Assembly (NCBI GenBank): GCA_038065915.1
Contig: JBBTPZ010000014.1
Coordinates: forward strand, 1-40,131
Direction: 5' to 3'
Length of the DNA: 40,131 bases
From: Patescibacteria group bacterium
Lineage (GTDB): Bacteria > Patescibacteriota > Minisyncoccia > Phycocordibacterales > 21-14-all-36-13
Below the pieces are notes generated by a model, which worked only from the letters and a program-made list of their open reading frames with translations, had not been told where the DNA came from and made no database searches. The position numbers were made by a program, and so were the translations under genes. Below, one piece after another: positions 1-40,131 of this stretch (positions within the stretch are counted from its first letter, which is position 1; every line of letters starts with the position of its first letter).

Positions 1-375
1 AGCCAGCCCCACCGAAATCCAAAACGCAAGACCCGCCCGCATTCCTCCCCAGACCCCTCCTGCGGGCGGGAAATCAGCCGAGGCAAAGCGGAAATCCTTT
101 CCCCCAGAAAAAATAAGCTTTCCGCTTTGCCGAGACCGAATTGAAGCCCCGCCACACTGCCCGAATACTTGGAGGGCAGAACCCCAAAGAAAAATGTCCT
201 TTCCTTTTTCAGAAAAAATTGGTCGCGCGCAAATCCGAAAAGCAAGGAACATTTTTCTTTGGGGTTGCCGAGCGGAGCGAGGCAGTGGCGGGGCTTTCAT
301 TGGTTAGGAATTTTTGATAAAGTAGGTTCGAGCGAAGTCGTAAAGACACTCCAAAAAACAAAAACTTCAAGATAA
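1..375. other. GC-rich block of nested near-perfect hairpins, either a structured RNA or a nest of palindromic repeat elements; cut by the window edge
   Basis: Helices read directly: 32-41/61-70 (cccgcccgca/tgcgggcggg); 82-94/119-131 (ggcaaagcggaaa/tttccgctttgcc); long-range 143-161/281-298 (gaagccccgccac..tgcc/ggcagtggcggggctttc), which encloses 174-200/244-269 (ggcagaaccccaaagaaaaatgtcctt/aaggaacatttttctttggggttgcc). The GC content is far above the surrounding DNA. The track ORF 169..375 runs through these stems. Confidence 0.5.
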
Positions 376-691
376 TTTTTTTAACACATCTATGGCATGG
401 CGTAGATTGGTGTGGAATAAATTCAAATGCTCTGACTTTTAAACCTCTTAAATGAGGTTTAAAAGAATCGTGTTAGATTTAATTCTATTTTAAGCATTTG
501 AATCCACAATGTTTTTGTTTTTATAATTTTGTCGTGTTGGTTATTTAAGATTTATTAAAAATTATACATTCCCATTGCACATAAATCTTTCAATTTTGCG
601 ACAGTTTTTTGTAACCATATCAACTTTTTTTGTTTTCCACACATTAAATTTGGAATATTAATTTTTCTGCTATAATATAGCTCTTGCATAT

Positions 692-708
692 ATACCCCCA
701 TAGGGTAT
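692..708 (+). promoter_or_regulatory. CsoR-type operator (ATACCC-N5-GGGTAT) overlapping the csoR promoter region
   Basis: The 17-nt palindrome atacccccatagggtat lies 16 nt upstream of the csoR ATG, just after a tataat hexamer at 671-676. It has the GC-core/AT-flank architecture typical of CsoR boxes. Confidence 0.7.
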
Positions 709-723
709 TATTATTTTGATAAC

Positions 724-993
724 ATGAAAAAAAATATAAAAAATAAAATTACACGCAGATTAAAGGTTTTGGAAGGACAGATAAGGGGACTTCAAAATAT
801 GATAAAGGAAGATAAATATTGTATAGATATTATTAATCAATCATCCGCCGTAAAACAAGCGTTATCAAGTGTGGAAAATTTAATTATGGAAGAGCATCTT
901 TCAACATGTGTTATTAAACAAATTAAAGACAAAAAGGAATCAAAAGCCATTAAAGAAATTTTAAACGTTTATAAATTATCAAAAAATAAATAA
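724..993 (+). CDS. csoR: CsoR/RcnR-family Cu(I)-sensing transcriptional repressor
   Basis: 89 aa. The RLKVLEGQIRGLQNMIKEDKYCIDIINQSSAV...EEHLSTCV pattern carries the C-H-C ligand set of CsoR (DUF156 fold). Confidence 0.9.
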   Translation: MKKNIKNKITRRLKVLEGQIRGLQNMIKEDKYCIDIINQSSAVKQALSSVENLIMEEHLSTCVIKQIKDKKESKAIKEILNVYKLSKNK

Positions 994-1006
994 ATTTATT
1001 ATTTTT

Positions 1007-1492
1007 ATGAAAAACAACAATATTTTTTTATGGGTTGGATTAATTATCCTTGCGTTGGTGTTGATTTTTGTCGCAAAAAACAACGGACCAACGGGAGATA
1101 ACTTTGTTAAAAGTGTTCTTATTTTGGAAGAAACATTTTGGGATTTTAAAACGATAAGTATGGCCGACGGAAATGTTAGTCATGATTTTGTATTAAAAAA
1201 TAATGGAAGCGAGCCAATCAAAATAACAAAAATACAGACAAGTTGTATGTGTACAAACGCGAATTTATTAACAAATGACGGCAAAGTCAAAGGACCGTTC
1301 GGCATGCACGAATCACCACCTGTGAATTTAGAAATCATGCCGAATGAAAGCGTTAAATTACAAGCGATTTTTGACCCGAATGCGCATGGACCGGCTGGAG
1401 TCGGAGTTATGGACAGAAGCATATACATTGATACCAATTCCTCAGAAAAACCAAAATTAGAATTAAAATTTGTAGCCAACGTAATAAAGTAA
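1007..1492 (+). CDS. Membrane-anchored DUF1573-like protein with a CMC motif
   Basis: N-terminal TM helix. WDFKTISMADGNVSHDFVLKNNGSEPIKITKIQTSCMCT matches the DUF1573 pattern (FDFG..h.F.l.N.G..PL.I..v.tSCGCT). Confidence 0.7.
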   Translation: MKNNNIFLWVGLIILALVLIFVAKNNGPTGDNFVKSVLILEETFWDFKTISMADGNVSHDFVLKNNGSEPIKITKIQTSCMCTNANLLTNDGKVKGPFGMHESPPVNLEIMPNESVKLQAIFDPNAHGPAGVGVMDRSIYIDTNSSEKPKLELKFVANVIK

Positions 1493-1495
1493 AAA

Positions 1496-2386
1496 ATGGA
1501 TATTTTATTTAGTGTATCTATAATCGCGTCATTTGTGGCTGGCATGGTAGCTTTGTTTGCTCCGTGTTGTGTGAGCATTCTTCTCCCAACATACCTGGCG
1601 GCTGTATTTAGAGAAAAAACAAAAGTTCTAAAGATGACTTTCATATATTTTTTGGGAATGGCAATCATTCTTATACCGATAGGATTGGGAGCGGCTTTTA
1701 TTACCAAATTTTTTCAAGATATTCATATTGAACTTTATATTTTGGGCGGGTTGATGATGGTTGCATTTGGAATAATGAGTTTTGCAGGCAAAGGCATGGC
1801 AATGTTGCCAAAATCACTTCAACCAAAAGCTGGCGGTTTTTCTAAAAAATCAGTGTTTATGTTAGGTGTTTTTTCAGGTGCGGCGACATCCTGTTGTGCT
1901 CCAGTTCTTGCTGGTGCCTTAACCCTAGCAGTTCTAAGCGGAACATTTGTAAAAGCGATAATTGTCGTATTTGCTTATGTCTTTGGAATGACAATACCTT
2001 TGTTTGTTATAGCTACATTCTGGGATAAATTTGACATACAAAATTCTCGTCTGGTTCGCGGAAAACTTTTTAAATTTAAATTTGGCAAAAAAATATTTTA
2101 TATTCATTCAACGAATCTAATAGCAGGAATTATTTTTTCAGTCATTGGATTAATGTTAATAACACTTGCTCTTTCAGGAAATACATTTTGGGCACCATCG
2201 GCCCAAGTAAGTTTTGGAGAATCTCTGACAAGATTTTCTACTAAAATAGTAAATGCTCTACAAATAATTCCGGATTACATATGGGGAGTGATTATTGTCG
2301 CTATTTTTGCATTTTTGTTAAGGTTTAGTTTTAATAATTTTAATAGAAATAATAAAAAACAAGAAAATGAAAATACTCAACACTAA
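1496..2386 (+). CDS. CcdA/DsbD-family thiol-disulfide transmembrane protein (cytochrome c biogenesis-type TM domain)
   Basis: Polytopic membrane protein with FAPCCVSILLPTYL and TSCCAPVLAG motifs in TM helices. Paralog of 5955..6842. Confidence 0.7.
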   Translation: MDILFSVSIIASFVAGMVALFAPCCVSILLPTYLAAVFREKTKVLKMTFIYFLGMAIILIPIGLGAAFITKFFQDIHIELYILGGLMMVAFGIMSFAGKGMAMLPKSLQPKAGGFSKKSVFMLGVFSGAATSCCAPVLAGALTLAVLSGTFVKAIIVVFAYVFGMTIPLFVIATFWDKFDIQNSRLVRGKLFKFKFGKKIFYIHSTNLIAGIIFSVIGLMLITLALSGNTFWAPSAQVSFGESLTRFSTKIVNALQIIPDYIWGVIIVAIFAFLLRFSFNNFNRNNKKQENENTQH

Positions 2387-3266
2387 AAATAAAGCGAGAT
2401 TGGCAATCTTTGCCGTTGTGCTATTTATTTTTTTTCTCGTTTCCTATTTTGACTTTGATGTAAAAATAAAAACGAGGACAGAATCTAATGTGGAAAAATT
2501 AACTCAATCTGATTATTTGCAAAAAGAAGTTTTGCCAGAAAATGGTGTGGAATTACCGGTTGTTTGGGGCGATATTGGAAAAAAGTTAACGGATTCAGGA
2601 GTGATAGATTCTAAAAAATTTGAAGGCCTCTACAACAAAAGAGGCGGGTTGGATGACGAAGAAAAATCTCTTCTGTATGCAGAAAATAACGGAAAAATTA
2701 TAATTACAAAAGAAAACTCTGGTTTCATACTGAATATTTTTTGGGCGCTTGGCCTATCCAACAAAAATTCTGTTTTAGAAAAAGGACCAATGATGAATCC
2801 TGAATATGGCGGAGCGGAGAATTTTGCTTCCACAGGCGGGTGGACAATTGCCAATGGAAATATTATGAATCATTATAGCGCGCATTCTTTTGTTGTACTC
2901 ACAAAAGAACAACAGGAACTTGTAGAAAGAGTATCCAAAAATATTTATCGTCCGTGTTGTGGAAATTCAACTTACTTTCCCGACTGCAACCACGGAATGG
3001 CGATGCTCGGACTTCTGGAATTGATGGCGTCTCAAGGCGTGAGTGAACAGGATATGTATAAAATAGCTCTTCAGGTTAATTCGTTTTGGTTTCCCGGTAC
3101 ATATTTAACAATAGCTAAATATTTTGGAATGAGAAATGTAGAATGGAAAGATATTAATCCAAAAGAAGTGTTGGGAGAAATTTATTCAAGCGGTCAAGGA
3201 TACAAACGAATTCTTCAAGAATTAGAACCGGAAAAAATTCAAGGTGGTGGAGGATGCTCCGCTTAA
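2367..3266 (+). CDS. Membrane-anchored extracytoplasmic Cys/His-motif protein (RPCCGNSTYFPDCNHGMAM), paralog A; function unknown, putative metal/thiol chemistry
   Basis: N-terminal TM helix and a conserved C-terminal domain shared with 3314..4300. Ends in GGGGCSA. I cannot name the family. Confidence 0.75.
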   Translation: MKILNTKNKARLAIFAVVLFIFFLVSYFDFDVKIKTRTESNVEKLTQSDYLQKEVLPENGVELPVVWGDIGKKLTDSGVIDSKKFEGLYNKRGGLDDEEKSLLYAENNGKIIITKENSGFILNIFWALGLSNKNSVLEKGPMMNPEYGGAENFASTGGWTIANGNIMNHYSAHSFVVLTKEQQELVERVSKNIYRPCCGNSTYFPDCNHGMAMLGLLELMASQGVSEQDMYKIALQVNSFWFPGTYLTIAKYFGMRNVEWKDINPKEVLGEIYSSGQGYKRILQELEPEKIQGGGGCSA

Positions 3267-3313
3267 TAATATTAATTGTTAAATAAAAATTTGATATTAG
3301 CAATTAAAAAATC

Positions 3314-4300
3314 ATGACGATAGATGACCAAAACAACGAAGATTTTTCCAACAAGAAAGTATCATCGCAAACTAACGTTACGGACAAGCGTAATTTTGCG
3401 CTTTCTGTGAGTATTGTTATTACTGCTCTAATTTTAGGGTTTGCGTGGATTTATACTGTAAAGCTCAAAATATCATTGCAAGCCAAGAATCAAATAGAAA
3501 CGGAAACACAATTGTCAGTTGAAGAAGCAATTGAATTGCCTTTGCGTTGGGATAATCTCGGAGTGCAAATGATTGATGCAGGCGTAATTAATCAAGAAGC
3601 ATTTGAGTCAATTTATGCACAGCGCGGAGGTTTGGACTCTCAAGAAAAACAACTTCTTCTTGGCAAATCCAACGGCACTATAAAAATTAATCAACAAAAT
3701 GCCGGCTTTTTTCTAAATTTTCTTTGGGCATTTGGGCTAAGCAACAAAAATTCAATTCTTGAAAATGGCCCCATGATGGACCCACAATATGGCGGAACGG
3801 AGAATTTTGCTTCCACAGGCGGGTGGACAATTGCCAATGGAAATATTATGAATCATTATAGCGCGCATTCTTTTGTTGTACTCACAAAAGAACAACAGGA
3901 ACTTGTAGAAAGAGTATCCAAAAATATTTATCGTCCGTGTTGTGGAAATTCAACTTACTTTCCCGACTGCAATCACGGAATGGCGATGCTCGGACTTTTG
4001 GAACTTTTAGCCGCACAGGGAATTGATGAACAAACTATTTACAAAGTAGCGCTTGAAGTAAATAAACTTTGGTTTCCCGAACAATACAATGTCATTACGC
4101 AATATTTATTGAATAACAATAAAAATATTGAAAATATTAATCCTAGAGAGATTTTGGGAATAAATTATTCCAGCGCTTCGGGGTATGGTCGAATTTTACA
4201 ATCCGTCGGCCCCCAACCTTCAAAAGATAGTGTTAATTGTAGTATCGGGGGAGAAAGCACGGCTCCAGCTCAATCAAGTGGCAGTGGTTGCGGAATTTAA
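3314..4300 (+). CDS. Membrane-anchored extracytoplasmic Cys/His-motif protein, paralog B
   Basis: Same architecture and motif as 2367..3266. Cys-containing tail (VNCSIGG...SGSGCGI). Confidence 0.75.
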   Translation: MTIDDQNNEDFSNKKVSSQTNVTDKRNFALSVSIVITALILGFAWIYTVKLKISLQAKNQIETETQLSVEEAIELPLRWDNLGVQMIDAGVINQEAFESIYAQRGGLDSQEKQLLLGKSNGTIKINQQNAGFFLNFLWAFGLSNKNSILENGPMMDPQYGGTENFASTGGWTIANGNIMNHYSAHSFVVLTKEQQELVERVSKNIYRPCCGNSTYFPDCNHGMAMLGLLELLAAQGIDEQTIYKVALEVNKLWFPEQYNVITQYLLNNNKNIENINPREILGINYSSASGYGRILQSVGPQPSKDSVNCSIGGESTAPAQSSGSGCGI

Positions 4301-4315
4301 TGATAAAAATCATTT

Positions 4316-4750
4316 ATGATTCTTAAATCTACAATTTATGGTCTTATAGGAACAACAGTTTTACTCACTGTATTTTTTTCTTTTGTCAGTCTTATTTCCG
4401 GTTGGGATTTTGCTTTGAGTCAGTTTTTGCAATTCTGGTATTTTATTGTTAGTTTGGCGGTTGGTTTTGGCATACAAATCGGTCTTTATACTTATTTAAA
4501 AAATGCCATTCATAAATCAGAATCATCGGGCAGAATACTCGCAGTATCGGGAACAACATCTACGGGCGCTATGATATCATGTTGTGCGCATTATATTGCA
4601 AATATTCTACCGATTGTTGGTGTTACCGGATTTATAAGTGTCATAGGACAATATCAAATTGAACTTTTCTGGATTGGACTCATTTTTAATATTGCGGGAA
4701 TTATTTATATCGGGAGAAAAGTAATTTCATTTCATAGGTCACAAATGTAA
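4316..4750 (+). CDS. Small polytopic membrane protein with an intramembrane CCAH motif
   Basis: 144 aa, about 4 hydrophobic helices, with GAMISCCAHYIANILP. Tightly packed inside the csoR unit. Confidence 0.6.
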   Translation: MILKSTIYGLIGTTVLLTVFFSFVSLISGWDFALSQFLQFWYFIVSLAVGFGIQIGLYTYLKNAIHKSESSGRILAVSGTTSTGAMISCCAHYIANILPIVGVTGFISVIGQYQIELFWIGLIFNIAGIIYIGRKVISFHRSQM

Positions 4751-4796
4751 AATTAGTTGGAACATTTTATTTAATTACAAAATAAGTAAAAAATTT

Positions 4797-5291
4797 ATGG
4801 ATAATATTGAAAAAAATTCAATTTTTGACAACAAGAAAAACAAATTGTTTTTAGTTATTTTTAGTGTTATTGGAATTATTATTGTAGTTATTCTTGCAAA
4901 TAGATTTTTAATTGATAAAAACGATGATGTCAAAAATGAAAACAATTCAATTTCCGTTTCATCGGTTATTTCTTCAGGAACACAAACTAACAACGAAGGC
5001 GCAGTAACAGTTAAAGTAACCCCAAATTTGTCGGATTGGAGTTTTGAAGTGACTCTTGATACCCATTCTGTGAGCATTAATAAAGATTTAACGAAAGTTT
5101 CTATTCTTATTGACGAGAACAAAAATGAATATATGCCAATTATATGGGACGGTGATTCCTCCGATGGTCATCACCGCACCGGTATTCTTCGTTTTGGCAA
5201 AATTATACCAATACCCAAGTCGGTTACCTTGGTAATTCGTCAAATCGGTGATATAGCTGAAAGAAAGTTTTTGTGGACAATCAATCCTTGA
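4797..5291 (+). CDS. Membrane-anchored secreted protein with a DGHHRTG His motif (unknown family)
   Basis: N-terminal TM helix, a beta-rich C-terminal domain and GDSSDGHHRTGILRF. Last gene before the second CsoR box. Confidence 0.6.
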   Translation: MDNIEKNSIFDNKKNKLFLVIFSVIGIIIVVILANRFLIDKNDDVKNENNSISVSSVISSGTQTNNEGAVTVKVTPNLSDWSFEVTLDTHSVSINKDLTKVSILIDENKNEYMPIIWDGDSSDGHHRTGILRFGKIIPIPKSVTLVIRQIGDIAERKFLWTINP

Positions 5292-5296
5292 CCAGA

Positions 5297-5313
5297 ATAC
5301 CCCAGGGGGGTAT
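5297..5313 (+). promoter_or_regulatory. Second CsoR-type operator (ATACCCC-N3-GGGGTAT)
   Basis: The 17-nt palindrome ataccccaggggggtat has the same length and arms as 692-708. It sits 6 nt after the stop of 4797..5291 and 67 nt before the small ORF at 5380. Confidence 0.65.
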
Positions 5314-5379
5314 TATAGATATAGAGATAAATAAAATAATAGAAAGTCGAGTTTAATAATAAATAATCAACAATATCTA

Positions 5380-5556
5380 ATGTTTAACTTTTTTAAGAAA
5401 AAATGTCCTGTTTGTAAAACGGGACTTGAGGAAGGGAAAAATTATCCCGAAGGATTTGGTGAAAAATTTTGTTCAGAAAATTGTAAAGAAGAGTATGGAA
5501 AGCAGTTAGCCCAAAAACCATCGCAACATTCTCATGGTGGTGGATGTTGTCATTAA
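5380..5556 (+). CDS. Small Cys-rich metal-binding protein (TRASH/YHS-like zinc-ribbon pattern plus a C-terminal HSHGGGCCH tail); absent from the ORF track
   Basis: My own translation: MFNFFKKKCPVCKTGLEEGKNYPEGFGEKFCSENCKEEYGKQLAQKPSQHSHGGGCCH (58 aa). The CPVC...FCSENC spacing resembles the TRASH domain. It lies directly downstream of a CsoR box. Confidence 0.6.
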   Translation: MFNFFKKKCPVCKTGLEEGKNYPEGFGEKFCSENCKEEYGKQLAQKPSQHSHGGGCCH

Positions 5557-5671
5557 AAAAACGAAGTCCCGTATCAAAGCGAAGCTTCTGGTGCGGTGGG
5601 TCGACCCCAGTAGTAGAGCAAAGCTCACTGCGGGGCAAGAAAATTAATAATCAGCTTTAACTAAAAATTAT

Positions 5672-5760
5672 ATGAACCCCGTTAAAAATTTAGTAAATTA
5701 ACTTAACAGGGTTATATAAATAAATTTATTATGACTACACAAATTTCTAACGGGGTGAAT
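5672..5760 (+). repeat. uORF/inverted-repeat element, copy 1
   Basis: The arms 5676-5689 (accccgttaaaaat) and 5743-5756 (atttctaacggggt) pair over 14 bp with 1 mismatch. The uORF at 5672-5701 encodes MNPVKNLVN. A GTG at 5755-5757 lies in the 3' arm. Confidence 0.7.
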
Positions 5761-5955
5761 CAAAATTTAGGGAAATTAGATAGAATTTTTAGATTTGTCT
5801 TGGGAATATTATGGCTTAGTCCGATGGCGCCACAATTTGGCACAGAGTGGGCCAACATAATTATCGTTATCGTGGCGTTGATCGCACTTCTTGAGAGTTT
5901 TCTTGGTTGGTGTTGGCTTCATCGTTTGTTTGGCATAGATAATAATAATCAGTAA
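5731..5955 (+). CDS. DUF2892 (YgaP-like) small membrane protein
   Basis: The NLGKLDRIFRFVLGIL...LESFLGWCWLHRLFGI pattern is typical of DUF2892. The true start may be the GTG at 5755 rather than the ATG at 5731. The stop overlaps the next ATG (TAATG). Confidence 0.65.
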   Translation: MTTQISNGVNQNLGKLDRIFRFVLGILWLSPMAPQFGTEWANIIIVIVALIALLESFLGWCWLHRLFGIDNNNQ

Positions 5956-6842
5956 TGGAATTACTTTTAAGCGCATCATTAATCGCGGCATTCATTGCCG
6001 GAATTGCGGCGCTCTTTGCCCCGTGTTGTATCACTGTTCTTTTGCCCGCCTATTTCGGTTCCATATTTCGTGAAAGATACAAAGTGTTTTTAATGACTTT
6101 TATATTTTTCTTGGGAATTCTTACAGTATTTCTTCCCATTGGTCTTGGAGTCGCCGCGCTAGGGAAATTATTCAGCCAATATCATAATATTATTTTCGGC
6201 ATAGGAAGCACATTTCTTACTATTCTTGGAATTTTTCTTCTCACCGGTATTCATTTTTCTTTACCAATGAGAGTAAGCCCTGCCCTCAAGAAACACAATG
6301 CTGTTTCTGTATTTGTGCTTGGTATATTTTCAGGAATTGCCACTACTTGTTGCGCACCAGTGCTAGCTGGTGTCTTGGCTCTCGCAACTCTTCCGAGCTC
6401 AATATTTTGGGGTGGTTTTTATACTTTAAGTTTTGTTCTTGGAATGGTCGCGCCACTCTTTATTATATCTCTTTTCCTTGACAAGATTAACTTTGAACAA
6501 AAATTTCTACGAATCTTCAGTAGACCGATTCGATACCGATTAATCGGCAAAGAAATAAGTATTACCGTTTCCGAAGCAGTATAGGGCATTACTTTTCTTG
6601 CCATGGGCGTTTTGATTTTTTATCTTGCGCTTACTAATCGGCTTTTTATGCAAGCCGGAGGATATCAGACAGATATTAATATTTATCTCACAAAAGTTTT
6701 GCAATCAATAAGCGGTGTTGTGCAAGCGGTTCCCGAATATGTCTGGGCGCTTTTGTTAGTTATAATTATTAGCGGAATTGTTTGGCGGGTTGCTCGTCAA
6801 TTCAACAAAGAAAAACAAGAAGAAAAAATAACAAAAAGTTGA
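5955..6842 (+). pseudogene. Second CcdA-like gene interrupted by a single in-frame TAG (fragments 5955..6584 and 6603..6842)
   Basis: The two track ORFs are in the same frame. Together they align end to end with the 296-aa paralog 1496..2386 (FAPCCITVLLPAYF, TTCCAPVLAG, ...IPDYIWG/VPEYVWA). The TAG at 6582-6584 replaces one codon. Confidence 0.6.
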
Positions 6843-6872
6843 TAATTATTAATAATTTTATAAAATAAAATC

Positions 6873-6960
6873 ATGAACCCCGTTAGAAATCTAATAAATT
6901 AATTTGACGGGACGCATAATCTAATAAATTTATGAATACACAAATTTCTAACGGGATGAA
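6873..6960 (+). repeat. uORF/inverted-repeat element, copy 2
   Basis: The arms 6879-6890 (cccgttagaaat) and 6944-6955 (atttctaacggg) form 12 perfect bp. The uORF at 6873-6902 encodes MNPVRNLIN. An ATG at 6956 follows the 3' arm immediately. Confidence 0.7.
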
Positions 6961-7585
6961 AAAAATAAATGTCTCTACAATTATTATAACAATAGTTGTT
7001 GTCGTCATAATAGGTCTTCTGATTTGGAATGACAGTAAGAATAAAATTAGTACGCCAGTAGCGGATGAACATGGAATGCCTATTGTTACAAACACTCCCG
7101 TTATACCACTTGATGAACTGATTAATAAACCTACACCGGATTTTGCTTTAGCCGACAGAGATGGGAAAATATATTCCTCGAACGAATTGCAAGGCAAGAA
7201 TGTGATACTCTTTTTTAATGAAGGATTGATGTGTTATCCCGCATGTTGGAATCAAATTGTTTCACTTTCTCAAGATGAGCGTTTAAAAAATGACAACACC
7301 GTGGTCCTTTCAGTTGTGATTGATTCCAAAGAAGATTGGCAACAAGCGATTAATAAGATGCCTGAACTTGCCAAAGCGACAGTAGTTTTTGATAAAGATG
7401 CAGAAGTATCTAAAAAATTCAACATGCTTAAAACTTCATCCTCAATGCATTACGGTTCACTTCCGGGTCATACTTATGTAATAATTGATAAAGAAGGAAT
7501 GGTCAGACATGTTTTTGATGACCCTAATATGAGCATTCACAATGACCAATTAGTTGCAGAAATTTCAAAATTTTCCAAAAAATAA
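6932..7585 (+). CDS. Membrane-anchored thioredoxin-fold (AhpC/TSA-redoxin-like) protein with a CYPAC motif
   Basis: TM helix, then PDFALADRDGKIYSSNELQGKNVILFFNEGLMCYPACW. The likely real start is the ATG at 6956 (MKKINVST...). Confidence 0.7.
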   Translation: MNTQISNGMKKINVSTIIITIVVVVIIGLLIWNDSKNKISTPVADEHGMPIVTNTPVIPLDELINKPTPDFALADRDGKIYSSNELQGKNVILFFNEGLMCYPACWNQIVSLSQDERLKNDNTVVLSVVIDSKEDWQQAINKMPELAKATVVFDKDAEVSKKFNMLKTSSSMHYGSLPGHTYVIIDKEGMVRHVFDDPNMSIHNDQLVAEISKFSKK

Positions 7586-7737
7586 TACTGATGGCAATAT
7601 ATTGTAAAAGCCATATCAGTGTTAAATAAAAAAGGTCGAAGAATAAAAATTTAATTCCAAAGGGGAATTTACCCCGCGTGATAAAAACTCTCGGATTTTA
7701 TGATATCTAAAACATCATATTTCACGAGATAAAAATT

Positions 7738-8034
7738 ATGAATAATGAAAAACATTATTGTCAAATAAATAAAAATGGTTTTGCATTAGCGGCTGGAGGA
7801 GCAATGGGAACCATTTATATTGTTTGTGCTGTATTTGTGTCTTTGTGGCCAGATTTTTCACTAAAACTTTTTGGTTGGCTTGTTCATTTAGTGAATGTAG
7901 AAAAATTTACCGGTGGTTTGGTGATGACGTTCGGCGGATTTTTGATAGGTTTGGCGCAAGTTGTTATTTATGCTTATATCGGAGCATGGATTATTGCTTG
8001 GTTTCACAACAAATTCTGCAAATCAAATCAATAA
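7738..8034 (+). CDS. Small integral membrane protein, unknown function
   Basis: 98 aa with 2-3 hydrophobic helices. The overlapping track ORF 7824..8054 is in another frame and Cys/Arg-rich, so it is rejected. Confidence 0.55.
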   Translation: MNNEKHYCQINKNGFALAAGGAMGTIYIVCAVFVSLWPDFSLKLFGWLVHLVNVEKFTGGLVMTFGGFLIGLAQVVIYAYIGAWIIAWFHNKFCKSNQ

Positions 8035-8056
8035 AAATTAATAAACAGATATAAAT

Positions 8057-8755
8057 ATGCAATATGCTTGGCTTATTTGGGGTCTTATACTTTTGGTTGT
8101 ATGGACCACTGTCTATCTTTCTTTGGAAAGTAGAGAAAGCAAAAAAAGGATGTTAATAGTCAGTATTTGGACTTCACTTCTTGGCTTGACCGAACCTTTG
8201 TTTGTTCCCGAATATTGGAGTCCACCCTCGCTCTTTGATTTAGCTTCAAAAACAGGATTTGACATAGAAAGTTTAATTTTTGCCTTTGGTATAGGAGGAA
8301 TTGTTGTTATTTTATACGAGCGCATCTTTCGCGCAGAGCATGAAAAAATTTCAACATTGAGTCAACACTCTTCTCGCCATCGGTATCATCTCTTGGCAAT
8401 TTTATCTGCGCCGATTGTATTTCTTTTACTTATGTTAACGACACAACTTAATCCAATTTATATATCTGTTATTGCTCTTGTCTTCGGAGGATTTGCAACC
8501 TGGTATTGTCGGCCTGACCTCAAGAAAAAAATGATTGTGAGTGCTTTTATTTTTCTTGTTATCTATTTCGTCTACTTTTTAACTCTGATTGTCTTTTATC
8601 CGGGATATGTTGAACAAGTTTGGCGACTTGATGTCATCTCTGGAATTCTAATTGTAGGCATACCGCTGGAAGAACTTCTGTTTGCTATTAGTTTTGGTTT
8701 TTTTTGGTCTAGCATATATGAACATCTGACTTGGCGTAAAATTAAAAATCTTTAA
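8057..8755 (+). CDS. Polytopic membrane protein, possibly lycopene-cyclase-domain family
   Basis: 232 aa with about 7 TM helices. Two PxE(E/Y) motifs (TEPLFVPEYW, GIPLEELLF) resemble CrtYc/d-type domains. Assignment is from memory only. Confidence 0.4.
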   Translation: MQYAWLIWGLILLVVWTTVYLSLESRESKKRMLIVSIWTSLLGLTEPLFVPEYWSPPSLFDLASKTGFDIESLIFAFGIGGIVVILYERIFRAEHEKISTLSQHSSRHRYHLLAILSAPIVFLLLMLTTQLNPIYISVIALVFGGFATWYCRPDLKKKMIVSAFIFLVIYFVYFLTLIVFYPGYVEQVWRLDVISGILIVGIPLEELLFAISFGFFWSSIYEHLTWRKIKNL

Positions 8756-8757
8756 AT

Positions 8758-8950
8758 ATGAACCCCGTTAGAAATCACACAGTTAATAAAATCATGGGAA
8801 AAAGCAGAGTGTTATATATTAAAAGGTCATTATTTATTAAAAAATTATGGATTGAAAAGTCCAAAAAAGGATTAAAAACTAGCACAACTCTTTAAAATCT
8901 CATTTAGAGATTTTAAAGTTAGGACTTTTCAATTTCTAACGGTGTGAAAA
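8758..8950 (+). repeat. uORF/inverted-repeat element, copy 3 (expanded)
   Basis: The arms 8765-8775 and 8932-8942 form 11 perfect bp. The uORF starts MNPVRN but runs 45 codons (8758-8895). An extra internal hairpin is ctttaaaatctc/gagattttaaag. The cfa GTG at 8944 abuts the 3' arm. Confidence 0.65.
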
Positions 8951-10137
8951 AAGAAAAACAAATTATTGAATCATTGTTAGTTGGTACGGGAATTACAATA
9001 AATGGAACTAATCCGTATGACCCTCAAATACACAATGAAAATTTTTATAATCGTGTGATGAAAGAAGGGTCGTTGGGACTCGGTGAGTCGTATATGGATG
9101 GCTGGTGGGATTGTAAAAATCTTGACCAATTTTTTCATAAAGTTCTTGAAGCTGAACTTGATAAAAAAATCAAGAAAAATTTTAGCATACTGTTTTCACT
9201 TGCGTGGAATTATGTTTTAAATCCTGGTAGAAAATCAAAGGCATTTGAAATAGGAAAAAAACATTATGATATCGGAAATGATTTGTATCGTGCCATGCTT
9301 GATAAGCGTTTGACATATACCTGTAGCTATTGGAATTCGCCACATGGAGAAGCAAAAAATCTCAACGAAGCGCAAGAGGCGAAACTAGATTTGGTCTGTA
9401 AAAAAATTGGAATCAAACCAGGACAAAAAGTACTTGATATTGGTTCTGGTTGGGGAAGTTTTATTGGTTATGCTTCTGAAAAATACAGCGCACACGCGTT
9501 AGGAGTTACTGTTTCAAAAGAGCAAAAAGAATTGGCTGATAAATTGTATGAAAATTTTTCTGTTGAGACCCGACTTCAAGATTATCGTGACATCAATGAC
9601 CCTCCCTCGCATAAAACTGCCTCCTTCACAGAAGTGGCTACGAAGGCCGAGTTGGAAGGGCAAAGAAAATTTGACCATATCGTATCTTTAGGGATGTTTG
9701 AACATGTTGGATATAAAAATTATCGCGCTTTTATGAAAGTTGTTCACAGCACTCTTAAAGATAATGGTTTGTTTTTATTACACACAATTGGTAGTAATCT
9801 TTCGATGAGGGGGACTGACCCATGGATTGAGAAATATATTTTCCCTAATAGTATGATTCCTTCAATAAAACAAATTGGAAAATCAATTGAAGGATTGTTC
9901 GTGATGGAAGATTGGCACAATTTCAGCGCAGATTATGATAAGACACTTATGGCGTGGCATAAAAACTTTGAAAATAATTGGGACAAAATAAAATCAAATT
10001 ACGACGAAAAATTTTACCGAATGTGGAGATATTATTTACTCTCGTGTGCTGGATCATTCCGTGCAAGAAAAAATCAATTGTGGCAAATTGTGTTATCAAA
10101 AAAAGGAGTTCCTGGAGGGTATAAATTAATCAGATGA
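8944..10137 (+). CDS. cfa: Cyclopropane-fatty-acyl-phospholipid synthase
   Basis: Collinear with E. coli Cfa as I remember it (VLDIGSGWG, QDYRD...FDHIVSLGMFEHVG, DPWIEKYIFPN, EDWHNFSADYDKTLMAWH). GTG start. Carries a 22-aa extra segment. Confidence 0.9.
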   Translation: MKKEKQIIESLLVGTGITINGTNPYDPQIHNENFYNRVMKEGSLGLGESYMDGWWDCKNLDQFFHKVLEAELDKKIKKNFSILFSLAWNYVLNPGRKSKAFEIGKKHYDIGNDLYRAMLDKRLTYTCSYWNSPHGEAKNLNEAQEAKLDLVCKKIGIKPGQKVLDIGSGWGSFIGYASEKYSAHALGVTVSKEQKELADKLYENFSVETRLQDYRDINDPPSHKTASFTEVATKAELEGQRKFDHIVSLGMFEHVGYKNYRAFMKVVHSTLKDNGLFLLHTIGSNLSMRGTDPWIEKYIFPNSMIPSIKQIGKSIEGLFVMEDWHNFSADYDKTLMAWHKNFENNWDKIKSNYDEKFYRMWRYYLLSCAGSFRARKNQLWQIVLSKKGVPGGYKLIR

Positions 10138-10161
10138 CATAATAAAATAACGAGGAATAAA

Positions 10162-12729
10162 ATGAAAAAAGAAAATTTTAAAATACAAGGAATGCATTGC
10201 GCCAGTTGTGTGGGAACGATAGAAAAAGCGTTGTTAAAAACAGTTGGGGTGCATTCTGCTTCTGTTAATTTTGCTACAGAATCAGCGCTCGTTGAATTTG
10301 ATGAAAATATAATTTCTGAAAAAAATCTTGCAAAAACAGTTGATTCTATCGGTTATCATCTTGATGTAGATAAAGGCAATCCTGATGATAAAAAAAATCA
10401 AACGATACAGACCTTAAATAATGAAGAAACAAAGTTGGTTTCATTAAAAATAATTGGAATGGACTCGCCTCATTGCGCAATGGTTGTTGAAAATGCTTTA
10501 AAAAAACTTGAAGGAGTAAAAAATATTGATGTAGATTTTCCAAACCAAAGAGCTCGGATTGTTTTTAATTCATTAATTCTGCGTATTGATACTATTTTGG
10601 AAGTAATCATAGATGCCGGCTACAAACCGATAATTGAGAGCGAAGAAAAAGAAGAAATGATGGATAGAGAAAAAATTGAAAGACAGAAACAAATTAAAAT
10701 TTTAAAAACCAAACTCTTAATAGGCGGTATTCTTTCCATACTGATATTTTTGGGAAGTTTTTCTGATTGGTTTTCTTTTGTACCCGAAATTTTAAGCAAT
10801 AACTGGGCTCTTCTTGTTCTTACTACCCCTGTGCAATTTTGGGTGGGATGGCAATTTTATAGCGGATTAAAACTTCTTATAAAATATCACACCGCCGATA
10901 TGAACACATTGATAGCAATCGGGACTTTGGCGGCATATTTTTATAGCGCGTTTATTACGATATTTCCAACATTTTTTTTAATTGATGGAATAATACCACC
11001 TGTATATTTTGATGTCTCTGCAATCGTGATTACGCTTATTCTTCTTGGTAAATATTTTGAGGTATTGATGAAGAGCAGAGCGAATGAGGCAATCAGAAAA
11101 CTTATCGGTTTACAGCCAAAAACGGCGAAGGTTGTTAGAAACGATAAAGAAATTGAAATATTAATTTCAGAAGTTATGGTCGGAGATTTAATTATTGTCA
11201 GACCGGGTGAAAAAATTCCAGTTGATGGAGAAATTACAGAAGGAAATTCAGATGTGGACGAATCAATGATAACTGGGGAATCAATGCCTGTTTATAAAAC
11301 TGCCGGCGGTGTTGTAATTGGGAGTACAATAAATAAATTTGGTACTTTTACTTTCCGCGCAACTAAAATAGGCAAGGACACAATTTTATCCCAGATTATT
11401 AAAATGATAGAAGAAGCGCAAGGGTCAAAAGCTCCAATCCAACGACTTGCCGACAAGGTTTCTTCTTATTTTGTTCCTGTAGTAATTGTTATAGCTATTT
11501 TAACTTTCATAGTATGGTACTTTTTTGGTCCTATACCTTCAATCAATTTTGCTCTGATTAATTTTGTTGCAGTTTTGATAATTGCTTGCCCATGTGCATT
11601 GGGACTTGCGACACCCATGGCGATAATGGTTTCTTCCGGCAGTGCAGCAACAAAAGGAATTTTGATTAAGGATGCTTCTTCTCTTGAAATAGCTAATAAA
11701 ATAGATACAGTTGTTTTAGATAAAACGGGGACACTAACAAAAGGAGAACCAAAGTTGACGAATATAATTTTTTTTGGTGATGAAAGAAAAGAAGACGATA
11801 TTAACGCTGATTTATTAAAAATAGATAAACAAACATACAATAATAAATTTATAAAAGAAATTTTGCAGTATGCTTCAAGTTTAGACCAAAAGTCATCACA
11901 TCCACTTGATAAAGCAATTATAAGCGAAGCTAAAAAAGAAAATTTAAATCTTTACAAATTGGAAGAATTTGAATCAATTCCCGGAAAAGGTTTACACGGT
12001 TTTCTTATTGTTAATAATCTTAAAACAGAAGCGTGGTTGGGCAACAGGACTCTTATGAAGGATGTCGGAATTAATTTTTCTTCTTATGAAGATAAGATTA
12101 GAGATTTGGAGAATAATGGCAAGACCGTGATAATTCTTGCTGTGGGCAAAAAAATTACTGGTGCTTTAGCAGTAGCTGACACTTTGAAAGAAAAATCAAA
12201 AGATGCAGTCGCATTGTTAAAAAATAAAGGAATAGATGTTTGGATGATAACAGGCGATAATGATTTAACAGCCAGGGCGATTGCTCATCAAGTCGGAATA
12301 GAAAATATTATTAGTGGAGTTTTACCAGACCAAAAGTCAAAGAAGATTAAAGAGCTTCAGGAACAAGGAAAAATTGTAGCCATGGTTGGTGATGGAATAA
12401 ATGATGCGCCTGCATTAACACAAGCAAATGTAGGAATAGCTATGGGCGAAGGAACAGATATAGCAATGGAATCTGCCAATATTACTTTAATGAGAGGCGA
12501 CCTAACTCTTGTTGCGGATACAATTGATATCTCCAGAAAAACTATAAGAATAATAAAACAGAATTTATTCTGGGCATTCTTTTATAACGCTGCTTTCATT
12601 CCAGTCGCCGCAGGTGTTTTATATCCTATATTTGGAATTTTATTGAACCCAATATTTGCAGGAGTGGCGATGGCTTTAAGCAGTATTAGTGTAGTTTTAA
12701 ATTCGTTAAGATTAAAAAAGGTCGAATAA
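10162..12729 (+). CDS. copA: Copper-translocating P1B-type ATPase
   Basis: Two N-terminal HMA domains (GMHCASC; the second is atypical, GMDSPHCAM), a CPC motif ([11 protein letters not shown]), DKTGTLT and GDGINDAP. Confidence 0.95.
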
Positions 12730-12765
12730 ATGAAAAAGCAATTAAAATTTAAAATCTCTGGGAAT

Positions 12766-12843
12766 TTAAATGCTCTAAATGAGCATTTGAATCCATAATT
12801 ATTTTTTTGTATTATGCTCCATGGGAGCATTTGAATCCATAAT
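12766..12843 (+). repeat. Two tandem copies of the 'hairpin + GAGCATTTGAATCCATAAT' intergenic motif
   Basis: The 19-mer at 12781-12799 is identical to that at 12825-12843, and each closes a hairpin (aaatgctc/gagcattt; atgctcc/ggagcat). Related copies lie at 493-510, 13432-13448, 40089-40097 and 40122-40131. Confidence 0.7.
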
Positions 12844-12888
12844 ATCTTTGTGAAAGTTTTTTTATCAATAATATGAAGTAAAAATTTT

Positions 12889-13143
12889 ATGAAAAAATTA
12901 ATATTATATCTTTATCCAATATTGTTTTTTATTCCAAGTGTCGTTTTAGCAGATGGTAGATATATGATGGATTTTGATTCCGTGGGCGGATATGGAGGAT
13001 GGGGAGGATGGGGAGGATGGGGAGGCATGATGGGTGGCGGTGGTTTTTTCTGGTCGCTGTTTATGGTACTTATTCCGGTCGTATGGTTAATTGTCGGAAT
13101 ACTGGCAATCATCTGGCTTTGGGAGAAAATAAACAAGAAATAA
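12889..13143 (+). CDS. Small secreted/membrane-anchored Gly-Trp-Met-rich protein
   Basis: Signal peptide (..SVVLA/DG), then YGGWGGWGGWGGMMGGGG encoded by a 9-bp tandem repeat (ggaggatgg x3 plus a partial copy, 12994-13029), then a C-terminal TM helix. Confidence 0.55.
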   Translation: MKKLILYLYPILFFIPSVVLADGRYMMDFDSVGGYGGWGGWGGWGGMMGGGGFFWSLFMVLIPVVWLIVGILAIIWLWEKINKK

Positions 13144-13181
13144 AAACTAAAAGTTAATTGAACTCCAAAAGGAGAAAAAAT

Positions 13182-13391
13182 ATGAAATATTCAACAATTG
13201 TACACGGCGCCTCCATTATATTTGGAATTTGGGGCGGTCTAGCGCTGGTGGGTGCTTGGCTTGCCGGGGATGGCGGAAATTTTTGGGGATTTTCTCAACA
13301 GCATTTTTATAATGATGCAATAGTGTTACAACTCATCGCTATTTCTGCCGGCATTTGTACTTTAATCCGTCGTCAGTTAGAGCAAAAATAA
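13182..13391 (+). CDS. Small membrane protein (69 aa), unknown function
   Basis: The ATG at 13182 follows aaggag by 7 nt. The track start at 13158 is a non-ATG extension. Two hydrophobic helices. Confidence 0.5.
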   Translation: MKYSTIVHGASIIFGIWGGLALVGAWLAGDGGNFWGFSQQHFYNDAIVLQLIAISAGICTLIRRQLEQK

Positions 13392-13471
13392 AAAGGTCAA
13401 ATAAATGAAAAAGCAATTTTAATTGTTTTTTCATCCATAATCCATAATATGGATATAAAAAGTTTAAAATG

Positions 13472-13512
13472 TTACAAAAGAACCATCTTAAAAAAGAATG
13501 GTTCTTTTGTAA
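13472..13512 (+). terminator. Strong hairpin terminator closing the copper island
   Basis: ttacaaaagaaccat / atggttcttttgtaa forms a 15-bp stem, followed by a T-rich tract. Confidence 0.6.
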
Positions 13513-13569
13513 TACTTTTGTTATTTTTAATTTTGAAAACTTGTATTTTTAATATAAAATTACCTTGTT

Positions 13570-14421
13570 ATGACCAAAGATAATAAAAACAAAGAAAAAG
13601 GACATTATCACCCTCTCACTATAGCGATGCTTAAAATCGGCAAGATTTTTGATGATTTAGGGTTTGAAATAACGGACGGTCCACACATAGAGGACGAATA
13701 TCATAATTTTGATGCACTTAATATCCCCGCGGATCACCCAGCGCGAGATATGTGGGATACCTTTTGGATTAAGACGCAAATTAACGCAGATAAAAAACCG
13801 CAGATAAATGCAGATAAAAACATCGGCGTAAATCTGCGTGAAAATCTGCGAGAATCTGCGTTATTAAGAACTCACACTTCTCCCGTCCAAATTAGATATA
13901 TGGAGAAAAATAAACCTCCCATAAAAATTATTGCTCCCGGTAAAATTTTTAGATATGAAGCAACAGATGCGACACACGAAGCGCAATTCTATCAATTAGA
14001 GGGACTAATGATTACTAAAAACACAGCTCTTACAACCCTTAAGGGTGTTTTGAAAGAGTTTTTAGAAAAATTTTTTGAAGAAAAAATTAATATTCGTTTT
14101 CGTCCAAGTTATTTTCCATTCGTTGAACCCGGACTTGAAGTTGATGCAACCTGTTTTAAATGTGTAAAAAATCTTTCGACGACGCTCAAGACAGGGAAAA
14201 TAAATTCAAGTTGTTCAATATGCAAAGGAACTGGATGGATAGAAATAATGGGCGCAGGGATGGTTCATCCAAATGTCTTAGAAAATTGTGGAATTAATCC
14301 ACAAGAATGGCAAGGTTTTGCATTTGGAGTAGGAATAGACAGATTGGTTATGCTTAAATATGAAATTCCAGACATAAGAATGCTTTATTCGGGGGACTTG
14401 AGATTAACAAATCAATTTTAG
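13570..14421 (+). CDS. pheS: Phenylalanine--tRNA ligase alpha subunit (short form lacking the N-terminal coiled coil)
   Basis: HPARDMWDTFW, LLRTHTSPVQIRYM, FRYEATDATHEAQFYQLEGL and GWIEIMGAGMVHPNVL. Confidence 0.9.
   Translation: MTKDNKNKEKGHYHPLTIAMLKIGKIFDDLGFEITDGPHIEDEYHNFDALNIPADHPARDMWDTFWIKTQINADKKPQINADKNIGVNLRENLRESALLRTHTSPVQIRYMEKNKPPIKIIAPGKIFRYEATDATHEAQFYQLEGLMITKNTALTTLKGVLKEFLEKFFEEKINIRFRPSYFPFVEPGLEVDATCFKCVKNLSTTLKTGKINSSCSICKGTGWIEIMGAGMVHPNVLENCGINPQEWQGFAFGVGIDRLVMLKYEIPDIRMLYSGDLRLTNQF
13775..13860 (+). repeat. GCAGAT-array palindromic element inserted in frame in pheS
   Basis: The left arm has cgcaaat/cgcagat/cgcagat/tgcagat at 13775, 13785, 13799 and 13809. The right arm has atcggcg/atctgcg x3 at 13822, 13832, 13844 and 13854. 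It is translated as TQINADKKPQINADKNIGVNLRENLRES. Confidence 0.8.
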
Positions 14422-14485
14422 AAAAATAGGGAGTTGTCTGGTGGTAGACAACGACTATATTTTTCTTAACCCCGCCCTTTTATTT

Positions 14486-14713
14486 ATGTATTATGTGTAT
14501 GTTATAAAAAGAAATAATAAATTTTATTTTGGTTTCTCGAAAGATTTAAAGAGAAGATTTAAACAGCATGCAAAAAATTATTCTTGCGAAATGGTGTATT
14601 ATGAAGCTTACGCGACAGAAAAGTTAGCGCGTAATAGGGAAATAAAATTAAAAGAATATGATGGAGCTTGGCGCTCATTACGAAAACGTTTAAATATAAA
14701 AAGGGCGGGGTGA
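14486..14713 (+). CDS. Small GIY-YIG nuclease-family protein (UPF0213-like)
   Basis: MYYVYVIKRNNKFYFGFSKDLKRRFKQH...ARNREIKLK matches the GIY-YIG pattern. The ATG at 14486 is preferred over the GTG at 14441. Confidence 0.75.
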   Translation: MYYVYVIKRNNKFYFGFSKDLKRRFKQHAKNYSCEMVYYEAYATEKLARNREIKLKEYDGAWRSLRKRLNIKRAG

Positions 14714-14750
14714 TGATTTTTATATTCACTTCGCTCATTAAAAATCAATC

Positions 14751-17114
14751 ATGCTCATATCATATAAATGGCTTCAAGAATATTTTAACGGGAAACTTCC
14801 AGATTCAAAAAAGATTAAGGATGTTTTAACTATGCATTCATATGAAATTTCTGAGGTTTCAAAAGACAAAGATGATTTTATTTTTGATATAGATGTATTG
14901 CCTAATAGAGCCCACGATTCGCTTTCTTATTTTGGAATTGCGCGTGAGGTAGAAATGCTTTTTGATTTAAAAACAAAATTTTCAGATGTAGAGAATGTTA
15001 AAATAGATAAAAACTTAAAATCATCAGATTTTTTAACTTTAAAAATTGAAAATCCAAATGAATGCAGGCGAGCAACAAAACGACTCGTTGTTGATGTTCA
15101 AGTTAAAGAATCGCCGGAGTGGCTTAAAGAAAAATTATTAAAATTTGGACAAAAATCTATAAATAACATTATTGATGTAACTAATTTTGTAATGATGGAA
15201 ACAGGACAGCCGGTTCATGCTTTTGATTTTGATAAATTAATTACAGGGACAAACAATAAAAAAAATATTTCAATACAGTTAGCAAAGAAGGGAGAAAAAA
15301 TAACTACACTTGATGAAAATCATTATGTTTTAGACGAAAATACTCTGGTAATTCACGACGGAGAAAAACCGCTTGATATTGCGGGAATAAAAGGAGGAAT
15401 AGATACGGGCATAGATGAAAAAACAAAAAAGATTGTTTTGTCTGTATGTAATTTCAATCCTAAAAGTATAAGAAAAACATCTAAAAAATTAGGGTTACAA
15501 ACAGAGGCGTCAAAAAGATTTGAAGCAGATATAAGTCCAGAGTTGGTTTATACGGCGATGCAGAGATTGTCTCAGCTCGTTTCGGAATTATCCGGCGGTA
15601 AGATGAGTGAAGATATTTTGGATGAATATCCGAGAAAATCAAATCCATACAAGATGGGTGTTTCGGTTGATGAAATTAATAAAATTTTAGGGACTGAAAT
15701 AAAAGAAAAAGAATTTGAAAAAATTTTAGACAAACTCGGGTTTGAATACAAAAAAATAAAACCACTTGATGAAATTAAAAAAATTATTCCAGAACTTGAA
15801 GGCAAGCCATATAAATTTGGCGCGAGCGTGAGTTTTGACGCGCCAAATTATTTTGATTGTTCATCTCTAACGGCATATTTGTTTGTACAGGCAGGAATTC
15901 AAATTCCAAGAGTTTCAATTGACCAATATGTTTTTGGTGAAGAAATTTCTAGGAAAGAAGCAAGATTTGGTGATTTAATATTTCTAAATACCGGCAATGG
16001 AAAAATTTATTACGAAACAATAGATTTTATAAAAGGAACAAAAGTTCAGGAAGGAGTTGACCACTGTGGTTTGTATTTAGGAGACGAAAAGGTCTTACAC
16101 ACATCTCGCCTTAATGGAAATAAAGTTGATGTTCAAAATATAGAAAAAAACCCTTCTTTCAAAACAATTATTGGTTATAGAAGATTTACAGATAATGAAA
16201 AAAGATATGTTTTGACAATTCCTTATTACAGAAATGATATTAGAATAAAAGAAGATTTGGCGGAAGAAATAGGAAGAATATTTGGTTATGAAAATATTTC
16301 TTATGATTTGCCAAAAGAAATATCAAAACCTAAAGTTGATAAGATTTTTTACTATTCAAGTTTAATTAAAAACTTTTTTATAACTGAAGGTTTTTCAGAA
16401 GTTTATAATTATGCATTTGTAGACAATGGGGAAGTTGAGCTTTTGAATCCTTTAGCTGGTGATAAAAAATATTTAAGAAGTTCAGCGACAGAACAAGTTA
16501 AATACAATTTAGAATTCAATTCAAAATATTCTGATGTGCTAGCTCTTGATGATATTAAGATTTTTGAAATAGGCAAAATTTATAAAAAAAATGGAGAGAA
16601 ACTCTATTTATCTATGGGTGTAAAAAAGAAAAAAGAAAAAGATACACAGAATTATATTGAAGAAATAAAAAATAAACTTTCAGAGATTTTACAGACAAAA
16701 ATCGTTGCAAAGGCGGAGAGTAATATATTAAATATTGATTTAGAAGATTTGGTCAATAAACTCCCAAATGTTAATTCATACGGAAAAGTATTTGAAGAGT
16801 TTTCTGAAAATTATAAAAACACCGGAATAAAATATAAAAATATTTCACAATATCCGTTTGTTTTGAGAGATATTGCTGTTTGGGTTCCATTAGAAATAAA
16901 AAGCGAAGAAGTTTTAAATATTATTAAAGAAAACGCCGGAAATTTGTTTGTTCAAAGTAAATTATTTGATAAATACAAAAAAGATAAAAAGGTTTCATAC
17001 GCGTTTCGATTGGTTTTTCAGTCACAAAGCAAAACTTTGACGGATGACGAAGTAGGGGAAGTGATGAAAAAAATAGAAGACAAAATAGTCAAAAAAGGGT
17101 GGGAGGTTAGGTAA
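14751..17114 (+). CDS. pheT: Phenylalanine--tRNA ligase beta subunit with an embedded NlpC/P60-like domain
   Basis: N-terminal MLISYKWLQEYF, B3/4 (NNIIDVTNFVMMETGQPVHAFD), B5 (IPYYRNDIRIKEDLAEEIGRIFGYENI) and the C-terminal anticodon-binding-like domain. See findings for the insertion. Confidence 0.9.
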   Translation: MLISYKWLQEYFNGKLPDSKKIKDVLTMHSYEISEVSKDKDDFIFDIDVLPNRAHDSLSYFGIAREVEMLFDLKTKFSDVENVKIDKNLKSSDFLTLKIENPNECRRATKRLVVDVQVKESPEWLKEKLLKFGQKSINNIIDVTNFVMMETGQPVHAFDFDKLITGTNNKKNISIQLAKKGEKITTLDENHYVLDENTLVIHDGEKPLDIAGIKGGIDTGIDEKTKKIVLSVCNFNPKSIRKTSKKLGLQTEASKRFEADISPELVYTAMQRLSQLVSELSGGKMSEDILDEYPRKSNPYKMGVSVDEINKILGTEIKEKEFEKILDKLGFEYKKIKPLDEIKKIIPELEGKPYKFGASVSFDAPNYFDCSSLTAYLFVQAGIQIPRVSIDQYVFGEEISRKEARFGDLIFLNTGNGKIYYETIDFIKGTKVQEGVDHCGLYLGDEKVLHTSRLNGNKVDVQNIEKNPSFKTIIGYRRFTDNEKRYVLTIPYYRNDIRIKEDLAEEIGRIFGYENISYDLPKEISKPKVDKIFYYSSLIKNFFITEGFSEVYNYAFVDNGEVELLNPLAGDKKYLRSSATEQVKYNLEFNSKYSDVLALDDIKIFEIGKIYKKNGEKLYLSMGVKKKKEKDTQNYIEEIKNKLSEILQTKIVAKAESNILNIDLEDLVNKLPNVNSYGKVFEEFSENYKNTGIKYKNISQYPFVLRDIAVWVPLEIKSEEVLNIIKENAGNLFVQSKLFDKYKKDKKVSYAFRLVFQSQSKTLTDDEVGEVMKKIEDKIVKKGWEVR

Positions 17115-17220
17115 GAATTAAAAAAGCAAAAAAACAAGAAAGCAATAAAATACAAAAAACAAAAACTAAATAATTTTACAGTTAACTGTAAAATTTAAAG
17201 TGAAAATAGTTAAAAACAAA

Positions 17221-18726
17221 ATGAAGGTCAAAAAATATATTTTAGAAATATCCGTATTTGTTTGTGGGGCAGTTGTTATGATATTTGAACTTGTTGGCTC
17301 AAGGGTGCTTGGGCCATTTTTTGGAACATCAATATTTGTTTGGACAAGTTTGATTGGGATTATTTTAGGCAGTTTAAGTTTGGGTTATTATTTTGGTGGA
17401 AAAATCGCGGATAAAAATCCTAGTTTTTCTAATTTATCGCTGATTGTTTTTTTATCAGCAATTTTTATTGGGTTAACAATTTTGATTAAAGAACCATTAC
17501 TCATTGTTTTGCAAACTAATTTAGCAAATATTAAAATTGGTTCTGTCTTAGCATCGCTCATTTTATTTTTACCAACGAGTGTTTTATTGGGAATGGTTTC
17601 TCCTTATGTCGCGAAATTAAAAATAAATAGTTTAGATACATCAGGTTCAACGATAGGAACTCTTTATGCTTTATCTACTGCCGGAAGTATATTCGGAACG
17701 TTTTTAGCTGGTTTTTATTTAATTCCACAATTCGGGACGAATAAAATGTTGCTTATTTTGGTTTTTGTTTTAATAATTGTTTCCATATTAATTTATTCAA
17801 AACAACATTTGAATGGAAAATTATTTGTTTTGATATTTGTTTTGGCTGGGTGGATGTCAGTTAATGAATTTAATTCTTTATCTGAAAAAAAAGGTTTTAT
17901 TGATGTTGATACCGCCTATAATCGTATTTTAATAACTGAACATAAGGATGTAAAAACGGATAGAATTATTCGTGTAATGGGAATAAATAACGAGAATCAT
18001 TCGTCAATGTTTTTAGACAGTGATGAATTGGTTAATGAATATTCAAAATATTTTCATCTCGCAAAATATTTTAATCCCAATTTTAAAAAATCGTTGATAT
18101 TTGGTGGAGCCGGATATTCATACCCAAAAGATTATTTACTTAAATATCCGGATGCAACAATTGATGTTGTTGAAATAGACCCGAAAGTTACCGAACTCGC
18201 AAAAAAATATTTTAATTTGAAAGAAAATTCTAGAATGAATATTTATCATGAAGACGGAAGAGTTTATTTAAATAAGACACTCGCCCGCCCAGGCGGGAAA
18301 GAAAAATACGATGTAATTTTTGGAGATGCTTTTAGTTCCAGATATTCTATTCCATATCAATTAACCACAAAGGAAGCAGTACAAAAAAAATATGATATTT
18401 TAAATGAGAATGGAATTGTTGTTTTAAATCTCATTTCTTCAATTGAAGGTGAGAAGGGAAAATTTTTAAGAGCTGAATACTCGACATACAAAAATATTTT
18501 TCCACAAGTTTATATATTTCCAGTTGATGAGCCCAATAATGGGGAAGAAGTTCAAAATATAATTTTGGTAGCATTAAAAACAAAAGACAAACAAATTTTC
18601 AGTAGTGATGATGCAGAAATAAATAAATATCTACAGCGTGTTTGGAAAAAAGAAATTAAAACAGATGTACCAATTTTAACCGATGATTTTGCACCCGTGG
18701 ATTACTATATAAATAAGGTAATTTAA
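17221..18726 (+). CDS. Fused polytopic membrane domain / spermidine-synthase-like (class I methyltransferase fold) protein
   Basis: About 7 N-terminal TM helices, then GGAGYSYPKDYL..VVEIDPKV..YF..EDGRVYL..YDVIFGDAF. I use the ATG at 17221. By my count, the seven codons the track adds from 17200 do not stay in frame with the printed sequence. Confidence 0.75.
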   Translation: MKVKKYILEISVFVCGAVVMIFELVGSRVLGPFFGTSIFVWTSLIGIILGSLSLGYYFGGKIADKNPSFSNLSLIVFLSAIFIGLTILIKEPLLIVLQTNLANIKIGSVLASLILFLPTSVLLGMVSPYVAKLKINSLDTSGSTIGTLYALSTAGSIFGTFLAGFYLIPQFGTNKMLLILVFVLIIVSILIYSKQHLNGKLFVLIFVLAGWMSVNEFNSLSEKKGFIDVDTAYNRILITEHKDVKTDRIIRVMGINNENHSSMFLDSDELVNEYSKYFHLAKYFNPNFKKSLIFGGAGYSYPKDYLLKYPDATIDVVEIDPKVTELAKKYFNLKENSRMNIYHEDGRVYLNKTLARPGGKEKYDVIFGDAFSSRYSIPYQLTTKEAVQKKYDILNENGIVVLNLISSIEGEKGKFLRAEYSTYKNIFPQVYIFPVDEPNNGEEVQNIILVALKTKDKQIFSSDDAEINKYLQRVWKKEIKTDVPILTDDFAPVDYYINKVI

Positions 18727-18832
18727 CCACTTTTTATACACATAAAATCATGAAAATTCCTTTCAAAATAAAGGAATTTTTGCTATAATAACACTATCGC
18801 AAAACAGCGATATTTTTATTTTTTAACACTAA

Positions 18833-20956
<2,124 letters not shown>

Positions 20957-20998
20957 ATTATCTTAAATCTAATATCTAATATCTAAAATCTATATTTT

Positions 20999-22255
20999 AT
21001 GTTTAAAAATTCTAACAATACTTTTGATGTTATTGTCGTGGGTGGCGGACCGTCTGGGATGATGGCTTCGGGTTGTTCTGCTGAACGCGGGCTTCGTGTA
21101 TTACTTATAGAAAAAAATAATCATTTAGGCGATAAGCTCAAAGCGACAGGCGGTGGTCGTTGTAATATTACAAACGCAGAAGAAGACCACGAAGTTTTCA
21201 TCAGACATTATGGCACTGCAAAAGATTTTTTATATTCAGCATTTGCACGGTTTGGAGTTAAAGATACTTTTAATTTTTTTGAAAAACGCGGTTTACCACT
21301 TGTGATTGAAGCGAAAAAGCGTGTTTTTCCTGCGACACAAAAAGCCGAAGATGTTTTTCGTGTATTAGAAAAATTTATGCGTGATAATGACGTTGTTGTT
21401 AGATGTGGACACGGGGTTAATAAAATTTTTAAAGAAAACGAAAAAATAACCGGTGTGGTTGTTGGTAAAGAAAAATATTTTTGTAAATCTTTAGTTTTGG
21501 CAACCGGCGGTTTTTCACATCCGGAATTGGGCGCAACAGGAGATGGTTTTTCTTGGCTCAAATCGCTTGGGCATAAGATAAAAGAAGCATCGCCCGACAT
21601 TGTTCCTCTCGCAGTGCGTGAAAAATGGGTTAAGAACCTTTCCGGCGTGACTTTGTCATTTATGAAAATTACATTTTTTCTTGATGGTGTGAAAAAATTT
21701 AGCAAAACGGGAAAAATTCTTTTTACTCACTTTGGTTTATCGGGGCCTCTTATTTTAAATAGTTCTCGTCAGGTCAGAGATTTACTTAAGGCGGGAGTTG
21801 TGACAGCAAAAATTGATACATATCCTCACACCGACCTTGGTGCGCTTGAAAAAGAAATCGTTAGGACTTTTAATAAAAATAAAAATAAGACACTTAAAAA
21901 TGTTTTGCCAGAAATTGCACCACACGGTTTAGCACTGGCTCTTGAATTATTACTTCCCAAATTAAATTTAGACCTTGAAAAGAAAGTGCATAGTGTGGAA
22001 AAAGAAGAACGCAAAAAAATTGTTGATTTACTCAAGGCCATGCCACTCACTGTTACTGGTTTGATGGGTTTTGATAGGGCGGTTGTTTCGGACGGGGGAG
22101 TATTGTTGACGGAAATTGATATGAGAACAATGCGTTCGCGCCTTCATCCAAATCTTTATATCACAGGTGACTTACTCAACATCAATCGTCCATCTGGCGG
22201 TTTCTCTCTTCAACTTTGTTGGACCACTGGTTTTGTGGCTGGGATGAATGTTTAA
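20999..22255 (+). CDS. FAD-dependent oxidoreductase of the HI0933/YhiN (BaiN-like) family
   Basis: DVIVVGGGPSGMMA Rossmann motif and the GGGRCNITN signature. Length 418 aa. Confidence 0.8.
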   Translation: MFKNSNNTFDVIVVGGGPSGMMASGCSAERGLRVLLIEKNNHLGDKLKATGGGRCNITNAEEDHEVFIRHYGTAKDFLYSAFARFGVKDTFNFFEKRGLPLVIEAKKRVFPATQKAEDVFRVLEKFMRDNDVVVRCGHGVNKIFKENEKITGVVVGKEKYFCKSLVLATGGFSHPELGATGDGFSWLKSLGHKIKEASPDIVPLAVREKWVKNLSGVTLSFMKITFFLDGVKKFSKTGKILFTHFGLSGPLILNSSRQVRDLLKAGVVTAKIDTYPHTDLGALEKEIVRTFNKNKNKTLKNVLPEIAPHGLALALELLLPKLNLDLEKKVHSVEKEERKKIVDLLKAMPLTVTGLMGFDRAVVSDGGVLLTEIDMRTMRSRLHPNLYITGDLLNINRPSGGFSLQLCWTTGFVAGMNV

Positions 22256-22300
22256 TATTTTAACCCAGCACTTATTTTTTATAAAAAATAAGTGCTGGAA

Positions 22301-22329
22301 TTGACAAAACAATATATTCCTGTATTATA
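22301..22329 (+). promoter_or_regulatory. Sigma-70-type promoter for 22377..23081
   Basis: TTGACA (22301-22306), a 16-17 nt spacer, then tattat/attata (22323-22329). It follows a 16-bp perfect palindrome (22268-22299) that probably terminates the upstream gene. AAGGAG lies 8 nt before the ATG. Confidence 0.6.
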
Positions 22330-22376
22330 CACAACGAAAAGTTCAATAAAATATAAACAAAAAAAGGAGTATTTCG

Positions 22377-23081
22377 ATGGAAGAAAGAAAAAGTGTACTT
22401 GTAAAATTGGGAGAAGATTCAGATTTAAAAGTCGATTTAAATCTGGGAGTGATTTCTCTTTTGGTAGCAAAAGAAAGCTATTTTCAACCACACATCTGTT
22501 TAAATGAAAAAAGCGGTGTGGAAGTTATTAAAAAGATTTCTCAAAATTCAGAAAAAGCAAACACAGAAATTTGGATTAATGAATTTGCCATTCTTAGTTT
22601 TGATGATATTTGGCTTAATATCAAATTTTGTGTATCTTTAAACGAGATTAGCTTTCCAAACAATATGGTATACCTTACTCCAAGGCAAACTGGTTACATT
22701 GTTAGAAATCTCAAACCAGAATCTAAGGTAATTGTTCTAGAGAAGATAAAAAGATGGTATTTTGAGGAATTTCTTGTAAAAACCAAAAAAGGTTTTGACA
22801 CCATATCAAAACAGTTTAATGAAGGTGACCCTTTTATTGAGAGTGACCATGAAAATCGGATTTTTGATATACACGGTGATCGTAAAATGGAAGTTCCTTA
22901 TACAGAATGGACAATAATGGGTAATCTATTGGCCCCGTCGTTTTTGTTTGGAGTTACATGTTTTGACCATGGTGATATAGACGGATACAAAAGAGCAGAC
23001 AATTTTCTTCGCGCACTTGATGATCACAGAAAAGGTGCCATTGATTTGGCACTTGGTTTAATTAAAAATTTTAAAGAATAA
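22377..23081 (+). CDS. Hypothetical protein (234 aa), no recognisable family
   Basis: Has its own promoter, a strong SD and its own terminator. No motif that I can name. Confidence 0.6.
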   Translation: MEERKSVLVKLGEDSDLKVDLNLGVISLLVAKESYFQPHICLNEKSGVEVIKKISQNSEKANTEIWINEFAILSFDDIWLNIKFCVSLNEISFPNNMVYLTPRQTGYIVRNLKPESKVIVLEKIKRWYFEEFLVKTKKGFDTISKQFNEGDPFIESDHENRIFDIHGDRKMEVPYTEWTIMGNLLAPSFLFGVTCFDHGDIDGYKRADNFLRALDDHRKGAIDLALGLIKNFKE

Positions 23082-23125
23082 TAGTAAAACCTCAGACATT
23101 AATTTATGACTCTCGGCCTTGTGCC

Positions 23126-23156
23126 AAAACCCGCTTCGTAGAAGCGGGTTTTTTTA
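23126..23156 (+). terminator. Rho-independent terminator
   Basis: aaaacccgcttc gta gaagcgggtttt followed by a T-run. Confidence 0.85.
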
Positions 23157-23185
23157 TTACAGTATAAAATTTTATCTGTTTTTCC

Positions 23186-23331
23186 ATTCTCTAATTCAAT
23201 TGAATGGTTATATACAGAAACGATCTATTTTTCTACTGTCGGAGATAGCTGATTTTCTATTATCTTATTCAATTGAATGATTGTATGGATTTTCACGCCT
23301 GATGCTTTATCTTATTCAATTGAATGGTTGT
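23186..23331 (+). repeat. Three copies of a ~24-nt repeat built around the 12-bp palindrome ATTCAATTGAAT, upstream of the ArsR-type gene
   Basis: Palindrome cores lie at 23194-23205, 23267-23278 and 23314-23325. The segment 23263-23331 recurs exactly at 23804-23872. Confidence 0.8.
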
Positions 23332-23402
23332 ATAATGGATTTTTGGGATATATAATATATTTAGTAAAAATATTTTAAAATTAATTAGAAAAGATATTTT
23401 TG

Positions 23403-23451
23403 AAAAATTAAAAATTAAAAATTAAAAATTAAAAATTAAAAATTAAAAATA
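23403..23451 (+). repeat. 7-bp tandem repeat (AAAAATT)x6 plus a partial unit, directly upstream of the ArsR-type start codon
   Basis: Read directly from the sequence. It ends 6 nt before the ATG at 23458. Confidence 0.9.
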
Positions 23452-23457
23452 TAAAAA

Positions 23458-23736
23458 ATGATTGAAGCAAAACAATTTAAAAAATTAGAAAGGTCAATCA
23501 AAGCACTCGCAAATTATCGTCGGTTGGCAATTATTTCAGTTATTAAAAAAGAGGGCGAATCATCGGTGGGTGATATAGCCGAGGAATTAAAACTTTCTAT
23601 GCAAGCAACGTCTAAACATATTAAACTTTTGGAAGCTGTTGAAATTTTGTCAGCCGACCAAAGAGGCCCGCTCGTTTATTATTCTTTGTCCAAATCGCTA
23701 CCCAATTTTATTTCAAACATAATTTCTGGTTTATAG
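23458..23736 (+). CDS. ArsR/SmtB-family winged-helix transcriptional regulator
   Basis: 92 aa. LANYRRLAIISVIKKEGESSVGDIAEELKLSMQATSKHIKLLE is the typical ArsR HTH pattern. Confidence 0.8.
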   Translation: MIEAKQFKKLERSIKALANYRRLAIISVIKKEGESSVGDIAEELKLSMQATSKHIKLLEAVEILSADQRGPLVYYSLSKSLPNFISNIISGL

Positions 23737-23803
23737 TTTGCATTTTTTTTACCGATTATTTTTTACAGATTTTTTTGTCCCTTTCTGTTTCTTAATTTGA
23801 TTC

Positions 23804-23872
23804 TCTTATTCAATTGAATGATTGTATGGATTTTCACGCCTGATGCTTTATCTTATTCAATTGAATGGTTGT
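23804..23872 (+). repeat. Exact 69-nt duplicate of 23263-23331 (two ATTCAATTGAAT sites), downstream of the ArsR-type gene
   Basis: Palindrome cores lie at 23808-23819 and 23855-23866, with the same 47-nt spacing as upstream. Confidence 0.8.
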
Positions 23873-23956
23873 TTGGGGGAATTTTAAAAATAAAGCAAAA
23901 AAACAATTATTAAATTTTCTTCGAAAGTGGTAAAATGTAAATAACAATTTAAAATA

Positions 23957-24799
23957 ATGGCACCTGATAAGTATAAATCTATATGGGTATCGCATTCTTC
24001 TATGGGAGATTTTCTAAAATGTCCACGAACTTATTATTTACATAATGTTTATAAAGACCCTAAAACAGGAAGAAAAATAAATATTGTCAGTCCATATCTT
24101 TCTCTTGGTCAGGCGGTTCATACAACACTTGAATTATTAAAAAATATCCCCGTTGAAGAAAGAATGAAACGAGATCTTTTAGATGATTTTGAAGACGCTT
24201 GGTTACAAGTATCTGGGAGAAAAGGAGGATTTAAGAATGACGATGAAGAAAATGAATTTAAAAAACGAGGTGTTGAAATGATAAAACGAGTTATAAAAAA
24301 CCCTGGACCGATTGCAAATAAAACTGTAAAGATAAAATGTGGACACAATAATATGCCACCCAATTTTTATCTTTCTGAAGACGAAAACATAATATTATGT
24401 GGACTTATTGATTGGTTGGAATACATTAAAGAAGATGATAGCGTTCGTATTCTTGATTTTAAAACTGGTAAAAATGATGAAGCCGAGGATTCTCTCCAAC
24501 TCCCGATTTATCTCTTACTTTTGAATACTTTACAAAAAAGAAAAATTTCCGGAGCATCATATTGGTATTTGAATAAAGATGATAAACCTACGAAGATGAT
24601 ATTACCCGACATTAATGAAGCTAAAGAAAAAGTACTCGCTGTTGCTTTGAAAGTTAAAGAAGCCAGAGAAAAAGAAACTTTTAATTGTCCTCGTGGAGAA
24701 AAAGGATGTTTTGCTTGCAAACCATACGAATCTATTTTGAAAGGCGAGGCGGAATATCTTGGTACTGGTGGCTACGGACAGGATATGTATTTTTTGTAG
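23957..24799 (+). CDS. PD-(D/E)XK nuclease, Cas4/RecB/AddB-nuclease-like, with putative Fe-S cysteines
   Basis: One N-terminal Cys (FLKCPRTYYL), GLIDW...ILDFKTGK (D...DxK), QLPIYLLL (QxxxY) and a C-terminal CPRGEKGCFAC cluster. Confidence 0.75.
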   Translation: MAPDKYKSIWVSHSSMGDFLKCPRTYYLHNVYKDPKTGRKINIVSPYLSLGQAVHTTLELLKNIPVEERMKRDLLDDFEDAWLQVSGRKGGFKNDDEENEFKKRGVEMIKRVIKNPGPIANKTVKIKCGHNNMPPNFYLSEDENIILCGLIDWLEYIKEDDSVRILDFKTGKNDEAEDSLQLPIYLLLLNTLQKRKISGASYWYLNKDDKPTKMILPDINEAKEKVLAVALKVKEAREKETFNCPRGEKGCFACKPYESILKGEAEYLGTGGYGQDMYFL

Positions 24800-24866
24800 A
24801 CCTAATAAAAAAATAACAGGTTTAAAAAAATTCAATTGGGAAATTGAGCTTTTTATTTAATTTAAT

Positions 24867-24946
24867 CTATCCCCAAATCCAACGGAATAAGGGGATAGTT
24901 TAATTTTGTTGTTTTTCATTCTCTAATCCAATGGAATTAGAGAATG
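24867..24946 (+). other. Two tandem hairpins with different stems around a shared AATCCAAYGGAAT core
   Basis: ctatcccc[aaatccaacggaataa]ggggatag (24867-24898) and cattctctaat[ccaatgga]attagagaatg (24917-24946). Confidence 0.6.
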
Positions 24947-25052
24947 TAAAAATTTAAATAAAAAATAATTTTACTTTCTCCTGTTTTTTGTTTAATCTGA
25001 ATAAGGTCGTTTATGCTCTATTGCTTTTATTTCTTCTTGATTAATTGATTCT

Positions 25053-26150
25053 ATGAGTTTATCAATCGCAATTGTGGGCTTGCCCAATGTAGGAAAAAGC
25101 ACACTATTTAATGCGCTGACGAAAAAGTCTGTTCCGGCGGAGAATTATCCTTTCTGCACAATTGACCAATCCGTGGGGATTGTTCCTGTGCCAGACGAAC
25201 GAGTTGAGATATTAAATAAATTTTCAAATTCAAAAAAGAAAATTCCAGCCGTTGTGGAATTTGTTGATATTGCAGGTCTTGTAAAAGGAGCATCGGAGGG
25301 TGAAGGGCTTGGAAATCAATTTTTAGCAAACATAAGGGAAACGGATGCAATTGCAGAAGTTGTGAGAATATTCGAGGATAAAAACATAACGCACGTTCAT
25401 AATGAAATAGATCCGCTCAAAGATATTGAAATAATAAATTTGGAATTGATAATGTCGGATTTTCAAGTCGTTTCAAAAAGAATAAATACTATTGCAAAAG
25501 ATGTTAAAAAGGGAGACAAGAAAGCAATTTTTGAAGAGAGGGTTTTCAAAAAAGCGTATAAAATTTTGAATGAAGGAAAACTCGCATCAACGCTGGAATT
25601 AGAAAAAGAAGAGAAAGAAGTTTTAAAAAGTTTAAATCTTCTAACATCAAAAAAAATAATATACGTTTTAAATAAAAAAAGCGGTTGCAAAGATGTGTGT
25701 GAAATAAAAGACGAGAGATATAAAAAGTTGATGAAATTTTTTAAAGATACTTGTTCGGAGTTTGTTATTGTTGATGCTGGGATTGAAAATGAATTGAAGG
25801 ATTTAAGTGTTGAAGATGCAAAAGAATTTAGAAAGGAATTAAATGTTTTTGATGATGGAACGAATGAGCTTATAAAAAAGGGTTATTTAGCTTTGGATTT
25901 GATAACATTTTTGACAACAGGCGAAGATGAAACAAGAGCGTGGACGATTAAAAGAAATTCAAGCGCTCCAGAAGCCGGGATGGCTATCCATACTGATTTT
26001 AAAGAAAAATTTATTCGCGCGGAAATTATAAATTGGAAGGACTTGGTTGATGCTGGTTCTCATTCAAATGCGAAAGCAAAGGGTTTGGTTAGAACGGAGG
26101 GGAAGGGATATATCATAAAAGACGGAGACGTTGTGGAATTCAAGATTTGA
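25053..26150 (+). CDS. ychF: Ribosome-binding ATPase YchF (Obg-like GTPase family)
   Basis: IAIVGLPNVGKSTLFNALT, FVDIAGLVKGASEGEGLGNQFL and the C-terminal TGS-like GYIIKDGDVVEFK. Confidence 0.95.
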   Translation: MSLSIAIVGLPNVGKSTLFNALTKKSVPAENYPFCTIDQSVGIVPVPDERVEILNKFSNSKKKIPAVVEFVDIAGLVKGASEGEGLGNQFLANIRETDAIAEVVRIFEDKNITHVHNEIDPLKDIEIINLELIMSDFQVVSKRINTIAKDVKKGDKKAIFEERVFKKAYKILNEGKLASTLELEKEEKEVLKSLNLLTSKKIIYVLNKKSGCKDVCEIKDERYKKLMKFFKDTCSEFVIVDAGIENELKDLSVEDAKEFRKELNVFDDGTNELIKKGYLALDLITFLTTGEDETRAWTIKRNSSAPEAGMAIHTDFKEKFIRAEIINWKDLVDAGSHSNAKAKGLVRTEGKGYIIKDGDVVEFKI

Positions 26151-26162
26151 ATCGCAGATGAA

Positions 26163-26236
26163 CCCCGAAGAAAAGCAAGCTTCCTACGGGGCAGGCGCAG
26201 ATAAAAACCCGCAGATGTTCGCAGATAAAAAACAAG
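26163..26236 (+). repeat. Intergenic solo arm of the GCAGAT array, with a nested GC hairpin
   Basis: cgcagat occurs at 26163, 26206, 26220 and 26230. The spacing would be 10/14/10 if the 33-nt gaaccccgaag...cttcctacggggcagg insert after the first unit were removed. Confidence 0.75.
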
Positions 26237-26278
26237 AAAGCAAAAAAGCAAAAAAAACAAGAAAACAACAAAACAAGA

Positions 26279-26318
26279 AAACCACTTTCTAATTCGCGCG
26301 AATTAGAAAGTGGTTTTT
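26279..26318 (+). terminator. Rho-independent terminator of ychF
   Basis: aaaccactttctaattcgc/gcgaattagaaagtggttt is a perfect stem followed by a T-run. Confidence 0.85.
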
Positions 26319-26346
26319 AAGATAAATAAAGAATGTCTACAATTTT

Positions 26347-26406
26347 AAACTTCCAGCGGTGAAACCGCTGGAAGTTTCCACATCTACGCTATAGCGTAGA
26401 TGTGGA
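26347..26406 (+). other. Two abutting perfect 13-bp hairpins
   Basis: aaacttccagcgg tgaaa ccgctggaagttt (26347-26377) and tccacatctacgc tata gcgtagatgtgga (26377-26406). Confidence 0.6.
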
Positions 26407-26510
26407 AATATGTTTTATTTTTTGTCAAAATTAGTTTTTTAATTATTTTTTTGTTTTCGTGGTTTTATGTCCTCGTGGTTTTATGTCTTTTCTGCTACAA
26501 TATAAATATT

Positions 26511-27533
26511 ATGGAATCAAATAAACCAAAATTAAGCGTAGGTTTTTTCTTTTTGTGCTTGGGAATATTAATAACATTAATAACTTCTGTTACATCATTT
26601 CTAAATCTGGTTTTTGAAACGCTTAACAAACGATTTCCAGATGTTTTGAATGCGAGTTACCAGTATGGGTATTCTTTATATGAATATGAAGGCATTCGTA
26701 TAGCATTAGCAACACTTATTATATTTTTTCCAGTTTTTATTGTTGTTTCTTATTTTTGGAGAAAATATGCAAAAGGAATTATAGGTCACGCGGATGAGGT
26801 TATAAAAAAATGGGTGACGTATATTATATTATTTCTTTCCACGATAGTTATTATGGTGGATTTAGTTACACTCATAAGATATTTTATTTCCGGTGAGATA
26901 ACCACACGATTTATTTTGAAAGTAATAATTACACTTGTAGTCGCGGTCTTGGTTGGTGCTTATTACATCTTTTTACTTAGAGAAAAAGATTCTTCGTCTA
27001 AATCTAAAATCAGTTTGATTTTTGGTGTGATTGGAGCCGTTCTTGTAATTGGAGCAGTTGTTTTCAGTTTTATGATTATGGGCAGTCCAGCAAAACAAAG
27101 ATTGCTTAGATTAGATGATATGCGAATGGGTGATTTACAAAGTATTCAATATCAAGTAATAAATTATTGGCAACAAAAAGAAAAATTACCCGAAAAACTT
27201 TCTGACCTTTCTAATCCCATATCCGGATATTCATTGCCAGTTGACCCAGAGTTTGAAAAAGGAAATACATATGAATATTCTGTAAAAGATAAACTTAAAT
27301 TTGAGCTTTGTGCGACGTTTTCATTACCAATACCTCAAGGTTGGGTAGAATATTCTAACGGCGGAATAATTATGCCTACGATGAATTATTATGGTGGAAA
27401 AGACGTAGCAGTTTCGTCACGTCCGTATCCAGGTGGAGGAGTAAATGAGTCCTGGGATCATAAGGAAGGGCGAACCTGTTTTGAAAGAACGATAGACAAA
27501 GATTTATATCCACCATATCCAAAGCCACTTTAA
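26511..27533 (+). CDS. DUF5671-type polytopic membrane protein with a pilin-like extracellular C-terminal domain
   Basis: The ATG at 26511 (MESNKPKLSVGFFFL...) is preferred, because the track start at 26400 lies inside a hairpin. The C-terminal DDMRMGDLQSIQYQVINYW..KLPEKL...FELCATF pattern is seen in CPR pilin-like proteins (from memory). Confidence 0.6.
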   Translation: MESNKPKLSVGFFFLCLGILITLITSVTSFLNLVFETLNKRFPDVLNASYQYGYSLYEYEGIRIALATLIIFFPVFIVVSYFWRKYAKGIIGHADEVIKKWVTYIILFLSTIVIMVDLVTLIRYFISGEITTRFILKVIITLVVAVLVGAYYIFLLREKDSSSKSKISLIFGVIGAVLVIGAVVFSFMIMGSPAKQRLLRLDDMRMGDLQSIQYQVINYWQQKEKLPEKLSDLSNPISGYSLPVDPEFEKGNTYEYSVKDKLKFELCATFSLPIPQGWVEYSNGGIIMPTMNYYGGKDVAVSSRPYPGGGVNESWDHKEGRTCFERTIDKDLYPPYPKPL

Positions 27534-27556
27534 ATTTGATTTATTATAAAAAAATC

Positions 27557-27586
27557 GCACAGACATCATGAGATGTCTGTGCTTTT
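27557..27586 (+). terminator. Rho-independent terminator
   Basis: gcacagacatc atga gatgtctgtgc followed by tttt. Confidence 0.85.
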
Positions 27587-27756
27587 AATTTTACCTATCG
27601 CGTTTTTGATCTCTCTCCAATTAAGAACCGGGAGATGTTCGGCTCTTTTTATCTTGAAATGAACTCCCGTTAGGGTAATCTATAATTTATCATGTTTTTT
27701 TTAAAATACAAACCATATGATTTTTAAAAACATTTTGATAATGTATAATTACAAGA

Positions 27757-30700
27757 ATGAAAAAATACGACCATTTTAAAATTGAACAAAAATTCCAGAA
27801 AAAATGGGAAAAAGAAGGAATTTATAATACAAAAGAAGACAAAAGCAAACAAAAATATTATTGTCTTGTAGAGTTCCCATATGCATCAGGAGAAGGATTA
27901 CATGTTGGCCATGTTAGAAGTTATACAGCACTTGATATTGTCGCAAGAAAAAAAAGGATGGAAGGACTTAATGTTTTATATCCAATAGGTTGGGATGCGT
28001 TTGGTTTACCAACGGAAAATTATGCGATTAAGACAGGAGTAAATCCTAAAATAATAACTAAAAAAAATACAAATAATTTTAGAAAACAATTAAAATCACT
28101 TGGATTTTCATTTGATTGGTCTCGTGAAATTAATACTTCAAGTCCTGAATATTACAAATGGACTCAGTGGATATTTTTGCAGTTTTTTAAACATGGATTG
28201 GCATACAAAAAAAGAATGCCGATTAATTGGTGTTTGAGTTGTAAGATTGGTTTAGCAAATGAAGAAGTTGTTAATGGTGTTTGTGAAAGGTGTGGAGGAC
28301 AAGTTGAAAAAAGAGAAAAGGAACAATGGATGTTGGCAATCACAAAATATGCCGAAAGATTATATGATGATTTGGACAAGACAGAATTTTTGGAAAAAAT
28401 AAAAATTCAACAAAGAAATTGGATAGGAAAAAGTCACGGCGCACTCATTTCATTCGCGCTTGTAACTTCGCAGATTATTGCAGATAAAAAACTGCAGATA
28501 AACGCAGATGGAAAGATTGTTTTAATTACGAATGTTCAAGAGTTTAGAGAAAATGTAAATATTGATTCAAAATTAAAAATAGAAGGAAGAGAATTTTCTA
28601 TAAAAGAATTAATTAAGTTCAAACTAGATGACGGTTCTTTTTATCTGAAACTCTTTTTAAGCGGTGGGTATGTTTTGGCCGATGATTTAAATAGTAACTC
28701 TTTTATTTTAGTGAAAGAAAAGGATACAAATTTGAAAATAGAAGAAGATGATATAACTTTTGAAAATAAAAAATATAGTTTCAGTTATAAAGCTCATGCA
28801 ATTGCAGAAGAAGTTTTTGGTGAGGAGATATTCAAAAAAGGGGAGAGCGAGACATTCTGGGATTATACATCTGGCAATAATTATTTAAGTTTGGGTATAG
28901 TAGATAAAAATAAAAAAAGATTGGATTTTCTTGGGAAAACAATTAAAGCTGACAAAATTGAAGTAACAAATCTGCGTGAATCTGCATCCAATCTGCGTTC
29001 ATCCGCGACATTTACGAAAGTAAATGTTTTTACGACAAGACCGGACACACTTTTTGGTGCGACGTATTTAGTTTTAGCACCAGAACATGAATTGATTAGA
29101 AAATTTATTGAAAATAAAGAAATAGAAAATATAAAAGAAGTTGAAAAATATATTTCTGAAACTGCAAAAAAGAAAGATATAGACAGAACAGCTGAAGGCA
29201 AACAAAAAACGGGTGTTGAATTAAAGGGAATAAAAGCCACAAACCCCGTAAACAAAAAAGAAATTCCAATTTTCATAGCTGATTATGTTTTAGCCGGATA
29301 CGGGACTGGTGCAATAATGGCTGTGCCGGCACACGATGAACGCGATTATGCCTTTACATCGCAGATGAACGCAGATAAAAAAACGCAGATAGACGCAGAT
29401 AAAATTGAAATAATAAAAGTTATTGAAAGCAATGAAAATTTATACACAGGTTATGGGAAATTAATTAATTCAGGAAAATTTGATGGAATGGAAAGTAATG
29501 AAGCAATAAAGGAAATTACTAAATTTGTTGGTGGGGAATTGAAGACAGTTTATAGTTTGAGGGATTGGATATTTTCAAGACAGAGATATTGGGGAGAACC
29601 TATTCCACTCGTTTTTTGCAACGAGTGCAAAAAACGAGTGGAAAATTCCAAATTACAAATTCCAAATCACAAACAAGTTCCAAATTCAAAATCCAAAATT
29701 CAAAACCAAGAATTTAACGAAGGTGAGTTGTTAAATCCAGGATGGGTTGTTGATGAAAATCTCCCGCTTGAGCTTCCTGATGTAAAAAAGTATGAACCGA
29801 CTGATTCTGGAGAATCACCGCTTGCTTCAGTTGAAAAATGGGTAAATGTTAAATGTCCAAAATGTGGTGGCCCGGCAAAAAGAGAAACAGATACAATGCC
29901 GAACTGGGCTGGTTCTTCTTGGTATTGGTTGAGATATACTGACCCAGAAAATGATAAAGTTTTTGCTGATGAAAAGAAATTAAAATATTGGACTCCCGTT
30001 GATTGGTATAACGGAGGAATGGAACACACGACACTTCACTTGCTTTACTCTCGTTTTTGGCATAAGTTTCTTTTTGATATTGGTTTGGTTCCAACAGACG
30101 AACCATACATAAAGAGAACTTCCCACGGAATGATTCTTGGAGACGGAGGAGAAAAGATGTCAAAGTCCAGAGGAAATGTCATTAATCCCGATGACATAAT
30201 TGAAAGATTTGGAGCCGACTCATTTAGATTGTATGAAATGTTTTTAGGACCGTTTGACCAGCAAACAAGTTGGAATTCTGACGGAGTTGTTGGAACGAGA
30301 AGATTTGTTGAAAAAGTTTATGGTCTTTCCGAAAAAATAGTTGATAGTGAAAATGAAAGTGTAAATAATTTTTTAAACAAAACAATAAAGAAAGTTGGTG
30401 AAGATATTGAAAATATGAAATTTAATACGGCGATAAGTTCAATGATGATGTTTTTAAATTTTGTTTATGATGAAAATAAAATTAGCAAAGATAGTTATAA
30501 AAAATTTCTAAAAATTCTTTCGCCGTTTGCGCCACATGTGACAGAGGAATTGTGGTCAGAAACAGGGGAAAAAGAATCTATTCATAAAAGCAAGTGGCCT
30601 GAATATGATGAAATAAAAGAAAATGAAAATTTTACTATTGTTGTTCAGGTAGATGGAAAAATCAGAGATAAATTTATTGTAGCCAGCAATCTTAGTGAAA

Positions 30701-30816
30701 ATGAAATAAAGGACAAGGCCATTTCTTTGGAGGCGGTTTTAAGATGGGTGGGAGATAAAAAAATAAAAAAAACTATATATATAAAAGACAAGCTTGTAAA
30801 TATTGTTACAATTTAA
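27757..30816 (+). CDS. leuS: Leucine--tRNA ligase carrying several lineage-specific in-frame insertions
   Basis: HVGHVRSY (HIGH), NWIGKS, VFTTRPDTLFGATY, AVPAHDERDY, RQRYWGEPIP and KMSKSRGN. At 1019 aa it is much longer than typical bacterial LeuS. Confidence 0.95.
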   Translation: MKKYDHFKIEQKFQKKWEKEGIYNTKEDKSKQKYYCLVEFPYASGEGLHVGHVRSYTALDIVARKKRMEGLNVLYPIGWDAFGLPTENYAIKTGVNPKIITKKNTNNFRKQLKSLGFSFDWSREINTSSPEYYKWTQWIFLQFFKHGLAYKKRMPINWCLSCKIGLANEEVVNGVCERCGGQVEKREKEQWMLAITKYAERLYDDLDKTEFLEKIKIQQRNWIGKSHGALISFALVTSQIIADKKLQINADGKIVLITNVQEFRENVNIDSKLKIEGREFSIKELIKFKLDDGSFYLKLFLSGGYVLADDLNSNSFILVKEKDTNLKIEEDDITFENKKYSFSYKAHAIAEEVFGEEIFKKGESETFWDYTSGNNYLSLGIVDKNKKRLDFLGKTIKADKIEVTNLRESASNLRSSATFTKVNVFTTRPDTLFGATYLVLAPEHELIRKFIENKEIENIKEVEKYISETAKKKDIDRTAEGKQKTGVELKGIKATNPVNKKEIPIFIADYVLAGYGTGAIMAVPAHDERDYAFTSQMNADKKTQIDADKIEIIKVIESNENLYTGYGKLINSGKFDGMESNEAIKEITKFVGGELKTVYSLRDWIFSRQRYWGEPIPLVFCNECKKRVENSKLQIPNHKQVPNSKSKIQNQEFNEGELLNPGWVVDENLPLELPDVKKYEPTDSGESPLASVEKWVNVKCPKCGGPAKRETDTMPNWAGSSWYWLRYTDPENDKVFADEKKLKYWTPVDWYNGGMEHTTLHLLYSRFWHKFLFDIGLVPTDEPYIKRTSHGMILGDGGEKMSKSRGNVINPDDIIERFGADSFRLYEMFLGPFDQQTSWNSDGVVGTRRFVEKVYGLSEKIVDSENESVNNFLNKTIKKVGEDIENMKFNTAISSMMMFLNFVYDENKISKDSYKKFLKILSPFAPHVTEELWSETGEKESIHKSKWPEYDEIKENENFTIVVQVDGKIRDKFIVASNLSENEIKDKAISLEAVLRWVGDKKIKKTIYIKDKLVNIVTI
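28469..29007 (+). repeat. Composite in-frame insertion in leuS: inverted GCAGAT-array arms bracketing ~460 nt of extra coding sequence
   Basis: The left arm has (c/t)gcagat at 28469, 28479, 28493 and 28503. The right arm has atctgc(g/a) at 28970, 28980 and 28991, plus atccgcg at 29001. The cargo stays open in the leuS frame. Confidence 0.8.
29360..29400 (+). repeat. Solo GCAGAT-array arm in frame in leuS
   Basis: cgcagat at 29360, 29370, 29384 and 29394 (spacing 10/14/10), translated as SQMNADKKTQIDADK just after the AHDERDY motif. Confidence 0.8.
29646..29706 (+). repeat. 7-bp-periodic low-complexity tract (TNCAAAN)n inside leuS
   Basis: The units are ttccaaa ttacaaa ttccaaa tcacaaa caag ttccaaa ttcaaaa tccaaaa ttcaaaa. 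It is translated as NSKLQIPNHKQVPNSKSKIQNQ. Confidence 0.7.
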
Positions 30817-30973
30817 CATAATTGACATGATATTTGTCTATATGTATTCTATAAAGACAGATTTTATTACTAAACAGAGAAAAACAGACATCATTTTAAT
30901 AGTTTGACAGTAGGATATTTTTGTGATATCTTTAAAAACAATAATAATTTTATAAGTGCGTAAATTAAAAAAT

Positions 30974-32005
30974 ATGAATGTATTACAAATAAAACCGAAG
31001 CAAATAACAAAAAAATTGATGGAAACGCTACCAGAACGCGCCAGCACTGTTGTTATTAGTCGCTACGGATTGGGTTCAGATTCAAAAAGAATGACATTGG
31101 AAGCGATAGGACAAAATTATGGAATAACGAGAGAAAGAGTAAGACAAATAGAAAACTACGCTTTGAATAAGATTAAACAATCGGGTCTGATTGAAAAAGA
31201 AAGAAAAATTTTTGATGAACTTTTGTCCGCAATTGATTCACTCGGTGGTGTAGTACACGAAGGTCATCTTTTTGAGTATCTTTCAACAAAAGAAGATGAA
31301 AGAAATCATATTCATCTTTTGTTAGTTTTGGGAGATGAATTTACAAAAGAAAAAGAGGACGAACATTTTAGTCCAAGATGGTATATTGATAAATATTTGG
31401 CTGATAAGGTTCACGGCGCTTTGTTAAAACTTCGTGACGAAATTTCAGAAGATGATCTTATTTCTGAAGAACAAATATTAAAATCTTTTTCAAAACTTGT
31501 GAGTGATATTCCTAAAAAATATGTTTCAGACAATGAAACACTAAAAAGATGGTTGATGATTTCTAAAAACATAGGAAAAAATCAATTAGGAGAATGGGGT
31601 TTGTCATCATCTTCAAATATAAATGCAAAAGGAATGAGGGACTATGCTTATTTGATAATAAGACAACACGGTTCACCAATGCATTTTGCTGAAGTAACAA
31701 GAAAAATAGGCGAAATATTTAATAAAAAAGCGCATATTGCCACTTGTCATAATGAATTAATAAAAGACCCAAGGTTTGTACTTGTTGGCAGAGGATTGTA
31801 CGCATTAAAAGAATGGGGCTATATGGTTGGCGTTGTAAAAGATGTTATTCACCAAATGTTGGAGCAAAATGGTCCGATGACAAAAGATGAAATTATAGAA
31901 AATGTTTTGAAGGAAAGATATGTGAAAGAAAATACAATCATTGTTAATTTGCAAGATCCAAAATGTTTTAAGAAAACAAAAGATGGGAAATATATTTTAA
32001 TCTAA
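30974..32005 (+). CDS. Sigma-70 region-4 HTH fused to C-terminal HARE-HTH/winged-helix domains
   Basis: LPERASTVVISRYGLGSDSKRMTLEAIGQNYGITRERVRQIENYALNKIK is sigma region 4. The later ...HGSPMHFAEVTRKIGEIF...DPRFVLVGRGLYALKEWGY resembles the RpoE-delta/HARE-HTH pattern. The start is either the ATG at 30974 or the GTG at 30956. Confidence 0.65.
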   Translation: MNVLQIKPKQITKKLMETLPERASTVVISRYGLGSDSKRMTLEAIGQNYGITRERVRQIENYALNKIKQSGLIEKERKIFDELLSAIDSLGGVVHEGHLFEYLSTKEDERNHIHLLLVLGDEFTKEKEDEHFSPRWYIDKYLADKVHGALLKLRDEISEDDLISEEQILKSFSKLVSDIPKKYVSDNETLKRWLMISKNIGKNQLGEWGLSSSSNINAKGMRDYAYLIIRQHGSPMHFAEVTRKIGEIFNKKAHIATCHNELIKDPRFVLVGRGLYALKEWGYMVGVVKDVIHQMLEQNGPMTKDEIIENVLKERYVKENTIIVNLQDPKCFKKTKDGKYILI

Positions 32006-32047
32006 CTTCAAATCTGCTGAGAGCAGGTTTGAAAAAGTATCTTTAAA

Positions 32048-32070
32048 AGACCCCTCTCCGGGGTTTTTTT
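32048..32070 (+). terminator. Short GC hairpin plus T7 terminator
   Basis: agacccc tctc cggggttttttt. Confidence 0.55.
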
Positions 32071-32188
32071 AAGTAAGAGGTTTTAAAGTTAGAGATTTTC
32101 GAAAAACAAAAACATTAGAGGTTAAAAACCTCTTCCAGAGGTTTTTAACCCCTATCACAAATTTTTTTTTTATTATATTATATAAGTT

Positions 32189-33418
32189 ATGTTGTATTTA
32201 GTAATAGTGGAATTTTTTACTGATTTATTACCAAGAGTCATCAATGTTATTGTATTATTATCACCAACATGGGGAGTATTGTTTCTTGTAATAATTTTTT
32301 GGAATATGTGGTTGGCCTATGTGAGAGCGGATTTTTTATCTAAACAAGAATATATACTTCTTGAAATAGAATTACCGAAAGAACAATTCAAATCTCCATT
32401 GGCGATGGAATTAGTTTTAAATACACTAAATCAAACAGGAGGAGATGGAAATTTTATAGACAAATATATGAAAGGCAAAGTTAGACCTTGGTTTTCTTTG
32501 GAATTGGTCTCAATTGAAGGGAATTTTCATTTTTTTATTTGGACAAGAAAAAATTTTGTGGATTTAATTGAGTCCCAAATTTATTCACAATACCCGCAAT
32601 CTAAAGTACAAGAGGTTGAAGATTACACTAATTTTTTAAGATACTCCAAAGAATCTTTTTCTCTGTGGGGGTGTGAGTTTAAACTTACAAAAGCTGACCC
32701 ATACCCAATAAAAACATATATTGATTATGGTTTGGATAAAGACCCGAAAGAAGAACAAAAAATTGACCCAATTACACCGACAATAGAATTTTTGGGTTCT
32801 GTCGGTCAAAAAGAATATATTTGGATACAGATTTTGATTCGCGCGAACAAAAAAGAAAAAACAAAAAAAGGTTCATGGTTCAAAAAAACGGATTGGAGAG
32901 GGGAAGCGGAAGATTTAATCAATGATTTAATGAAACGCGACCCAAAAACGAAAGCTTCAGTTTCCGAAAAACACCCTAATCTTACAAAAGAAGAAAACGA
33001 TGTCATTTCTGCAATACAAAACGCTATTGCAAAACCAGGTTTTGATTGTGGCATAAGAGGGATTTATCTTGCAGAGTCCGATAAATTTAAACCGATAAAC
33101 ATAACTGGACTTACAGGAACATTTAAACAATATAGTTCTGCAAATTTAAACGGAATTGTACCAACCGGCGGTTTAACAATTTTTAATTATCCATGGCAAG
33201 ATTTTAAAGAAATAAGACAAAATAAAGTAAGAAAAGAACTTTTTGATTCTTATAGAAGAAGATCTTATTTTCATCCGCCGTATAAGAAAAAGGCCTTTGT
33301 TTTAAGCTCGGAGGAATTGGCAACAATATTTCATTTTCCGGGACAAGTTGTCCAAACCCCAACATTTAAGAGAATTGAATCAAATCGTTCAGAACCACCA
33401 ATGAACTTGCCGATTTAG
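32189..33418 (+). CDS. Membrane-anchored hypothetical protein (409 aa)
   Basis: An N-terminal TM pair, then YILLEIELPKEQFKSPLAMELVLNTL...SLELVSIEGNFHFFIWT. I have seen this pattern as the N-terminal module of CPR VirD4/TraG-like proteins (memory, unverified). No ATPase domain is present here. Confidence 0.5.
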   Translation: MLYLVIVEFFTDLLPRVINVIVLLSPTWGVLFLVIIFWNMWLAYVRADFLSKQEYILLEIELPKEQFKSPLAMELVLNTLNQTGGDGNFIDKYMKGKVRPWFSLELVSIEGNFHFFIWTRKNFVDLIESQIYSQYPQSKVQEVEDYTNFLRYSKESFSLWGCEFKLTKADPYPIKTYIDYGLDKDPKEEQKIDPITPTIEFLGSVGQKEYIWIQILIRANKKEKTKKGSWFKKTDWRGEAEDLINDLMKRDPKTKASVSEKHPNLTKEENDVISAIQNAIAKPGFDCGIRGIYLAESDKFKPINITGLTGTFKQYSSANLNGIVPTGGLTIFNYPWQDFKEIRQNKVRKELFDSYRRRSYFHPPYKKKAFVLSSEELATIFHFPGQVVQTPTFKRIESNRSEPPMNLPI

Positions 33419-33422
33419 AACT

Positions 33423-34418
33423 ATGGAAAAAATAAAAAGAATCATTGAAAACTTTTTTGGGAAGTCAAATATAAGAGATTATGAGATTATAAGCACGATA
33501 ATCAGTGCTATTTTGATACTTGTCGCTTTTTATTTTTTCTTTTTATCTTCCCCGTTTAATTTTCCAGTTGGAACGATTGTTCGTATAGACGAAGGTGCTT
33601 CGTTGAATAAAATATCCCAAATTTTAAGTGAAAGAAATGTTATAAAATCACCATTCTTATTCAGGGTTTTTGTAAGGGCTGTCGGTGGAGACAAAGAAGC
33701 TAAATTTGGCGATTATTTTTTTAGCAAAAGAAGAAATGTTTTTACTGTTGCGAGCCGAATAATAAATGGAGAGTATGGTTTAACGCCAATCTCGATTACT
33801 ATACCGGAAGGCGCCACAACATTTGAAATGGCTGAAATATTTAGCAAGAAAATAAGTATTTTTAATTCTGAAAAATTTTTAAAACTCGCGGTGCCGGTGG
33901 AAGGATATCTTTTCCCCGATACATATTTTTTTCTGCCGAATATAACACCCGAACAAATTATTGATGCAATGAAAAATAATTTTATTAAAAAAGTTGGGGA
34001 CATATACAGCAAAATAGAAAGGTCCGACAAATCTCTCGAAGAAATAATAATTATGGCTTCTATCCTGGAAGAAGAAGCTAGAATATTTGAAACAAAAAAA
34101 ATTATTTCTGGAATTTTATGGCAAAGAATAAAAATAGGTATGCCGTTACAGGTTGATGCGGTTTTTCCATATATAATAGGTAAAAATACTTATGAATTAA
34201 CAAAAGAAGACCTTTCTATTGATTCTCCGTACAATACATATAAATATAAAGGACTTCCTTTCGGGCCGATATCAAATCCTGGAATTAGTTCAATAGAAGC
34301 TGCCATATCGCCTGTAAAAACAAACTATCTTTTTTATTTATCTGACAGAGACGGAAATATGCACTACGCAGAAACATTTGAAAAACACAAAATAAATAAA
34401 CTCAAATATATTTATTAG
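33423..34418 (+). CDS. mltG: Endolytic murein transglycosylase MltG (YceG-like)
   Basis: An N-terminal TM helix, then ASILEEEA, LQVDAVFPY, SPYNTYKYKGLPFGPISNPG and YLFYLSDRDGNMHYAETFEKH. Confidence 0.85.
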   Translation: MEKIKRIIENFFGKSNIRDYEIISTIISAILILVAFYFFFLSSPFNFPVGTIVRIDEGASLNKISQILSERNVIKSPFLFRVFVRAVGGDKEAKFGDYFFSKRRNVFTVASRIINGEYGLTPISITIPEGATTFEMAEIFSKKISIFNSEKFLKLAVPVEGYLFPDTYFFLPNITPEQIIDAMKNNFIKKVGDIYSKIERSDKSLEEIIIMASILEEEARIFETKKIISGILWQRIKIGMPLQVDAVFPYIIGKNTYELTKEDLSIDSPYNTYKYKGLPFGPISNPGISSIEAAISPVKTNYLFYLSDRDGNMHYAETFEKHKINKLKYIY

Positions 34419-34596
34419 CTTGATTTTACAACAATTTGTAAAGTGAACAATTGGGTAAAAGTTCCTTGAAAATTAGGGTGGTTTTTGATATAATATAAAC
34501 AAATCAGGAGTCACAAAAACACAAAATCATAAAATCAAGTTTTTATTTTTGCCGTGTTTTTATGTTTTCGTGATTTGGTGTTTTAATGAACATATT

Positions 34597-35229
34597 ATGG
34601 TTATCACATATCACGGTTTTGAATTTTTTAAAATGCAGTTTGGTGATGTGGTTGTGGCATTCAATCCGCCATCAAAAGAATCAGAACTCAAATCGTCAAG
34701 ATTTGGGGCTGATATTGTGTTGATTAGTTTAAAACACAAAGATTTAGATGGGGCAGAAACTTTATCCGGTGGAGACAAAAAATTATTTGTTATAAATGGT
34801 CCAGGAGAATATGAAATAAAAAATATTTTTATAAAAGGATTTTTATCAGAATCGTCTTATGGAGGTAAAAATAAAATAAACACAATTTATTTTTTGAAAA
34901 TAGAGGGTATGAATATATGTTTTCTTGGTGCGCTCGGTACAAATGAATTGTCGCAGGAAATAAAAGAGGATATGGATGACATAGACATACTTTTTGTTCC
35001 GATAGGCGACAAGGGTGTTTTGAATCCGAATGAGGCATACAAACTTGCTGTTAAATTACAACCGAAAATAATAATTCCAATGCACTATTTTGATGAAAAA
35101 GACCCGATGTTAAAAATGTTTCTTAGTGAAGAAGGAATAAAAAATATTCAGCCACTTGAAAAACTTACCATAAAACCGAAAGATTTAGCGGACAAAGACG
35201 GAGAAATAATTGTTTTAGCACAAAAATAA
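34597..35229 (+). CDS. MBL-fold metal-dependent hydrolase-like protein (UPF0173-like)
   Basis: MVITYHGFEFFKMQFGD..VAFNP... and IIIPMHY resemble the UPF0173 pattern. The ATG at 34597 is preferred over the track start at 34549. Confidence 0.5.
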   Translation: MVITYHGFEFFKMQFGDVVVAFNPPSKESELKSSRFGADIVLISLKHKDLDGAETLSGGDKKLFVINGPGEYEIKNIFIKGFLSESSYGGKNKINTIYFLKIEGMNICFLGALGTNELSQEIKEDMDDIDILFVPIGDKGVLNPNEAYKLAVKLQPKIIIPMHYFDEKDPMLKMFLSEEGIKNIQPLEKLTIKPKDLADKDGEIIVLAQK

Positions 35230-35230
35230 A

Positions 35231-35578
35231 ATGATTTTTGATAAAATACAAAAACTTCAACAAAAGCCAGTTCAAACAAGAAAAAAAATTGCTTTTGGAA
35301 TCTCGGCAGGGATAACAATTATTATACTTATAGTTTGGCTTTCTGTTTTTAATTTAAATTCCAATAATGCGGTGGTTGGAAATTCGCAAAAGGTAACAAA
35401 TAAAAATTCAGATTTAACTTCCCCATTTTCAAAAATAAAAAAAGATTTTGCACAAATATTTGAAAGTACTCCAGAAAAGTTTGGAAACTTAAAAAATTCA
35501 ACAACCTTGATTAATTCAACAAGTTCATCACAAATAACAGCAACTACCACTTCGACGAATTCGGTAAGTCCAGAGTAG
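35231..35578 (+). CDS. Small membrane-anchored hypothetical protein
   Basis: 115 aa with one TM helix and a Ser/Thr/Asn-rich tail. Confidence 0.45.
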   Translation: MIFDKIQKLQQKPVQTRKKIAFGISAGITIIILIVWLSVFNLNSNNAVVGNSQKVTNKNSDLTSPFSKIKKDFAQIFESTPEKFGNLKNSTTLINSTSSSQITATTTSTNSVSPE

Positions 35579-35761
35579 GTAAAATCAAAATTGAAAAATC
35601 CCTGCCTGCGGTAGGCAGGAAAATAAAAAATGCAAAGCAAAACACAAAAACGAAAAAGAATGAGAACAATGTTTAAATTTTTACATTTGTGTTTTTAATT
35701 TTTTCCGCCTAAGGCGGGTTAGCCTCGGACTGAGATATTTAATTTTTTAATTTAAGTTTAT

Positions 35762-38700
35762 ATGGCAAAAGAAAAAGAAAACAAAAAAATAATTGAAGAA
35801 AAAAAAATTGATAAGAATATCATAGATCAGGACATAAGTTCTGAAATGAGAACTTCCTATTTGGATTATGCGATGTCTGTTATAACGAGTAGAGCATTAC
35901 CCGATATAAGGGACGGGATGAAACCTGTTCACAGAAGGATTTTGTATGCTATGCACGATATGGGATTAAACGCTTCCGCAAAAACGAGAAAGTCGGCAGC
36001 TATAATTGGTGAAGTTCTCGGAAAATATCACCCACACGGAGACGCTTCTGTTTATGATGCGATGGTTAAACTTGCTCAAGATTTTTCAATGAGGTATCCA
36101 CTTGTTATTGGACAGGGAAACTTTGGCTGTTTTACAAAGGACACAAAAGTCAAACTGGCTGATGGCCGCAGTTTAAGCTTTGAAGATTTAATTAAAGAGT
36201 ATAAAAAGGGGAAAAAGAATTATACATACACAGTCAATCCAACTGGATTAATTTCGATTGCCGAAATTAAAAACCCCAGAGTAACTAGAAAAAATACTGA
36301 AATTATGAAAATTATATTGGACAATGGAGAAGAAATCAAATGTACTCCCAATCATTTATTCATGATGAAGGATAGTGTTTATAAAAAAGCAAAAGATTTA
36401 AAATTTGGCGAATCATTAATGCCTTTATATGAAAAATTATCGGAAAAAACTGATTATCTGAATCGTGATGGTTATATTTTAATATATCAAAATAAAATTG
36501 ACGAATGGATACCCGCGCACCATTTAGCTGATAACTACAACTTAACCGCTAAGAAATATTCAAAAAGAGAAGGTCGGGTAAGGCATCATTTAGATTTCAA
36601 CAAACTCAATAATAATCCTGATAATATACAAAGAATGGATTGGGGCGAACACTGGCGCATTCATTATGAACAGACCGCCAATTTGCATAAAAAGAAAGAA
36701 TATAGGGAAAAAATTGCTGAAGGAAGGAAGAAATTTTGGTCTAATCCAATTAATAGGGCAGAATACGCAAAAAGAATTTCTGAACGAAATTTTAAAAATT
36801 GGCAAAATTCTGAATATAGAGAAAAAATGAGTAAATTTTTGAGCGTGGCCAATAAAAAATATATTCAAAACCATCCAGAAAAAAGAATCGAATTTTCTAA
36901 ACGAGCGACAGAAACACTAAAAAAACTATGGCAAGATCCAGTTTATCAAAAACTGTTTCACGAAAAAATCGTTAGCGCGAACAAAAAAAGAATTACTAAC
37001 AATACCGGCAAGGTTAAGTTTCTTAAAATATGCCGAGAAGTTTTGAAAGAACATAAAATTTTAAATCAGGATTTATATAAACAAAAACGGGATATGATTT
37101 ACAGATACGGTTGTGCGACTTCTTGGCAAACCGGCATACAAAAATATTATAATAATGACGAGAAAATCTTGCTTGATGCTTTAAATAAAAACCACAAAGT
37201 TATAGAAATAAAATTCTTAAAACAAAAGGAAGATGTATATGATATAACAATAGAAAAAAGCCATAATTTTGCTCTAGCCGCGGGAGTTTTTGTTCACAAT
37301 TCGATTGATGGTGACCCCGCCGCCGCTCAAAGATATACAGAAGCAAAAATGTCAAAGCTTGCGGGAGAAATGATAAAGGACTTGGAAAAAGATACTGTAG
37401 ATTTTAAACCAAACTATGAAAACACAAGGAAAGAACCTGTAATACTTCCATCTGCAGTTCCAAATCTTATTTTAAATGGAACACTTGGTATTGCTGTTGG
37501 TATGGCAACAAACATACCTCCACATAATATAAAAGAAATTATTGATGCCACTGTTCATCTTATTGATAATAAAAATGCGACAACCGAAGAATTGGCTAAA
37601 TTTGTAAAGGGTCCGGATTTTCCAACCGGCGGGATAATTTTTGGAAGACAGGATATATTACACGCATATGTAAATGGAAGAGGGGGAATTTTAGTTAGAG
37701 GTGAGGCAGAAATATTTGAAGAAAAACCAGGACAGTTTCAAATAGTGATATCGTCAATTCCCTACAGAGTTAATAAAGCGGAACTTATACAAAAAGTAGC
37801 TGATTTAGTCAGAGACAAAAAGATAGAAGGAATAAGAGGCATCCGTGACGAATCAACGAAAGATATAAGAGTTGTAATAGAACTCAAGTCCGGTGCACAG
37901 CCAAATAAAATATTAAATTCATTGTATAAACACACTCAACTTGAAGACACTTTCCATGTGAATATGGTTGGTCTTGTTGACGGTGTTCCACAAACCTTAT
38001 CTTTAAAAACAATTTTAGAAGAATTTGTTTCTCATAGAATTATTGTGATAAAGAGAAGAACGGAATTTGATTTAAAAAAGACAGAGGCGAGAGAGCACAT
38101 TTTGATAGGTCTTAAAAAGGCCTTGGATTATATTGATAAAATAATAAAATTGATAAAGGCATCAAAAGATGCGCAAACCGCACACACGAATCTTATAAAA
38201 GAATTTAAATTTTCTCCACTTCAAGCAACCGCAATTCTTGAAATGAAATTGCAGAAATTGGCAGGATTGGAAAGAAAAAAACTGGAAGACGAATTGGAGG
38301 AAAAAAGAAATCTGATAAAAGAATTAAAATCCATTCTTGCTTCACCACACAAAATACTTTCAATCATTAAGGATGAGATGAAGGAAATAAAAGAAAAATA
38401 TGGCGATGAAAGAAAAACAAAAGTTTTTGCAAACAGAATTAAAGATATATCTGTTGAAGATATGATTCCAAACAAAGAAGAGGTCTTGGTTTTCACTGCT
38501 GGCGGTTATATAAAGAGGACGGACCCAACAGAATTTAAAACACAAAAAAGAGGAGGTGTTGGAGTTGTTGATATAAATACCAAGGAAGAGGATTTTGTAA
38601 CAAAATTTTTAACAGCATCCACTCATAGTGATTTATTATTTTTTACAGACAAAGGTAAAGTGTACCAGATAAAAATGTATGATTTGCCAGAAGGAAGAAG

Positions 38701-39403
38701 GGCTACAAGAGGAAAATCAATAATGAATTATATTTCTCTCGGAGAAGATGAAAAAATAACATCCATATTGCCGACGACGGCAGGAAAAGAAAAAGAAGGA
38801 TTGTCTCTTTTGATGCTCACAAAAAGCGGTGTTGTAAAAAAGACACTGGCCAAGAATTTTTCTGATGTTCGCAGAAGTGGAATTATTGCAATAAATCTTT
38901 CAAAAGATGACGAGCTTGTCTCCGCATCTTTTGTTGAAAAAGGAGACACTGTTGTTGTGGTAACAAAAAAAGGACAATCCATACACTTCAAGGAGATTGA
39001 CATAAGGGCTATGGGGAGAACTGCAGCTGGGGTTCGCGCAATTAAATTAGGTAAACAAGATGAAGTTGTTGGTATTGATATTGCGAAGAAAGACCTTAAA
39101 GATATTCAATTGCTTGTTATAACAAAAAATGGCTATGGCAAGAAAACACCACTAAAAGAGTATAAAGTTCAAAAAAGAGGAGGAAGTGGTATAAAAACAG
39201 CGAAAATAACCCCAAAAACAGGTGAATTAATGTCGTCAAAACTTGTTACTGATGTGGAAGAAGAAATAATATCAATATCAAAAAAAGGGCAGGTTATAAG
39301 AATAGATATTGAAGAAATACCAACATTGGGCAGGCAGACACAGGGAGTTAGAATAATGAAACTTAGAGATGGGGATAGTATTGTATCCTTAATCTGCTTG
39401 TAA
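35762..39403 (+). CDS. gyrA: DNA gyrase subunit A, interrupted by a 391-aa intein
   Basis: The exteins read [28 protein letters not shown] | [17 protein letters not shown], and are followed by the C-terminal beta-pinwheel repeats. Confidence 0.95.
36128..37300 (+). mobile_element. Intein with an HNH-type homing-endonuclease domain
   Basis: It starts with Cys ([13 protein letters not shown]) and has block B (CTPNHLF). It ends ...[22 protein letters not shown] followed by Ser+1. The internal HNH motif is [28 protein letters not shown], followed by repeated (W/Y)xNxEYREK-like helical modules. Confidence 0.9.
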
Positions 39404-39488
39404 TCTTTTCCCCACTTTTAAAACTAAATTAAGATTTTTGTTATATAATTTAAGTTCACCCTGTTAAATAATTTTAAGAATAATTTTT

Positions 39489-39537
39489 CAGATTTGAGAT
39501 TTCAGATTTTAGATTTTAGATTTTAGATTTGAGATTA
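39489..39537 (+). repeat. (AGATTTT)n 7-bp tandem repeat upstream of the methyltransferase gene
   Basis: The units are cagatttg agattt cagatttt agatttt agatttt agattt gagatt. The inverse family (ATCTAAN)n lies at 20960-20996, upstream of 20999..22255. Confidence 0.8.
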
Positions 39538-39544
39538 GTTTAAA

Positions 39545-40096
39545 ATGTTTATAGACCCACAGAACAACATAAAACAATTTAATTTAAGTCCCGGAATGAA
39601 GGTGGCTGATGTTGGAGCTGGCTCTGGTTTTAATAGTTTTGCCGCCGCGAAAGAAGTTGGAGAAAAGGGGATTATTTATGCGATTGACATTCAAAAAGAT
39701 TTATTATCAAAGATAAAAAATGAATCCAGGAAAAGAAATATTTTTAATATAGAAATAATTTGGGGTGATGCAGAAAAAGAAAATGGTACTCGTTTGGGAA
39801 ATGAATCAGTTGATGCTGTTATTGTCTCCAACCTATTTTTTCAAATAGAAAAAAAAGATGATTTTTTAAAAGAAATTTTTAGAATATTAAAATCAAACGG
39901 AAAATTATTTTTTATTGACTGGAGTGATTCTTTTGGTGGCATTGGTCCATCAAAAGAAAGTTTTGTACCAGAAGAAGAAGCAAAAAAACTTTTAGAAAAA
40001 AGTGGTTTTTTGATTGAAAAGAAAATTTTTGTTGGGGAATATCATTATGGGTTTATTTTAAATAAAAAAGCTCCGGGGGAGCTTTTTTATCCATAA
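39545..40096 (+). CDS. Class I SAM-dependent methyltransferase
   Basis: VADVGAGSGFNSFAAA (motif I), then AIDIQ and VDAVIVSNLFF. Confidence 0.8.
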   Translation: MFIDPQNNIKQFNLSPGMKVADVGAGSGFNSFAAAKEVGEKGIIYAIDIQKDLLSKIKNESRKRNIFNIEIIWGDAEKENGTRLGNESVDAVIVSNLFFQIEKKDDFLKEIFRILKSNGKLFFIDWSDSFGGIGPSKESFVPEEEAKKLLEKSGFLIEKKIFVGEYHYGFILNKKAPGELFYP

Positions 40097-40131
40097 TTCA
40101 AAATCTCTTAACGAGATTTTGGATCCATAAT

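Follow-up and report, generated by a model that had tools for sequence, protein, structure and literature searches.

On balance, we read the gene island described here as a CsoR-controlled unit that joins CopA-mediated efflux to a new extracytoplasmic machinery for Cu(I) capture and relay, kept reduced by CcdA-type proteins, and we lean to a similar degree toward the view that CsoR-controlled copper-stress islands are a conserved, modular feature of Patescibacteria. The recurrence of csoR or copA together with Cys-rich proteins points to an undescribed route of copper handling outside the cell, and the unannotated genes of the island are not filler. An earlier note on this DNA had proposed a copper- and thiol-handling system. 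That reading is supported by our analysis, and the three outcomes named there in advance as refuting it (paralogs falling into a well-characterized non-metal family, a cluster without synteny in any relative, and boxes that CsoR does not bind and that do not respond to Cu) did not overturn it, the last of them being judged from the match of the boxes to a known CsoR operator.

Gene content of the island

The window, i.e., the entire 40-kb stretch of DNA analyzed here, has a GC content of 32.8% and carries every gene on one strand. Its host is an ultra-small groundwater bacterium of the Patescibacteria, a group with small, densely packed genomes. All genes and motifs listed in the earlier note were found in the translations, and its family assignments hold in Pfam searches (Table 1). 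What it had called two membrane proteins of the second unit can now be named as a DUF5676 protein and a lycopene-cyclase-domain protein.

Table 1. Features of the copper island, with positions in the window.
Feature	Position	Strand	Characteristics
Promoter 1 with CsoR operator	684..711	+	–35 TTGCAT 684-689; box ATACCCCCATAGGGTAT 692-708; –10 TATTAT 706-711
csoR, Cu(I)-sensing repressor, 89 aa	724..993	+	PF02583, E 7e-25
Membrane-anchored DUF1573 (Ig-like) protein	1007..1492	+	S-C-x-C; PF07610, E 3e-14
CcdA-like DsbD_TM protein 1, 296 aa	1496..2386	+	PF02683, E 5e-11
FAM paralog A	2367..3266	+	N-terminal TM anchor, then ~250-aa domain
FAM paralog B	3314..4300	+	56% identical to A; C-terminal SGSGCGI
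CCAH four-helix membrane protein	4316..4750	+	invariant TST-AM-SCC-HY in helix 3
DGHHR protein	4797..5291	+	TM anchor and ~110-aa domain
Promoter 2 with CsoR operator	5288..5316	+	–35 TTGACC 5288-5293; box ATACCCCAGGGGGGTAT 5297-5313; –10 TATTAT 5311-5316
Cys4 mini-protein, 58 aa	5380..5556	+	C-x2-C-x18-C-x3-C; tail HSHGGGCCH
GC-rich two-hairpin element	5562..5635	+	between mini-gene and next gene; 59.5% GC
DUF2892/YgaP-like TM protein	5731..5955	+	PF11127, E 1e-11
CcdA-like DsbD_TM protein 2, ~288 aa	5955..6842	+	FAPCC, TTCCAP; DsbD_TM, E 6e-10
Membrane-anchored TlpA/ResA-like redoxin	6932..7585	+	invariant C-Y-P-A-C; AhpC-TSA, E 1e-17; Redoxin, E 1e-14
DUF5676 two-TM protein	7738..8034	+	PF18926, E 1.5e-15
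Lycopene-cyclase-domain membrane protein	8057..8755	+	PF18916, E 2e-18
cfa, cyclopropane-fatty-acyl-phospholipid synthase	8944..10137	+	CMAS, E 1e-81
copA, P1B-1 Cu(I)-exporting ATPase	10162..12729	+	E1-E2_ATPase, Hydrolase, two HMA (Pfam)
Small secreted/membrane protein	12889..13143	+	Gly/Trp/Met-rich stretch (translation)
Small two-TM protein, weak island membership	13158..13391	+	in only 1-2 other loci

CsoR matches its family with 87.6 bits (cut-off 22.8) and carries the Cu(I) ligand fingerprint, i.e., a C-H-C triad (C33, H58, C62) with Y32 and E78 in the second shell. The ligand spacings of 25, 4, and 45 residues are the same as in CsoR of M. tuberculosis, whose reference positions we take to be Y35, C36, H61, C65, and E81. 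This CsoR is predicted to leave its DNA in a Cu(I)-dependent manner. The ATPase shows the complete P1B-1 signature: GMHCASC (residues 10-16), ACPCALG (475-481, with CPC at 476-478 in a TM helix), and FFYNAAF and MALSSIS, which provide the YN and M-x-x-SS motifs of the last two TM helices in the translation.

Two putative CsoR operators within promoter-like sites

The earlier note had placed two ATACCC-N5-GGGTAT palindromes at 692-708 and 5297-5313; both positions are correct, with no mismatches. Each palindrome is perfect over 17 nt and is set in a promoter-like site between –35 and –10 hexamers, which are 16 nt apart at box 1, with the csoR start 15 nt 3′ of the box, and 17 nt apart at box 2, where the promoter matches at 10 of 12 positions. 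Written as TAC-CCCCATAGG-GTA and TAC-CCCAGGGGG-GTA, boxes 1 and 2 are G-tract pseudopalindromes of the form TAC-N9-GTA and fit the experimentally defined type-2 CsoR operator, which has the consensus ATATACCCCTNAGGGGTATAT and requires TAC/GTA (PMC3902906). Their proposed role as CsoR operators agrees with the occurrence of the motif in 1.16 Mb of related loci, where 32 boxes were found against 1.36 expected (~24-fold enrichment). Twenty-two of these are located 3-21 nt, mostly 9-14 nt, 5′ of csoR just past a TTGAC and share one promoter layout: TTGAC, 3-5 nt, the box, and a –10 region overlapping its 3′ arm. Extra internal boxes are also present in loci L012, L031, and L074.

Allowing up to two mismatches, the window contains three matches against 0.5 expected, with no further good box besides the two described. 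No operator of its own was found for copA in the window, the nearest one being ~4.9 kb away. The first gene after box 2 is followed by the two-hairpin element and a promoter-like site (5703-5732), which separate the box from the genes further on. Like the missing copA box, these two features weigh against our reading of the island. We infer that the second transcript may extend through the whole second unit, which box 2 would then govern. The two-hairpin element folds with a minimum free energy of –34.8 kcal/mol (z = –5.0), has no match in Rfam, and is limited in its occurrence to the same population.

A new protein family, FAM

We use the name FAM for the family of the two paralogs, both of which carry RPCCGNSTYFPDCNHG. 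Paralog A shows the motifs FASTGGW and RPCC-x8-C-x-H and a C-terminal GGGGCSA arm, and a 175-bp tract of paralog B (3798-3972) is identical to positions 2815-2989 of paralog A. The family comprises 7,466 homologs in 710 clusters at 50% identity, and all labeled members belong to Patescibacteria. The paralogs stand outside any characterized family: sequence searches revealed no relative in Pfam, NCBIfam, or the PDB, and a Foldseek search of the PDB with the AF2 model of paralog A (pLDDT 87.2) gave no structural match (best E 1.1, TM ≤0.2). According to this model, the domain is mostly helical and without a solved structural relative.

Across the family, the CC-x8-C-x-H motif is near-invariant, with a conserved His alongside the Cys motifs, and the C-terminus forms a Gly-rich arm whose end carries a Cys. 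For the pathway as a whole, the earlier note suggested envelope thiol protection or Cu(I) sequestration, which we treat as a hypothesis. A large-capacity sequestration by FAM is unlikely, since the family conserves no more than four Cys and a single His. The positive-inside bias gives a weak signal for an N-in orientation of FAM (39 of 77). The fusions also bear on topology: HMBD and YHS stand at the N-terminus of CCAH, and in the CCAH::FAM fusion four TM helices and then one more precede the FAM domain, which together would place this domain on the outer side of the membrane.

CCAH, DGHHR, and DUF1573 proteins

CCAH, which reads SCCAHY in this island with a conserved His beside the Cys pair, has about 2,000 homologs and no Pfam family; its AF2 model consists of four helices (pLDDT 73.6). 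Homologs are fused to HMBD (P0316), YHS (P0381), and FAM (P0137, BLASTP E 2e-25), and these fusions provide a link to metals that is independent of the gene neighborhood. CCAH and 20 of its homologs gave no MerT, MerC, or MerF match in Pfam at E ≤0.1.

The DGHHR domain has invariant residues T89, H90, G124, H125, and H126, i.e., three invariant His and no Cys. Of the 18 loci with a DGHHR gene, 17 carry it directly after the CCAH gene, and one homolog is fused to a rhodanese. The score of the protein for DUF5643, 18.1 bits, stays below the family cut-off (34); weak matches to this family in 10 of 16 homologs (best E 2.5e-5) suggest a possible distant relationship.

The DUF1573 protein is a clear member of its family (53.1 bits, cut-off 26.1) with the motif SCMCT, and SCxC is at least 90% conserved in 66 sequences. 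Selenocysteine (UGC) forms of DUF1573 exist elsewhere (PMC9312934). For the DUF1573, DGHHR, and redoxin proteins, the positive-inside bias favors an N-in orientation. The conserved residues of FAM, CCAH, and DGHHR suggest that all three may bind Cu(I).

CcdA proteins and redoxin

Both CcdA-like proteins match the DsbD_TM core above the cut-off. In CcdA1, the Cys pairs are FAPCC in TM1 and TSCCAP in TM4, and the gene overlaps that of FAM paralog A by 20 nt. The second CcdA-like gene reported in the earlier note is present, yet not intact: an in-frame TAG at 6582-6584 splits it into ORFs of 209 and 79 aa, the latter (6603-6842) being the C-terminal part, and the split was also called in independent assemblies. 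In all 25 homologs from which both sites were recovered, the single Cys of canonical TM1 and TM4 is doubled to CC. Vicinal CC pairs in CcdA and CxC/CxxC partners are equally compatible with a pure thiol-disulfide relay. A candidate thioredoxin-fold partner, the CYPAC redoxin, follows ccdA2; ccdA1 neighbors only the DUF1573 (CxC) protein and FAM. A CcdA-redoxin pair adjoins FAM in nine loci.

Other genes of the second unit

The Cys4 mini-protein is likely a cytoplasmic metallochaperone. Its description as TRASH-like draws on the Cys spacing, C-x2-C-x18-C-x3-C compared with C-x2-C-x19-22-C-x3-C in TRASH/YHS; no Pfam YHS/TRASH match was found at E ≤0.1, only weak zinc-ribbon matches (E 0.009-0.07). 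Homologs occur in eight loci, and a YHS/TRASH protein takes a comparable place in L003. Six of the 11 loci holding DUF5676 also contain a homolog of the lycopene-cyclase-domain protein, which is 62% identical in Harrisonbacteria (L003). The cfa gene is located immediately 5′ of copA in L012, L018, and L019, and the C-terminal TM part of the Gly/Trp/Met-rich protein is conserved 3′ of copA in L004 and L005.

Conservation of the neighborhood

Synteny was analyzed in 26 FAM loci from other Patescibacteria species, all of them with flanks of 8 kb or more in either direction. On the same strand throughout, copA was found within 10 kb in 88% of these loci, DUF1573 in 81%, csoR in 50%, CcdA in 46%, and CCAH and DGHHR in 35% each. 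At least one of copA and csoR was near FAM in 25 of the 26. The cluster is strongly syntenic in relatives. Because of their lower frequencies, CcdA, CCAH, and DGHHR are accessories rather than obligate partners. Among 83 FAM genes, 71 have DUF1573 or CcdA (with or without redoxin) within 3 kb; at this distance DUF1573 was found in 59 loci, redoxin in nine, and both in none.

The recurring sub-modules are DUF1573-(CcdA)-FAM, CCAH-DGHHR, CcdA-redoxin, and box-csoR-copA, which are arranged around csoR/copA in varying order in dozens of species and in three deep FAM branches. The distant branches likewise adjoin csoR or a copper-type ATPase: long-form FAM genes lie in the orders csoR-ATPase-FAM-cupredoxin (L090) and ATPase-FAM-cupredoxin-rhodanese (L092), and a CCAH::FAM fusion in the order copZ-copA-DUF2933-fusion-DsbD_TM-redoxin (L091).

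Comparison with known copper systems

With the CsoR-CopZ-CopA operons of B. subtilis, S. lividans, L. monocytogenes, and S. aureus, the island has in common an autoregulated csoR for a Cu(I)-sensing repressor with a C-H-C site, a type-2 G-tract TAC-N9-GTA operator overlapping the promoter, and a P1B-1 ATPase with HMA domains. The position of a chaperone is likewise filled by a small protein of the cytoplasm that is rich in Cys. In contrast to these operons, it has 15 further genes under or after two operators, and its chaperone candidate is the Cys4/CCH mini-protein instead of an HMA-fold CopZ.

The Scs proteins (DsbD-like ScsB, ScsC, ScsD) and CueP of Salmonella, Proteus, and Caulobacter share its proposed logic without being homologous: copper induces a transmembrane supply of reductant to Cys proteins of the envelope, which bind Cu(I) or mend thiols damaged by copper, and the same stress response includes CopA efflux and a periplasmic copper binder that contains Cys (PMC10907172). 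Homology to Scs is limited to the DsbD_TM core and the TlpA-like redoxin. The CcdA proteins of the island lack the periplasmic domains of ScsB, and their Cys occur as vicinal CC pairs. None of the likely clients (FAM, DUF1573, CCAH, and DGHHR) is related to ScsC or CueP, CsoR takes the place of CueR/CpxR as regulator, and the host envelope has a single membrane. Membership in Scs, which calls for a ScsB with periplasmic domains at both its N- and C-terminus and for the DsbA/DsbG-like CxxC protein ScsC, was rejected: both CcdA proteins consist of the TM core without an extra Pfam domain, and the redoxin is of the AhpC/TSA-Redoxin and not of the DsbA-like type.

MerT, MerC, and MerF are likewise membrane proteins of small size and helical build, in which a vicinal or close Cys pair within a helix passes a thiophilic metal, and MerA also has a flexible terminal Cys arm that hands metal to a buried Cys site. 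There is no sequence or Pfam relationship to these proteins, the direction and the metal differ, and the island has no reductase. Like CopG (DUF411, CxCC) and CopL/CupA/CusF-type proteins, the FAM proteins would be extracytoplasmic or membrane-anchored cop-operon accessories binding copper through few Cys, His, or Met residues; unlike them, FAM adopts neither a thioredoxin fold nor a cupredoxin or OB fold, and it gave no match to the corresponding Pfam families.

Proposed mechanism and alternative explanations

As we infer the mechanism and the direction of metal transfer, a rise in cytoplasmic Cu(I) would release CsoR from the two operators within the two promoters, and CopA, probably supplied by the mini-protein, would export the metal. 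At the outer face of the single membrane, the anchored FAM, His-rich DGHHR, and DUF1573 CxC proteins would capture it, FAM by means of its CC-x8-C-x-H site and the flexible Gly-rich arm. CCAH, with its intramembrane CC-x-H, may form a metal-passing or metal-holding unit together with FAM. Two CcdA-type transporters, one of them paired with the TlpA-like CYPAC redoxin, would move reducing power across the membrane, by which the exposed cysteines of the island and of other surface proteins could stay reduced despite copper-catalyzed oxidation.

An alternative that we consider unlikely is that the island serves Scs-like thiol repair only and that none of its unknown proteins handles copper. FAM would then be a thiol-disulfide oxidoreductase or isomerase of a new fold, which together with the DUF1573 protein or the redoxin, and powered by CcdA, mends copper-induced wrong disulfides in surface proteins, its C-terminal Cys arm serving as a shuttle cysteine as in Erv/Ero-type enzymes. 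Two DsbD_TM genes and a TlpA-like redoxin in one island, the near-exclusive occurrence of DUF1573 and redoxin next to FAM, the existence of Sec-containing DUF1573 proteins, and the precedent of the Cu-induced Scs system in Salmonella (PMC10907172) all speak for such a role. It does not account for the fusions of CCAH to HMBD/YHS metal-binding domains and to FAM or for the invariant His adjoining the Cys motifs, and a thiol relay would have no use for the DGHHR partner, which is rich in His and free of Cys. Moreover, FAM has neither a thioredoxin fold nor a CxxC motif, and its linkage to copA (88%) is tighter than that to CcdA (46%). Metal rather than purely redox chemistry is the reading toward which the metal-domain fusions, the His beside Cys, and DGHHR tip the balance. 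If copper is handled, the purpose could be maturation of cuproproteins or copper acquisition, with FAM, DUF1573, and DGHHR as Sco/PCuAC/CopC-like chaperones that take copper from a CopA-type ATPase and load it onto cuproproteins outside the cytoplasm, and with CcdA and the redoxin reducing target cysteines as in CuA assembly. The pairing of a TlpA-like redoxin with CcdA is indeed that used for ScoI/CoxB reduction, cupredoxin/COX2-like genes follow the long-form FAM in L090 and L092, and PCuAC (E 0.063, DUF1573 protein) and SCO1 (E 0.091, redoxin) appear as Pfam matches, albeit far below the threshold. We regard this purpose as very unlikely: de-repression of CsoR at high Cu(I) is the opposite of what acquisition needs, neither the island nor most of the 83 loci contain a cuproenzyme gene, and a cupredoxin fold is also found in chaperones for detoxification, for example in CupA of S. 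pneumoniae.

About as improbable is another thiophilic target in place of copper, be it Ag(I), Hg(II), Cd(II), or reactive sulfur species. Vicinal CC motifs in five island proteins recall the Cys pairs of MerT, MerF, and MerA, and the YgaP-like TM protein as well as the rhodanese, which is fused to a DGHHR homolog and also found beside long-form FAM, would fit persulfide chemistry. Nevertheless, the CsoR of the island has the Cu(I) triad including the His that persulfide-sensing CstR lacks, the ATPase bears the signature for Cu(I)/Ag(I), profile searches of the island matched none of the MerA, MerR, MerT, and MerP families, and the operator is of the copper type. Some members of the CsoR superfamily sense persulfides (PMC8643695), which is in line with a sulfur-related role. 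A mere chance neighborhood, with housekeeping envelope genes that happen to separate csoR from copA in this genome and a second palindrome that arose by accident, is extremely improbable. Small, packed genomes with all window genes on one strand and a copA without its own box would allow for it, but it is already contradicted by synteny, by the loci of the deep branches, and by the box enrichment, and box 2 is positioned exactly in promoter register.

CsoR, CopA and two operator boxes

CsoR, its operator and CopA form a core of the textbook CsoR-CopA kind. The 89-aa CsoR contains Y32-C33, H58, C62 and E78, and the spacing of these residues matches that of the Cu(I) ligands and second shell of M. 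tuberculosis CsoR. From the translation of copA we read the motifs GMHCASC, a transmembrane CPC, YN and M-x-x-SS, the P1B-1 Cu(I) signature. Every ORF and Cys/His motif listed in the earlier note was found in the window, and Pfam upheld its family calls for CsoR, DUF1573, two DsbD_TM proteins, a YgaP-like TM protein (DUF2892) and AhpC/TSA-Redoxin. Pfam also assigned DUF5676, a lycopene-cyclase-domain protein, CMAS and the domains of CopA. Eight ORFs gave no Pfam or NCBIfam family (see table).

Coordinates of the features of the island and its flanks
Feature	Position	Family match or sequence elements
GC-rich repeat region	1-340	
Promoter 1	684-689, 706-711	-35 TTGCAT, 16-nt spacer, -10 TATTAT; box 1 between the hexamers
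Box 1	692-708	ATACCCCCATAGGGTAT
csoR	724-993	CsoR
DUF1573 gene	1007-1492	DUF1573
ccdA1	1496-2386	DsbD_TM
FAM-A	2367-3266	none
Tract shared with FAM-B	2815-2989	
FAM-B	3314-4300	none
Tract shared with FAM-A	3798-3972	
CCAH gene	4316-4750	none
DGHHR gene	4797-5291	none
Promoter 2	5288-5293, 5311-5316	-35 TTGACC, 17-nt spacer, -10 TATTAT; 10/12 in consensus scan
Box 2	5297-5313	ATACCCCAGGGGGGTAT
Mini-protein gene	5380-5556	none
Two-hairpin element	5562-5635	
Promoter-like site	5703-5732	
ccdA2, complete frame	5955-6842	
ccdA2, up to the stop	5955-6584	DsbD_TM
In-frame TAG	6582-6584	
79-aa ORF	6603-6842	none
Redoxin gene	6932-7585	AhpC/TSA-Redoxin
copA	10162-12729	P-type ATPase with two HMA domains
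ORF following copA	12889-13143	none
Last island ORF	13158-13391	none
90-aa ORF	14441-14713	weak GIY-YIG match
pheT	14751-17114	787 aa

The two 17-nt palindromes put forward as CsoR boxes lie exactly where they had been placed. A third perfect copy is absent from the window; allowing up to two mismatches gave three matches versus 0.5 expected, and a relaxed search of the window for TACC-N7-GGTA revealed no further credible site, the regions upstream of cfa and copA included. Operators of repressors classically occupy the spacer and reach into the –10 region, as these boxes do. Both boxes contain 5′-TAC-N9-GTA-3′ around C/G tracts. The consensus operator of Streptomyces lividans CsoR is ATATACCCCTNAGGGGTATAT, and binding is abolished there by the exchange of any TAC/GTA base (PMC3902906).

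The motif ATACC-N7-GGTAT was found 32 times in 1.16 Mb of related loci, versus 1.36 times in shuffled sequences. Most of these boxes (22 of 32) sit 3–21 nt upstream of the csoR start and immediately 3′ of TTGAC. Three loci carry additional boxes upstream of cfa or copA (L012, L031, L074), so a two-operator design is normal for the island. The csoR start codon follows the operator/–10 region by only 9–15 nt in most loci (708–724 in the window; 22 related loci), and the csoR mRNA is thus leaderless or nearly leaderless. In the window, copA presumably relies on transcription from 5297 that runs through the two-hairpin element and passes the promoter-like site.

A large protein family of Patescibacteria

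The tandem paralogs A and B define a family that we call FAM. For the product of FAM-A, 7,466 of 8,000 candidates scored were homologues at E ≤ 1e-3; all are annotated as “hypothetical”, none carries a Pfam domain, and the named ones all belong to Patescibacteria/Parcubacteria lineages. When an HMM was run in full against 1.84 billion representatives, 710 clusters at 50% identity were obtained. Conservation is unusually high (∼57–62% identity across class-level groups), with the invariant elements FASTGGW, R-P-C-C-x-N-x4-F-x-D-C-N-H-G and a Gly-rich C-terminus ending in C-G-V, C-G-I or C-S-A. The motif CC-x8-C-x-H is present in 259 of 270 sequences, and 243 of 248 complete sequences have a cysteine within the last six residues.

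The AlphaFold2 model of FAM is confident (pLDDT 87.2, pTM 0.81) and shows one N-terminal TM helix followed by a mostly helical domain, with the last five residues disordered. Structural comparison by Foldseek, made against the PDB only, returned noise (best E 1.1, TM ≤ 0.2), the FAM profile found no PDB sequence at E ≤ 10, and when the aligned FAM and CCAH sequences were scanned one by one against Pfam, no family came up consistently. The paralogs, suspected from the start to belong to an undescribed system, thus lie outside any characterised family, as judged by Pfam, NCBIfam, PDB sequences and PDB structures.

The two paralogs share a 175-bp tract of 100% identity, which spans the core from FASTGGW to RPCCGNSTYFPDC, against 50–65% DNA identity elsewhere. 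The likely source is recent gene conversion, or perhaps a collapse in the assembly.

Genomic context conservation

A scan of species-representative genomes yielded at least 587 confirmed FAM stretches, and the best 80 of these all derive from Patescibacteria MAGs or MAGs labelled merely “bacterium”. We mapped the window proteins to 83 non-redundant FAM loci. The island is a patchwork of sub-modules that recur across loci, in every case on the same strand as FAM: DUF1573-(CcdA)-FAM, CcdA-redoxin, DUF5676-lycopene-cyclase-domain protein, box-csoR-copA, and CCAH-DGHHR, the latter two genes being immediate neighbors in 17 of the 18 loci holding both. Co-occurrence was calculated from the 26 loci in which FAM is flanked by 8 kb or more on each side, and because the loci come from MAGs, many with short contigs, the figures are lower bounds: copA 88%, DUF1573 81%, csoR 50%, CcdA 46%, CCAH and DGHHR 35% each, DUF5676 and the lycopene-cyclase-domain protein 31% each, and redoxin 23%. 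The cluster is therefore syntenic in relatives, with copA or csoR in 25 of these 26 loci; by chance, copA would be expected in a few percent of random 20-kb spans of a ∼1-Mb genome with one or two copA genes.

Looking up to 3 kb from FAM, we found DUF1573 in 59 of the 83 loci, CcdA plus redoxin in 9 and CcdA alone in 3; 12 have none of the three. Since no locus combines DUF1573 with redoxin (59 versus 9 loci), the CxC protein (DUF1573) and the CxxC protein (redoxin) seem to be alternative partners of FAM.

CCAH, gene fusions and topology

CCAH, the membrane protein encoded downstream of FAM-B, belongs to a family of ∼2,000 members without a Pfam family and has an invariant T-S-T-x-A-M-x-S-C-C-x-H-Y in its third helix. 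Foldseek with its model (pLDDT 73.6) gave generic helical bundles and designed proteins and was uninformative. Some homologues carry an additional N-terminal domain, HMBD in P0316 and YHS in P0381; heavy-metal ATPases use both as metal-binding modules on the cytoplasmic side. In P0137, a CCAH domain (37% identity, E 2e-25) is followed by one TM helix and a FAM domain, and the gene lies in the order copZ-copA-DUF2933-fusion-DsbD_TM-redoxin (L091).

At least 16 FAM clusters are long forms with a different N-terminal 4-TM domain, which has G-C-P-x-C-G at the corresponding place. An hhalign comparison of CCAH with this domain was colinear but weak, CC aligning over CPxC (probability only 23–53%; E 2e-5 global, 9e-4 local), suggesting that the two may be homologous. 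Long-form FAM is found in the orders csoR-ATPase-FAM-cupredoxin (L090) and ATPase-FAM-cupredoxin-rhodanese-ferric-reductase-like (L092). In the latter (positions 9576–11948), the genes 3′ of FAM encode a cupredoxin, a rhodanese, a ferric-reductase-like membrane protein and an NAD_binding_1 protein.

In the fusions, a cytoplasmic HMBD or YHS comes first, then four TM helices, then a further TM helix, an order that would put the FAM domain outside the cell. The positive-inside rule supports such a topology for DUF1573, DGHHR and redoxin, but only weakly for FAM. The fusions provide evidence for a link to metal that is separate from gene neighborhood.

Accessory proteins of the island

Both CcdA paralogs have vicinal CC pairs in TM1 (FAPCC) and TM4 (T[ST]CCAPVLAG), which are invariant in the 25 homologues with both sites recovered (loci L004–L081). 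Canonical CcdA has a single cysteine per site, and this CC-type CcdA looks like an unreported subfamily of DsbD_TM. Vicinal CC occurs in five island proteins: FAM-A, FAM-B, CCAH, CcdA (two paralogs counted as one type) and the 58-aa mini-protein, which also shows C-x2-C-x18-C-x3-C and ends in G-G-G-C-C-H. In this population, ccdA2 and the downstream 79-aa ORF form a single frame broken by an in-frame TAG, whereas its homologues elsewhere are single proteins of ∼285 aa. The split recurs in four independent assemblies of the population and is therefore not an error of the window; the TAG could represent a nonsense mutation, a split gene or read-through, and the CcdA2-redoxin arm may be impaired here. 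The redoxin itself keeps C-Y-P-A-C.

The DUF1573 protein has an S-C-x-C that is kept among homologues, and selenocysteine versions (UGC) exist elsewhere (PMC9312934), marking this site as chemically active. DGHHR, an anchored protein with one TM helix and no cysteine, has invariant T89, H90, G124, H125 and H126, and gave weak sub-threshold Pfam matches to DUF5643. Among PDB sequences, the DGHHR profile and the DUF1573 protein found chance matches only. A 265-aa DGHHR homologue (L062) has a C-terminal rhodanese domain; this fusion, together with the neighbors of long-form FAM in L092, may point to a connection with sulfur transfer or with electron transfer across the membrane.

The ORF following copA encodes a protein that begins with a signal-like segment, contains a GGYGGWGGWGGWGGMMGGGG stretch and ends with a TM helix. 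The TM part alone is conserved after copA in L004 and L005, and the Met/Trp-rich stretch is a possible Cu(I) binder.

A proposed pathway and its alternatives

We read the island as a copper-stress regulon with an accessory machinery made up of uncharacterised families, one of them without a solved structural relative. At the sequence level, our analysis shows regulation and functional association of its genes; everything past that level, including metal binding, transfer direction and operon extent, is what we infer. We propose that Cu(I)-bound CsoR would release both promoters and that Cu(I) would be exported by CopA. Membrane-anchored FAM would then capture exported Cu(I) as well as external copper, the cysteine of its flexible arm passing the metal to the CC/C/H site. 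CCAH would serve as its intramembrane partner, and DGHHR and DUF1573 as partners outside, while CcdA, with or without redoxin, would hold the thiols of the island and other exposed thiols reduced.

There is a real, if less than even, chance that CCAH and FAM, separate here and fused in some relatives, constitute a new type of Patescibacteria-specific copper-handling device. The swinging C-terminal Cys arm would then bridge the intramembrane CC-x-H or C-P-x-C site and the extracytoplasmic CC-x8-C-x-H site. FAM and CCAH, kept active by the unusual CC-type CcdA, would carry Cu(I) through the membrane or away from it with no need for ATP, or else receive the metal directly from CopA.

The main competing explanation is a repair pathway of the Scs type in which the chemistry is redox only. 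Salmonella Scs/CueP provides a copper-induced supply of reductant to envelope Cys proteins, an arrangement that the accessory set would resemble in its working (PMC10907172), and the CcdA, redoxin and DUF1573 genes are accounted for in this way. Except for the DsbD_TM core, no protein of the accessory set is a member of that system, and a redox role leaves the HMBD/YHS fusions, the invariant His residues and the Cys-free DGHHR protein unexplained. The intramembrane Cys pair and terminal Cys arm are like those of Mer proteins in logic only; we rejected a Mer-type mercury system because no Mer family was hit and CsoR is of the copper type. Cytochrome c maturation as the role of CcdA was likewise rejected, as heme-handling genes are not nearby, and chance adjacency is contradicted by the recurring synteny and the operator enrichment in related loci.

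No description of this cluster was found in the searchable literature, whose coverage excludes most subscription journals, and the study of the source aquifer mentions, for these organisms, only the presence of copA (PMC8672522). If true, the reading of CCAH and FAM as one device would add a fourth kind to the bacterial means of copper resistance, which so far comprise P-type ATPases, RND/CusF systems and multicopper oxidases. A function would thereby be assigned to FAM, which, with more than 7,000 conserved hypothetical proteins, is among the larger unannotated families in these organisms. Patescibacteria make up a large share of bacterial diversity, have tiny genomes, and most of their conserved proteins lack an assigned function. 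Here, the operator, synteny and gene fusions, as three independent lines, connect at least three such families (FAM, CCAH and DGHHR) with copper. This bears on which molecule accepts Cu(I) as it leaves CopA on the outer side of single-membrane cells, and on how exposed cysteines come through copper stress intact. Small size, a one-helix anchor and soluble domains that are easy to express make the proposal directly testable. The outlay of ∼12.7 kb of a very reduced genome on the island suggests major copper stress in the groundwater or host-attached life of the organism.

Non-coding elements and neighboring genes

The two-hairpin element (59.5% GC in a window of 32.8% GC; MFE –34.8 kcal/mol, z = –5.0) lies between the box-2 mini-gene and the promoter-like site, has no U-tract and was seen only in contigs of its own population. 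Rfam gave no match for it, and only chance miRNA-like matches for the GC-rich region further upstream. The latter, at the beginning of the window, is non-coding DNA with long hairpin-forming inverted repeats (e.g., GCCGAGGCAAAGCGGAAA...TTTCCGCTTTGCCGAG) and may be a REP- or MITE-like element.

In a long contig of the same organism (contig_4896, 685,866 nt; L086), copA is broken into five pieces and cfa and pheS into two each, as is typical of uncorrected long-read frameshifts; its gene calls are therefore not trustworthy. Between pheS and pheT of the window lies the 90-aa ORF, and the PheT beta subunit carries an NlpC/P60 domain between B3_4 and B5, according to Pfam annotation of identical genes (L087).

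Follow-up and report, generated by a model that had tools for sequence, protein, structure and literature searches.

Gene-less, MITE-like insertions in start codons of a Patescibacteria genome and their proposed GIY-YIG nuclease partner

Three ORF-less elements lie at gene starts in the window, the 40,131-nucleotide stretch of Patescibacteria DNA analysed here. They are non-autonomous copies of a family whose hallmarks are a 13-bp terminal inverted repeat, CCCCGTTAGAAAT / ATTTCTAACGGGG, and target-site duplications of 4 bp, and full-length members of this family carry one gene, which encodes a single-domain GIY-YIG nuclease. For every window copy, the insertion point was the TGAA of an ATGAA that opens the host gene. 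We give a probability of about 0.8 to the overall reading that they are MITE-like copies of an insertion-sequence-like family in which the GIY-YIG nuclease is the partner and the host gene is translated by coupled restart. Because they are gene-less copies of a widespread mobile element that inserts into start codons, we regard them as selfish insertions and not as a purpose-built regulatory switch.

The first-pass annotation had described three repeat elements, and all six arms were present at the positions claimed, on the forward strand. Copy 1 (5672–5760) lies at the start of a YgaP-like/DUF2892 gene and includes both flanking TGAA duplications (5673–5676 and 5756–5759). Its 5' repeat, CCCCGTTAAAAAT at 5677–5689, has one mismatch to the consensus, and its 3' repeat, ATTTCTAACGGGG, occupies 5743–5755. 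Copy 2 (6873–6961), at the start of an AhpC/TSA-redoxin gene, has repeats at 6878–6890 and 6944–6956 and duplications at 6874–6877 and 6957–6960. Copy 3 (8758–8949), with a 156-nt interior, lies at the start of a cyclopropane-fatty-acid-synthase-like gene; its repeats are at 8763–8775 and 8932–8944 and its duplications at 8759–8762 and 8945–8948. The arms of each element show one mismatch per 13 positions. The 18-mer ATGAACCCCGTTARAAAT (up to 3 mismatches) had 4 matches in the window against 0.14 expected, and ATTTCTAACGG (up to 1 mismatch) had 8 against 1.0. The interior of copy 1 was 96% identical to that of an orthologous filled locus (L203), and that of copy 3 was without counterpart among the fetched loci. 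All three copies cluster within a 3.3-kb metal/redox island (CsoR / CcdA / redoxin / P-type ATPase). The half-copies reported earlier were also recovered: a degenerate mini-copy, ATGAACCCCGAAGAAAAGCAAGCTTCCTACGGGGC, at 26160–26193, just 3' of the stop of the gene at 25053–26150 and containing the mini-hairpin ATGAACCCCGAAG...CTACGGGGC, and a lone degenerate 5' arm, ATGAACTCCCGTTAGGGTAAT, at 27659–27679 upstream of leuS, without a 3' partner.

To characterize the flanks, metagenomes were scanned with both arms fixed and the flanks left free. Identical 4-bp direct repeats flanked 84 of the 123 copies found, compared with 9.8 in a cross-pairing control, and a perfect duplication was absent from 39. 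The flanking 4-mers differed among copies (TGAA, TAAA, TCAA, TAGA, TGAG, CTCA, CTCG, CAGG, and others); therefore, we concluded that they are target-site duplications. With the repeat set at 12 or 13 bp, no other duplication length fitted comparably. A 14-bp repeat with a 2-bp duplication fitted 94/123 copies numerically and was ruled out by duplications such as CTCA and TGAG. Comparison with orthologous loci, which had been proposed in the first-pass annotation, yielded an empty site of copy 2 (L285, AAATAAAATCATGAAAAAAATAAAT.TTCTACAAT), in which both window flanks are joined at one TGAA with no element. Another ortholog (L284) carries a different subfamily, with an interior of approximately 105 nt, at the same ATGAA start codon. 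Tandem and nested copies were also observed (L003, L012, L071, L087, L182, and L286), and the family's repeat pair was also present away from gene starts, beside different duplications. The earlier annotation had offered two interpretations. That of a MITE donating start codons is upheld by the 4-bp duplications, the empty orthologous site, the independent insertion at the same site, the tandem and nested copies, and the protein-coding full-length form, whereas a leader-peptide or translation-coupled switch does not hold as the identity of the element.

The host start codons were altered by these insertions. In copy 1, A5672 and the left TGAA represent the host's original ATG, which now opens a 9-codon relic uORF (5672–5701); the corresponding uORF of copy 2 is at 6873–6902. 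The peptides assigned to them, MNPVKNLVN and MNPVRNLIN, with nine codons each and three differences, were correct. The equivalent ATG of copy 3 begins an ORF of 45 codons (8758–8895), so the nine-codon length is not common to all copies. As had been claimed, candidate starts are located at GTG 5755 (5755–5757), ATG 6956, and GTG 8944, each consisting of the last base of the 3' repeat and the TG of the flanking TGAA. Judging from the reading frames, the old host ATG would now head only a short relic ORF, MNPV[KR]N followed by junk, and the host ORF must start at an element-supplied codon. For copies 1 and 2, this codon would be an in-frame ATG located eight codons upstream (5731–5733 and 6932), which adds MTTQISNG or MNTQISNG, respectively. 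In copy 3, the predicted host start is GTG 8944, the only in-frame start, formed by the last G of the repeat and the TG of the duplication. The N-termini were rightly described as element-encoded: of the 120 homologues closest to the 217-aa protein, 118 begin with M(N)KKINVST and are without ISNG.

This position is shared by many copies elsewhere. In 92/113 copies, the frame of the repeat-derived GTG contained an ORF of 60 or more codons; the other two frames gave 0 and 4. In an unbiased set, 24 of 30 TGAA copies were at an ORF start in the repeat-GTG frame, compared with 16% for random positions, and about a third of copies sit precisely in ATGAA start codons. The long-range stem is part of the predicted minimum-free-energy RNA fold (z about −3). 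The alternative pairing noted earlier for copy 1 was also found: TTAACAGGG at 5703–5711 is a local partner of the 5' repeat and forms a subterminal hairpin. Elsewhere, TAACGGGG (up to 1 mismatch) was present in 42 of 139 gene-start copies, against 1.3 in shuffles, and 35 of these 42 had it 0–22 nt 3' of the 5' arm. The host is Shine-Dalgarno-less, with such sites at 3/33 genes, and its GC content is 33%. In such a host, a stem of 12–13 bp could mask the GTG, and this masking would be counteracted by the TAACGGGG-like local partner of the 5' repeat and by ribosomes on the relic uORF.

Across 1.69 Mb of DNA fetched from the surroundings of more than 240 copies, the sole cargo between such repeat pairs was a single-domain GIY-YIG nuclease of 84–97 aa, and no transposase-sized ORF was found between matching pairs. 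In full-length copies (L097, L123, L264, L274, L288, and L292), the first codons of the nuclease are in the 5' repeat (ATG AAC CCC GTT AGA AAT, MNPVRN), and its last codons and stop are often in the 3' repeat (..CTA ACG GGG TGA, LTG-stop). Among 120 nuclease homologues, 48 start with M-x-[PH]-V-[RK], mostly MNPVR, and 59 end with L[TM][GE]. The proteins match PF01541, and the family comprises 854 clusters at 50% identity (E <= 1e-10). Repeat variants change together with nuclease clades; together with the coding of the termini, this argues for a long-term linkage of repeats and nuclease. The window itself contains a small GIY-YIG nuclease gene (14441–14713, forward strand) between pheS and pheT, bounded by a variant inverted repeat (ACCCCGCCCTTTT at 14469–14481 and AAAAGGGCGGGGT at 14699–14711), with its TGA stop directly 3' of the repeat (GGGG-TGA). 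At least one full-length copy (L129) is intergenic and without duplication. Each nuclease looked up keeps one fixed locus across samples, so there was no sign of full-length copies having jumped recently.

The full-length nuclease ORF starts on the host ATG, and its stop overlaps (GTGA/ATGA) or directly precedes the host restart codon; nuclease gene calls and the host ORF overlap by 4 nt. In this one respect, the earlier coupling idea survives. From this arrangement we infer that the nuclease would be translated from the host's own initiation site and the host ORF re-initiated by stop-start coupling, through the GTGA/ATGA overlap or through TAA-n-ATG followed by ISNGV codons, which may permit start-codon insertions to survive. 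By analogy with Ssn nucleases, the GIY-YIG protein probably recognises the paired repeats as a single-stranded-DNA hairpin, and it may drive or trigger the mobility of the element.

Identical termini were observed at over 240 fetched loci, which belong to Patescibacteria and to six or more additional phyla. The search for the 18-nt termini in relatives, another proposal of the first reading, gave at least 119 loci in species-representative genomes. The 80 loci for which titles were listed were mostly from Patescibacteria, and the others were MAGs labelled Omnitrophota, Planctomycetota, Thermodesulfobacteriota/Deltaproteobacteria, Nitrospirota, Elusimicrobia, Ignavibacteria, and Gammaproteobacteria. 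Some of these non-Patescibacteria matches could be mis-binned contigs, but in several the interiors are GC-rich and the Shine-Dalgarno sites are of the kind usual for their own phyla. Within about 300 nt downstream, 114 of the 119 listed loci have a match resembling the 3' arm (ATTTCTAACGG, up to 2 mismatches), with interiors varying in length and sequence; the distance between arms ranged from 3 to 277 nt. Variants change jointly in both arms (GAAAT, GAGAAA, GAGATA, CACG/CGTG, and C:G vs T:A at the 13th pair). Interior polarity was almost fixed with respect to the asymmetric target (42 vs 4, and 11/12 in another set), an unusual property for elements whose ends are symmetric, and one that counts against our preferred explanation.

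The strongest competing explanation, to which we give a small but appreciable chance, is that the short elements are ordinary MITEs moved in trans by an unlinked DDE-type transposase, with the GIY-YIG gene as a passenger or hitch-hiker. Inverted repeats of 13 bp with 4-bp duplications are the classic footprint of DDE transposases, and a T..A-biased target is also typical of DDE insertion sequences. GIY-YIG enzymes are hydrolytic nucleases for which we know of no strand-transfer or joining chemistry, and full-length copies appear fixed at single loci. However, only GIY-YIG ORFs lie between the repeat pairs in the DNA surveyed, the repeats encode both termini of the nuclease across many subfamilies, and the insertion polarity is fixed, unlike that of symmetric DDE elements.

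Domestication by the host, with the repeats serving an Ssn-type single-stranded-DNA nuclease as recognition marks and not being actively mobile, is improbable. The Ssn system likewise has a single-domain GIY-YIG gene flanked by a dispersed repeat, with co-varying nuclease and repeat variants (PMC11893778), and the clustering of three copies in one metal/redox island would suit such marks. Nevertheless, the variable duplications, the empty site, and the tandem and nested copies show insertion events, and the published SRM consensus was absent from the window and from the surroundings of five full-length copies. The repeats may have been domesticated after their spread.

Slightly less credible still is a cis-regulatory RNA in which translation of a conserved leader peptide would open the long-range stem and thereby expose the start codon downstream. 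The predicted fold, the genuine former start site at the 5' ATG, the enriched local partner of the 5' arm, and the stop-start overlaps of full-length copies are consistent with it. However, uORF conservation was limited to the six codons inside the terminal repeat; uORF length ranged from 6 to more than 30 codons, with read-through into the gene in 25/113 copies. Downstream genes share no function, and the repeat pair also occurs away from start codons with other duplications. Arm mismatches were uncompensated without G-U enrichment, the elements matched no Rfam family, and orthologues that lack the element still work. A switch as the identity of the element is largely refuted by the empty site and the duplications; such effects may arise as a by-product. 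Paired operators flanking promoters for a regulator of the metal island, such as the CsoR-like repressor at 724–993, would account for the location of the copies and the C4 and G4 tracts of the arms, but this reading is ruled out by the distribution of the arms, which are identical before unrelated genes in many phyla and spaced 3 to 277 nt apart, with no enrichment of promoter-like sites (20 vs 14 ± 4).

Several known systems share parts of this organization. As in leader-peptide attenuators and uORF switches, one strand of a stem is overlapped by a short upstream ORF and the other covers the main-gene start, but the present elements show insertion polymorphism among orthologues, serve no common regulon, and conserve no peptide outside the repeat. 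Free-standing GIY-YIG homing endonuclease genes (phage T4 Seg proteins, I-TevI) are also selfish nuclease genes between or within host genes; they differ in having a separate DNA-binding domain and one cognate site, and in lacking terminal repeats, duplications, and ORF-less derivatives. Rickettsia palindromic elements (RPEs) are mobile palindromic repeats tolerated in reading frames, to which they add peptide segments. RPEs insert at internal gene positions, however, and are not known to nest in start codons, to carry a restart module, or to have a defined duplication of 4 bp. REP/REPIN sequences with their RAYTs (REP-associated tyrosine transposases) similarly combine dispersed hairpin doublets with a repeat-flanked small nuclease-type gene, but RAYTs are HUH/Y1 enzymes, and REPINs are extragenic, lineage-specific, and without target duplications.

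Bacterial MITEs and their parent insertion sequences (for example, Correia elements of Neisseria and the IS5 group, with 4-bp duplications) are likewise short, non-coding, and multicopy, with inverted repeats and a duplication, and can be co-transcribed, fold in mRNA, and supply expression signals to neighbours. In contrast to MITEs, the only full-length relative here carries a GIY-YIG nuclease instead of a DDE transposase, the termini are identical across phyla, the insertion polarity is fixed, and the ATGAA insertions bring a built-in restart codon. Ssn/SRM (2025) comes closest among known systems, although the elements do not match its motif. NTS repeats in Neisseria restrict integration of transforming DNA near certain genes, and Chenal et al. 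(2025, Nat Commun) themselves likened the Ssn gene layout to an insertion sequence; their paper mentions neither duplications nor empty sites, and neither a start-codon position nor Patescibacteria (PMC11893778). Both systems have a single-domain GIY-YIG gene for approximately 90 aa with inverted-repeat sequence on both sides, many dispersed copies, and nuclease and repeat variants that go together. Whereas SRM/NTS units are compact hairpins of 20–50 nt with an oriented conserved flank (HGTCWY...), the elements described here have a split 13-bp repeat pair, a variable interior, and 4-bp target duplications; their repeats encode protein termini, and their copies nest in start codons.

Three short elements lay in the window at 5672-5760, 6873-6961 and 8758-8949 (copies 1, 2 and 3), in front of genes for a DUF2892 protein, a redoxin and a CFA-synthase-like protein, respectively, in an island of CsoR, CcdA, redoxin and P-type ATPase genes. 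Our analysis confirmed the observation and the coordinates of the first-pass annotation, and also the 9-codon uORFs of copies 1 and 2 and the alternative pairing of the 5' arm in copy 1 that it had described. All three copies started with ATGAACCCCGTTA(A/G)AAAT and ended with ATTTCTAACGG(G/T)(G/A)TGAA. The terminal inverted repeat was 13 bp, with 12 of the 13 positions matching in each window copy, and a duplicated TGAA flanked all three, leaving 81-184 bp between the duplications. The 18-mer at the 5' terminus was matched four times in the window, against 0.14 expected. Copies 1 and 2 were 85-89% identical over their entire 89 nt, and the 156-nt interior of copy 3 was unrelated to theirs and had no match in the other fetched DNA. 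The upstream ATG of copy 3 heads an ORF of 45 codons. This interior also contained a perfect 12-bp palindrome at 8890-8918 (CTTTAAAATCTC-ATTTA-GAGATTTTAAAG), perhaps another small element that is nested in copy 3. Three Logan contigs (L141-L143, first 39-51 nt; L-numbers denote fetched DNA loci), assembled independently from short reads of the same population, ended in copy 3 at 51 nt upstream of the CFA-synthase gene, as is expected of assemblies at a multi-copy repeat.

The element was not local. Searching other genomes for the 18-mer, in line with the check that had been proposed, gave at least 119 loci in an exact scan with one genome per species. Among the 80 record titles listed, most were Patescibacteria and about one quarter were MAGs labelled Omnitrophota, Planctomycetota, Thermodesulfobacteriota/Deltaproteobacteria, Nitrospirota, Elusimicrobia, Ignavibacteria, or Gammaproteobacteria. 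A 3'-arm-like match (ATTTCTAACGG, at most two mismatches) was found within approximately 300 nt downstream in 114 of the 119 matches listed, and 72 of the 113 paired copies among them had the exact ATTTCTAACGGGGTGAA. The interior (3-277 nt in this set) was unconstrained in sequence, GC content, and length; its subfamilies included one with an extended stem (CGCGRACGC...GCGTYCGCG), a type of approximately 105 nt, and a TCCAG...GGGGCATT type. In viral contigs, the two-arm pattern occurred at three loci only.

As the first scan had ATGAA fixed, metagenomes were scanned with the two arms alone, without flanks, which gave an unbiased set of 123 copies. With a 13-bp repeat, identical 4-bp direct repeats were present beside 84 of the 123, compared with 9.8 in a control in which the left and right flanks were taken from different copies. 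When the repeat was taken as 12 or 13 bp, no other duplication length gave a comparable fit; taking it as 14 bp with a duplication of 2 bp gave a numerical fit (94/123), which was ruled out by duplications such as CTCA and TGAG. Read on the + strand, the direct repeats comprised 22 different tetranucleotides (TGAA, TAAA, TCAA, TAGA, TGAG, TGGA, TGTA, CTCA, CTCG, CAGG, CCAG, GCCG, and others) with a preference for T..A. Since they vary between copies, they are target-site duplications. The 13th base pair covaried between the arms (C:G in 87 and T:A in 23 of the 123 copies), and the polarity of the interior was nearly fixed relative to the asymmetric duplication. Tandem copies with one TGAA in common (L003, L012, and L071) and nested copies (L087, L182, L286, and L077) were identified. 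In L286 (near 880-930) and L077 (near 1200-1250), the newer copy was situated within the 3' terminal repeat of the older one (ATTTCTAA|CCCCGTTAGAAAT...); the repeat itself holds a usable target.

The insertion of copy 2 could be compared with its empty site. The 209-aa form of the redoxin was not on record in an exact-protein look-up, and the site was reached via homologues: of the 120 homologues closest to the 217-aa redoxin, 118 started with M(N)KKINVST and lacked ISNG. The syntenic locus L285 read ...AAATAAAATCATGAAAAAAATAAATATTTCTACAAT, which is the left flank of the window, one TGAA, and the right flank of the window. This locus supplied the comparison with an element-free ortholog that the first-pass annotation had suggested. 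A second ortholog, L284, had an element from another subfamily in exactly the same ATGAA.

We next consider the position of the element at gene starts. Among the matches listed in the first set, 92 of 113 copies had the GTG in the frame of an ORF of 60 codons or more, and the other two frames gave 0 and 4. An in-frame ATG was present inside the interior in 64 of these 113 listed copies (control frames: 14 and 8), and 61 of the 64 were located 2-10 codons upstream of ATT TCT AAC GGG GTG. In the unbiased set, the base before copies with a TGAA duplication was almost always A, and 24 of 30 such copies were at the start of a long ORF in that exact frame, compared with 16% of random positions; the same test in the opposite orientation gave 4 of 30. 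Copies with TGAG and TGGA duplications behaved likewise, and those with TAAA were mostly not at gene starts, some being directly before a Shine-Dalgarno site. These frame data indicated that the GTG "start" consists of the last G of the repeat and the TG of the duplicated (A)TGAA. The ATG upstream of the element is the original start codon of the host gene.

Hence, the window copies are ORF-less derivatives inserted inside the ATGAA start codons of three genes, and the old host ATG now heads a relic ORF. As read from the sequence, the host ORFs would be able to start only at codons supplied by the element: ATG 5731, which adds MTTQISNG; ATG 6932, which adds MNTQISNG; and, in copy 3, GTG 8944, which has no in-frame ATG upstream. 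ATGAA starts were present in 8 of the 33 window genes, one being the element-supplied ATG 6932; with about a quarter of the genes starting in this way, targets abound. The window, which derives from Hainich groundwater contigs, has 33% GC and A/T-rich leaders, and a Shine-Dalgarno-like motif was found in 3 of the 33 genes. Enrichment of this motif upstream of the 5' ATG was weak (17% vs 9%) and was therefore not used as evidence.

A longer form with the same ends was also identified. In L097, the 5' arm opens a 97-aa ORF with a GIY-YIG domain (PF01541, E = 1e-14), which stops one base short of the 3' arm; L264 and L292 likewise had a GIY-YIG ORF between the same ends as the short copies, and L012 was a truncated intermediate of this full-length form. 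The nuclease ORF lay between matching repeats and TGAA in L123, L264, and L274, where its stop overlapped the host start by 4 nt (GTGA or ATGA). The end of L292, TAA-t-ATG GAA GAA AAC AAT AAA ATT TCT AAC GGG GTG AAA, contained the same module of an ATG, a few codons, and ISNGV as the short copies. Among 120 homologues, 48 had the N-terminus M-x-[PH]-V-[RK] (mostly MNPVR) and 59 the C-terminus L[TM][GE] (mostly LTG); LTG-stop corresponds to CTA ACG GGG TGA, the 3' repeat in another reading frame. Both arms of each copy agreed in the repeat variants ..GAAAT, ..GAGAAA, ..GAGATA, and CACG/CGTG. In the full-length copy L288 (601-882), CACG...CGTG replaced CCCG...CGGG in both repeats, a compensatory double change.

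The nuclease (84-97 aa) has PF01541 as its sole domain, and its nearest solved structures were the UPF0213 proteins 1zg2 and 1ywl. The family comprised 854 clusters at 50% identity (E <= 1e-10). NCBIfam and PHROGs had nothing specific for it, and tblastn against plasmids returned only distant generic GIY-YIG genes. No cargo other than GIY-YIG was found between repeat pairs in 1.69 Mb of fetched DNA: where repeats 0.2-4 kb apart had matching duplications, they belonged to GIY-YIG copies or were false pairs formed by neighbouring short elements. Copy 3 was also considered as a decayed nuclease gene, and this was rejected as BLASTP similarity stopped after MNPVRN. Several host genes behind the element were type IV pilin-like with a GFTLIE motif (fetched proteins P0248, P0254, and P0264; L023 and L050), and some database proteins were in-frame nuclease-pilin fusions. 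The window has a small GIY-YIG gene of its own at 14441-14713, between pheS and pheT, with a sister repeat (ACCCCGCCCTTTT / AAAAGGGCGGGGT). Its 13-bp inverted repeat (14469-14481 / 14699-14711) has only the ACCCCG/CGGGGT ends in common with the element reported here, no matching 4-bp duplication was found around it, and its protein looks shortened compared with homologues.

The first-pass annotation had offered a MITE that donates start codons as one of two readings, and our results support and extend it: terminal repeats, a duplication of fixed length and variable sequence, an empty site, and a longer relative with the same ends were all observed. We tentatively propose, at a probability of about 0.4, that the family is an autonomous transposon of a previously unrecognised kind. 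Its sole protein would be a single-domain GIY-YIG nuclease of approximately 90 aa, without a DDE, HUH, serine, or tyrosine recombinase; it would insert with a 4-bp duplication and fixed polarity, preferring ATGAA starts, be expressed by host initiation with a stop-restart module, and have spread, with near-invariant 13-bp ends, across Patescibacteria and several other phyla of subsurface bacteria. In full-length copies, the nuclease is most likely translated from the initiation site of the host, and the host ORF re-initiated through stop-start coupling, which would allow start-codon insertions to persist. The substrate of the nuclease may be the paired repeats, possibly folded into a hairpin of single-stranded DNA, by analogy with Ssn enzymes, which act on such a hairpin (PMC11893778).

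The other reading was a leader-peptide switch that unmasks the downstream start. The long-range stem was present in the predicted fold (z ~ -3) and, in this model, could mask the GTG. In 42 of 139 copies, compared with 1.3 in shuffles, the 5' repeat had a local TAACGGGG-like partner, with fixed polarity; this partner together with ribosomes on the relic uORF could relieve the masking. Conservation of the leader peptide or of uORF length was not observed: the uORFs had only the repeat-encoded MNPV[RK]N in common, the shortest had 6 codons and the longest more than 30, and among the matches listed 25 of the 113 copies read through. The downstream genes formed no coherent set, their functions being unrelated (DUF2892, redoxin, CFA synthase, pilin-like, TspO, spermine-synthase-like, PEP-utilising enzymes, among others), nor did the arm mismatches follow a compensatory or G-U pattern specific to RNA. 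A switch is therefore not supported as the identity of the element, and stem and masking effects may hold as a by-product of the insertion. A known RNA family was rejected, as Rfam 15 gave no gathering-score match in the window and none on the elements at E <= 1. A promoter or operator was rejected, as promoter-like sites showed no enrichment and no terminator-like sites were found. An integron attC site, which has the outer R'' (RYYYAAC) at its 5' end and R' (GTTRRRY) at its 3' end, was rejected since the core motifs are in reversed order here (GTTAGAA at the 5' end, TTCTAAC at the 3' end) and 4-bp duplications are also foreign to attC.

Other features of the window were recorded. The CcdA/DsbD-like gene at 5955-6842 is split by a single in-frame TAG at 6582-6584, which aligns with Ala/Ser in the intact 291-aa orthologues (L284 and L285), and conservation remains high beyond this codon. 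The TAG is a nonsense mutation of very recent origin or else a read-through or recoded stop. The same split was called in both long Hainich contigs that were fetched, L139 and L140. Three consecutive near-perfect hairpins (ACCACTTTCTAATTCGCGCGAATTAGAAAGTGGT, CTTCCAGCGGTGAAACCGCTGGAAG, and CCACATCTACGCTATAGCGTAGATGTGG) were located at 26283-26410, between the gene at 25053-26150 and ATG 26400, and CCACATCTACGCTATAGCGTAGATGTGG includes the start codon. The genes at 2367-3266 and 3314-4300 are adjacent paralogues with approximately 100 near-identical residues in their C-terminal halves (ENFASTGGWTIANGNIMNHYSAHSFVVLTKEQQELVERVSKNIYRPCCGNSTYFPDCNHGMAMLGLLEL), suggesting recent duplication or gene conversion.

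The element affects both annotation and assembly: gene callers report false N-terminal extensions (M-x-ISNGV...) or repeat-derived GTG starts, call relic uORFs, and fuse the nuclease to host proteins, and assemblies break inside the repeat. With its start-codon nesting and restart codon, the parasite uses host expression signals and the gene is not killed, here in organisms without Shine-Dalgarno sites. That several phyla have identical 13-bp ends is a mark of gene flow among the bacteria of groundwater and sediment; GIY-YIG genes have also been reported as exported from Patescibacteria in a study of the Hainich (PMC12455944). For use as tools, the family provides many small nucleases naturally paired with a presumed recognition sequence.

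A literature search by arm sequence found no paper containing the arms, and the element was not described in the literature searched on GIY-YIG, start codons, MITEs, and Patescibacteria. MITEs, REPIN/RAYT, Rickettsia palindromic elements, and homing endonuclease genes each resemble it in some features. The closest described system is Ssn/SRM, in which genes for single-domain GIY-YIG single-stranded-DNA nucleases are flanked by dispersed hairpin repeats (PMC11893778). That 2025 paper raised a link to transposition only as a resemblance and did not mention start codons, translation, or Patescibacteria (PMC11893778). The variable duplications and the empty site provide direct evidence, at the sequence level, for insertion of the repeats that frame Ssn-like GIY-YIG genes by a transposition-type event. 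This would be a new transposition chemistry if the nuclease itself carries it out. Both strands were searched for the SRM consensus HGTCWYN(0-2)YYVSBRHN(0-5)WNVSBRGN(0-2)RNCYNB, and no match was found across the entire window, in the four element regions, or up to 400 bp from five full-length copies. Unlike SRM, the repeat here is a split pair with duplications. Both systems have a single-domain GIY-YIG protein (about 94 aa in Ssn, 84-97 aa here) and a dispersed repeat on both sides of its gene (here in L097, L123, L129, L264, L274, L288, L292, and the window gene at 14441-14713), and the architecture and the co-variation of nuclease and repeat are common to both.

Follow-up and report, generated by a model that had tools for sequence, protein, structure and literature searches.

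The pheS element and related arms in the window

The window, by which we mean the whole 40,131-nt stretch of DNA that was analysed, contains a pheS gene carrying a palindromic element in frame, an intergenic arm of the same type on the 3' side of ychF, and a leuS gene that hosts three further arms (Table 1). As the sequence-only reading had described, four (C/T)GCA(G/A)AT units of the pheS element face four ATC(T/G)GCG units, the forward arm with spacings of 10/14/10 and the translation (T)QINADKKPQINAD, and the reverse arm with spacings of 10/12/10 and the translation (I)GVNLRENLRES(A). The short centre lies where full-length relatives (L093 and L153, see below) carry a cargo ORF.

Table 1. 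Positions in the window of the pheS element, the related arms and their host genes
Feature	Position	Strand	Details
pheS (283 aa, alpha subunit of PheRS; carries the element)	13570..14421	+	Pfam tRNA-synt_2d, E = 1e-96; split PDB PheS matches
pheS element, forward arm	13775..13815	+	CGCAAAT 13775, CGCAGAT 13785, CGCAGAT 13799, TGCAGAT 13809
pheS element, centre, 6 nt (AAAAAC), separating the arms	13816..13821	+	sequence read
pheS element, reverse arm	13822..13860	+	ATCGGCG 13822, ATCTGCG at 13832/13844/13854
One of the peptides predicted from the pheS insert	13775..13860		TQINADKKPQINADK
Intergenic forward arm, immediately 3' of the ychF stop codon	26153..26226	+	unit 1 at 26153
leuS (LeuRS, 1019 aa; hosts three arms)	27757..30816	+	Pfam and PDB matches
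LeuRS site 1, forward arm, read SQIIADKKLQINAD	28469..28509	+	CGCAGAT, TGCAGAT, TGCAGAT, CGCAGAT; spacing 10/14/10
LeuRS site 1, in-frame cargo between the arms, ~152-aa DUF4178-family domain	28510..28969	+	weak Pfam DUF4178 match
LeuRS site 1, reverse arm, read NLRESASNLRSSA	28970..29007	+	ATCTGCG, ATCTGCA, ATCTGCG, ATCCGCG; spacing 10/11/10
LeuRS site 2, solo forward arm in the editing domain, read SQMNADKKTQIDAD	29360..29400	+	CGCAGAT x4, 10/14/10

The palindrome is 86 bases long and adds 27 in-frame residues to PheS, close to the approximately 28 first estimated. In alignments to PDB sequences, PheS residues 69-95 are without counterpart in P. aeruginosa PheS, which passes from residue 161 to 163 at this point, and the alignment with S. 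haemolyticus PheS is also broken there. That the segment is an insertion is further borne out by the existence of 'empty' orthologues, in the closest of which the site reads WLKPENSKLLLRTHTS; the site is filled in lineages with 60-90% identity and empty in P0247 and P0248. A search for presence/absence polymorphism within clusters of at least 90% identity returned only frameshifted or partial copies, all of them insert-bearing. Compared with Athens0714_16, the element is better conserved than the remainder of pheS, with 94% vs 85% overall and 86% vs 67% at third codon positions. In the PheS structural model, pLDDT is below 50 across the insert.

A repeat search detected both direct and inverted repeat families in the window, and there are 37 occurrences of GCAGATAAA with at most one mismatch where 15 ± 3.5 would be expected, its exact copies being grouped at pheS, at 26153 and at the leuS arms. 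The pheS element had been said to recur downstream; arms are indeed present at 26153, 28469, 28970 and 29360, and the element belongs to a dispersed repeat family. The coordinates needed correction: the first of these copies, which had been placed at 26163, comprises 26153-26159 plus 26196-26226, and the others extend over 28469-28509, 28970-29007 and 29360-29400. In the intergenic copy, unit 1 is followed by a 33-nt mini-hairpin insert and then by units at 26196, 26210 and 26220; this copy has no reverse arm.

In LeuRS, the arm at 28469 opens an insertion of 185 aa relative to positions 236 to 242 of the T. thermophilus enzyme, and together with the arm at 28970 it brackets this insertion and its domain cargo, an arrangement that had escaped the sequence-only reading. 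The DUF4178-type cargo has stand-alone homologues of about 150 aa, and one copy lies at the same site of another LeuRS; a homologue, P0363, clears the DUF4178 cut-off, and the cargo is missing from Athens0714_16 and from other LeuRS. Site 1 is filled in the window, in KR11, in P0101 (52% identity) and in P0361, and is empty in Athens0714_16 and in P0003-P0007. The site 2 arm is an insertion or replacement relative to P0003-P0007 and is common to Athens0714_16 and KR11. Occupancy is patchy and same-site in the orthologues of both PheS and LeuRS. Other short-unit arrays occur in these proteins' genes, with four copies of TTCCAAAT in the window LeuRS and four of AAATCTC in that of Athens0714_16. 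The leuS contig of one strain starts within the reverse arm.

All coding copies were proposed to share one reading frame, and their translation agrees: forward arms read (T/S)Q(I/M)xADKKxQIxAD and reverse arms NLRE/NLRS/SA. This bias is explained by the units themselves, since GATAAA gives TAA in one frame and units alternating at 10 and 14 nt leave only one of three frames stop-free, which is also the hydrophilic frame (QINADKK... / NLRENLRES). The copies in PheS (+27 aa) and at LeuRS sites 1 and 2 have an intact frame and no stops, which argues that in-gene copies are read through rather than cut out. An intein was considered and rejected, since the inserts have no Cys/Ser/Thr...Asn junction residues and the Pfam Hint/intein domain was found in GyrA only, not in PheS or LeuRS.

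The heptamer-array family and its association with GxxExxY genes

The pheS element belongs to a family that extends across many phyla, a range that the sequence-only reading had missed, and whose members end in inverted arrays of some four heptamers in helical phase, with the consensus CGCNGAT and spacings of 10/14/10. With array ends defined as at least three phased CGCNGAT-type heptamers in inverted arrangement, the pheS copy has four plus four. The architecture is constant from CPR genomes of 30% GC to Burkholderiales of 69% GC, the spacers drifting with host base composition and the heptamer not; a C is found at position -1 in 89% of cases, although this position lay outside the search pattern. 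Arrays reach up to 21 units. Cargo-less hairpins and solo arms are far more numerous than gene-bearing copies, and solo forward arms make up most of the CPR copies. Array copies also lie within a CPR 16S rRNA gene, and intergenic copies are frequently found at gene ends. A scan of viral contigs with a three-unit pattern gave chance matches only, in a few families of related phage-like contigs, and no element. No published description of the family was found; a literature search on the heptamer yielded primers only, and one on cyanobacterial STRR heptamer repeats yielded nothing relevant.

It could be argued that replication slippage in an AT-rich genome simply generates hydrophilic repeat loops unrelated to mobile DNA, as the LeuRS short-unit arrays mentioned above and the expansion of arrays to 21 units might suggest. 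The identical heptamer, spacing and inverted layout in unrelated genes, in many phyla and from 30 to 69% GC, together with the tie between arrays and one specific gene family described below, make this explanation extremely improbable. As the origin of the family slippage is effectively already refuted; it may account for changes in unit number.

A second alternative is that the heptamers are helical segments of an RNA or single-stranded DNA hairpin, be it a stem of the RNase III or intervening-sequence type, a terminator or an mRNA stabiliser. The interrupted hairpin that had been read in the pheS segment is indeed a strong predicted RNA fold (-34.5 kcal/mol, z = -6.25; none of 200 shuffles did as well), and this alternative is also consistent with the copies in a CPR 16S rRNA gene, where a hairpin extension would be tolerable, with the frequent location of intergenic copies at gene ends, and with one Omnitrophota copy in which ATCTGTG faces CGCAGAT in a G-U compatible manner. 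However, facing units have complementary central bases in just 17 of 51 cases, less than the fraction of 0.49 that would be expected, the spacers are non-complementary, the arm spacings are unequal (10/14/10 vs 10/12/10) and solo arms dominate CPR coding regions. The frame-keeping and stop avoidance of in-gene copies also point to reading through rather than excision, and at gathering thresholds the window and nine loci gave no Rfam family match except tRNA. A structured nucleic acid is thus improbable as the main explanation. The sequence-only reading had suggested a protein-binding array, for example of transposase or recombinase sites. Support for this is indirect, and no transposase or recombinase is associated with the arms; the association with GxxExxY, the phasing of about 10 bp, the unpaired spacers and the mismatched centres favour putative protein sites on duplex DNA over a hairpin.

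The only recurrent cargo between or beside the arms is the GxxExxY gene, which encodes a minimal putative PD-(D/E)XK nuclease of about 125 aa (TIGR04256/PF13366). No gene was common to the first 28 loci, and GxxExxY surfaced only with 128 array-selected loci, where its cluster is larger than that of any other neighbouring ORF (14 loci, some chained via fusion ORFs). The ORF often lies exactly between the arms (L064, L046, L113 and L042). In the RecG of L093, a GxxExxY domain (E = 5e-52) stands in frame between a forward arm of seven units and a reverse arm; LepA (P0121/P0122) carries a full cassette in frame; and the LeuRS P0101 has a full GxxExxY cassette at the very site where the window has its DUF4178-type domain between arms. 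These RecG, LepA and LeuRS cassettes are all in CPR, close ecological relatives.

The association was also recovered in the reverse direction. When 16 GxxExxY genes were picked solely on protein similarity, 12 of them proved to bear significant arrays of phased heptamers on at least one flank (at least three phased copies of a 6-mer, shuffle p <= 0.01), the opposite flank usually bearing the reverse complement, and in most of these protein-selected genes the arrays lie directly at the start and stop codons. These genes came from metagenomes, an IMG/VR contig and finished plasmids or chromids of cultured Bacteroides, Bernardetia, Gemmatirosa and Prevotella. Each GxxExxY clade has a consistent heptamer, and some clades differ from one another in theirs (CGCNGAT; CACAGAG/CACAAAG; TACGAAA; ACAAATC; CGCAGAG); CACAGAG arrays accompany, for instance, the Bacteroides finegoldii protein WP_032839887.

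Regarding the protein itself, its AF2 model has a confident PD-(D/E)XK fold (pLDDT 91), with weak Foldseek matches to known nucleases (TM ~0.5); searches by PDB sequence, PADLOC and Foldseek gave generic PD-(D/E)XK similarity only, and a tblastn search of phage genomes gave no match. Literature searches on GxxExxY, PF13366 and TIGR04256 yielded incidental mentions only, and a survey of the PD-(D/E)XK superfamily lists the family as 'unknown', with 'multiple transfers'.

Proposed nature and spread of the cassette

We propose that the pheS segment is probably a cargo-less copy, non-autonomous or decayed, of a selfish cassette family whose full-length form carries the GxxExxY nuclease; it is classed as cargo-less because its centre is only 6 nt long and no GxxExxY ORF lies in the window. 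Several observations run against this reading: a model of paired ends leaves the solo forward arms unexplained, the 40-kb window is devoid of GxxExxY ORFs, clear arrays are missing from four of the 16 protein-selected genes, one and the same heptamer accompanies two GxxExxY clades with an identity of only ~33%, neither a clean boundary nor a target-site duplication is seen, the structural matches of the protein to known nucleases are weak, and a distinct domain for DNA binding is not obvious in it. Nor are the arms exclusive to GxxExxY, since the long LeuRS copy of the window carries a DUF4178-type domain instead of the nuclease.

In an alternative, the hairpins of heptamers would form a repeat family of their own, spread by some function of the host or of an element, and small selfish ORFs (GxxExxY, DUF4178-type and perhaps others) would home into the centre as secondary parasites, the arms providing both recognition site and repair homology. 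That like arms enclose GxxExxY in two loci (L093 and L153) and DUF4178 in the LeuRS of the window would be expected here, as would the great excess of cargo-less hairpins and solo arms over gene-bearing copies, the complete hairpin that lies beside the Gemmatirosa GxxExxY gene and not around it, and the tandem runs of gene-less hairpins in a Lutibacter polysaccharide locus. The agreement between heptamer type and GxxExxY clade, and the position of the arrays right at the start and stop codons of most protein-selected genes, fit arrays that are parts of the cassette, and we consider the secondary-parasite explanation unlikely. Both explanations make the arrays recognition sites of the nuclease and differ only in who moves the gene-less hairpins.

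A further alternative is an ordinary MITE of a classical insertion sequence: a DDE or serine transposase (IS607- or hAT-like), with its gene at another place, would bind the arrays as subterminal sites, and the GxxExxY genes would be passengers. The terminal arms are inverted, as in MITEs, and subterminal repeats occur in hAT elements. A mechanistic precedent is the left end of IS1535, of the IS607 family, in which four directly repeated motifs in helical phase over ~40 bp are cooperatively bound by enzyme dimers (PMC6188088), comparable to the four phased direct motifs of each arm. However, no transposase or recombinase family recurs near the arms, whether in the 128 array-selected loci or in the window; what the parent-like form carries is the nuclease gene, the sole recurrent ORF between arms. 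Neither a target-site duplication nor a clean boundary was found, filled and empty PheS and LeuRS sites differing by the replacement of a few codons. A 7-nt ATTAAGA match flanks the pheS copy; it is not a frame-keeping duplication, because it would add 95 nt, out of frame, and its right copy encodes a conserved LLR. IS607 elements have a serine recombinase TnpA, tnpA/tnpB genes, GG ends and no terminal inverted repeats (PMC6188088); IS607 was therefore rejected as a parent on its recombinase gene, of which there is none in the window or among the ORFs recurring beside arms, on the inverted ends and on the GG termini, the outermost unit here being (N)CGCNGAT, and it serves as a mechanistic analogue only. 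The MITE explanation is accordingly very improbable.

Under the cassette hypothesis, the phased heptamers at both ends would be bound on duplex DNA by several nuclease subunits. The nuclease may then cut uninterrupted hairpin copies or empty sites, with repair copying the cassette in, a form of homing, or it may act in trans to mobilise paired arms, much as has been proposed for RAYT and REPINs. In the small AT-rich genomes of Patescibacteria, copies would land in essential genes and rRNA genes; within proteins only those in the single stop-free frame would persist, and these would be translated as disordered hydrophilic surface loops. More tentatively, and as something possible but short of probable, it can be hypothesised that GxxExxY genes and inverted phased-heptamer arrays form an undescribed cross-phylum class of selfish element, in which recognition of the arrays by the nuclease would bring about the spread of copies with and without the gene, and which would have colonised the essential protein genes (in frame) and rRNA genes of Patescibacteria, adding linkers and whole domains to core enzymes.

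Since the full-length cassette carries the GxxExxY gene, the repeat gives the widespread PF13366/TIGR04256 family a first testable function, namely sequence-specific action on CGCNGAT arrays. If true, this would set a nuclease-based system beside the REPIN/RAYT and RPE paradigms, would account in part for the insertions and the unusual variation in length of CPR housekeeping proteins and rRNA genes, and would provide a route by which selfish DNA may equip essential enzymes with linkers and complete domains yet leave them functional. On the practical side, CPR assemblies and gene calls are disrupted by these repeats.

Comparison with known systems

The likeness to RPE-type palindromes suggested from the sequence is apt as a functional resemblance only, PheS with its additional residues and LeuRS at both sites being undisrupted. 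RPE (Rickettsia palindromic elements) are short palindromic repeats found in frame in essential protein genes and in RNA genes, and translated as extra surface peptides. They are palindromes of ~100-150 bp without an internal phased-heptamer array, confined to lineages of the Rickettsia/Wolbachia type, and they are not known to have a transposase or an associated nuclease gene. Both RPE and the pheS family are dispersed in reduced genomes and lie in frame in essential genes; the pheS family differs in spanning many phyla, in having a gene-bearing form, in its heptamer-array anatomy and in its host phylum here (Patescibacteria), and it has no match in Rfam or another library. A sequence relation to RPE is improbable. 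The family appears analogous to RPE and to REPIN/RAYT; it is not a member of REPIN/RAYT and probably not of RPE.

Homing endonuclease genes include free-standing and PD-(D/E)XK types, such as I-Ssp6803I. The cassettes share with them a small nuclease ORF, a patchy distribution, the occupation of the same site in divergent orthologues (LeuRS, PheS, rRNA) and degenerate or empty derivatives; in contrast, they lie outside introns and inteins, with the ORF fused in frame to the host protein, their ends are repeat arrays, and copies lacking the gene are numerous at unrelated sites.

In REPIN/RAYT systems, many gene-less hairpins of two inverted repeats are found alongside a small enzyme gene that has these repeats on its own flanks, and this enzyme, RAYT, is an HUH/Y1 transposase of the IS200 type acting on single-stranded REP hairpins with GTAG/CGTC heads (PMC3116915, PMC3337134). 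Similarly, the GxxExxY gene is flanked by repeats that are also dispersed in gene-less form and grouped in tandem runs of alternating orientation. The associated gene, however, encodes a PD-(D/E)XK protein (TIGR04256/PF13366) and not an HUH/Y1 transposase; the arm consists of four spaced CGCNGAT heptamers, is non-palindromic and has no GTAG/CGTC head, whereas a REP is an imperfect palindrome of 20-40 nt; facing heptamer units are often mismatched; and REPINs are extragenic, whereas heptamer elements also lie within genes.

The intervening sequences of 23S rRNA, which encode a four-helix-bundle protein (PF05635), resemble the cassettes in having a small ORF between inverted repeats in rRNA genes. 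They differ in their ORF family, which is not GxxExxY, and in being excised from rRNA by RNase III, whereas copies in protein genes must stay in the mRNA. PF05635 genes were also found in the array-selected loci, and one of them directly adjoins an arm.

Association of heptamer arrays with a GxxExxY gene

An all-against-all comparison of the ORFs of 128 array-selected loci revealed a single dominant recurrent neighbour, a GxxExxY protein of ~125 aa (TIGR04256, E = 9e-41; PF13366 PDDEXK_3, E = 7.5e-40), whose gene is frequently located precisely between a forward array of CGCNGAT-type units and a facing reverse array of ATCNGCG-type units (loci L064, L046, L113 and L042). At L064, it has a 21-unit array on one side and reverse arrays of 9 and 16 units on the other. 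GCAGAT arrays 14-21 units long, with a period of ~24 nt, are found there and at L057, L049, L044, L058 and L076, those of L064 forming a large inverted structure around the gene. The AF2 model of GxxExxY (pLDDT 91) displays a minimal PD-(D/E)XK fold, with weak similarity to lambda exonuclease, Cas4 and Hjc. A PD-(D/E)XK survey describes PF13366 as of unknown function with multiple horizontal transfers, and our literature search found no paper tying GxxExxY/PF13366 to repeats.

The association was also examined in reverse, from GxxExxY genes picked solely by protein similarity, whose flanks were then inspected. Of seven such genes from metagenomes and IMG/VR (Chlamydiota, Parcubacteria, Giovannonibacteria and others), six bear units of the CGC(A/T/G)GAT type at one ORF end or both, abutting the start codon upstream and/or, as ATC(N)GCG, the stop codon downstream; the seventh, L145, has the same layout with another heptamer, CAC(A/G)AAG. 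Finished replicons of cultured bacteria exhibit this layout with other heptamers as well, namely CACAGAG/CTCTGTG in Bacteroides finegoldii and Bernardetia, ACAAATC/GATTTGT in Prevotella, and CGCGGAT and CGCAGAG hairpins in Gemmatirosa. At least three phased exact 6-mers were present on a flank of 12/16 protein-selected genes (shuffle p <= 0.01). The heptamer type is uniform within GxxExxY clades and different between some, CGCNGAT being common to two distant clades. Cassettes, consisting of the arms and the GxxExxY ORF, are wedged tightly in operons, e.g. between fabD and fabG in Sphingomonas, and in CPR contigs the entire cassette is found in frame within host proteins: RecG (L093, ...TQIKEPQINADNETQIDADNETQMSAD-[GxxExxY, E = 5e-52]-HLRASASNLHQSA...), LepA (P0121, P0122) and LeuRS (P0101, between SSQTIADLTQNDAE and VLRESASVQRSSAT, at the site of the long insertion of the window). 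The best-supported reading is that the arrays are putative cis sites of the GxxExxY nuclease. This ties a widespread uncharacterised protein family to a defined DNA motif and shows that essential genes of CPR bacteria are colonised in frame.

The heptamer-array family extends beyond this genome and phylum. Searching one genome per species with the pattern GCAGATAAA-N5-GCAGAT-N4-GCAGAT yielded 28 loci, ten in Parcubacteria Athens0714_16 (Athens) and five in Patescibacteria KR11_S3.mb.10 (KR11), both relatives of the window genome; the others are from Lutibacter, another Bacteroidota bin, Saprospiraceae, Cyanobacteriota, Omnitrophota, Cloacimonadota, and three Burkholderiales MAGs plus a Usitatibacter MAG (65-69% GC). 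Two features absent from the search pattern recur in nearly all 28, namely an additional (fourth) unit, placed 10 nt upstream, and C ahead of each GCAGAT; many have a facing ATCTGCG arm. A four-unit metagenome scan added 100 loci whose arrays number 3 to 21 units; IMG/VR gave chance matches only and no Rfam family matched the element. Over all arrays, C stands at -1 in 89% and alternating spacings of 10 and 14-15 nt dominate, the spacing figures being partly biased by ascertainment of the loci. The spacers track host composition, the heptamer does not; an origin of the repeat family by simple slippage fits fewer results and is extremely improbable.

Copies in the window and their reading frame

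The sequence-only reading had described the pheS copy as four forward units facing four reverse units, inserted in frame in pheS, and had noted that forward arms keep to one frame; all of this is borne out. Only 6 nt separate the two arms, making this copy a gene-less derivative. Of its eight units three depart from the consensus; its Athens counterpart has one more canonical unit. On the + strand of the window, GCAGAT occurs 19 times against ~8 expected, the excess lying nearly entirely in five clusters.

Features of the window and of related loci
Feature	Position	Details
pheS copy, forward units	13775, 13785, 13799, 13809	CGCAAAT, CGCAGAT, CGCAGAT, TGCAGAT; spacing 10/14/10
pheS copy, reverse units	13822, 13832, 13844, 13854	ATCGGCG, then ATCTGCG three times; spacing 10/12/10
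GIY-YIG ORF	14441-14713	90 aa, between pheS and pheT
PheT	14751-17114	NlpC/P60 peptidase domain, aa 351-477
Intergenic tandem	20959-20992	TATCTAA x4.9
Intergenic tandem	23403-23457	AAAAATT x7.7
PD-(D/E)XK_1/Cas4-like ORF	23957-24799	280 aa
Split intergenic arm	26160-26318	33-nt mini-hairpin
A-rich repeats	26227-26282	CAAGAAA(A/G)C
LeuRS forward arm	28469-28509	
LeuRS reverse arm	28970-29007	
LeuRS solo forward arm	29360-29400	editing domain
LeuRS second insertion	29640-29710	aa 625-663; unit spacing 14/19/13
GyrA	35762-39403	intein (Intein_splicing/Hint), about aa 121-513
Intergenic tandem	39486-39536	TTTTAGA x7.3
KR11 interrupted 16S rRNA gene	L039 1100-2120; L053 2500-3480	minus strand
L039 tandem	about 3170-3225	minus strand; immediately 3' of CGCAGAT arm 3241-3280
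L064 GxxExxY gene	3482-3856	
L064 inverted structure	3189-4439	

Residues 69-95 of PheS are unmatched in solved PheS structures, the P. aeruginosa protein passing from residue 161 to 163 across them, and the insert has a pLDDT <50 in an AF2 model of the window PheS, as expected of a predicted flexible surface loop. Of the orthologues compared, those of the window and Athens have the insert; it contains nested extras in P0242, P0244, P0245, P0246 and P0249, takes diverged forms in lineages with 60-64% identity, and is absent from others, including the close relatives P0247 and P0248, where the site is WLKPENSKLLLRTHTS. Between the window and Athens, the element is 94% identical vs 85% for the rest of pheS, and 86% vs 67% at third codon positions.

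In LeuRS, two arms flank a 185-aa insertion (T. thermophilus residues 236->242) that is found only in the window and KR11, the 83%-identical Athens LeuRS being without it. No GxxExxY ORF exists within the 40-kb window; the cargo of this long copy is a DUF4178-family domain, hence alternative cargo is possible between heptamer arms. Such cargo has stand-alone homologues of ~150 aa and is found in another LeuRS at the equivalent position. The KR11 gene for 16S rRNA is broken up by a GIY-YIG ORF together with two heptamer-array hairpins, of which one has ATCCGCG reverse units. An alternative, in which small selfish ORFs use hairpins of independent origin as landing pads, is considered fairly unlikely.

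Solo arms are abundant among copies: one in LeuRS, with ~16 residues in place of ~5, is common to the window, Athens and KR11, and an additional forward arm lies directly 3' of the ychF stop codon. Every coding forward arm is read (T/S)Q(I/M)xADKKxQIxAD; since unit steps alternate 10 and 14 nt and AAA follows the units, TAA occurs in both other frames, which accounts for the single frame noted in the sequence-only reading. Solo arms inside ORFs of CPR-like loci are GCAGAT-sense in 23 cases, and the five antisense calls stem largely from the reverse arms of long elements or from questionable ORFs. The antisense reading would be open but hydrophobic, so that protein-level selection is sufficient, if not proven, to account for the sense-arm excess.

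Nature of the arms and proposed mode of spread

As RNA, positions 13775-13860 form a four-segment interrupted hairpin (-34.5 kcal/mol, z = -6.25; 0/200 shuffles as good), yet an RNA-structure role for the palindrome fits fewer results and is judged quite improbable. The sequences favour putative protein sites on duplex DNA over a hairpin under selection: units are phased by roughly one helical turn, spacers are non-complementary, spacings are unequal between the two arms, and few central bases of facing units are complementary (17/51 vs an expected fraction of 0.49), CGCAGAT standing opposite ATCAGCG in many Bacteroidota-type elements. A precedent for phased motif arrays as protein sites is the left end of IS1535 (PMC6188088), where four recombinase dimers bind cooperatively, nucleated by four 9-bp motifs in helical phase.

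The best-supported reading further has gene-bearing copies spreading by homing-like copying, with empty sites or uninterrupted arm pairs as the putative targets; gene-less hairpins would either be mobilised in trans or represent decay products. Neither target-site duplication nor clean boundaries were found at the compared filled vs empty sites; a classical MITE fits fewer results and is very improbable, and the system does not match the definition of a MITE or of IS607. We class it among selfish palindromic repeats that are associated with an enzyme gene. Functionally, the pheS copy is similar to the Rickettsia palindromic element (RPE), and the gene-plus-hairpin system to REPIN/RAYT; enzyme class and repeat anatomy nevertheless set it apart from both, from RPE as generally described, and it appears unrelated to either in sequence.

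Further insertions and repeats

Genes for DUF5671, a short PheS, a PheT containing an NlpC/P60 insert and an intein-bearing GyrA give the window (33% GC) a content characteristic of Patescibacteria/CPR. The NlpC/P60 domain lies in the B5 region and is also found in the relative L152, where pheT directly follows pheS. The KR11 16S GIY-YIG ORF resembles the one that separates pheS from pheT in the window, and the Cas4-like nuclease ORF is distinct from GxxExxY.

The second in-frame LeuRS insertion consists of direct TTCCAAAT units, is non-palindromic and gives no folding signal (z = +1.2). The window, Athens, KR11 and P0004 share it, P0003, P0005 and P0007 lack it, and P0012 has a CGCAGA-type arm (AQNDADLTQTNAE) at the site. 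In Athens leuS (L036), AAATCTC x4 arrays at site 1 and ~40 codons downstream, read KSKISNLKSENK and ISKLKSQISNFK, sit in the loops that hold CGCAGAT arms in the window. The LeuRS of a >=90% identical strain (P0409) has the junction NLRKSASNLRESATSVEVFTTRPD vs NLRESASNLRSSATFTKVNVFTTRPD in the window, which is strain-level variation at the arm; its contig begins within the reverse arm, so the assembly is broken at the repeat. Many Patescibacteria LeuRS contain entire extra domains (NUDIX, Ham1, serine hydrolase), and their positions in P0012, P0019 and P0028, with Ham1 and hydrolase at the CP1 junction and NUDIX inside the editing region, suggest that both regions are domain-insertion hot spots.

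The mini-hairpin (CCCCGAAG...CTTC..CGGGG) splits the intergenic arm, which is followed by the A-rich repeats and an intrinsic terminator, a layout identical in Athens (L026). The L039 tandem, ACGCGGACTTA x5 with an 11-nt period, is another short-unit array type. The contiguous intergenic tandems of the window are reminiscent of cyanobacterial STRR repeats, and heptamer runs adjoin arrays in L017, L044 and L058.

What the first reader, a model, noticed from the sequence alone, without database searches (positions are those of the whole stretch)
15801..16187. Apparently intact NlpC/P60 (C40 peptidase-like) domain embedded inside the PheT B5 region
About 129 residues sit between ..ILDKLGFEYKKIKP.. 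and ..YVLTIPYYRNDIRIKEDLAEEIGRIFGYENI, which are normally contiguous B5 elements. The inserted sequence reads GKPYKFGASVS..NYFDCSSLTAYLFVQAGIQIPRVSIDQY..GEEISRKEARFGDLIFL...VDHCGLYLGDEKVLHTS. This is the NlpC/P60 signature, with the catalytic Cys (codon 15858-15860), a His (DHCGLY) and a third polar His (LHTS) all retained. There are no intein termini, so the domain is presumably part of the mature synthetase. I am not aware of a cell-wall-hydrolase or acyl/thiol-transferase-type papain-like domain fused inside a tRNA synthetase. It could add an editing, deacylase or moonlighting activity.
Basis: partly seen in the sequence, partly recalled or inferred. Interest (0 to 1): 0.75.

Follow-up and report, generated by a model that had tools for sequence, protein, structure and literature searches.

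The report
Cell-wall-type peptidase domain inside PheRS beta
The beta subunit of phenylalanyl-tRNA synthetase in this tiny-genome (CPR/Parcubacteria) bacterium carries an intact, strongly conserved NlpC/P60 cysteine-peptidase domain spliced into its B5 domain. The feature is shared by hundreds of related species and survives as a stand-alone gene even where the rest of the subunit has been lost.

Summary
PheT (14751-17114, 787 aa) has a Pfam NlpC/P60 domain at residues 351-477 (70 bits, cutoff 23). It sits in the beta-hairpin of the B5 domain, with Cys370/His438/His450 intact.

It is not a one-off or an artefact. The 80 best GTDB species loci and the 120 best database homologues all have the same architecture, and all are Patescibacteria. 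The triad is kept in 69/69/63 of 70 orthologues, and dN/dS is about 0.1, like the editing domain.

In related lineages a ~380-aa mitochondrial-type PheRS occupies the pheS position. There, pheT is reduced to a ~220-aa B5-half/NlpC-P60/B5-half protein with the triad still conserved. A cytoplasmic C39-like peptidase gene follows pheT in about half of the loci and is fused to the module in at least 10 proteins. That gene is missing from this window.

Structure and sequence place the domain among gamma-D-Glu/diamino-acid peptidoglycan endopeptidases, and the residues that bind L-Ala-gamma-D-Glu are conserved. The canonical B3/4 editing site is largely retained.

My best reading is a self-sufficient cytoplasmic muropeptide-type amidase riding on PheRS, not an editing domain. 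The substrate is inferred, not shown. I found no paper describing it. NCBI annotation names many of these PheT proteins "C40 family peptidase".

The parts
13570..14421 (+). pheS. A short 283-aa alpha subunit with the catalytic core only. It carries an in-frame palindromic insert at 13775-13861.
   Evidence: PF01409 E 1e-96. TIGR00468 317.6 bits against a cutoff of 237.45. Repeats and hairpin.
14751..17114 (+). pheT. A 787-aa beta subunit with domain order B1, B3/4, B5 (N half), NlpC/P60, B5 (C half), catalytic-like module, FDX-ACB. It has no B2 (tRNA_bind) domain.
   Evidence: AlphaFold2 model with a 60-sequence alignment: pLDDT 90.4, pTM 0.69. Foldseek matches PheRS beta chains at E 5e-52.
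15063..15596 (+). B3/4 editing domain (residues 105-282). The editing-site equivalents N145, H156, G215, T251 and A253 are kept. K135 replaces R244, and S231 replaces E334.
   Evidence: PF03483 E 1.8e-60. Residue mapping comes from the alignment to E. coli 3PCO_B. Conservation in 70 orthologues.
15636..15761 (+). B5 N-terminal half (residues ~296-337): strand 301-304, helices 306-313 and 319-329, strand 332-336.
   Evidence: Split B5 hit. Secondary structure from the model. Alignment to PDB PheT chains ends here.
15762..16187 (+). The inserted NlpC/P60 (MEROPS C40) domain, residues 338-479. The Pfam core is 351-477 (nt 15801-16181).
   Evidence: PF00877 70 bits. Best PDB sequence hit 7CFL, E 4.4e-16. 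Foldseek to 7CFL: target TM 0.90-0.92, rmsd 1.6-2.0 A. pLDDT 88-97 in 10-residue blocks across the domain.
15858..15860 (+). Catalytic Cys370 codon (tgt), in the FDCSS motif.
   Evidence: Cys in 69/70 orthologues. Invariant in 41 free-standing homologues.
16062..16064 (+). Catalytic His438 codon (cac), in the VDHCG motif.
   Evidence: 69/70. Invariant in the free-standing forms.
16098..16100 (+). Codon of the third triad residue, His450 (cac), in the VLHTS motif.
   Evidence: 63/70; the others are Y, F or Q. At least 90% conserved in the free-standing forms.
15990..16052 (+). Family-specific extension of about 14 residues (approx. residues 414-434, ...GNGKIYYETIDFIKGTKVQEG...) just before the catalytic His. 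It is a beta-hairpin that enlarges the loop corresponding to the B4-B5 groove wall of the C. difficile autolysins.
   Evidence: Gap in the alignment to 7CFL. Strands 420-422 and 431-436 in the model. Conserved ET.EF.PGT.V.EG motif. The role of the B4-B5 loop is taken from PMC12542765.
16188..16289 (+). B5 C-terminal half (residues 480-513): strand 485-489 and helix 500-511. It holds the acidic motif D496, D502, E505, E506.
   Evidence: B5 profile positions 34-67. The acidic residues are conserved in 66-70 of 70 orthologues. That this motif binds a Mg2+ shared with the alpha subunit is from my memory of UniProt PheT annotation and was not tested.
16335..16820 (+). Catalytic-like module (B6/B7), residues ~529-690.
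   Evidence: PF17759 E 1.2e-7.
16845..17111 (+). FDX-ACB (B8) anticodon-binding domain, residues 699-787.
   Evidence: PF03147 E 9.1e-21.
17115..17199 (.). An 85-bp spacer where most relatives carry a C39-like peptidase gene. The gene is absent here. The next gene, 17200-18726, is a membrane spermidine-synthase-like protein, followed by gyrB at 18836-20956.
   Evidence: No tblastn hit in the window even at E<=10. The closest species, L005, has the order pheT, C39_2, spermidine-synthase-like gene, gyrB.

Best explanation
The insert is a catalytically competent, cytoplasmic NlpC/P60 (papain-fold Cys-His-His) amidase. An ancestor of a large Patescibacteria clade acquired it in the beta-hairpin 'wing' of the PheT B5 domain, and it has been kept ever since.

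It folds as its own domain, clasped by the two B5 halves, and leaves the synthetase domains intact. Its activity is selected for its own sake rather than as part of aminoacylation or editing.

Most likely it cleaves a gamma-D-glutamyl-type amide bond in small soluble peptides, such as murein stem peptides or muropeptides taken up or turned over by the cell. It often appears to work with a neighbouring cytoplasmic C39-like cysteine peptidase. PheRS would then serve as an abundant, constitutively made scaffold.

Shown here: domain identity, intact triad, purifying selection, clade-wide distribution, survival as a free-standing or fused module, and linkage to the C39-like gene. Inferred: cytoplasmic location (no signal peptide, part of an aaRS), the substrate class (from homology and conserved acyl-side binding residues), and independence from tRNA.
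For: 1. Identity and fold.
- PF00877 scores 70 bits.
- The 31 PDB sequence hits are NlpC/P60 proteins, the annotated ones peptidoglycan hydrolases.
- Foldseek gives target TM 0.90-0.92 to autolysin Acd24020.
- The 50 listed structural matches of the free-standing homologue are all NlpC/P60-family structures, most annotated as DL-endopeptidases. They include the gamma-D-Glu-L-diamino-acid endopeptidases 2EVR and 2HBW and YkfC 3H41. None is LRAT or PLAAT.

2. Active site.
- Cys, His and His are kept in 69, 69 and 63 of 70 orthologues.
- In CdCwlT33800 the residues that contact L-Ala-gamma-D-Glu and are needed for activity are Tyr229, Asp241, Ser243 and Arg259 (PMC12542765).
- Their equivalents here are Y354, D369, S371 and R387. 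These are invariant or at least 90% conserved in 60 orthologues.

3. Selection.
- dN/dS of the insert is 0.08-0.11. B3/4 gives 0.05-0.11 and the catalytic-like module 0.21-0.28.
- Mean column conservation is 0.63, against 0.60 for B3/4 and 0.45 for the catalytic-like module.

4. Autonomy.
- Proteins of ~200-240 aa made of B5-half, NlpC/P60 and B5-half occupy the pheT position. They lie between a 380-aa PheS+FDX-ACB protein and gyrB.
- Genome C7867-005 has only one tRNA-synt_2d hit and one FDX-ACB hit, and the 382-aa protein carries both domains.
- The triad is invariant or nearly so in 41 such proteins, while the acidic B5 motif decays.
- In an NJ tree these forms are nested among the embedded ones.

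5. Second peptidase.
- A signal-less Peptidase_C39_2 gene lies within 300 bp downstream of pheT in 62 of 126 loci, and elsewhere in the locus in 25 more.
- Its Gln, Cys and His are invariant in 75 sequences.
- At least 10 proteins of 391-399 aa carry both PF00877 and PF13529 annotations, and five more of the same length and full-length similarity carry only PF00877; a direct scan of two confirmed the C39_2 domain.
- The four looked up lie away from pheS. In three of those four (L166, L170, L171/L172) the locus also carries mraY and, where the contig reaches, an S11 D-Ala-D-Ala carboxypeptidase gene; L168/L169 does not.

6. The editing site is retained, so there is no gap for the insert to fill.
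Against: - No substrate has been tested. The conserved binding residues are general NlpC/P60 motif residues and may be partly structural.
- If the enzyme were unrelated to PheRS, separation into an independent gene should be common. It was seen only together with loss of the rest of PheT, and the B5 halves are nearly always retained.
- In most free-standing cases the gene remains next to the PheRS gene, with an overlapping ATGA stop/start. That fits functional coupling as well as it fits history.
- The mraY and dacA neighbourhood of the fused forms is one conserved syntenic block, and a gene on the opposite strand intervenes. It is weak evidence.
- The window's own lineage lacks the C39-like gene at this locus, yet the insert stays under selection. 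The pairing is therefore not obligatory.
- Two family-specific loop extensions next to the active site could mean a substrate different from that of the autolysins.
Confidence: 0.45

Rival explanations
1. A tRNA-directed activity. The papain-fold domain would act on the aminoacyl ester of Phe-tRNA(Phe), or of a mischarged or N-blocked species made by PheRS. It would hydrolyse it as a new kind of cis/trans editing or deacylase domain. Alternatively it would transfer the aminoacyl group through a Cys thioester to another acceptor.
For: - The domain is physically built into PheRS. It sits in B5, which in E. coli PheRS contacts helices of the editing domain and the alpha subunit (PMC12449066).
- After the editing-domain-bearing beta subunit is lost, the module persists right next to the monomeric PheRS gene, often translationally coupled.
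- A bare 148-aa NlpC/P60 relative also lies beside a monomeric PheRS gene.
- In the window and in 22 of 70 orthologues, the Tyr-recognising Glu of the B3/4 site (E. coli E334) is replaced by Ser.
- From my own knowledge: members of the wider NlpC/P60 superfamily (LRAT/PLAAT) handle O-acyl esters through a Cys thioester.
Against: - Most orthologues keep a complete-looking B3/4 editing site.
- All close sequence and structure relatives are peptidoglycan amidases. LRAT matches are only sub-threshold (E 0.001-0.006), and none appears among the top 50 structural matches.
- The module also thrives fused to a C39-like peptidase at loci unrelated to pheS.
- The acidic B5 motif decays in the free forms.
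- I know of no precedent for a papain-fold aminoacyl-tRNA deacylase.
Confidence: 0.15
2. A cytoplasmic peptide- or protein-processing pair unrelated to the cell wall. NlpC/P60 and the C39-like peptidase together would trim or mature some peptide or protein. Candidates are a leader peptide, a gamma-glutamyl conjugate such as a glutathione- or polyamine-type amide, or imported host peptides used as an amino-acid supply.
For: - The pairing with Peptidase_C39_2 recurs as both a gene neighbour and a fusion.
- One C39-like protein gives weak hits to the phytochelatin-synthase, AvrRpt2 and BtrH families.
- A spermidine-synthase-like gene follows the cluster in the window and in L005.
- Two loop extensions beside the active site are specific to this family.
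- Published genome surveys find Parcubacteria lacking amino-acid biosynthesis (PMC4508563).
Against: - The weak family hits are below threshold.
- The acyl-side residues match those that bind L-Ala-gamma-D-Glu in autolysins.
- No candidate substrate gene, such as a leader-bearing peptide, was seen in the loci.
Confidence: 0.2
3. A non-catalytic structural or binding role. The domain would replace lost tRNA-binding parts (B2 and the alpha-subunit coiled coil), or stabilise B5, with the triad retained only by inertia.
For: The window's PheT lacks B2 and its PheS lacks the N-terminal coiled coil. Inactive NlpC/P60 domains used for binding do exist, for example RipD (listed).
Against: - The triad and oxyanion/binding residues are conserved across roughly 50%-identical orthologues and in all free-standing forms. 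This is not expected for a scaffold.
- Two orthologues that still have B2 also carry the insert (P0074 and P0078).
- The module is kept where no heterotetrameric PheRS remains.
Confidence: 0.05
4. An artefact: a chimeric assembly, a mis-called ORF, or an intein-like element that is removed from the protein.
For: None beyond the unusual architecture. Another protein in the window (GyrA) does hold a real intein.
Against: - The ORF is continuous.
- There is no Hint or intein hit.
- There is no compositional break.
- More than 200 independent sequences share the architecture.
- A confident single-chain model has both B5 halves re-forming one sheet.
Confidence: 0.01

Closest known systems
Peptidoglycan DL-endopeptidases of the NlpC/P60 (MEROPS C40) family, for example C. 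difficile Acd24020 (PDB 7CFL) and CdCwlT33800 (9UBF)
   Same: The fold matches (target TM 0.87-0.92). Sequence identity is 23-32%. The Cys-His-His triad is the same, as are the Tyr/Asp/Ser/Arg residues that hold L-Ala-gamma-D-Glu.
   Different: Those enzymes are secreted, with signal peptides and wall-binding or lysozyme domains. This domain has no export signal and is nested inside a cytoplasmic tRNA synthetase. It also has a 4-residue (DAP) extension and a ~14-residue hairpin extension next to the active site.
Murein-peptide-specific NlpC/P60 enzymes: B. subtilis/B. cereus YkfC (3H41) and cyanobacterial AvPCP/NpPCP (2HBW, 2EVR)
   Same: They are NlpC/P60 enzymes acting on free L-Ala-gamma-D-Glu-diamino-acid peptides, with accessory domains that restrict the groove. 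They appear among the top structural matches of the free-standing homologue. That YkfC is cytoplasmic and involved in recycling is from my own knowledge.
   Different: Their accessory domains are N-terminal SH3b domains, not a split B5 domain. They are not linked to any tRNA synthetase.
Hydrolytic domains inserted into or appended to aminoacyl-tRNA synthetases (PheRS B3/4, LeuRS CP1, ProRS INS) and their free-standing descendants such as CtdA (B3/4 fold)
   Same: The architectural principle is the same: a hydrolase domain grafted into a synthetase. CtdA also shows that a PheT-derived domain can live on as a stand-alone protein (PMC12449066 and PMC12268091).
   Different: Those domains deacylate tRNA and have unrelated folds. 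Here the fold is papain-like, and nothing so far links it to tRNA.
Monomeric mitochondrial PheRS (human FARS2, PDB 3CMQ), as the partner of the free-standing module
   Same: The ~380-aa proteins encoded upstream of the free-standing module combine the PheS catalytic core with a C-terminal FDX-ACB domain. They match FARS2 at E ~1e-59 and TIGR00469 at 247-249 bits.
   Different: They are bacterial and score just under the curated cutoffs (258 for pheS_mito, 300 for the 'SrmL' model). They are followed by a relic of pheT.

Membership tests
NlpC/P60 (Pfam PF00877, MEROPS C40) | Profile match above the curated threshold | tested here: met
   70 bits in the whole protein and 76 bits for the excised domain, against a gathering score of 23.
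NlpC/P60 (Pfam PF00877, MEROPS C40) | Catalytic Cys at the start of a helix, with a His and a third polar residue on following strands, in the non-permuted order | tested here: met
   C370 lies at the start of helix 370-380, H438 on strand 438-444 and H450 on strand 447-452. They are conserved in 69, 69 and 63 of 70 orthologues.
NlpC/P60 (Pfam PF00877, MEROPS C40) | Papain-like alpha+beta fold | tested here: met
   The AlphaFold2 model has pLDDT 88-97 across the domain. Foldseek to 7CFL gives target TM 0.90-0.92 and rmsd 1.6-2.0 A.
Peptidoglycan gamma-D-Glu-diamino-acid endopeptidase (function) | Residues that bind the L-Ala-gamma-D-Glu acyl side (Tyr, the Asp-Arg salt bridge, Ser) | tested here: met
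   Y354, D369, S371 and R387 are invariant or at least 90% conserved. They were mapped onto CdCwlT33800 residues Y229, D241, S243 and R259 by motif register and by the 7CFL alignment.
Peptidoglycan gamma-D-Glu-diamino-acid endopeptidase (function) | Hydrolysis of the D-Glu-mDAP/Lys bond | not testable with these tools
   This needs an enzyme assay with a C370A control.
Secreted cell-wall hydrolase (autolysin or endolysin) | Export signal and/or a wall-binding module (SH3b, LysM, etc.) | tested here: not met
   Pfam finds only PheT domains around the insert. The N-terminus is the normal B1 start. The free-standing forms begin directly with the B5 strand.
Bacterial PheRS beta subunit (PheT, TIGR00472) | Equivalog profile above cutoff, domain order B1, B3/4, B5, B6/7, B8, and a gene next to pheS | tested here: met
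   422 bits against a cutoff of 402.65. Domains. pheS lies 330 bp upstream. B2 is missing.
Bacterial PheRS beta subunit (PheT, TIGR00472) | Editing-site residues of B3/4 (E. coli R244, N254, H265, G318, E334, T354, A356) | tested here: inconclusive
   In the window these are K, N, H, G, S, T and A. Across 70 orthologues N, H and G are invariant, and the E334 equivalent is E in 48 and S in 22. Whether the Ser variant still edits is unknown.
Intein or other self-excising insertion | Hint fold, a nucleophile at the N-junction, and His-Asn plus a nucleophile at the C-junction | tested here: not met
   No Hint or Intein_splicing hit in PheT. The junctions read ...KKIKPLDEIKK... and ...RRFTDNEKRYV.... 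The same search finds the GyrA intein.
LRAT/PLAAT acyltransferase branch of the NlpC/P60 superfamily | PF04970 match and a circularly permuted order of catalytic residues (His before Cys) | tested here: not met
   The window domain gives no PF04970 hit. Only sub-threshold hits (E 0.001-0.006) appear in two relatives. The order is Cys before His. No LRAT structure is among the top 50 matches.
Known aminoacyl-tRNA editing or trans-editing domains (B3/4, CP1, INS/YbaK, AlaX, DTD) | Homology to one of these folds | tested here: not met
   The insert matches only NlpC/P60-type models in Pfam and NCBIfam, and only NlpC/P60 structures.

The most novel reading that the evidence does not exclude
The PheRS-embedded papain-fold domain may be a new class of synthetase-associated catalytic module acting on the product of PheRS. 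It would hydrolyse, or transfer through a Cys thioester, the aminoacyl group of Phe-tRNA(Phe) or of a mischarged or blocked analogue. It would be retained as a trans-acting partner, sometimes together with the C39-like enzyme, once PheRS became monomeric and lost its B3/4 editing domain.
Probability: 0.12. Interest if true: 0.9.

Novelty: new variant of a known kind. Interest (0 to 1): 0.62.

Why it matters
1. An essential translation enzyme in a large uncultivated bacterial clade carries a second, apparently active, catalytic centre of a kind not reported in any tRNA synthetase.

2. The reduction series is a natural experiment. It runs from full PheT, to a B5/NlpC-P60 relic beside a mitochondrial-type monomeric PheRS, to a fusion with a C39-like peptidase. 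It shows that the peptidase is the part of PheT the cell cannot lose. It also documents monomeric PheRS in bacteria.

3. If the substrate is a murein peptide, the finding points to cytoplasmic cell-wall-peptide salvage in organisms that cannot make their own amino acids. If the substrate is an aminoacyl-tRNA, it would be a new editing or transfer chemistry.

4. There is a practical consequence. NCBI names many of these PheT proteins "C40 family peptidase" or "PheT-related protein". This can make CPR genomes look as if they lack pheT.

Tried and rejected
- **Intein or excised element:** no Hint hit and no junction nucleophiles.
- **Assembly chimera or recent transfer:** no GC break, and hundreds of independent occurrences.
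- **"The insert replaces a dead editing site":** rejected as a general rule, because most orthologues keep the B3/4 site.
- **LRAT-type acyltransferase:** not supported.
- **An apparent ~530-aa class (B5/NlpC-P60, catalytic-like module, FDX-ACB, without B1-B3/4):** in the one locus examined, the upstream ORF is the missing PheT N-terminus ending in a stop. I treat this class as split or frameshifted genes.
- **Literature:** seven full-text searches found nothing on this architecture, on bacterial monomeric PheRS in CPR, or on "SrmL".
- **The C39-like protein:** no PDB sequence hit at E<=1 and no NCBIfam match.
- **The C39-like gene in the window:** searched for and not found.
- **Whole-genome check that free-standing-module genomes lack pheT:** possible only indirectly, for one genome, through a published marker table.
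Full report
**1. What is in the sequence**

The window encodes pheS (13570-14421, 283 aa), a small GIY-YIG ORF (14441-14713) and pheT (14751-17114, 787 aa) on the + strand. A membrane spermidine-synthase-like gene and gyrB follow.

Pfam finds these domains in PheT:
- B3_4 at residues 105-282
- NLPC_P60 at 351-477 (E 1.9e-19, 70 bits, gathering score 23)
- B5 in two stretches, the C-terminal one (residues 480-513) matching profile positions 34-67
- the catalytic-like module at 529-628
- FDX-ACB at 699-787

NCBIfam's PheT equivalog is passed (422 against 402.65), and the other matches to the insert are all NlpC/P60 peptidoglycan hydrolase models. PheT gives no intein or Hint hit, although the same library detects an intein in this window's GyrA. 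Base composition is continuous across the insert.

**2. Anatomy**

An AlphaFold2 model built on 60 orthologues is confident: pLDDT 90.4, pTM 0.69, with 10-residue block means of 88-97 through residues 300-510. In the model, B5 consists of:
- strand 301-304
- helices 306-313 and 319-329
- strand 332-336
- the insert (helix 338-349 through strand 473-478)
- strand 485-489
- helix 500-511

The peptidase therefore replaces the tight turn of the B5 beta-hairpin. In E. coli and Salmonella that turn is only a few residues long (alignments).

Foldseek matches the whole model to PheRS beta chains (E ~5e-52). It matches the insert to the C. difficile autolysin Acd24020 catalytic domain (7CFL; target TM 0.90-0.92, rmsd 1.6-2.0 A, 31-32% identity) and to Acd33800 (9UBF).

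Relative to 7CFL the domain has two family-specific extensions:
- four residues in the conserved G-A-S-x-x-x-D-A-P stretch before the catalytic Cys
- a ~14-residue hairpin (ET.EF.PGT.V.EG) just before the catalytic His

The second extension enlarges what the C. difficile work calls the B4-B5 loop, a mobile side wall of the substrate groove (PMC12542765).

**3. Distribution**

A pattern scan of one genome per GTDB species found 189 genomes encoding a relative. In the 80 best loci the module lies between PheT N- and C-terminal parts, in one ORF of about 780-810 aa wherever the contig allows. pheS lies just upstream in most of them, and on the same locus in the rest where the contig reaches. All record titles are Patescibacteria/Parcubacteria-type MAGs.

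The 120 best hits to full-length PheT in the 5.8-billion-protein collection all carry PF03483, PF00877, PF03484, PF17759 and PF03147. Two (~902 aa) also keep the B2 tRNA_bind domain. NCBI names these proteins "C40 family peptidase" or "phenylalanine--tRNA ligase beta subunit-related protein". An exhaustive profile search of 1.84 billion cluster representatives gives 184 clusters at E<=1e-30, most of PheT length with the module at about residues 290-520. I found no paper describing this.

**4. Selection**

These results come from 70 full-length orthologues, typically about 50% identical to the window.

| Feature | Conservation |
|---|---|
| Cys370 | 69/70 |
| His438 | 69/70 |
| His450 | 63/70 |
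| Mean column conservation, insert | 0.63 |
| Mean column conservation, B3/4 | 0.60 |
| Mean column conservation, catalytic-like module | 0.45 |

Against four distinct close relatives (six loci, two pairs identical), dN/dS of the insert is 0.08-0.11. B3/4 gives 0.05-0.11 and the catalytic-like module 0.21-0.28.

Mutagenesis of CdCwlT33800 showed that the residues contacting the L-Ala-gamma-D-Glu part of the substrate are Tyr229, Asp241, Ser243 and Arg259, with an Asp-Arg salt bridge. They correspond by motif register to Y354, D369, S371 and R387. These are invariant or at least 90% conserved in 60 orthologues.

**5. The editing site is still there**

I mapped residues through the alignment to E. 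coli PheT, 3PCO_B. The window has K135 (R244), N145 (N254), H156 (H265), G215 (G318), S231 (E334), T251 (T354) and A253 (A356). Across orthologues N, H and G are invariant, and the E334 position is Glu in 48 and Ser in 22. The insert therefore coexists with a canonical-looking editing domain in most species. The window's subclade carries the E-to-Ser change, whose effect is unknown.

**6. The module outlives the beta subunit**

The first homology search also returned 199-227-aa proteins that align over the B5 N-half, the peptidase and the B5 strand that follows, and then stop. Their genes lie immediately downstream of a ~380-aa protein with tRNA-synt_2d plus FDX-ACB, and upstream of gyrB. In L001 the stop and start overlap as ATGA. 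This is the pheT position of the pheS-pheT-gyrB arrangement found in many of the full-length loci.

The 380-aa protein is most similar to human mitochondrial PheRS (E ~1e-59). It scores just under the curated cutoffs of TIGR00469 and of NCBIfam's "PheS-related mystery ligase SrmL".

For genome C7867-005 (93% relative completeness), a published marker table lists exactly one tRNA-synt_2d hit and one FDX-ACB hit. The 382-aa protein of L001 carries both domains, so they are most simply the same protein. pheT was not found in that study's core-gene table (PMC4508563). In that lineage the monomeric enzyme therefore appears to be the only PheRS, and pheT has shrunk to the B5/NlpC-P60 unit.

Further observations on the free-standing forms:
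- In 41 such proteins Cys and the first His are invariant and the second His is at least 90% conserved.
- The acidic motif of the B5 C-terminal helix degenerates in them. By my recollection of UniProt annotation that motif binds a Mg2+ shared with the alpha subunit.
- A model of one of them is a single compact unit (pLDDT 92.8, pTM 0.89), and its 50 listed structural matches are all NlpC/P60-family structures, most annotated as DL-endopeptidases.
- In a neighbour-joining tree of 300 modules, which has no support values, the free-standing forms fall in about four groups nested among embedded forms. This suggests repeated reduction.
- A 148-aa bare NlpC/P60 relative also sits beside a monomeric PheRS gene.

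**7. A second peptidase**

A ~180-190-aa Peptidase_C39_2 protein (PF13529, 46-66 bits) is encoded within 300 bp downstream of pheT in 62 of 126 full-length loci, and elsewhere in the locus in 25 more. The loci were not de-duplicated. It has no signal peptide, and its Gln, Cys and His are invariant in 75 sequences.

At least 10 proteins of 391-399 aa carry both PF00877 and PF13529 annotations. Five more of the same length and full-length similarity carry only PF00877. A direct scan of two of these proteins confirmed the C39_2 domain, one of them just below the gathering score. In the four I looked up, the fusion follows a membrane CAP-domain gene, away from pheS. In three of those four the locus also carries mraY and, where the contig reaches, scpAB and an S11 carboxypeptidase gene; in two of them a DUF218 gene follows. 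The fourth (L168/L169) has dnaG, a sigma factor and a VIT1 gene instead.

The window itself lacks the C39-like gene: only 85 bp separate pheT from the next gene. Its closest GTDB relative, L005 (87-91% identical PheT), has the order pheT, C39_2, spermidine-synthase-like gene, gyrB.

**8. Interpretation**

Shown by the analyses:
- a real, intact, strongly constrained NlpC/P60 domain nested in B5
- clade-wide presence
- persistence as a stand-alone or fused module once the rest of PheT is gone
- frequent genetic coupling to a C39-like peptidase
- closest similarity to gamma-D-Glu-diamino-acid peptidoglycan endopeptidases, including the acyl-side binding residues

Inferred:
- that it works in the cytoplasm
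- that its substrate is a small murein-type peptide, with the enlarged groove loop making an intact sacculus an unlikely substrate
- that PheRS is a scaffold rather than a functional partner

I put this reading at about 0.45.

The main rival is an action on aminoacyl-tRNA. It is favoured by the persistent adjacency to the PheRS gene and by the fact that B5 touches the editing domain and the alpha subunit. It has no support from homology, and it is weakened by the retained editing site and by the relocated fusions. I put it at about 0.15. Other peptide-processing roles (about 0.2) and a purely structural role (about 0.05) remain possible.

**9. Novelty**

Both parts are known families. A papain-fold peptidase nested in a tRNA synthetase, conserved across a major clade and surviving as the relic of that synthetase subunit, is a new architectural variant. 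As far as I could find it is undescribed in the literature, though it is visible in automated annotations.

Noticed in passing
window 13775-13861 (pheS); 28465-28509, 28969-29006 and 29356-29400 (leuS): A palindromic DNA element lies in frame inside genes. GCAGAT(A)AA repeats are followed by AATCTGCG repeats. In PheS it reads QINADKKPQINADKNIGVNLRENLRESA and folds into a long hairpin (-34.5 kcal/mol, z -6.7). In LeuRS the same arms flank a ~190-aa unassigned insert, with a third left-arm copy further on. It resembles the Rickettsia palindromic elements that insert into ORFs (that comparison is from memory). The arm motif occurs 8 times against 0.1 expected.
   Followed up: partly
window 27757-30816: LeuRS is 1019 aa. 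It has an extra ~190-residue segment (aa ~237-417) between the first catalytic-core stretch and the CP1 editing domain. The only family hit is a weak, sub-threshold one to DUF4178 (E 2.8e-4).
   Followed up: partly
window 35762-39403: GyrA (1213 aa) contains an intein: Intein_splicing PF14890 at aa 132-513, 75.8 bits.
   Followed up: no
window 14441-14713: A 90-aa GIY-YIG ORF (PF01541, 30 bits) sits between pheS and pheT. It is present in the same-species contig L145 but was not found in the close relatives L005-L007.
   Followed up: partly
L001 6856-8004; L003 6859-8001; L004 435-1580; also L086-L092 and L150: Bacterial proteins of ~380 aa join the PheS catalytic core to a C-terminal FDX-ACB domain, which is the mitochondrial monomeric PheRS architecture. 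The best PDB hit is human FARS2 at E ~1e-59. They score just under the cutoffs of TIGR00469 and of NCBIfam's 'SrmL' model. In genome C7867-005 this appears to be the only PheRS.
   Followed up: partly
L005 7489-8070 and about 85 other loci; absent at window 17115-17199: A conserved cytoplasmic Peptidase_C39_2 gene lies directly downstream of pheT in many relatives and is fused to the NlpC/P60 module in at least 10 proteins. It has been lost from this locus in the window's own subclade.
   Followed up: yes
window 12889-13143: A small ORF (84 aa) encodes a signal- or TM-like start, a Gly/Trp-rich run (GGYGGWGGWGGWGGMMGGGG) and a C-terminal hydrophobic segment. It lies just after a copper-type P-type ATPase (10162-12729).
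   Followed up: no
window ~15775-15790 (A-run in pheT) compared with protein P0011: Another public assembly that appears to be the same species (a 685,866-bp contig) has pheT broken by a frameshift at the A-run just before the insert. The result is a 130-aa fragment. This is probably a homopolymer sequencing error.
   Followed up: no
L167 3-554 and 677-2269: This pheT is split into an N-terminal (B1/B3-4) ORF and a 530-aa ORF containing B5/NlpC-P60, the catalytic-like module and FDX-ACB. Several ~480-545-aa cluster representatives look similar. Whether these are real splits or sequencing errors is open.
   Followed up: partly

What the first reader, a model, noticed from the sequence alone, without database searches (positions are those of the whole stretch)
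28469..29007. leuS carries a 'loaded' version of the GCAGAT element: inverted arms bracketing an in-frame ~150-aa extra domain
In bacterial LeuS the sequence NWIG(R/K)S..(about 15 aa)..(V/Y)TTRPDT is short; E. coli reads NWIGRSEGVEITFNV..TLTVYTTRPDT, from memory. Here about 185 residues lie between NWIGKSHGALISF and KVNVFTTRPDT.

The insert begins with four GCAGAT units (28469-28509, IIADKKLQINADGK) and ends with four inverted ATCTGC units (28970-29007, TNLRESASNLRSSA). These are the same arms that form the 'empty' 86-nt element in pheS. The relationship resembles an autonomous-element-versus-MITE pair, but the cargo is a translated domain, not a transposase. From memory, its FSIKELIKFKLDDGSFYLKLFL...FWDYTSGNNYLSLGIV pattern resembles DUF4178.

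The arms could also base-pair in the mRNA and bring the insert ends together. This raises the untested possibility of RNA-level removal.
Basis: partly seen in the sequence, partly recalled or inferred. Interest (0 to 1): 0.85.

Follow-up and report, generated by a model that had tools for sequence, protein, structure and literature searches.

The report
Repeat-flanked extra domain inside LeuRS
The leucyl-tRNA synthetase gene of this small-genome (Patescibacteria) bacterium carries an in-frame ~185-residue extra domain, bracketed by the two halves of a palindromic repeat that elsewhere brackets a nuclease gene, so it looks like a mobile cassette that adds whole domains to essential proteins.

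Summary
LeuS (27757-30816) has 185 residues where T. thermophilus LeuRS has 5. The insert is four GCAGAT units, a complete DUF4178-like beta-domain, then three exact ATCTGC units plus one ATCCGC. An independent 686-kb assembly shows the same layout.

The arms belong to a cross-phylum family of CGCAGAT-unit palindromic repeats. In Planctomycetes, and in-frame in Patescibacteria LeuRS (same site), RecG, LepA and DHFR, the same arms bracket a GxxExxY (PDDEXK_3) nuclease ORF. Empty or arm-only copies sit in-frame in pheS, at a second leuS site and at the RecG site.

The closest relatives lack the insert. In a second genome the inner arms plus cargo are 99.4% identical, against 84% for the flanks. 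The first differences on each side form a compensatory arm base pair.

Best reading: a translated, repeat-bounded cassette of mobile origin, with the arms translated as disordered linkers.

RNA-level removal is not supported. Every copy examined is open in frame.

One caveat is serious. A distant LeuRS (40% identity) has the same domain at the same site with no arms. Domain gain and arm gain may therefore be separate events.

The parts
27757..30816 (+). leuS, a single 1019-aa ORF; host gene of the cassette
28470..28509 (+). Left arm: four GCAGAT units with spacing 10/14/10, translated as QIIADKKLQINAD
28513..28968 (+). Cargo: a complete DUF4178-like beta-domain. It is colinear from first to last residue with free-standing 147-153-aa proteins; their start Met aligns to Thr (ACG) here.
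28970..29006 (-). Right arm: three exact ATCTGC units plus ATCCGC, translated as NLRESASNLRSSA
28494..28985 (+). Segment that is 99.4% identical (489/492) to the leuS of a second genome (L001), whose flanks are 84% identical. It covers the two inner units of each arm plus the cargo.
29361..29400 (+). Solo arm at a second leuS site: four GCAGAT units, in frame as SQMNADKKTQIDAD. All four hexamers are unchanged in three genomes.
13776..13861 (+). Empty palindromic element, in frame in pheS (27 extra aa)
26154..26226 (+). Intergenic GCAGAT array just after the ychF stop codon. The position is shared with L001 and L002; the number of units varies.

Best explanation
The feature is a translated, in-frame cassette of mobile origin. 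A complete DUF4178-like beta-domain ORF, without its start and stop codons, lies in the loop of a CGCAGAT-unit palindromic repeat element. The element sits in a short surface hairpin of LeuRS just before the TTRPDT motif of the CP1 editing domain.

The arms belong to a widespread repeat family. Its gene-carrying form holds a GxxExxY (PD-(D/E)XK) nuclease ORF that reads through the arms.

**Shown**
- The arms bracket different cargos at the same and at other sites.
- Loaded, arm-only and empty states exist.
- Close relatives lack the cassette.
- The inner arms plus cargo were exchanged recently between lineages.
- The GCAGAT hexamers are conserved at nucleotide level.
- The arm peptides are predicted to be disordered linkers around a confidently folded domain.

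**Inferred**
- The arms are recognised as repeated sites or as a hairpin/cruciform, most plausibly by a GxxExxY nuclease acting in trans.
- Break repair then copies the loop content into an arm-bearing target.
- Selection on the essential host gene keeps only in-frame, stop-free insertions in tolerant loops.
- The DUF4178 domain is a passenger that LeuRS tolerates or has put to use.
For: **Insert and arms**
- The insert and its arms are confirmed at the stated coordinates.
- The cargo matches the full length of free-standing DUF4178 proteins at 49-56% identity, with 39 invariant columns.
- The AF2 model has mean pLDDT 85.6. The cargo scores above 90 and the arm peptides below 50.

**Presence and absence**
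- The insert is absent in the close relatives P0009, P0011, P0012 and P0013 and present in P0010.

**Recent exchange**
- Window against L001 is 489/492 identical inside 28494-28985 and 84.4% identical over 3793 flanking bases. The best 200-nt window outside the cassette is 93%.
- All 3 differences inside the cargo are synonymous.
- The first differences on each side, 28493 T/C and 28986 A/G, pair with each other in the arm helix.

**Same arms with other cargos**
- A PDDEXK_3 ORF lies between the same kind of arms at the same LeuRS site in L004.
- The same is seen in RecG of L062.
- The same is seen in LepA and DHFR.
- An arm-only version sits at the same RecG site in L030.
- A Pirellulales GxxExxY ORF starts inside a CGCAGAT arm and ends in an ATCTGCG arm.
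- GxxExxY hits in L035, L063, L070 and L084 all lie within 300 nt of arrays.

**Family distribution**
- The genome scan found more than 114 loci. My own estimate of the chance expectation is about 17. The loci span many phyla.
- All four site-2 hexamers are intact in three genomes, while the spacers vary.

**Assembly**
- An independent assembly confirms the layout.
Against: - P0129 (L120), a LeuRS only 40% identical, carries the same domain at the same site with no arms. It includes the 6-residue N-terminal extension shared with the window copy. The domain could therefore have entered LeuRS without arms.
- Other domains at this site (Ham1-like, hydrolase, NUDIX) have no inverted repeats.
- No GxxExxY gene lies in the 40-kb window, and the rest of the genome was not readable.
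- No arm-only allele of leuS site 1 was found among about 70 metagenome LeuRS loci.
- The near-identity to L001 rests on one 6.4-kb short-read MAG contig. An assembler could switch strains at repeats.
- Only about 10% of the 120 GxxExxY homologs show arm peptides inside their called ORF.
- No nuclease activity or arm recognition has been shown for any GxxExxY protein. PMC3424549 lists the function of PDDEXK_3 as unknown.
Confidence: 0.55

Rival explanations
1. Two separate events. A DUF4178-like domain entered the LeuRS hairpin by ordinary domain accretion, as in P0129. Later, two solo GCAGAT arrays lodged independently in its two linkers, which are the only tolerant spots. The inverted layout is then a coincidence of where insertions are tolerated.
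For: - P0129 has the domain without arms, and it shares the N-terminal extension with the window copy.
- Solo arrays exist at leuS site 2, in intergenic DNA and in L016.
- This hairpin is a general hot spot for domains without repeats and for small repeats.
Against: - The inner arm units travel with the cargo in the near-identical tract, and the tract ends at a compensatory arm base pair.
- The same arms bracket a different cargo at the same site (L004) and at four other host sites.
- Both arms have four units in the window, L001 and L004.
- Closer relatives (73-82% identity over the aligned length) lack both the domain and the arms, so the domain arrived by transfer in any case.
Confidence: 0.22
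2. RNA-level removal. The arms pair in the transcript, and the loop is cut out, bypassed or processed, so mature LeuRS lacks the insert.
For: - The predicted arm duplex is strong: -39 kcal/mol, about 7 standard deviations below shuffles. The minimum-energy fold of the insert closes on the arms.
- There is one compensatory pair between genomes.
Against: - The leuS insert is open in frame with no stops (0 of 20,000 shuffles stay open), and so are all the sibling cassettes examined in LeuRS, RecG, LepA, DHFR and PheS.
- The cargo keeps the conserved residues of the free-standing protein family, and its three differences are synonymous.
- No Rfam family matches, including group I and II introns.
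- No Hint/intein domain is found.
- Spacers between units are not complementary in the coding copies.
Confidence: 0.05
3. Assembly artefact. The insert, or its near-identity to L001, was created by misassembly at repeats.
For: - Repeats break short-read contigs. L160 ends about 40 nt before the left arm.
- L001 is a 6.4-kb MAG contig.
Against: - The 685,866-bp contig L203 runs through the whole cassette, colinear at 99.5%.
- The frame is intact, and the cargo in L001 differs at 3 sites, so it is not a simple copy.
Confidence: 0.04

Closest known systems
Rickettsia palindromic elements (RPEs)
   Same: Both are dispersed palindromic repeats that insert in frame in unrelated housekeeping genes and are translated as extra peptide segments at tolerated sites (review PMC10969869). 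The empty pheS element and the solo arm at leuS site 2 behave in this way.
   Different: RPEs are about 150 bp, confined to Rickettsia, and carry no gene. Here the loop of the palindrome holds a whole folded domain (DUF4178-like) or a nuclease ORF. The repeat unit (CGCAGAT) recurs across phyla.
REPIN-RAYT systems
   Same: Both have many short palindromic repeats in inverted pairs, plus a few protein genes flanked by the same repeats (PMC3116915, PMC3337134). The Pirellulales GxxExxY gene sits between complete palindromes.
   Different: The flanked protein here is a PD-(D/E)XK-family GxxExxY protein, not a Y1 (IS200/IS605-like) transposase. REPs are extragenic and lineage-specific. These arrays are often coding in Patescibacteria, and their unit is shared across phyla.
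Inteins and homing-endonuclease genes
   Same: Both are in-frame insertions, some carrying nuclease ORFs, in conserved regions of essential proteins (the RecG motif II-III region, the LepA G domain, LeuRS). Distribution among relatives is patchy, and identity is higher than in the flanks.
   Different: There is no Hint/intein domain or splicing motif, so the insert must stay in the mature protein. The element is bounded by inverted repeats. The leuS cargo is not a recognisable nuclease.
MITE and autonomous transposon pairs
   Same: Short empty inverted-repeat elements coexist with longer gene-carrying elements that have the same ends.
   Different: No transposase family is recognised. Target-site duplications are not established: a 7-nt ATTAAGA repeat flanks the pheS copy, but this was not tested further. 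The ends are arrays of a 6-7-nt unit rather than a unique terminal inverted repeat.
Idiosyncratic domain insertions in aminoacyl-tRNA synthetases
   Same: An extra domain sits in a surface loop of LeuRS. Patescibacteria LeuRS carry NUDIX, Ham1-like, hydrolase and nuclease domains at three hot spots.
   Different: Most of those inserts have no flanking inverted repeats. This one has them, and it shows signs of recent exchange.

Membership tests
DUF4178 (PF13785) | Significant match to the Pfam profile | tested here: inconclusive
   The window cargo scores E=2.2e-4 and 21.8 bits, below the cut-off of 25. All 8 aligned family members hit PF13785, with a best E of 5.1e-7. NCBI names homolog P0005 a DUF4178 protein. 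This is a divergent, rare subfamily: 39 representatives among 1.84 billion proteins.
Rickettsia palindromic elements | Palindromic repeat inserted in frame in protein genes and translated | tested here: met
   pheS has 27 extra aa, leuS sites 1 and 2 carry arms, and all copies are in an open frame.
Rickettsia palindromic elements | Belongs to the RPE sequence families of Rickettsia; about 150 bp and carrying no gene | tested here: not met
   The host is a Patescibacteria bacterium. The unit is CGCAGAT, and the element carries a 456-nt ORF. Sequence similarity to RPE consensus sequences was not computed.
REPIN-RAYT | The repeat-flanked gene encodes a Y1 (IS200/IS605-type) transposase | tested here: not met
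   The flanked ORFs are PDDEXK_3 / TIGR04256 GxxExxY or DUF4178-like.
REPIN-RAYT | Dispersed inverted repeat doublets that share sequence with the gene's flanks | tested here: met
   27 of 114 loci have opposed arrays within 150 nt. The L201 gene is flanked by complete palindromes.
Intein | Hint-domain splicing blocks and conserved junction residues | tested here: not met
   There is no Hint/intein Pfam hit on LeuS or on the insert. The junctions are arm peptides, not C/S/T at +1 or a terminal HN.
Group I / group II intron or other known structured RNA | Match to a covariance model | tested here: not met
   An Rfam 15 scan of the whole window at E<=1 found only one chance miRNA hit elsewhere.
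MITE / autonomous transposon pair | Terminal inverted repeats shared by short and long forms | tested here: met
   The arms of the pheS, leuS, L004, L062 and L201 copies share the same unit and spacing.
MITE / autonomous transposon pair | Target-site duplication and a recognised transposase | tested here: inconclusive
   ATTAAGA lies at 13768-13774 and 13863-13869, flanking the pheS copy. No clear duplication is seen at leuS. No transposase family matches; the candidate enzyme is a PD-(D/E)XK protein of unknown function.
Anti-phage defence systems (PADLOC) | Match to a defence-protein model | tested here: not met
   Neither cargo has a PADLOC hit.

The most novel reading that the evidence does not exclude
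CGCAGAT-unit palindromes together with a GxxExxY PD-(D/E)XK nuclease could form a previously undescribed, cross-phylum class of selfish element. In Patescibacteria it would home in frame into tolerant loops of essential genes without any splicing. Its loop could exchange cargo, so that it delivers whole folded domains into proteins. The leuS DUF4178 insert would be one such delivery caught soon after the event.
Probability: 0.35. Interest if true: 0.9.

Novelty: new variant of a known kind. Interest (0 to 1): 0.8.

Why it matters
If the reading is right, it shows a concrete route by which a repeat element adds a complete domain to an essential enzyme. This was proposed in principle for Rickettsia palindromic elements but, as far as I know, has not been seen with a whole domain as cargo.

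It also gives the large GxxExxY/PDDEXK_3 family, whose function is unknown, a testable role as the enzyme partner of a repeat family found across phyla.

It helps explain why proteins of small-genome Patescibacteria carry so many odd insertions. LeuRS alone has three hot spots.

It offers a natural set of tolerated insertion sites in LeuRS, PheS, RecG, LepA and DHFR.

Tried and rejected
- **Structure search.** Foldseek of the confident AF2 model against the PDB gave nothing significant (best E=0.02, TM below 0.25). The fold gives no functional lead.
- **Rfam.** The scan found no RNA family at any arm.
- **Other protein libraries.** PADLOC gave no hit for either cargo. NCBIfam gave none for the DUF4178-like cargo and only the uninformative GxxExxY name (TIGR04256) for the nuclease cargo.
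- **Literature.** Searches for GxxExxY, PDDEXK_3, DUF4178, the repeat sequence itself, and CPR in-frame palindromic insertions found no description of this element.
- **Arm-only allele at leuS site 1.** None was found among 80 metagenome LeuRS loci (about 70 readable at site 1). Only other small repeats occur there: tandem runs of 7-8-nt units such as TTCCAAAT and ATTTCGA, and an unrelated short palindrome in L124.
- **Empty site in L002.** It carries AAATCT(N) heptamer repeats that vaguely resemble right-arm units. I did not treat this as an arm remnant.
- **Free-standing cargo genes.** The P0005 locus (L005) has no arms around the gene.
- **Rejected mechanisms.**
  - Inversion switching between the arms would put stop codons into an essential gene.
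  - Ribosomal bypass is implausible because the span is about 540 nt and open in frame.

Full report
**1. The observation**

The window has about 32% G+C, and every long ORF lies on the + strand. The ORF 27757-30816 is an uninterrupted 1019-aa LeuRS.

Against T. thermophilus LeuRS (1h3n), aa 1-235 align to residues 1-236 and aa 421-624 align to residues 242-442. So 185 residues replace a 5-residue turn just before the TTRPDT motif of the CP1 editing domain.

The insert starts with four GCAGAT units at 28470, 28480, 28494 and 28504. It ends with three exact ATCTGC units at 28970, 28980 and 28991, followed by ATCCGC at 29001. GCAGAT occurs 30 times in the window against 12 expected, clustered in five arrays.

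The two arms can pair at -39 kcal/mol, against -13.3 +/- 3.5 for shuffles. The pheS element (13776-13861) uses the same units and is a 27-aa in-frame insertion relative to solved PheS structures.

A second assembly, the 685,866-bp ENA contig L203, is colinear with the window through the whole cassette at 99.5% identity. The layout is therefore not a misassembly.

**2. The cargo**

The 152 residues between the arms align end to end with free-standing 147-153-aa proteins of Patescibacteria at 49-56% identity, with 39 invariant columns. The start Met of those proteins corresponds to Thr (ACG) in leuS, and their stop codon is replaced by read-through into the right arm.

Pfam DUF4178 matches the window copy weakly (21.8 bits against a cut-off of 25), but it matches all eight aligned members.

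AlphaFold2 gives a confident all-beta domain with pLDDT above 90. Both arm peptides score below 50, so they are predicted to be disordered linkers. No solved structure resembles the model.

The family is rare: 39 representatives in 1.84 billion proteins. Its closest free-standing member, P0001, sits between archaeal-type rpl14 and rpl24 genes. DUF4178 itself has no known function (PMC11237479).

**3. The arms are a widespread repeat family linked to a nuclease gene**

My own estimate of the chance expectation is about 17. The loci come from:
- Bacteroidota
- Acidobacteriota
- Omnitrophota
- Elusimicrobia
- Ignavibacteria
- Cyanobacteria
- Patescibacteria
- other phyla

Of the 114 loci, 72 show three or more CGCNGAN units, and 27 have an opposed array within 150 nt.

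The same arms bracket a GxxExxY/PDDEXK_3 ORF in several places.

| Locus or protein | Host and site |
|---|---|
| L004 | the same LeuRS hairpin, in a LeuRS 55% identical to the window's |
| L062 | RecG, between helicase motif II and the TATPIPRT motif |
| P0169, P0170, P0172, P0209 | LepA |
| P0168 | DHFR |

In a Pirellulales genome the free-standing GxxExxY ORF starts inside a CGCAGAT arm (ATG ACG CAG ATA GAC GCA GAT) and ends in an ATCTGCG arm. Complete palindromes lie on both sides. At least 8-11 of 120 GxxExxY homologs show such arm peptides.

In the scanned loci, all four further GxxExxY hits (L035, L063, L070, L084) lie within 300 nt of an array. At the RecG site, L030 carries only a short arm where L062 carries arms plus cargo.

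In Patescibacteria loci 15 of 20 arrays lie inside long open frames, against 21 of 140 elsewhere. Some Patescibacteria loci were chosen for their genes, so this comparison is biased.

Only one reading frame of the A-rich forward array is free of stops. This explains why the same QIxADKK peptide recurs.

**4. Signs of mobility or exchange**

The closest LeuRS relatives (P0009, P0011, P0012, P0013; 73-82% identity over the aligned length) lack the insert. P0010 has it. Gene order around leuS is conserved.

Between the window and the P0010 contig (L001), 3793 flanking bases are 84.4% identical. In contrast, 28494-28985 is 489/492 identical, and no 200-nt window outside the cassette exceeds 93%.

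The three differences inside the cargo are synonymous. The first differences on each side, 28493 T/C and 28986 A/G, are partners in the arm helix, so they form a compensatory pair. The outer arm units differ about as much as the flanks.

This pattern suggests that arms at this site are older than the split of the two lineages, and that the loop with its inner arms was exchanged recently. At leuS site 2, all four GCAGAT hexamers are unchanged in three genomes while the spacers and flanks vary.

**5. What argues for caution**

A partial LeuRS from a distant lineage (P0129/L120, 40% identity) has the same domain at the same site at 55% identity. It includes the short N-terminal extension shared with the window copy, but it has no arms at peptide or DNA level.

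The hairpin is a general hot spot. About 50 of 70 metagenome LeuRS have the minimal 31-residue span. Others carry Ham1-like, hydrolase or NUDIX domains without inverted repeats. One carries a DUF559 nuclease between a different inverted repeat.

No arm-only allele of this leuS site was found. No GxxExxY gene lies in the window. The near-identity rests on one short MAG contig.

**6. Mechanism**

The best-supported reading is a translated, repeat-bounded cassette of mobile origin, as set out under Best explanation.

The steps shown are:
- the anatomy of the insert
- translation-compatible conservation of the cargo
- cargo diversity between identical arms
- loaded and arm-only states
- recent exchange of the inner cassette
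- nucleotide-level conservation of the repeat units

The steps inferred are:
- recognition of the arms by a GxxExxY nuclease
- copying of the loop content by break repair
- any benefit of the domain to LeuRS

RNA-level removal is unlikely. The leuS insert and every sibling cassette examined are in frame and free of stops, and no known RNA family or intein matches.

**7. Comparison and novelty**

The element works like Rickettsia palindromic elements (in-frame palindromes; PMC10969869). It is laid out like REPIN-RAYT systems (a repeat-flanked gene plus many repeats; PMC3116915). It is a member of neither: the unit, the host range, the enzyme family and the presence of cargo all differ.

No paper in the searchable library describes these repeats or links GxxExxY to repeats. 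PDDEXK_3 is listed with unknown function (PMC3424549).

I rate the finding a new variant of a known kind, with high interest.

Noticed in passing
window 29629-29745 (leuS aa 625-663): There is a third in-frame insert of 39 aa after the PLVFCxxC motif. It is built from TTCCAAAT-like 7/14-nt tandem repeats (peptide KLQIPNHKQVPNSKSKIQNQ). Its distribution among relatives is patchy: present in P0010, P0009, P0012 and P0019, absent in P0011, P0013 and P0015. Similar repeats occur at site 1 in other LeuRS (L145).
   Followed up: partly
Patescibacteria LeuRS proteins P0020, P0060, P0027, P0036, P0052, P0124, P0030; loci L121, L123, L155, L156, L164: LeuRS of many Patescibacteria carry whole extra domains at three hot spots: NUDIX, Ham1-like, alpha/beta-hydrolase and DUF559 nuclease. 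The DUF559 insert (L164) is flanked by a different CCCTCCC/GGGAGGG inverted repeat (duplex z = -7.8).
   Followed up: partly
window 26154-26420: The intergenic region after ychF holds a GCAGAT array, then A-rich 8/25-nt tandem repeats (26227-26282), then three strong hairpins. A similar array followed by the reverse complement of a similar A-rich tract is seen in L080.
   Followed up: no
window 13768-13774 and 13863-13869: A 7-nt direct repeat ATTAAGA flanks the empty pheS element. It may be a target-site duplication or it may be chance.
   Followed up: no
L201 1840-2450 (Pirellulales): The 3' end of a second GxxExxY ORF lies directly upstream of the intact one, separated by a complete palindrome. 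This suggests elements inserting next to or into each other.
   Followed up: no
L204 138-722: The closest free-standing relative of the cargo (P0001, 194 aa) is wedged between archaeal-type rpl14 and rpl24 genes. That is an unusual place for an extra ORF, and no arms are present.
   Followed up: partly
L002 10700-10745 and 11123-11260: The relative without the site-1 insert has AAATCT(N) heptamer repeats at the empty site. At site 2, after the shared solo arm, it has about 40 extra residues with no right arm.
   Followed up: no
window 1-40131: All long ORFs are on the + strand, and cumulative GC skew rises monotonically. The window therefore lies within one leading-strand arm of the chromosome.
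   Followed up: no
L016 2769-2865; L030 6194-6290: In-frame arrays occur in further Patescibacteria proteins. One is nine forward units (TQINADETQINADNK...) in a 422-aa ORF. Another is a reverse array (DDLRRSASTDLRSSASYLRPSA) in a thioredoxin-like ORF.
   Followed up: no
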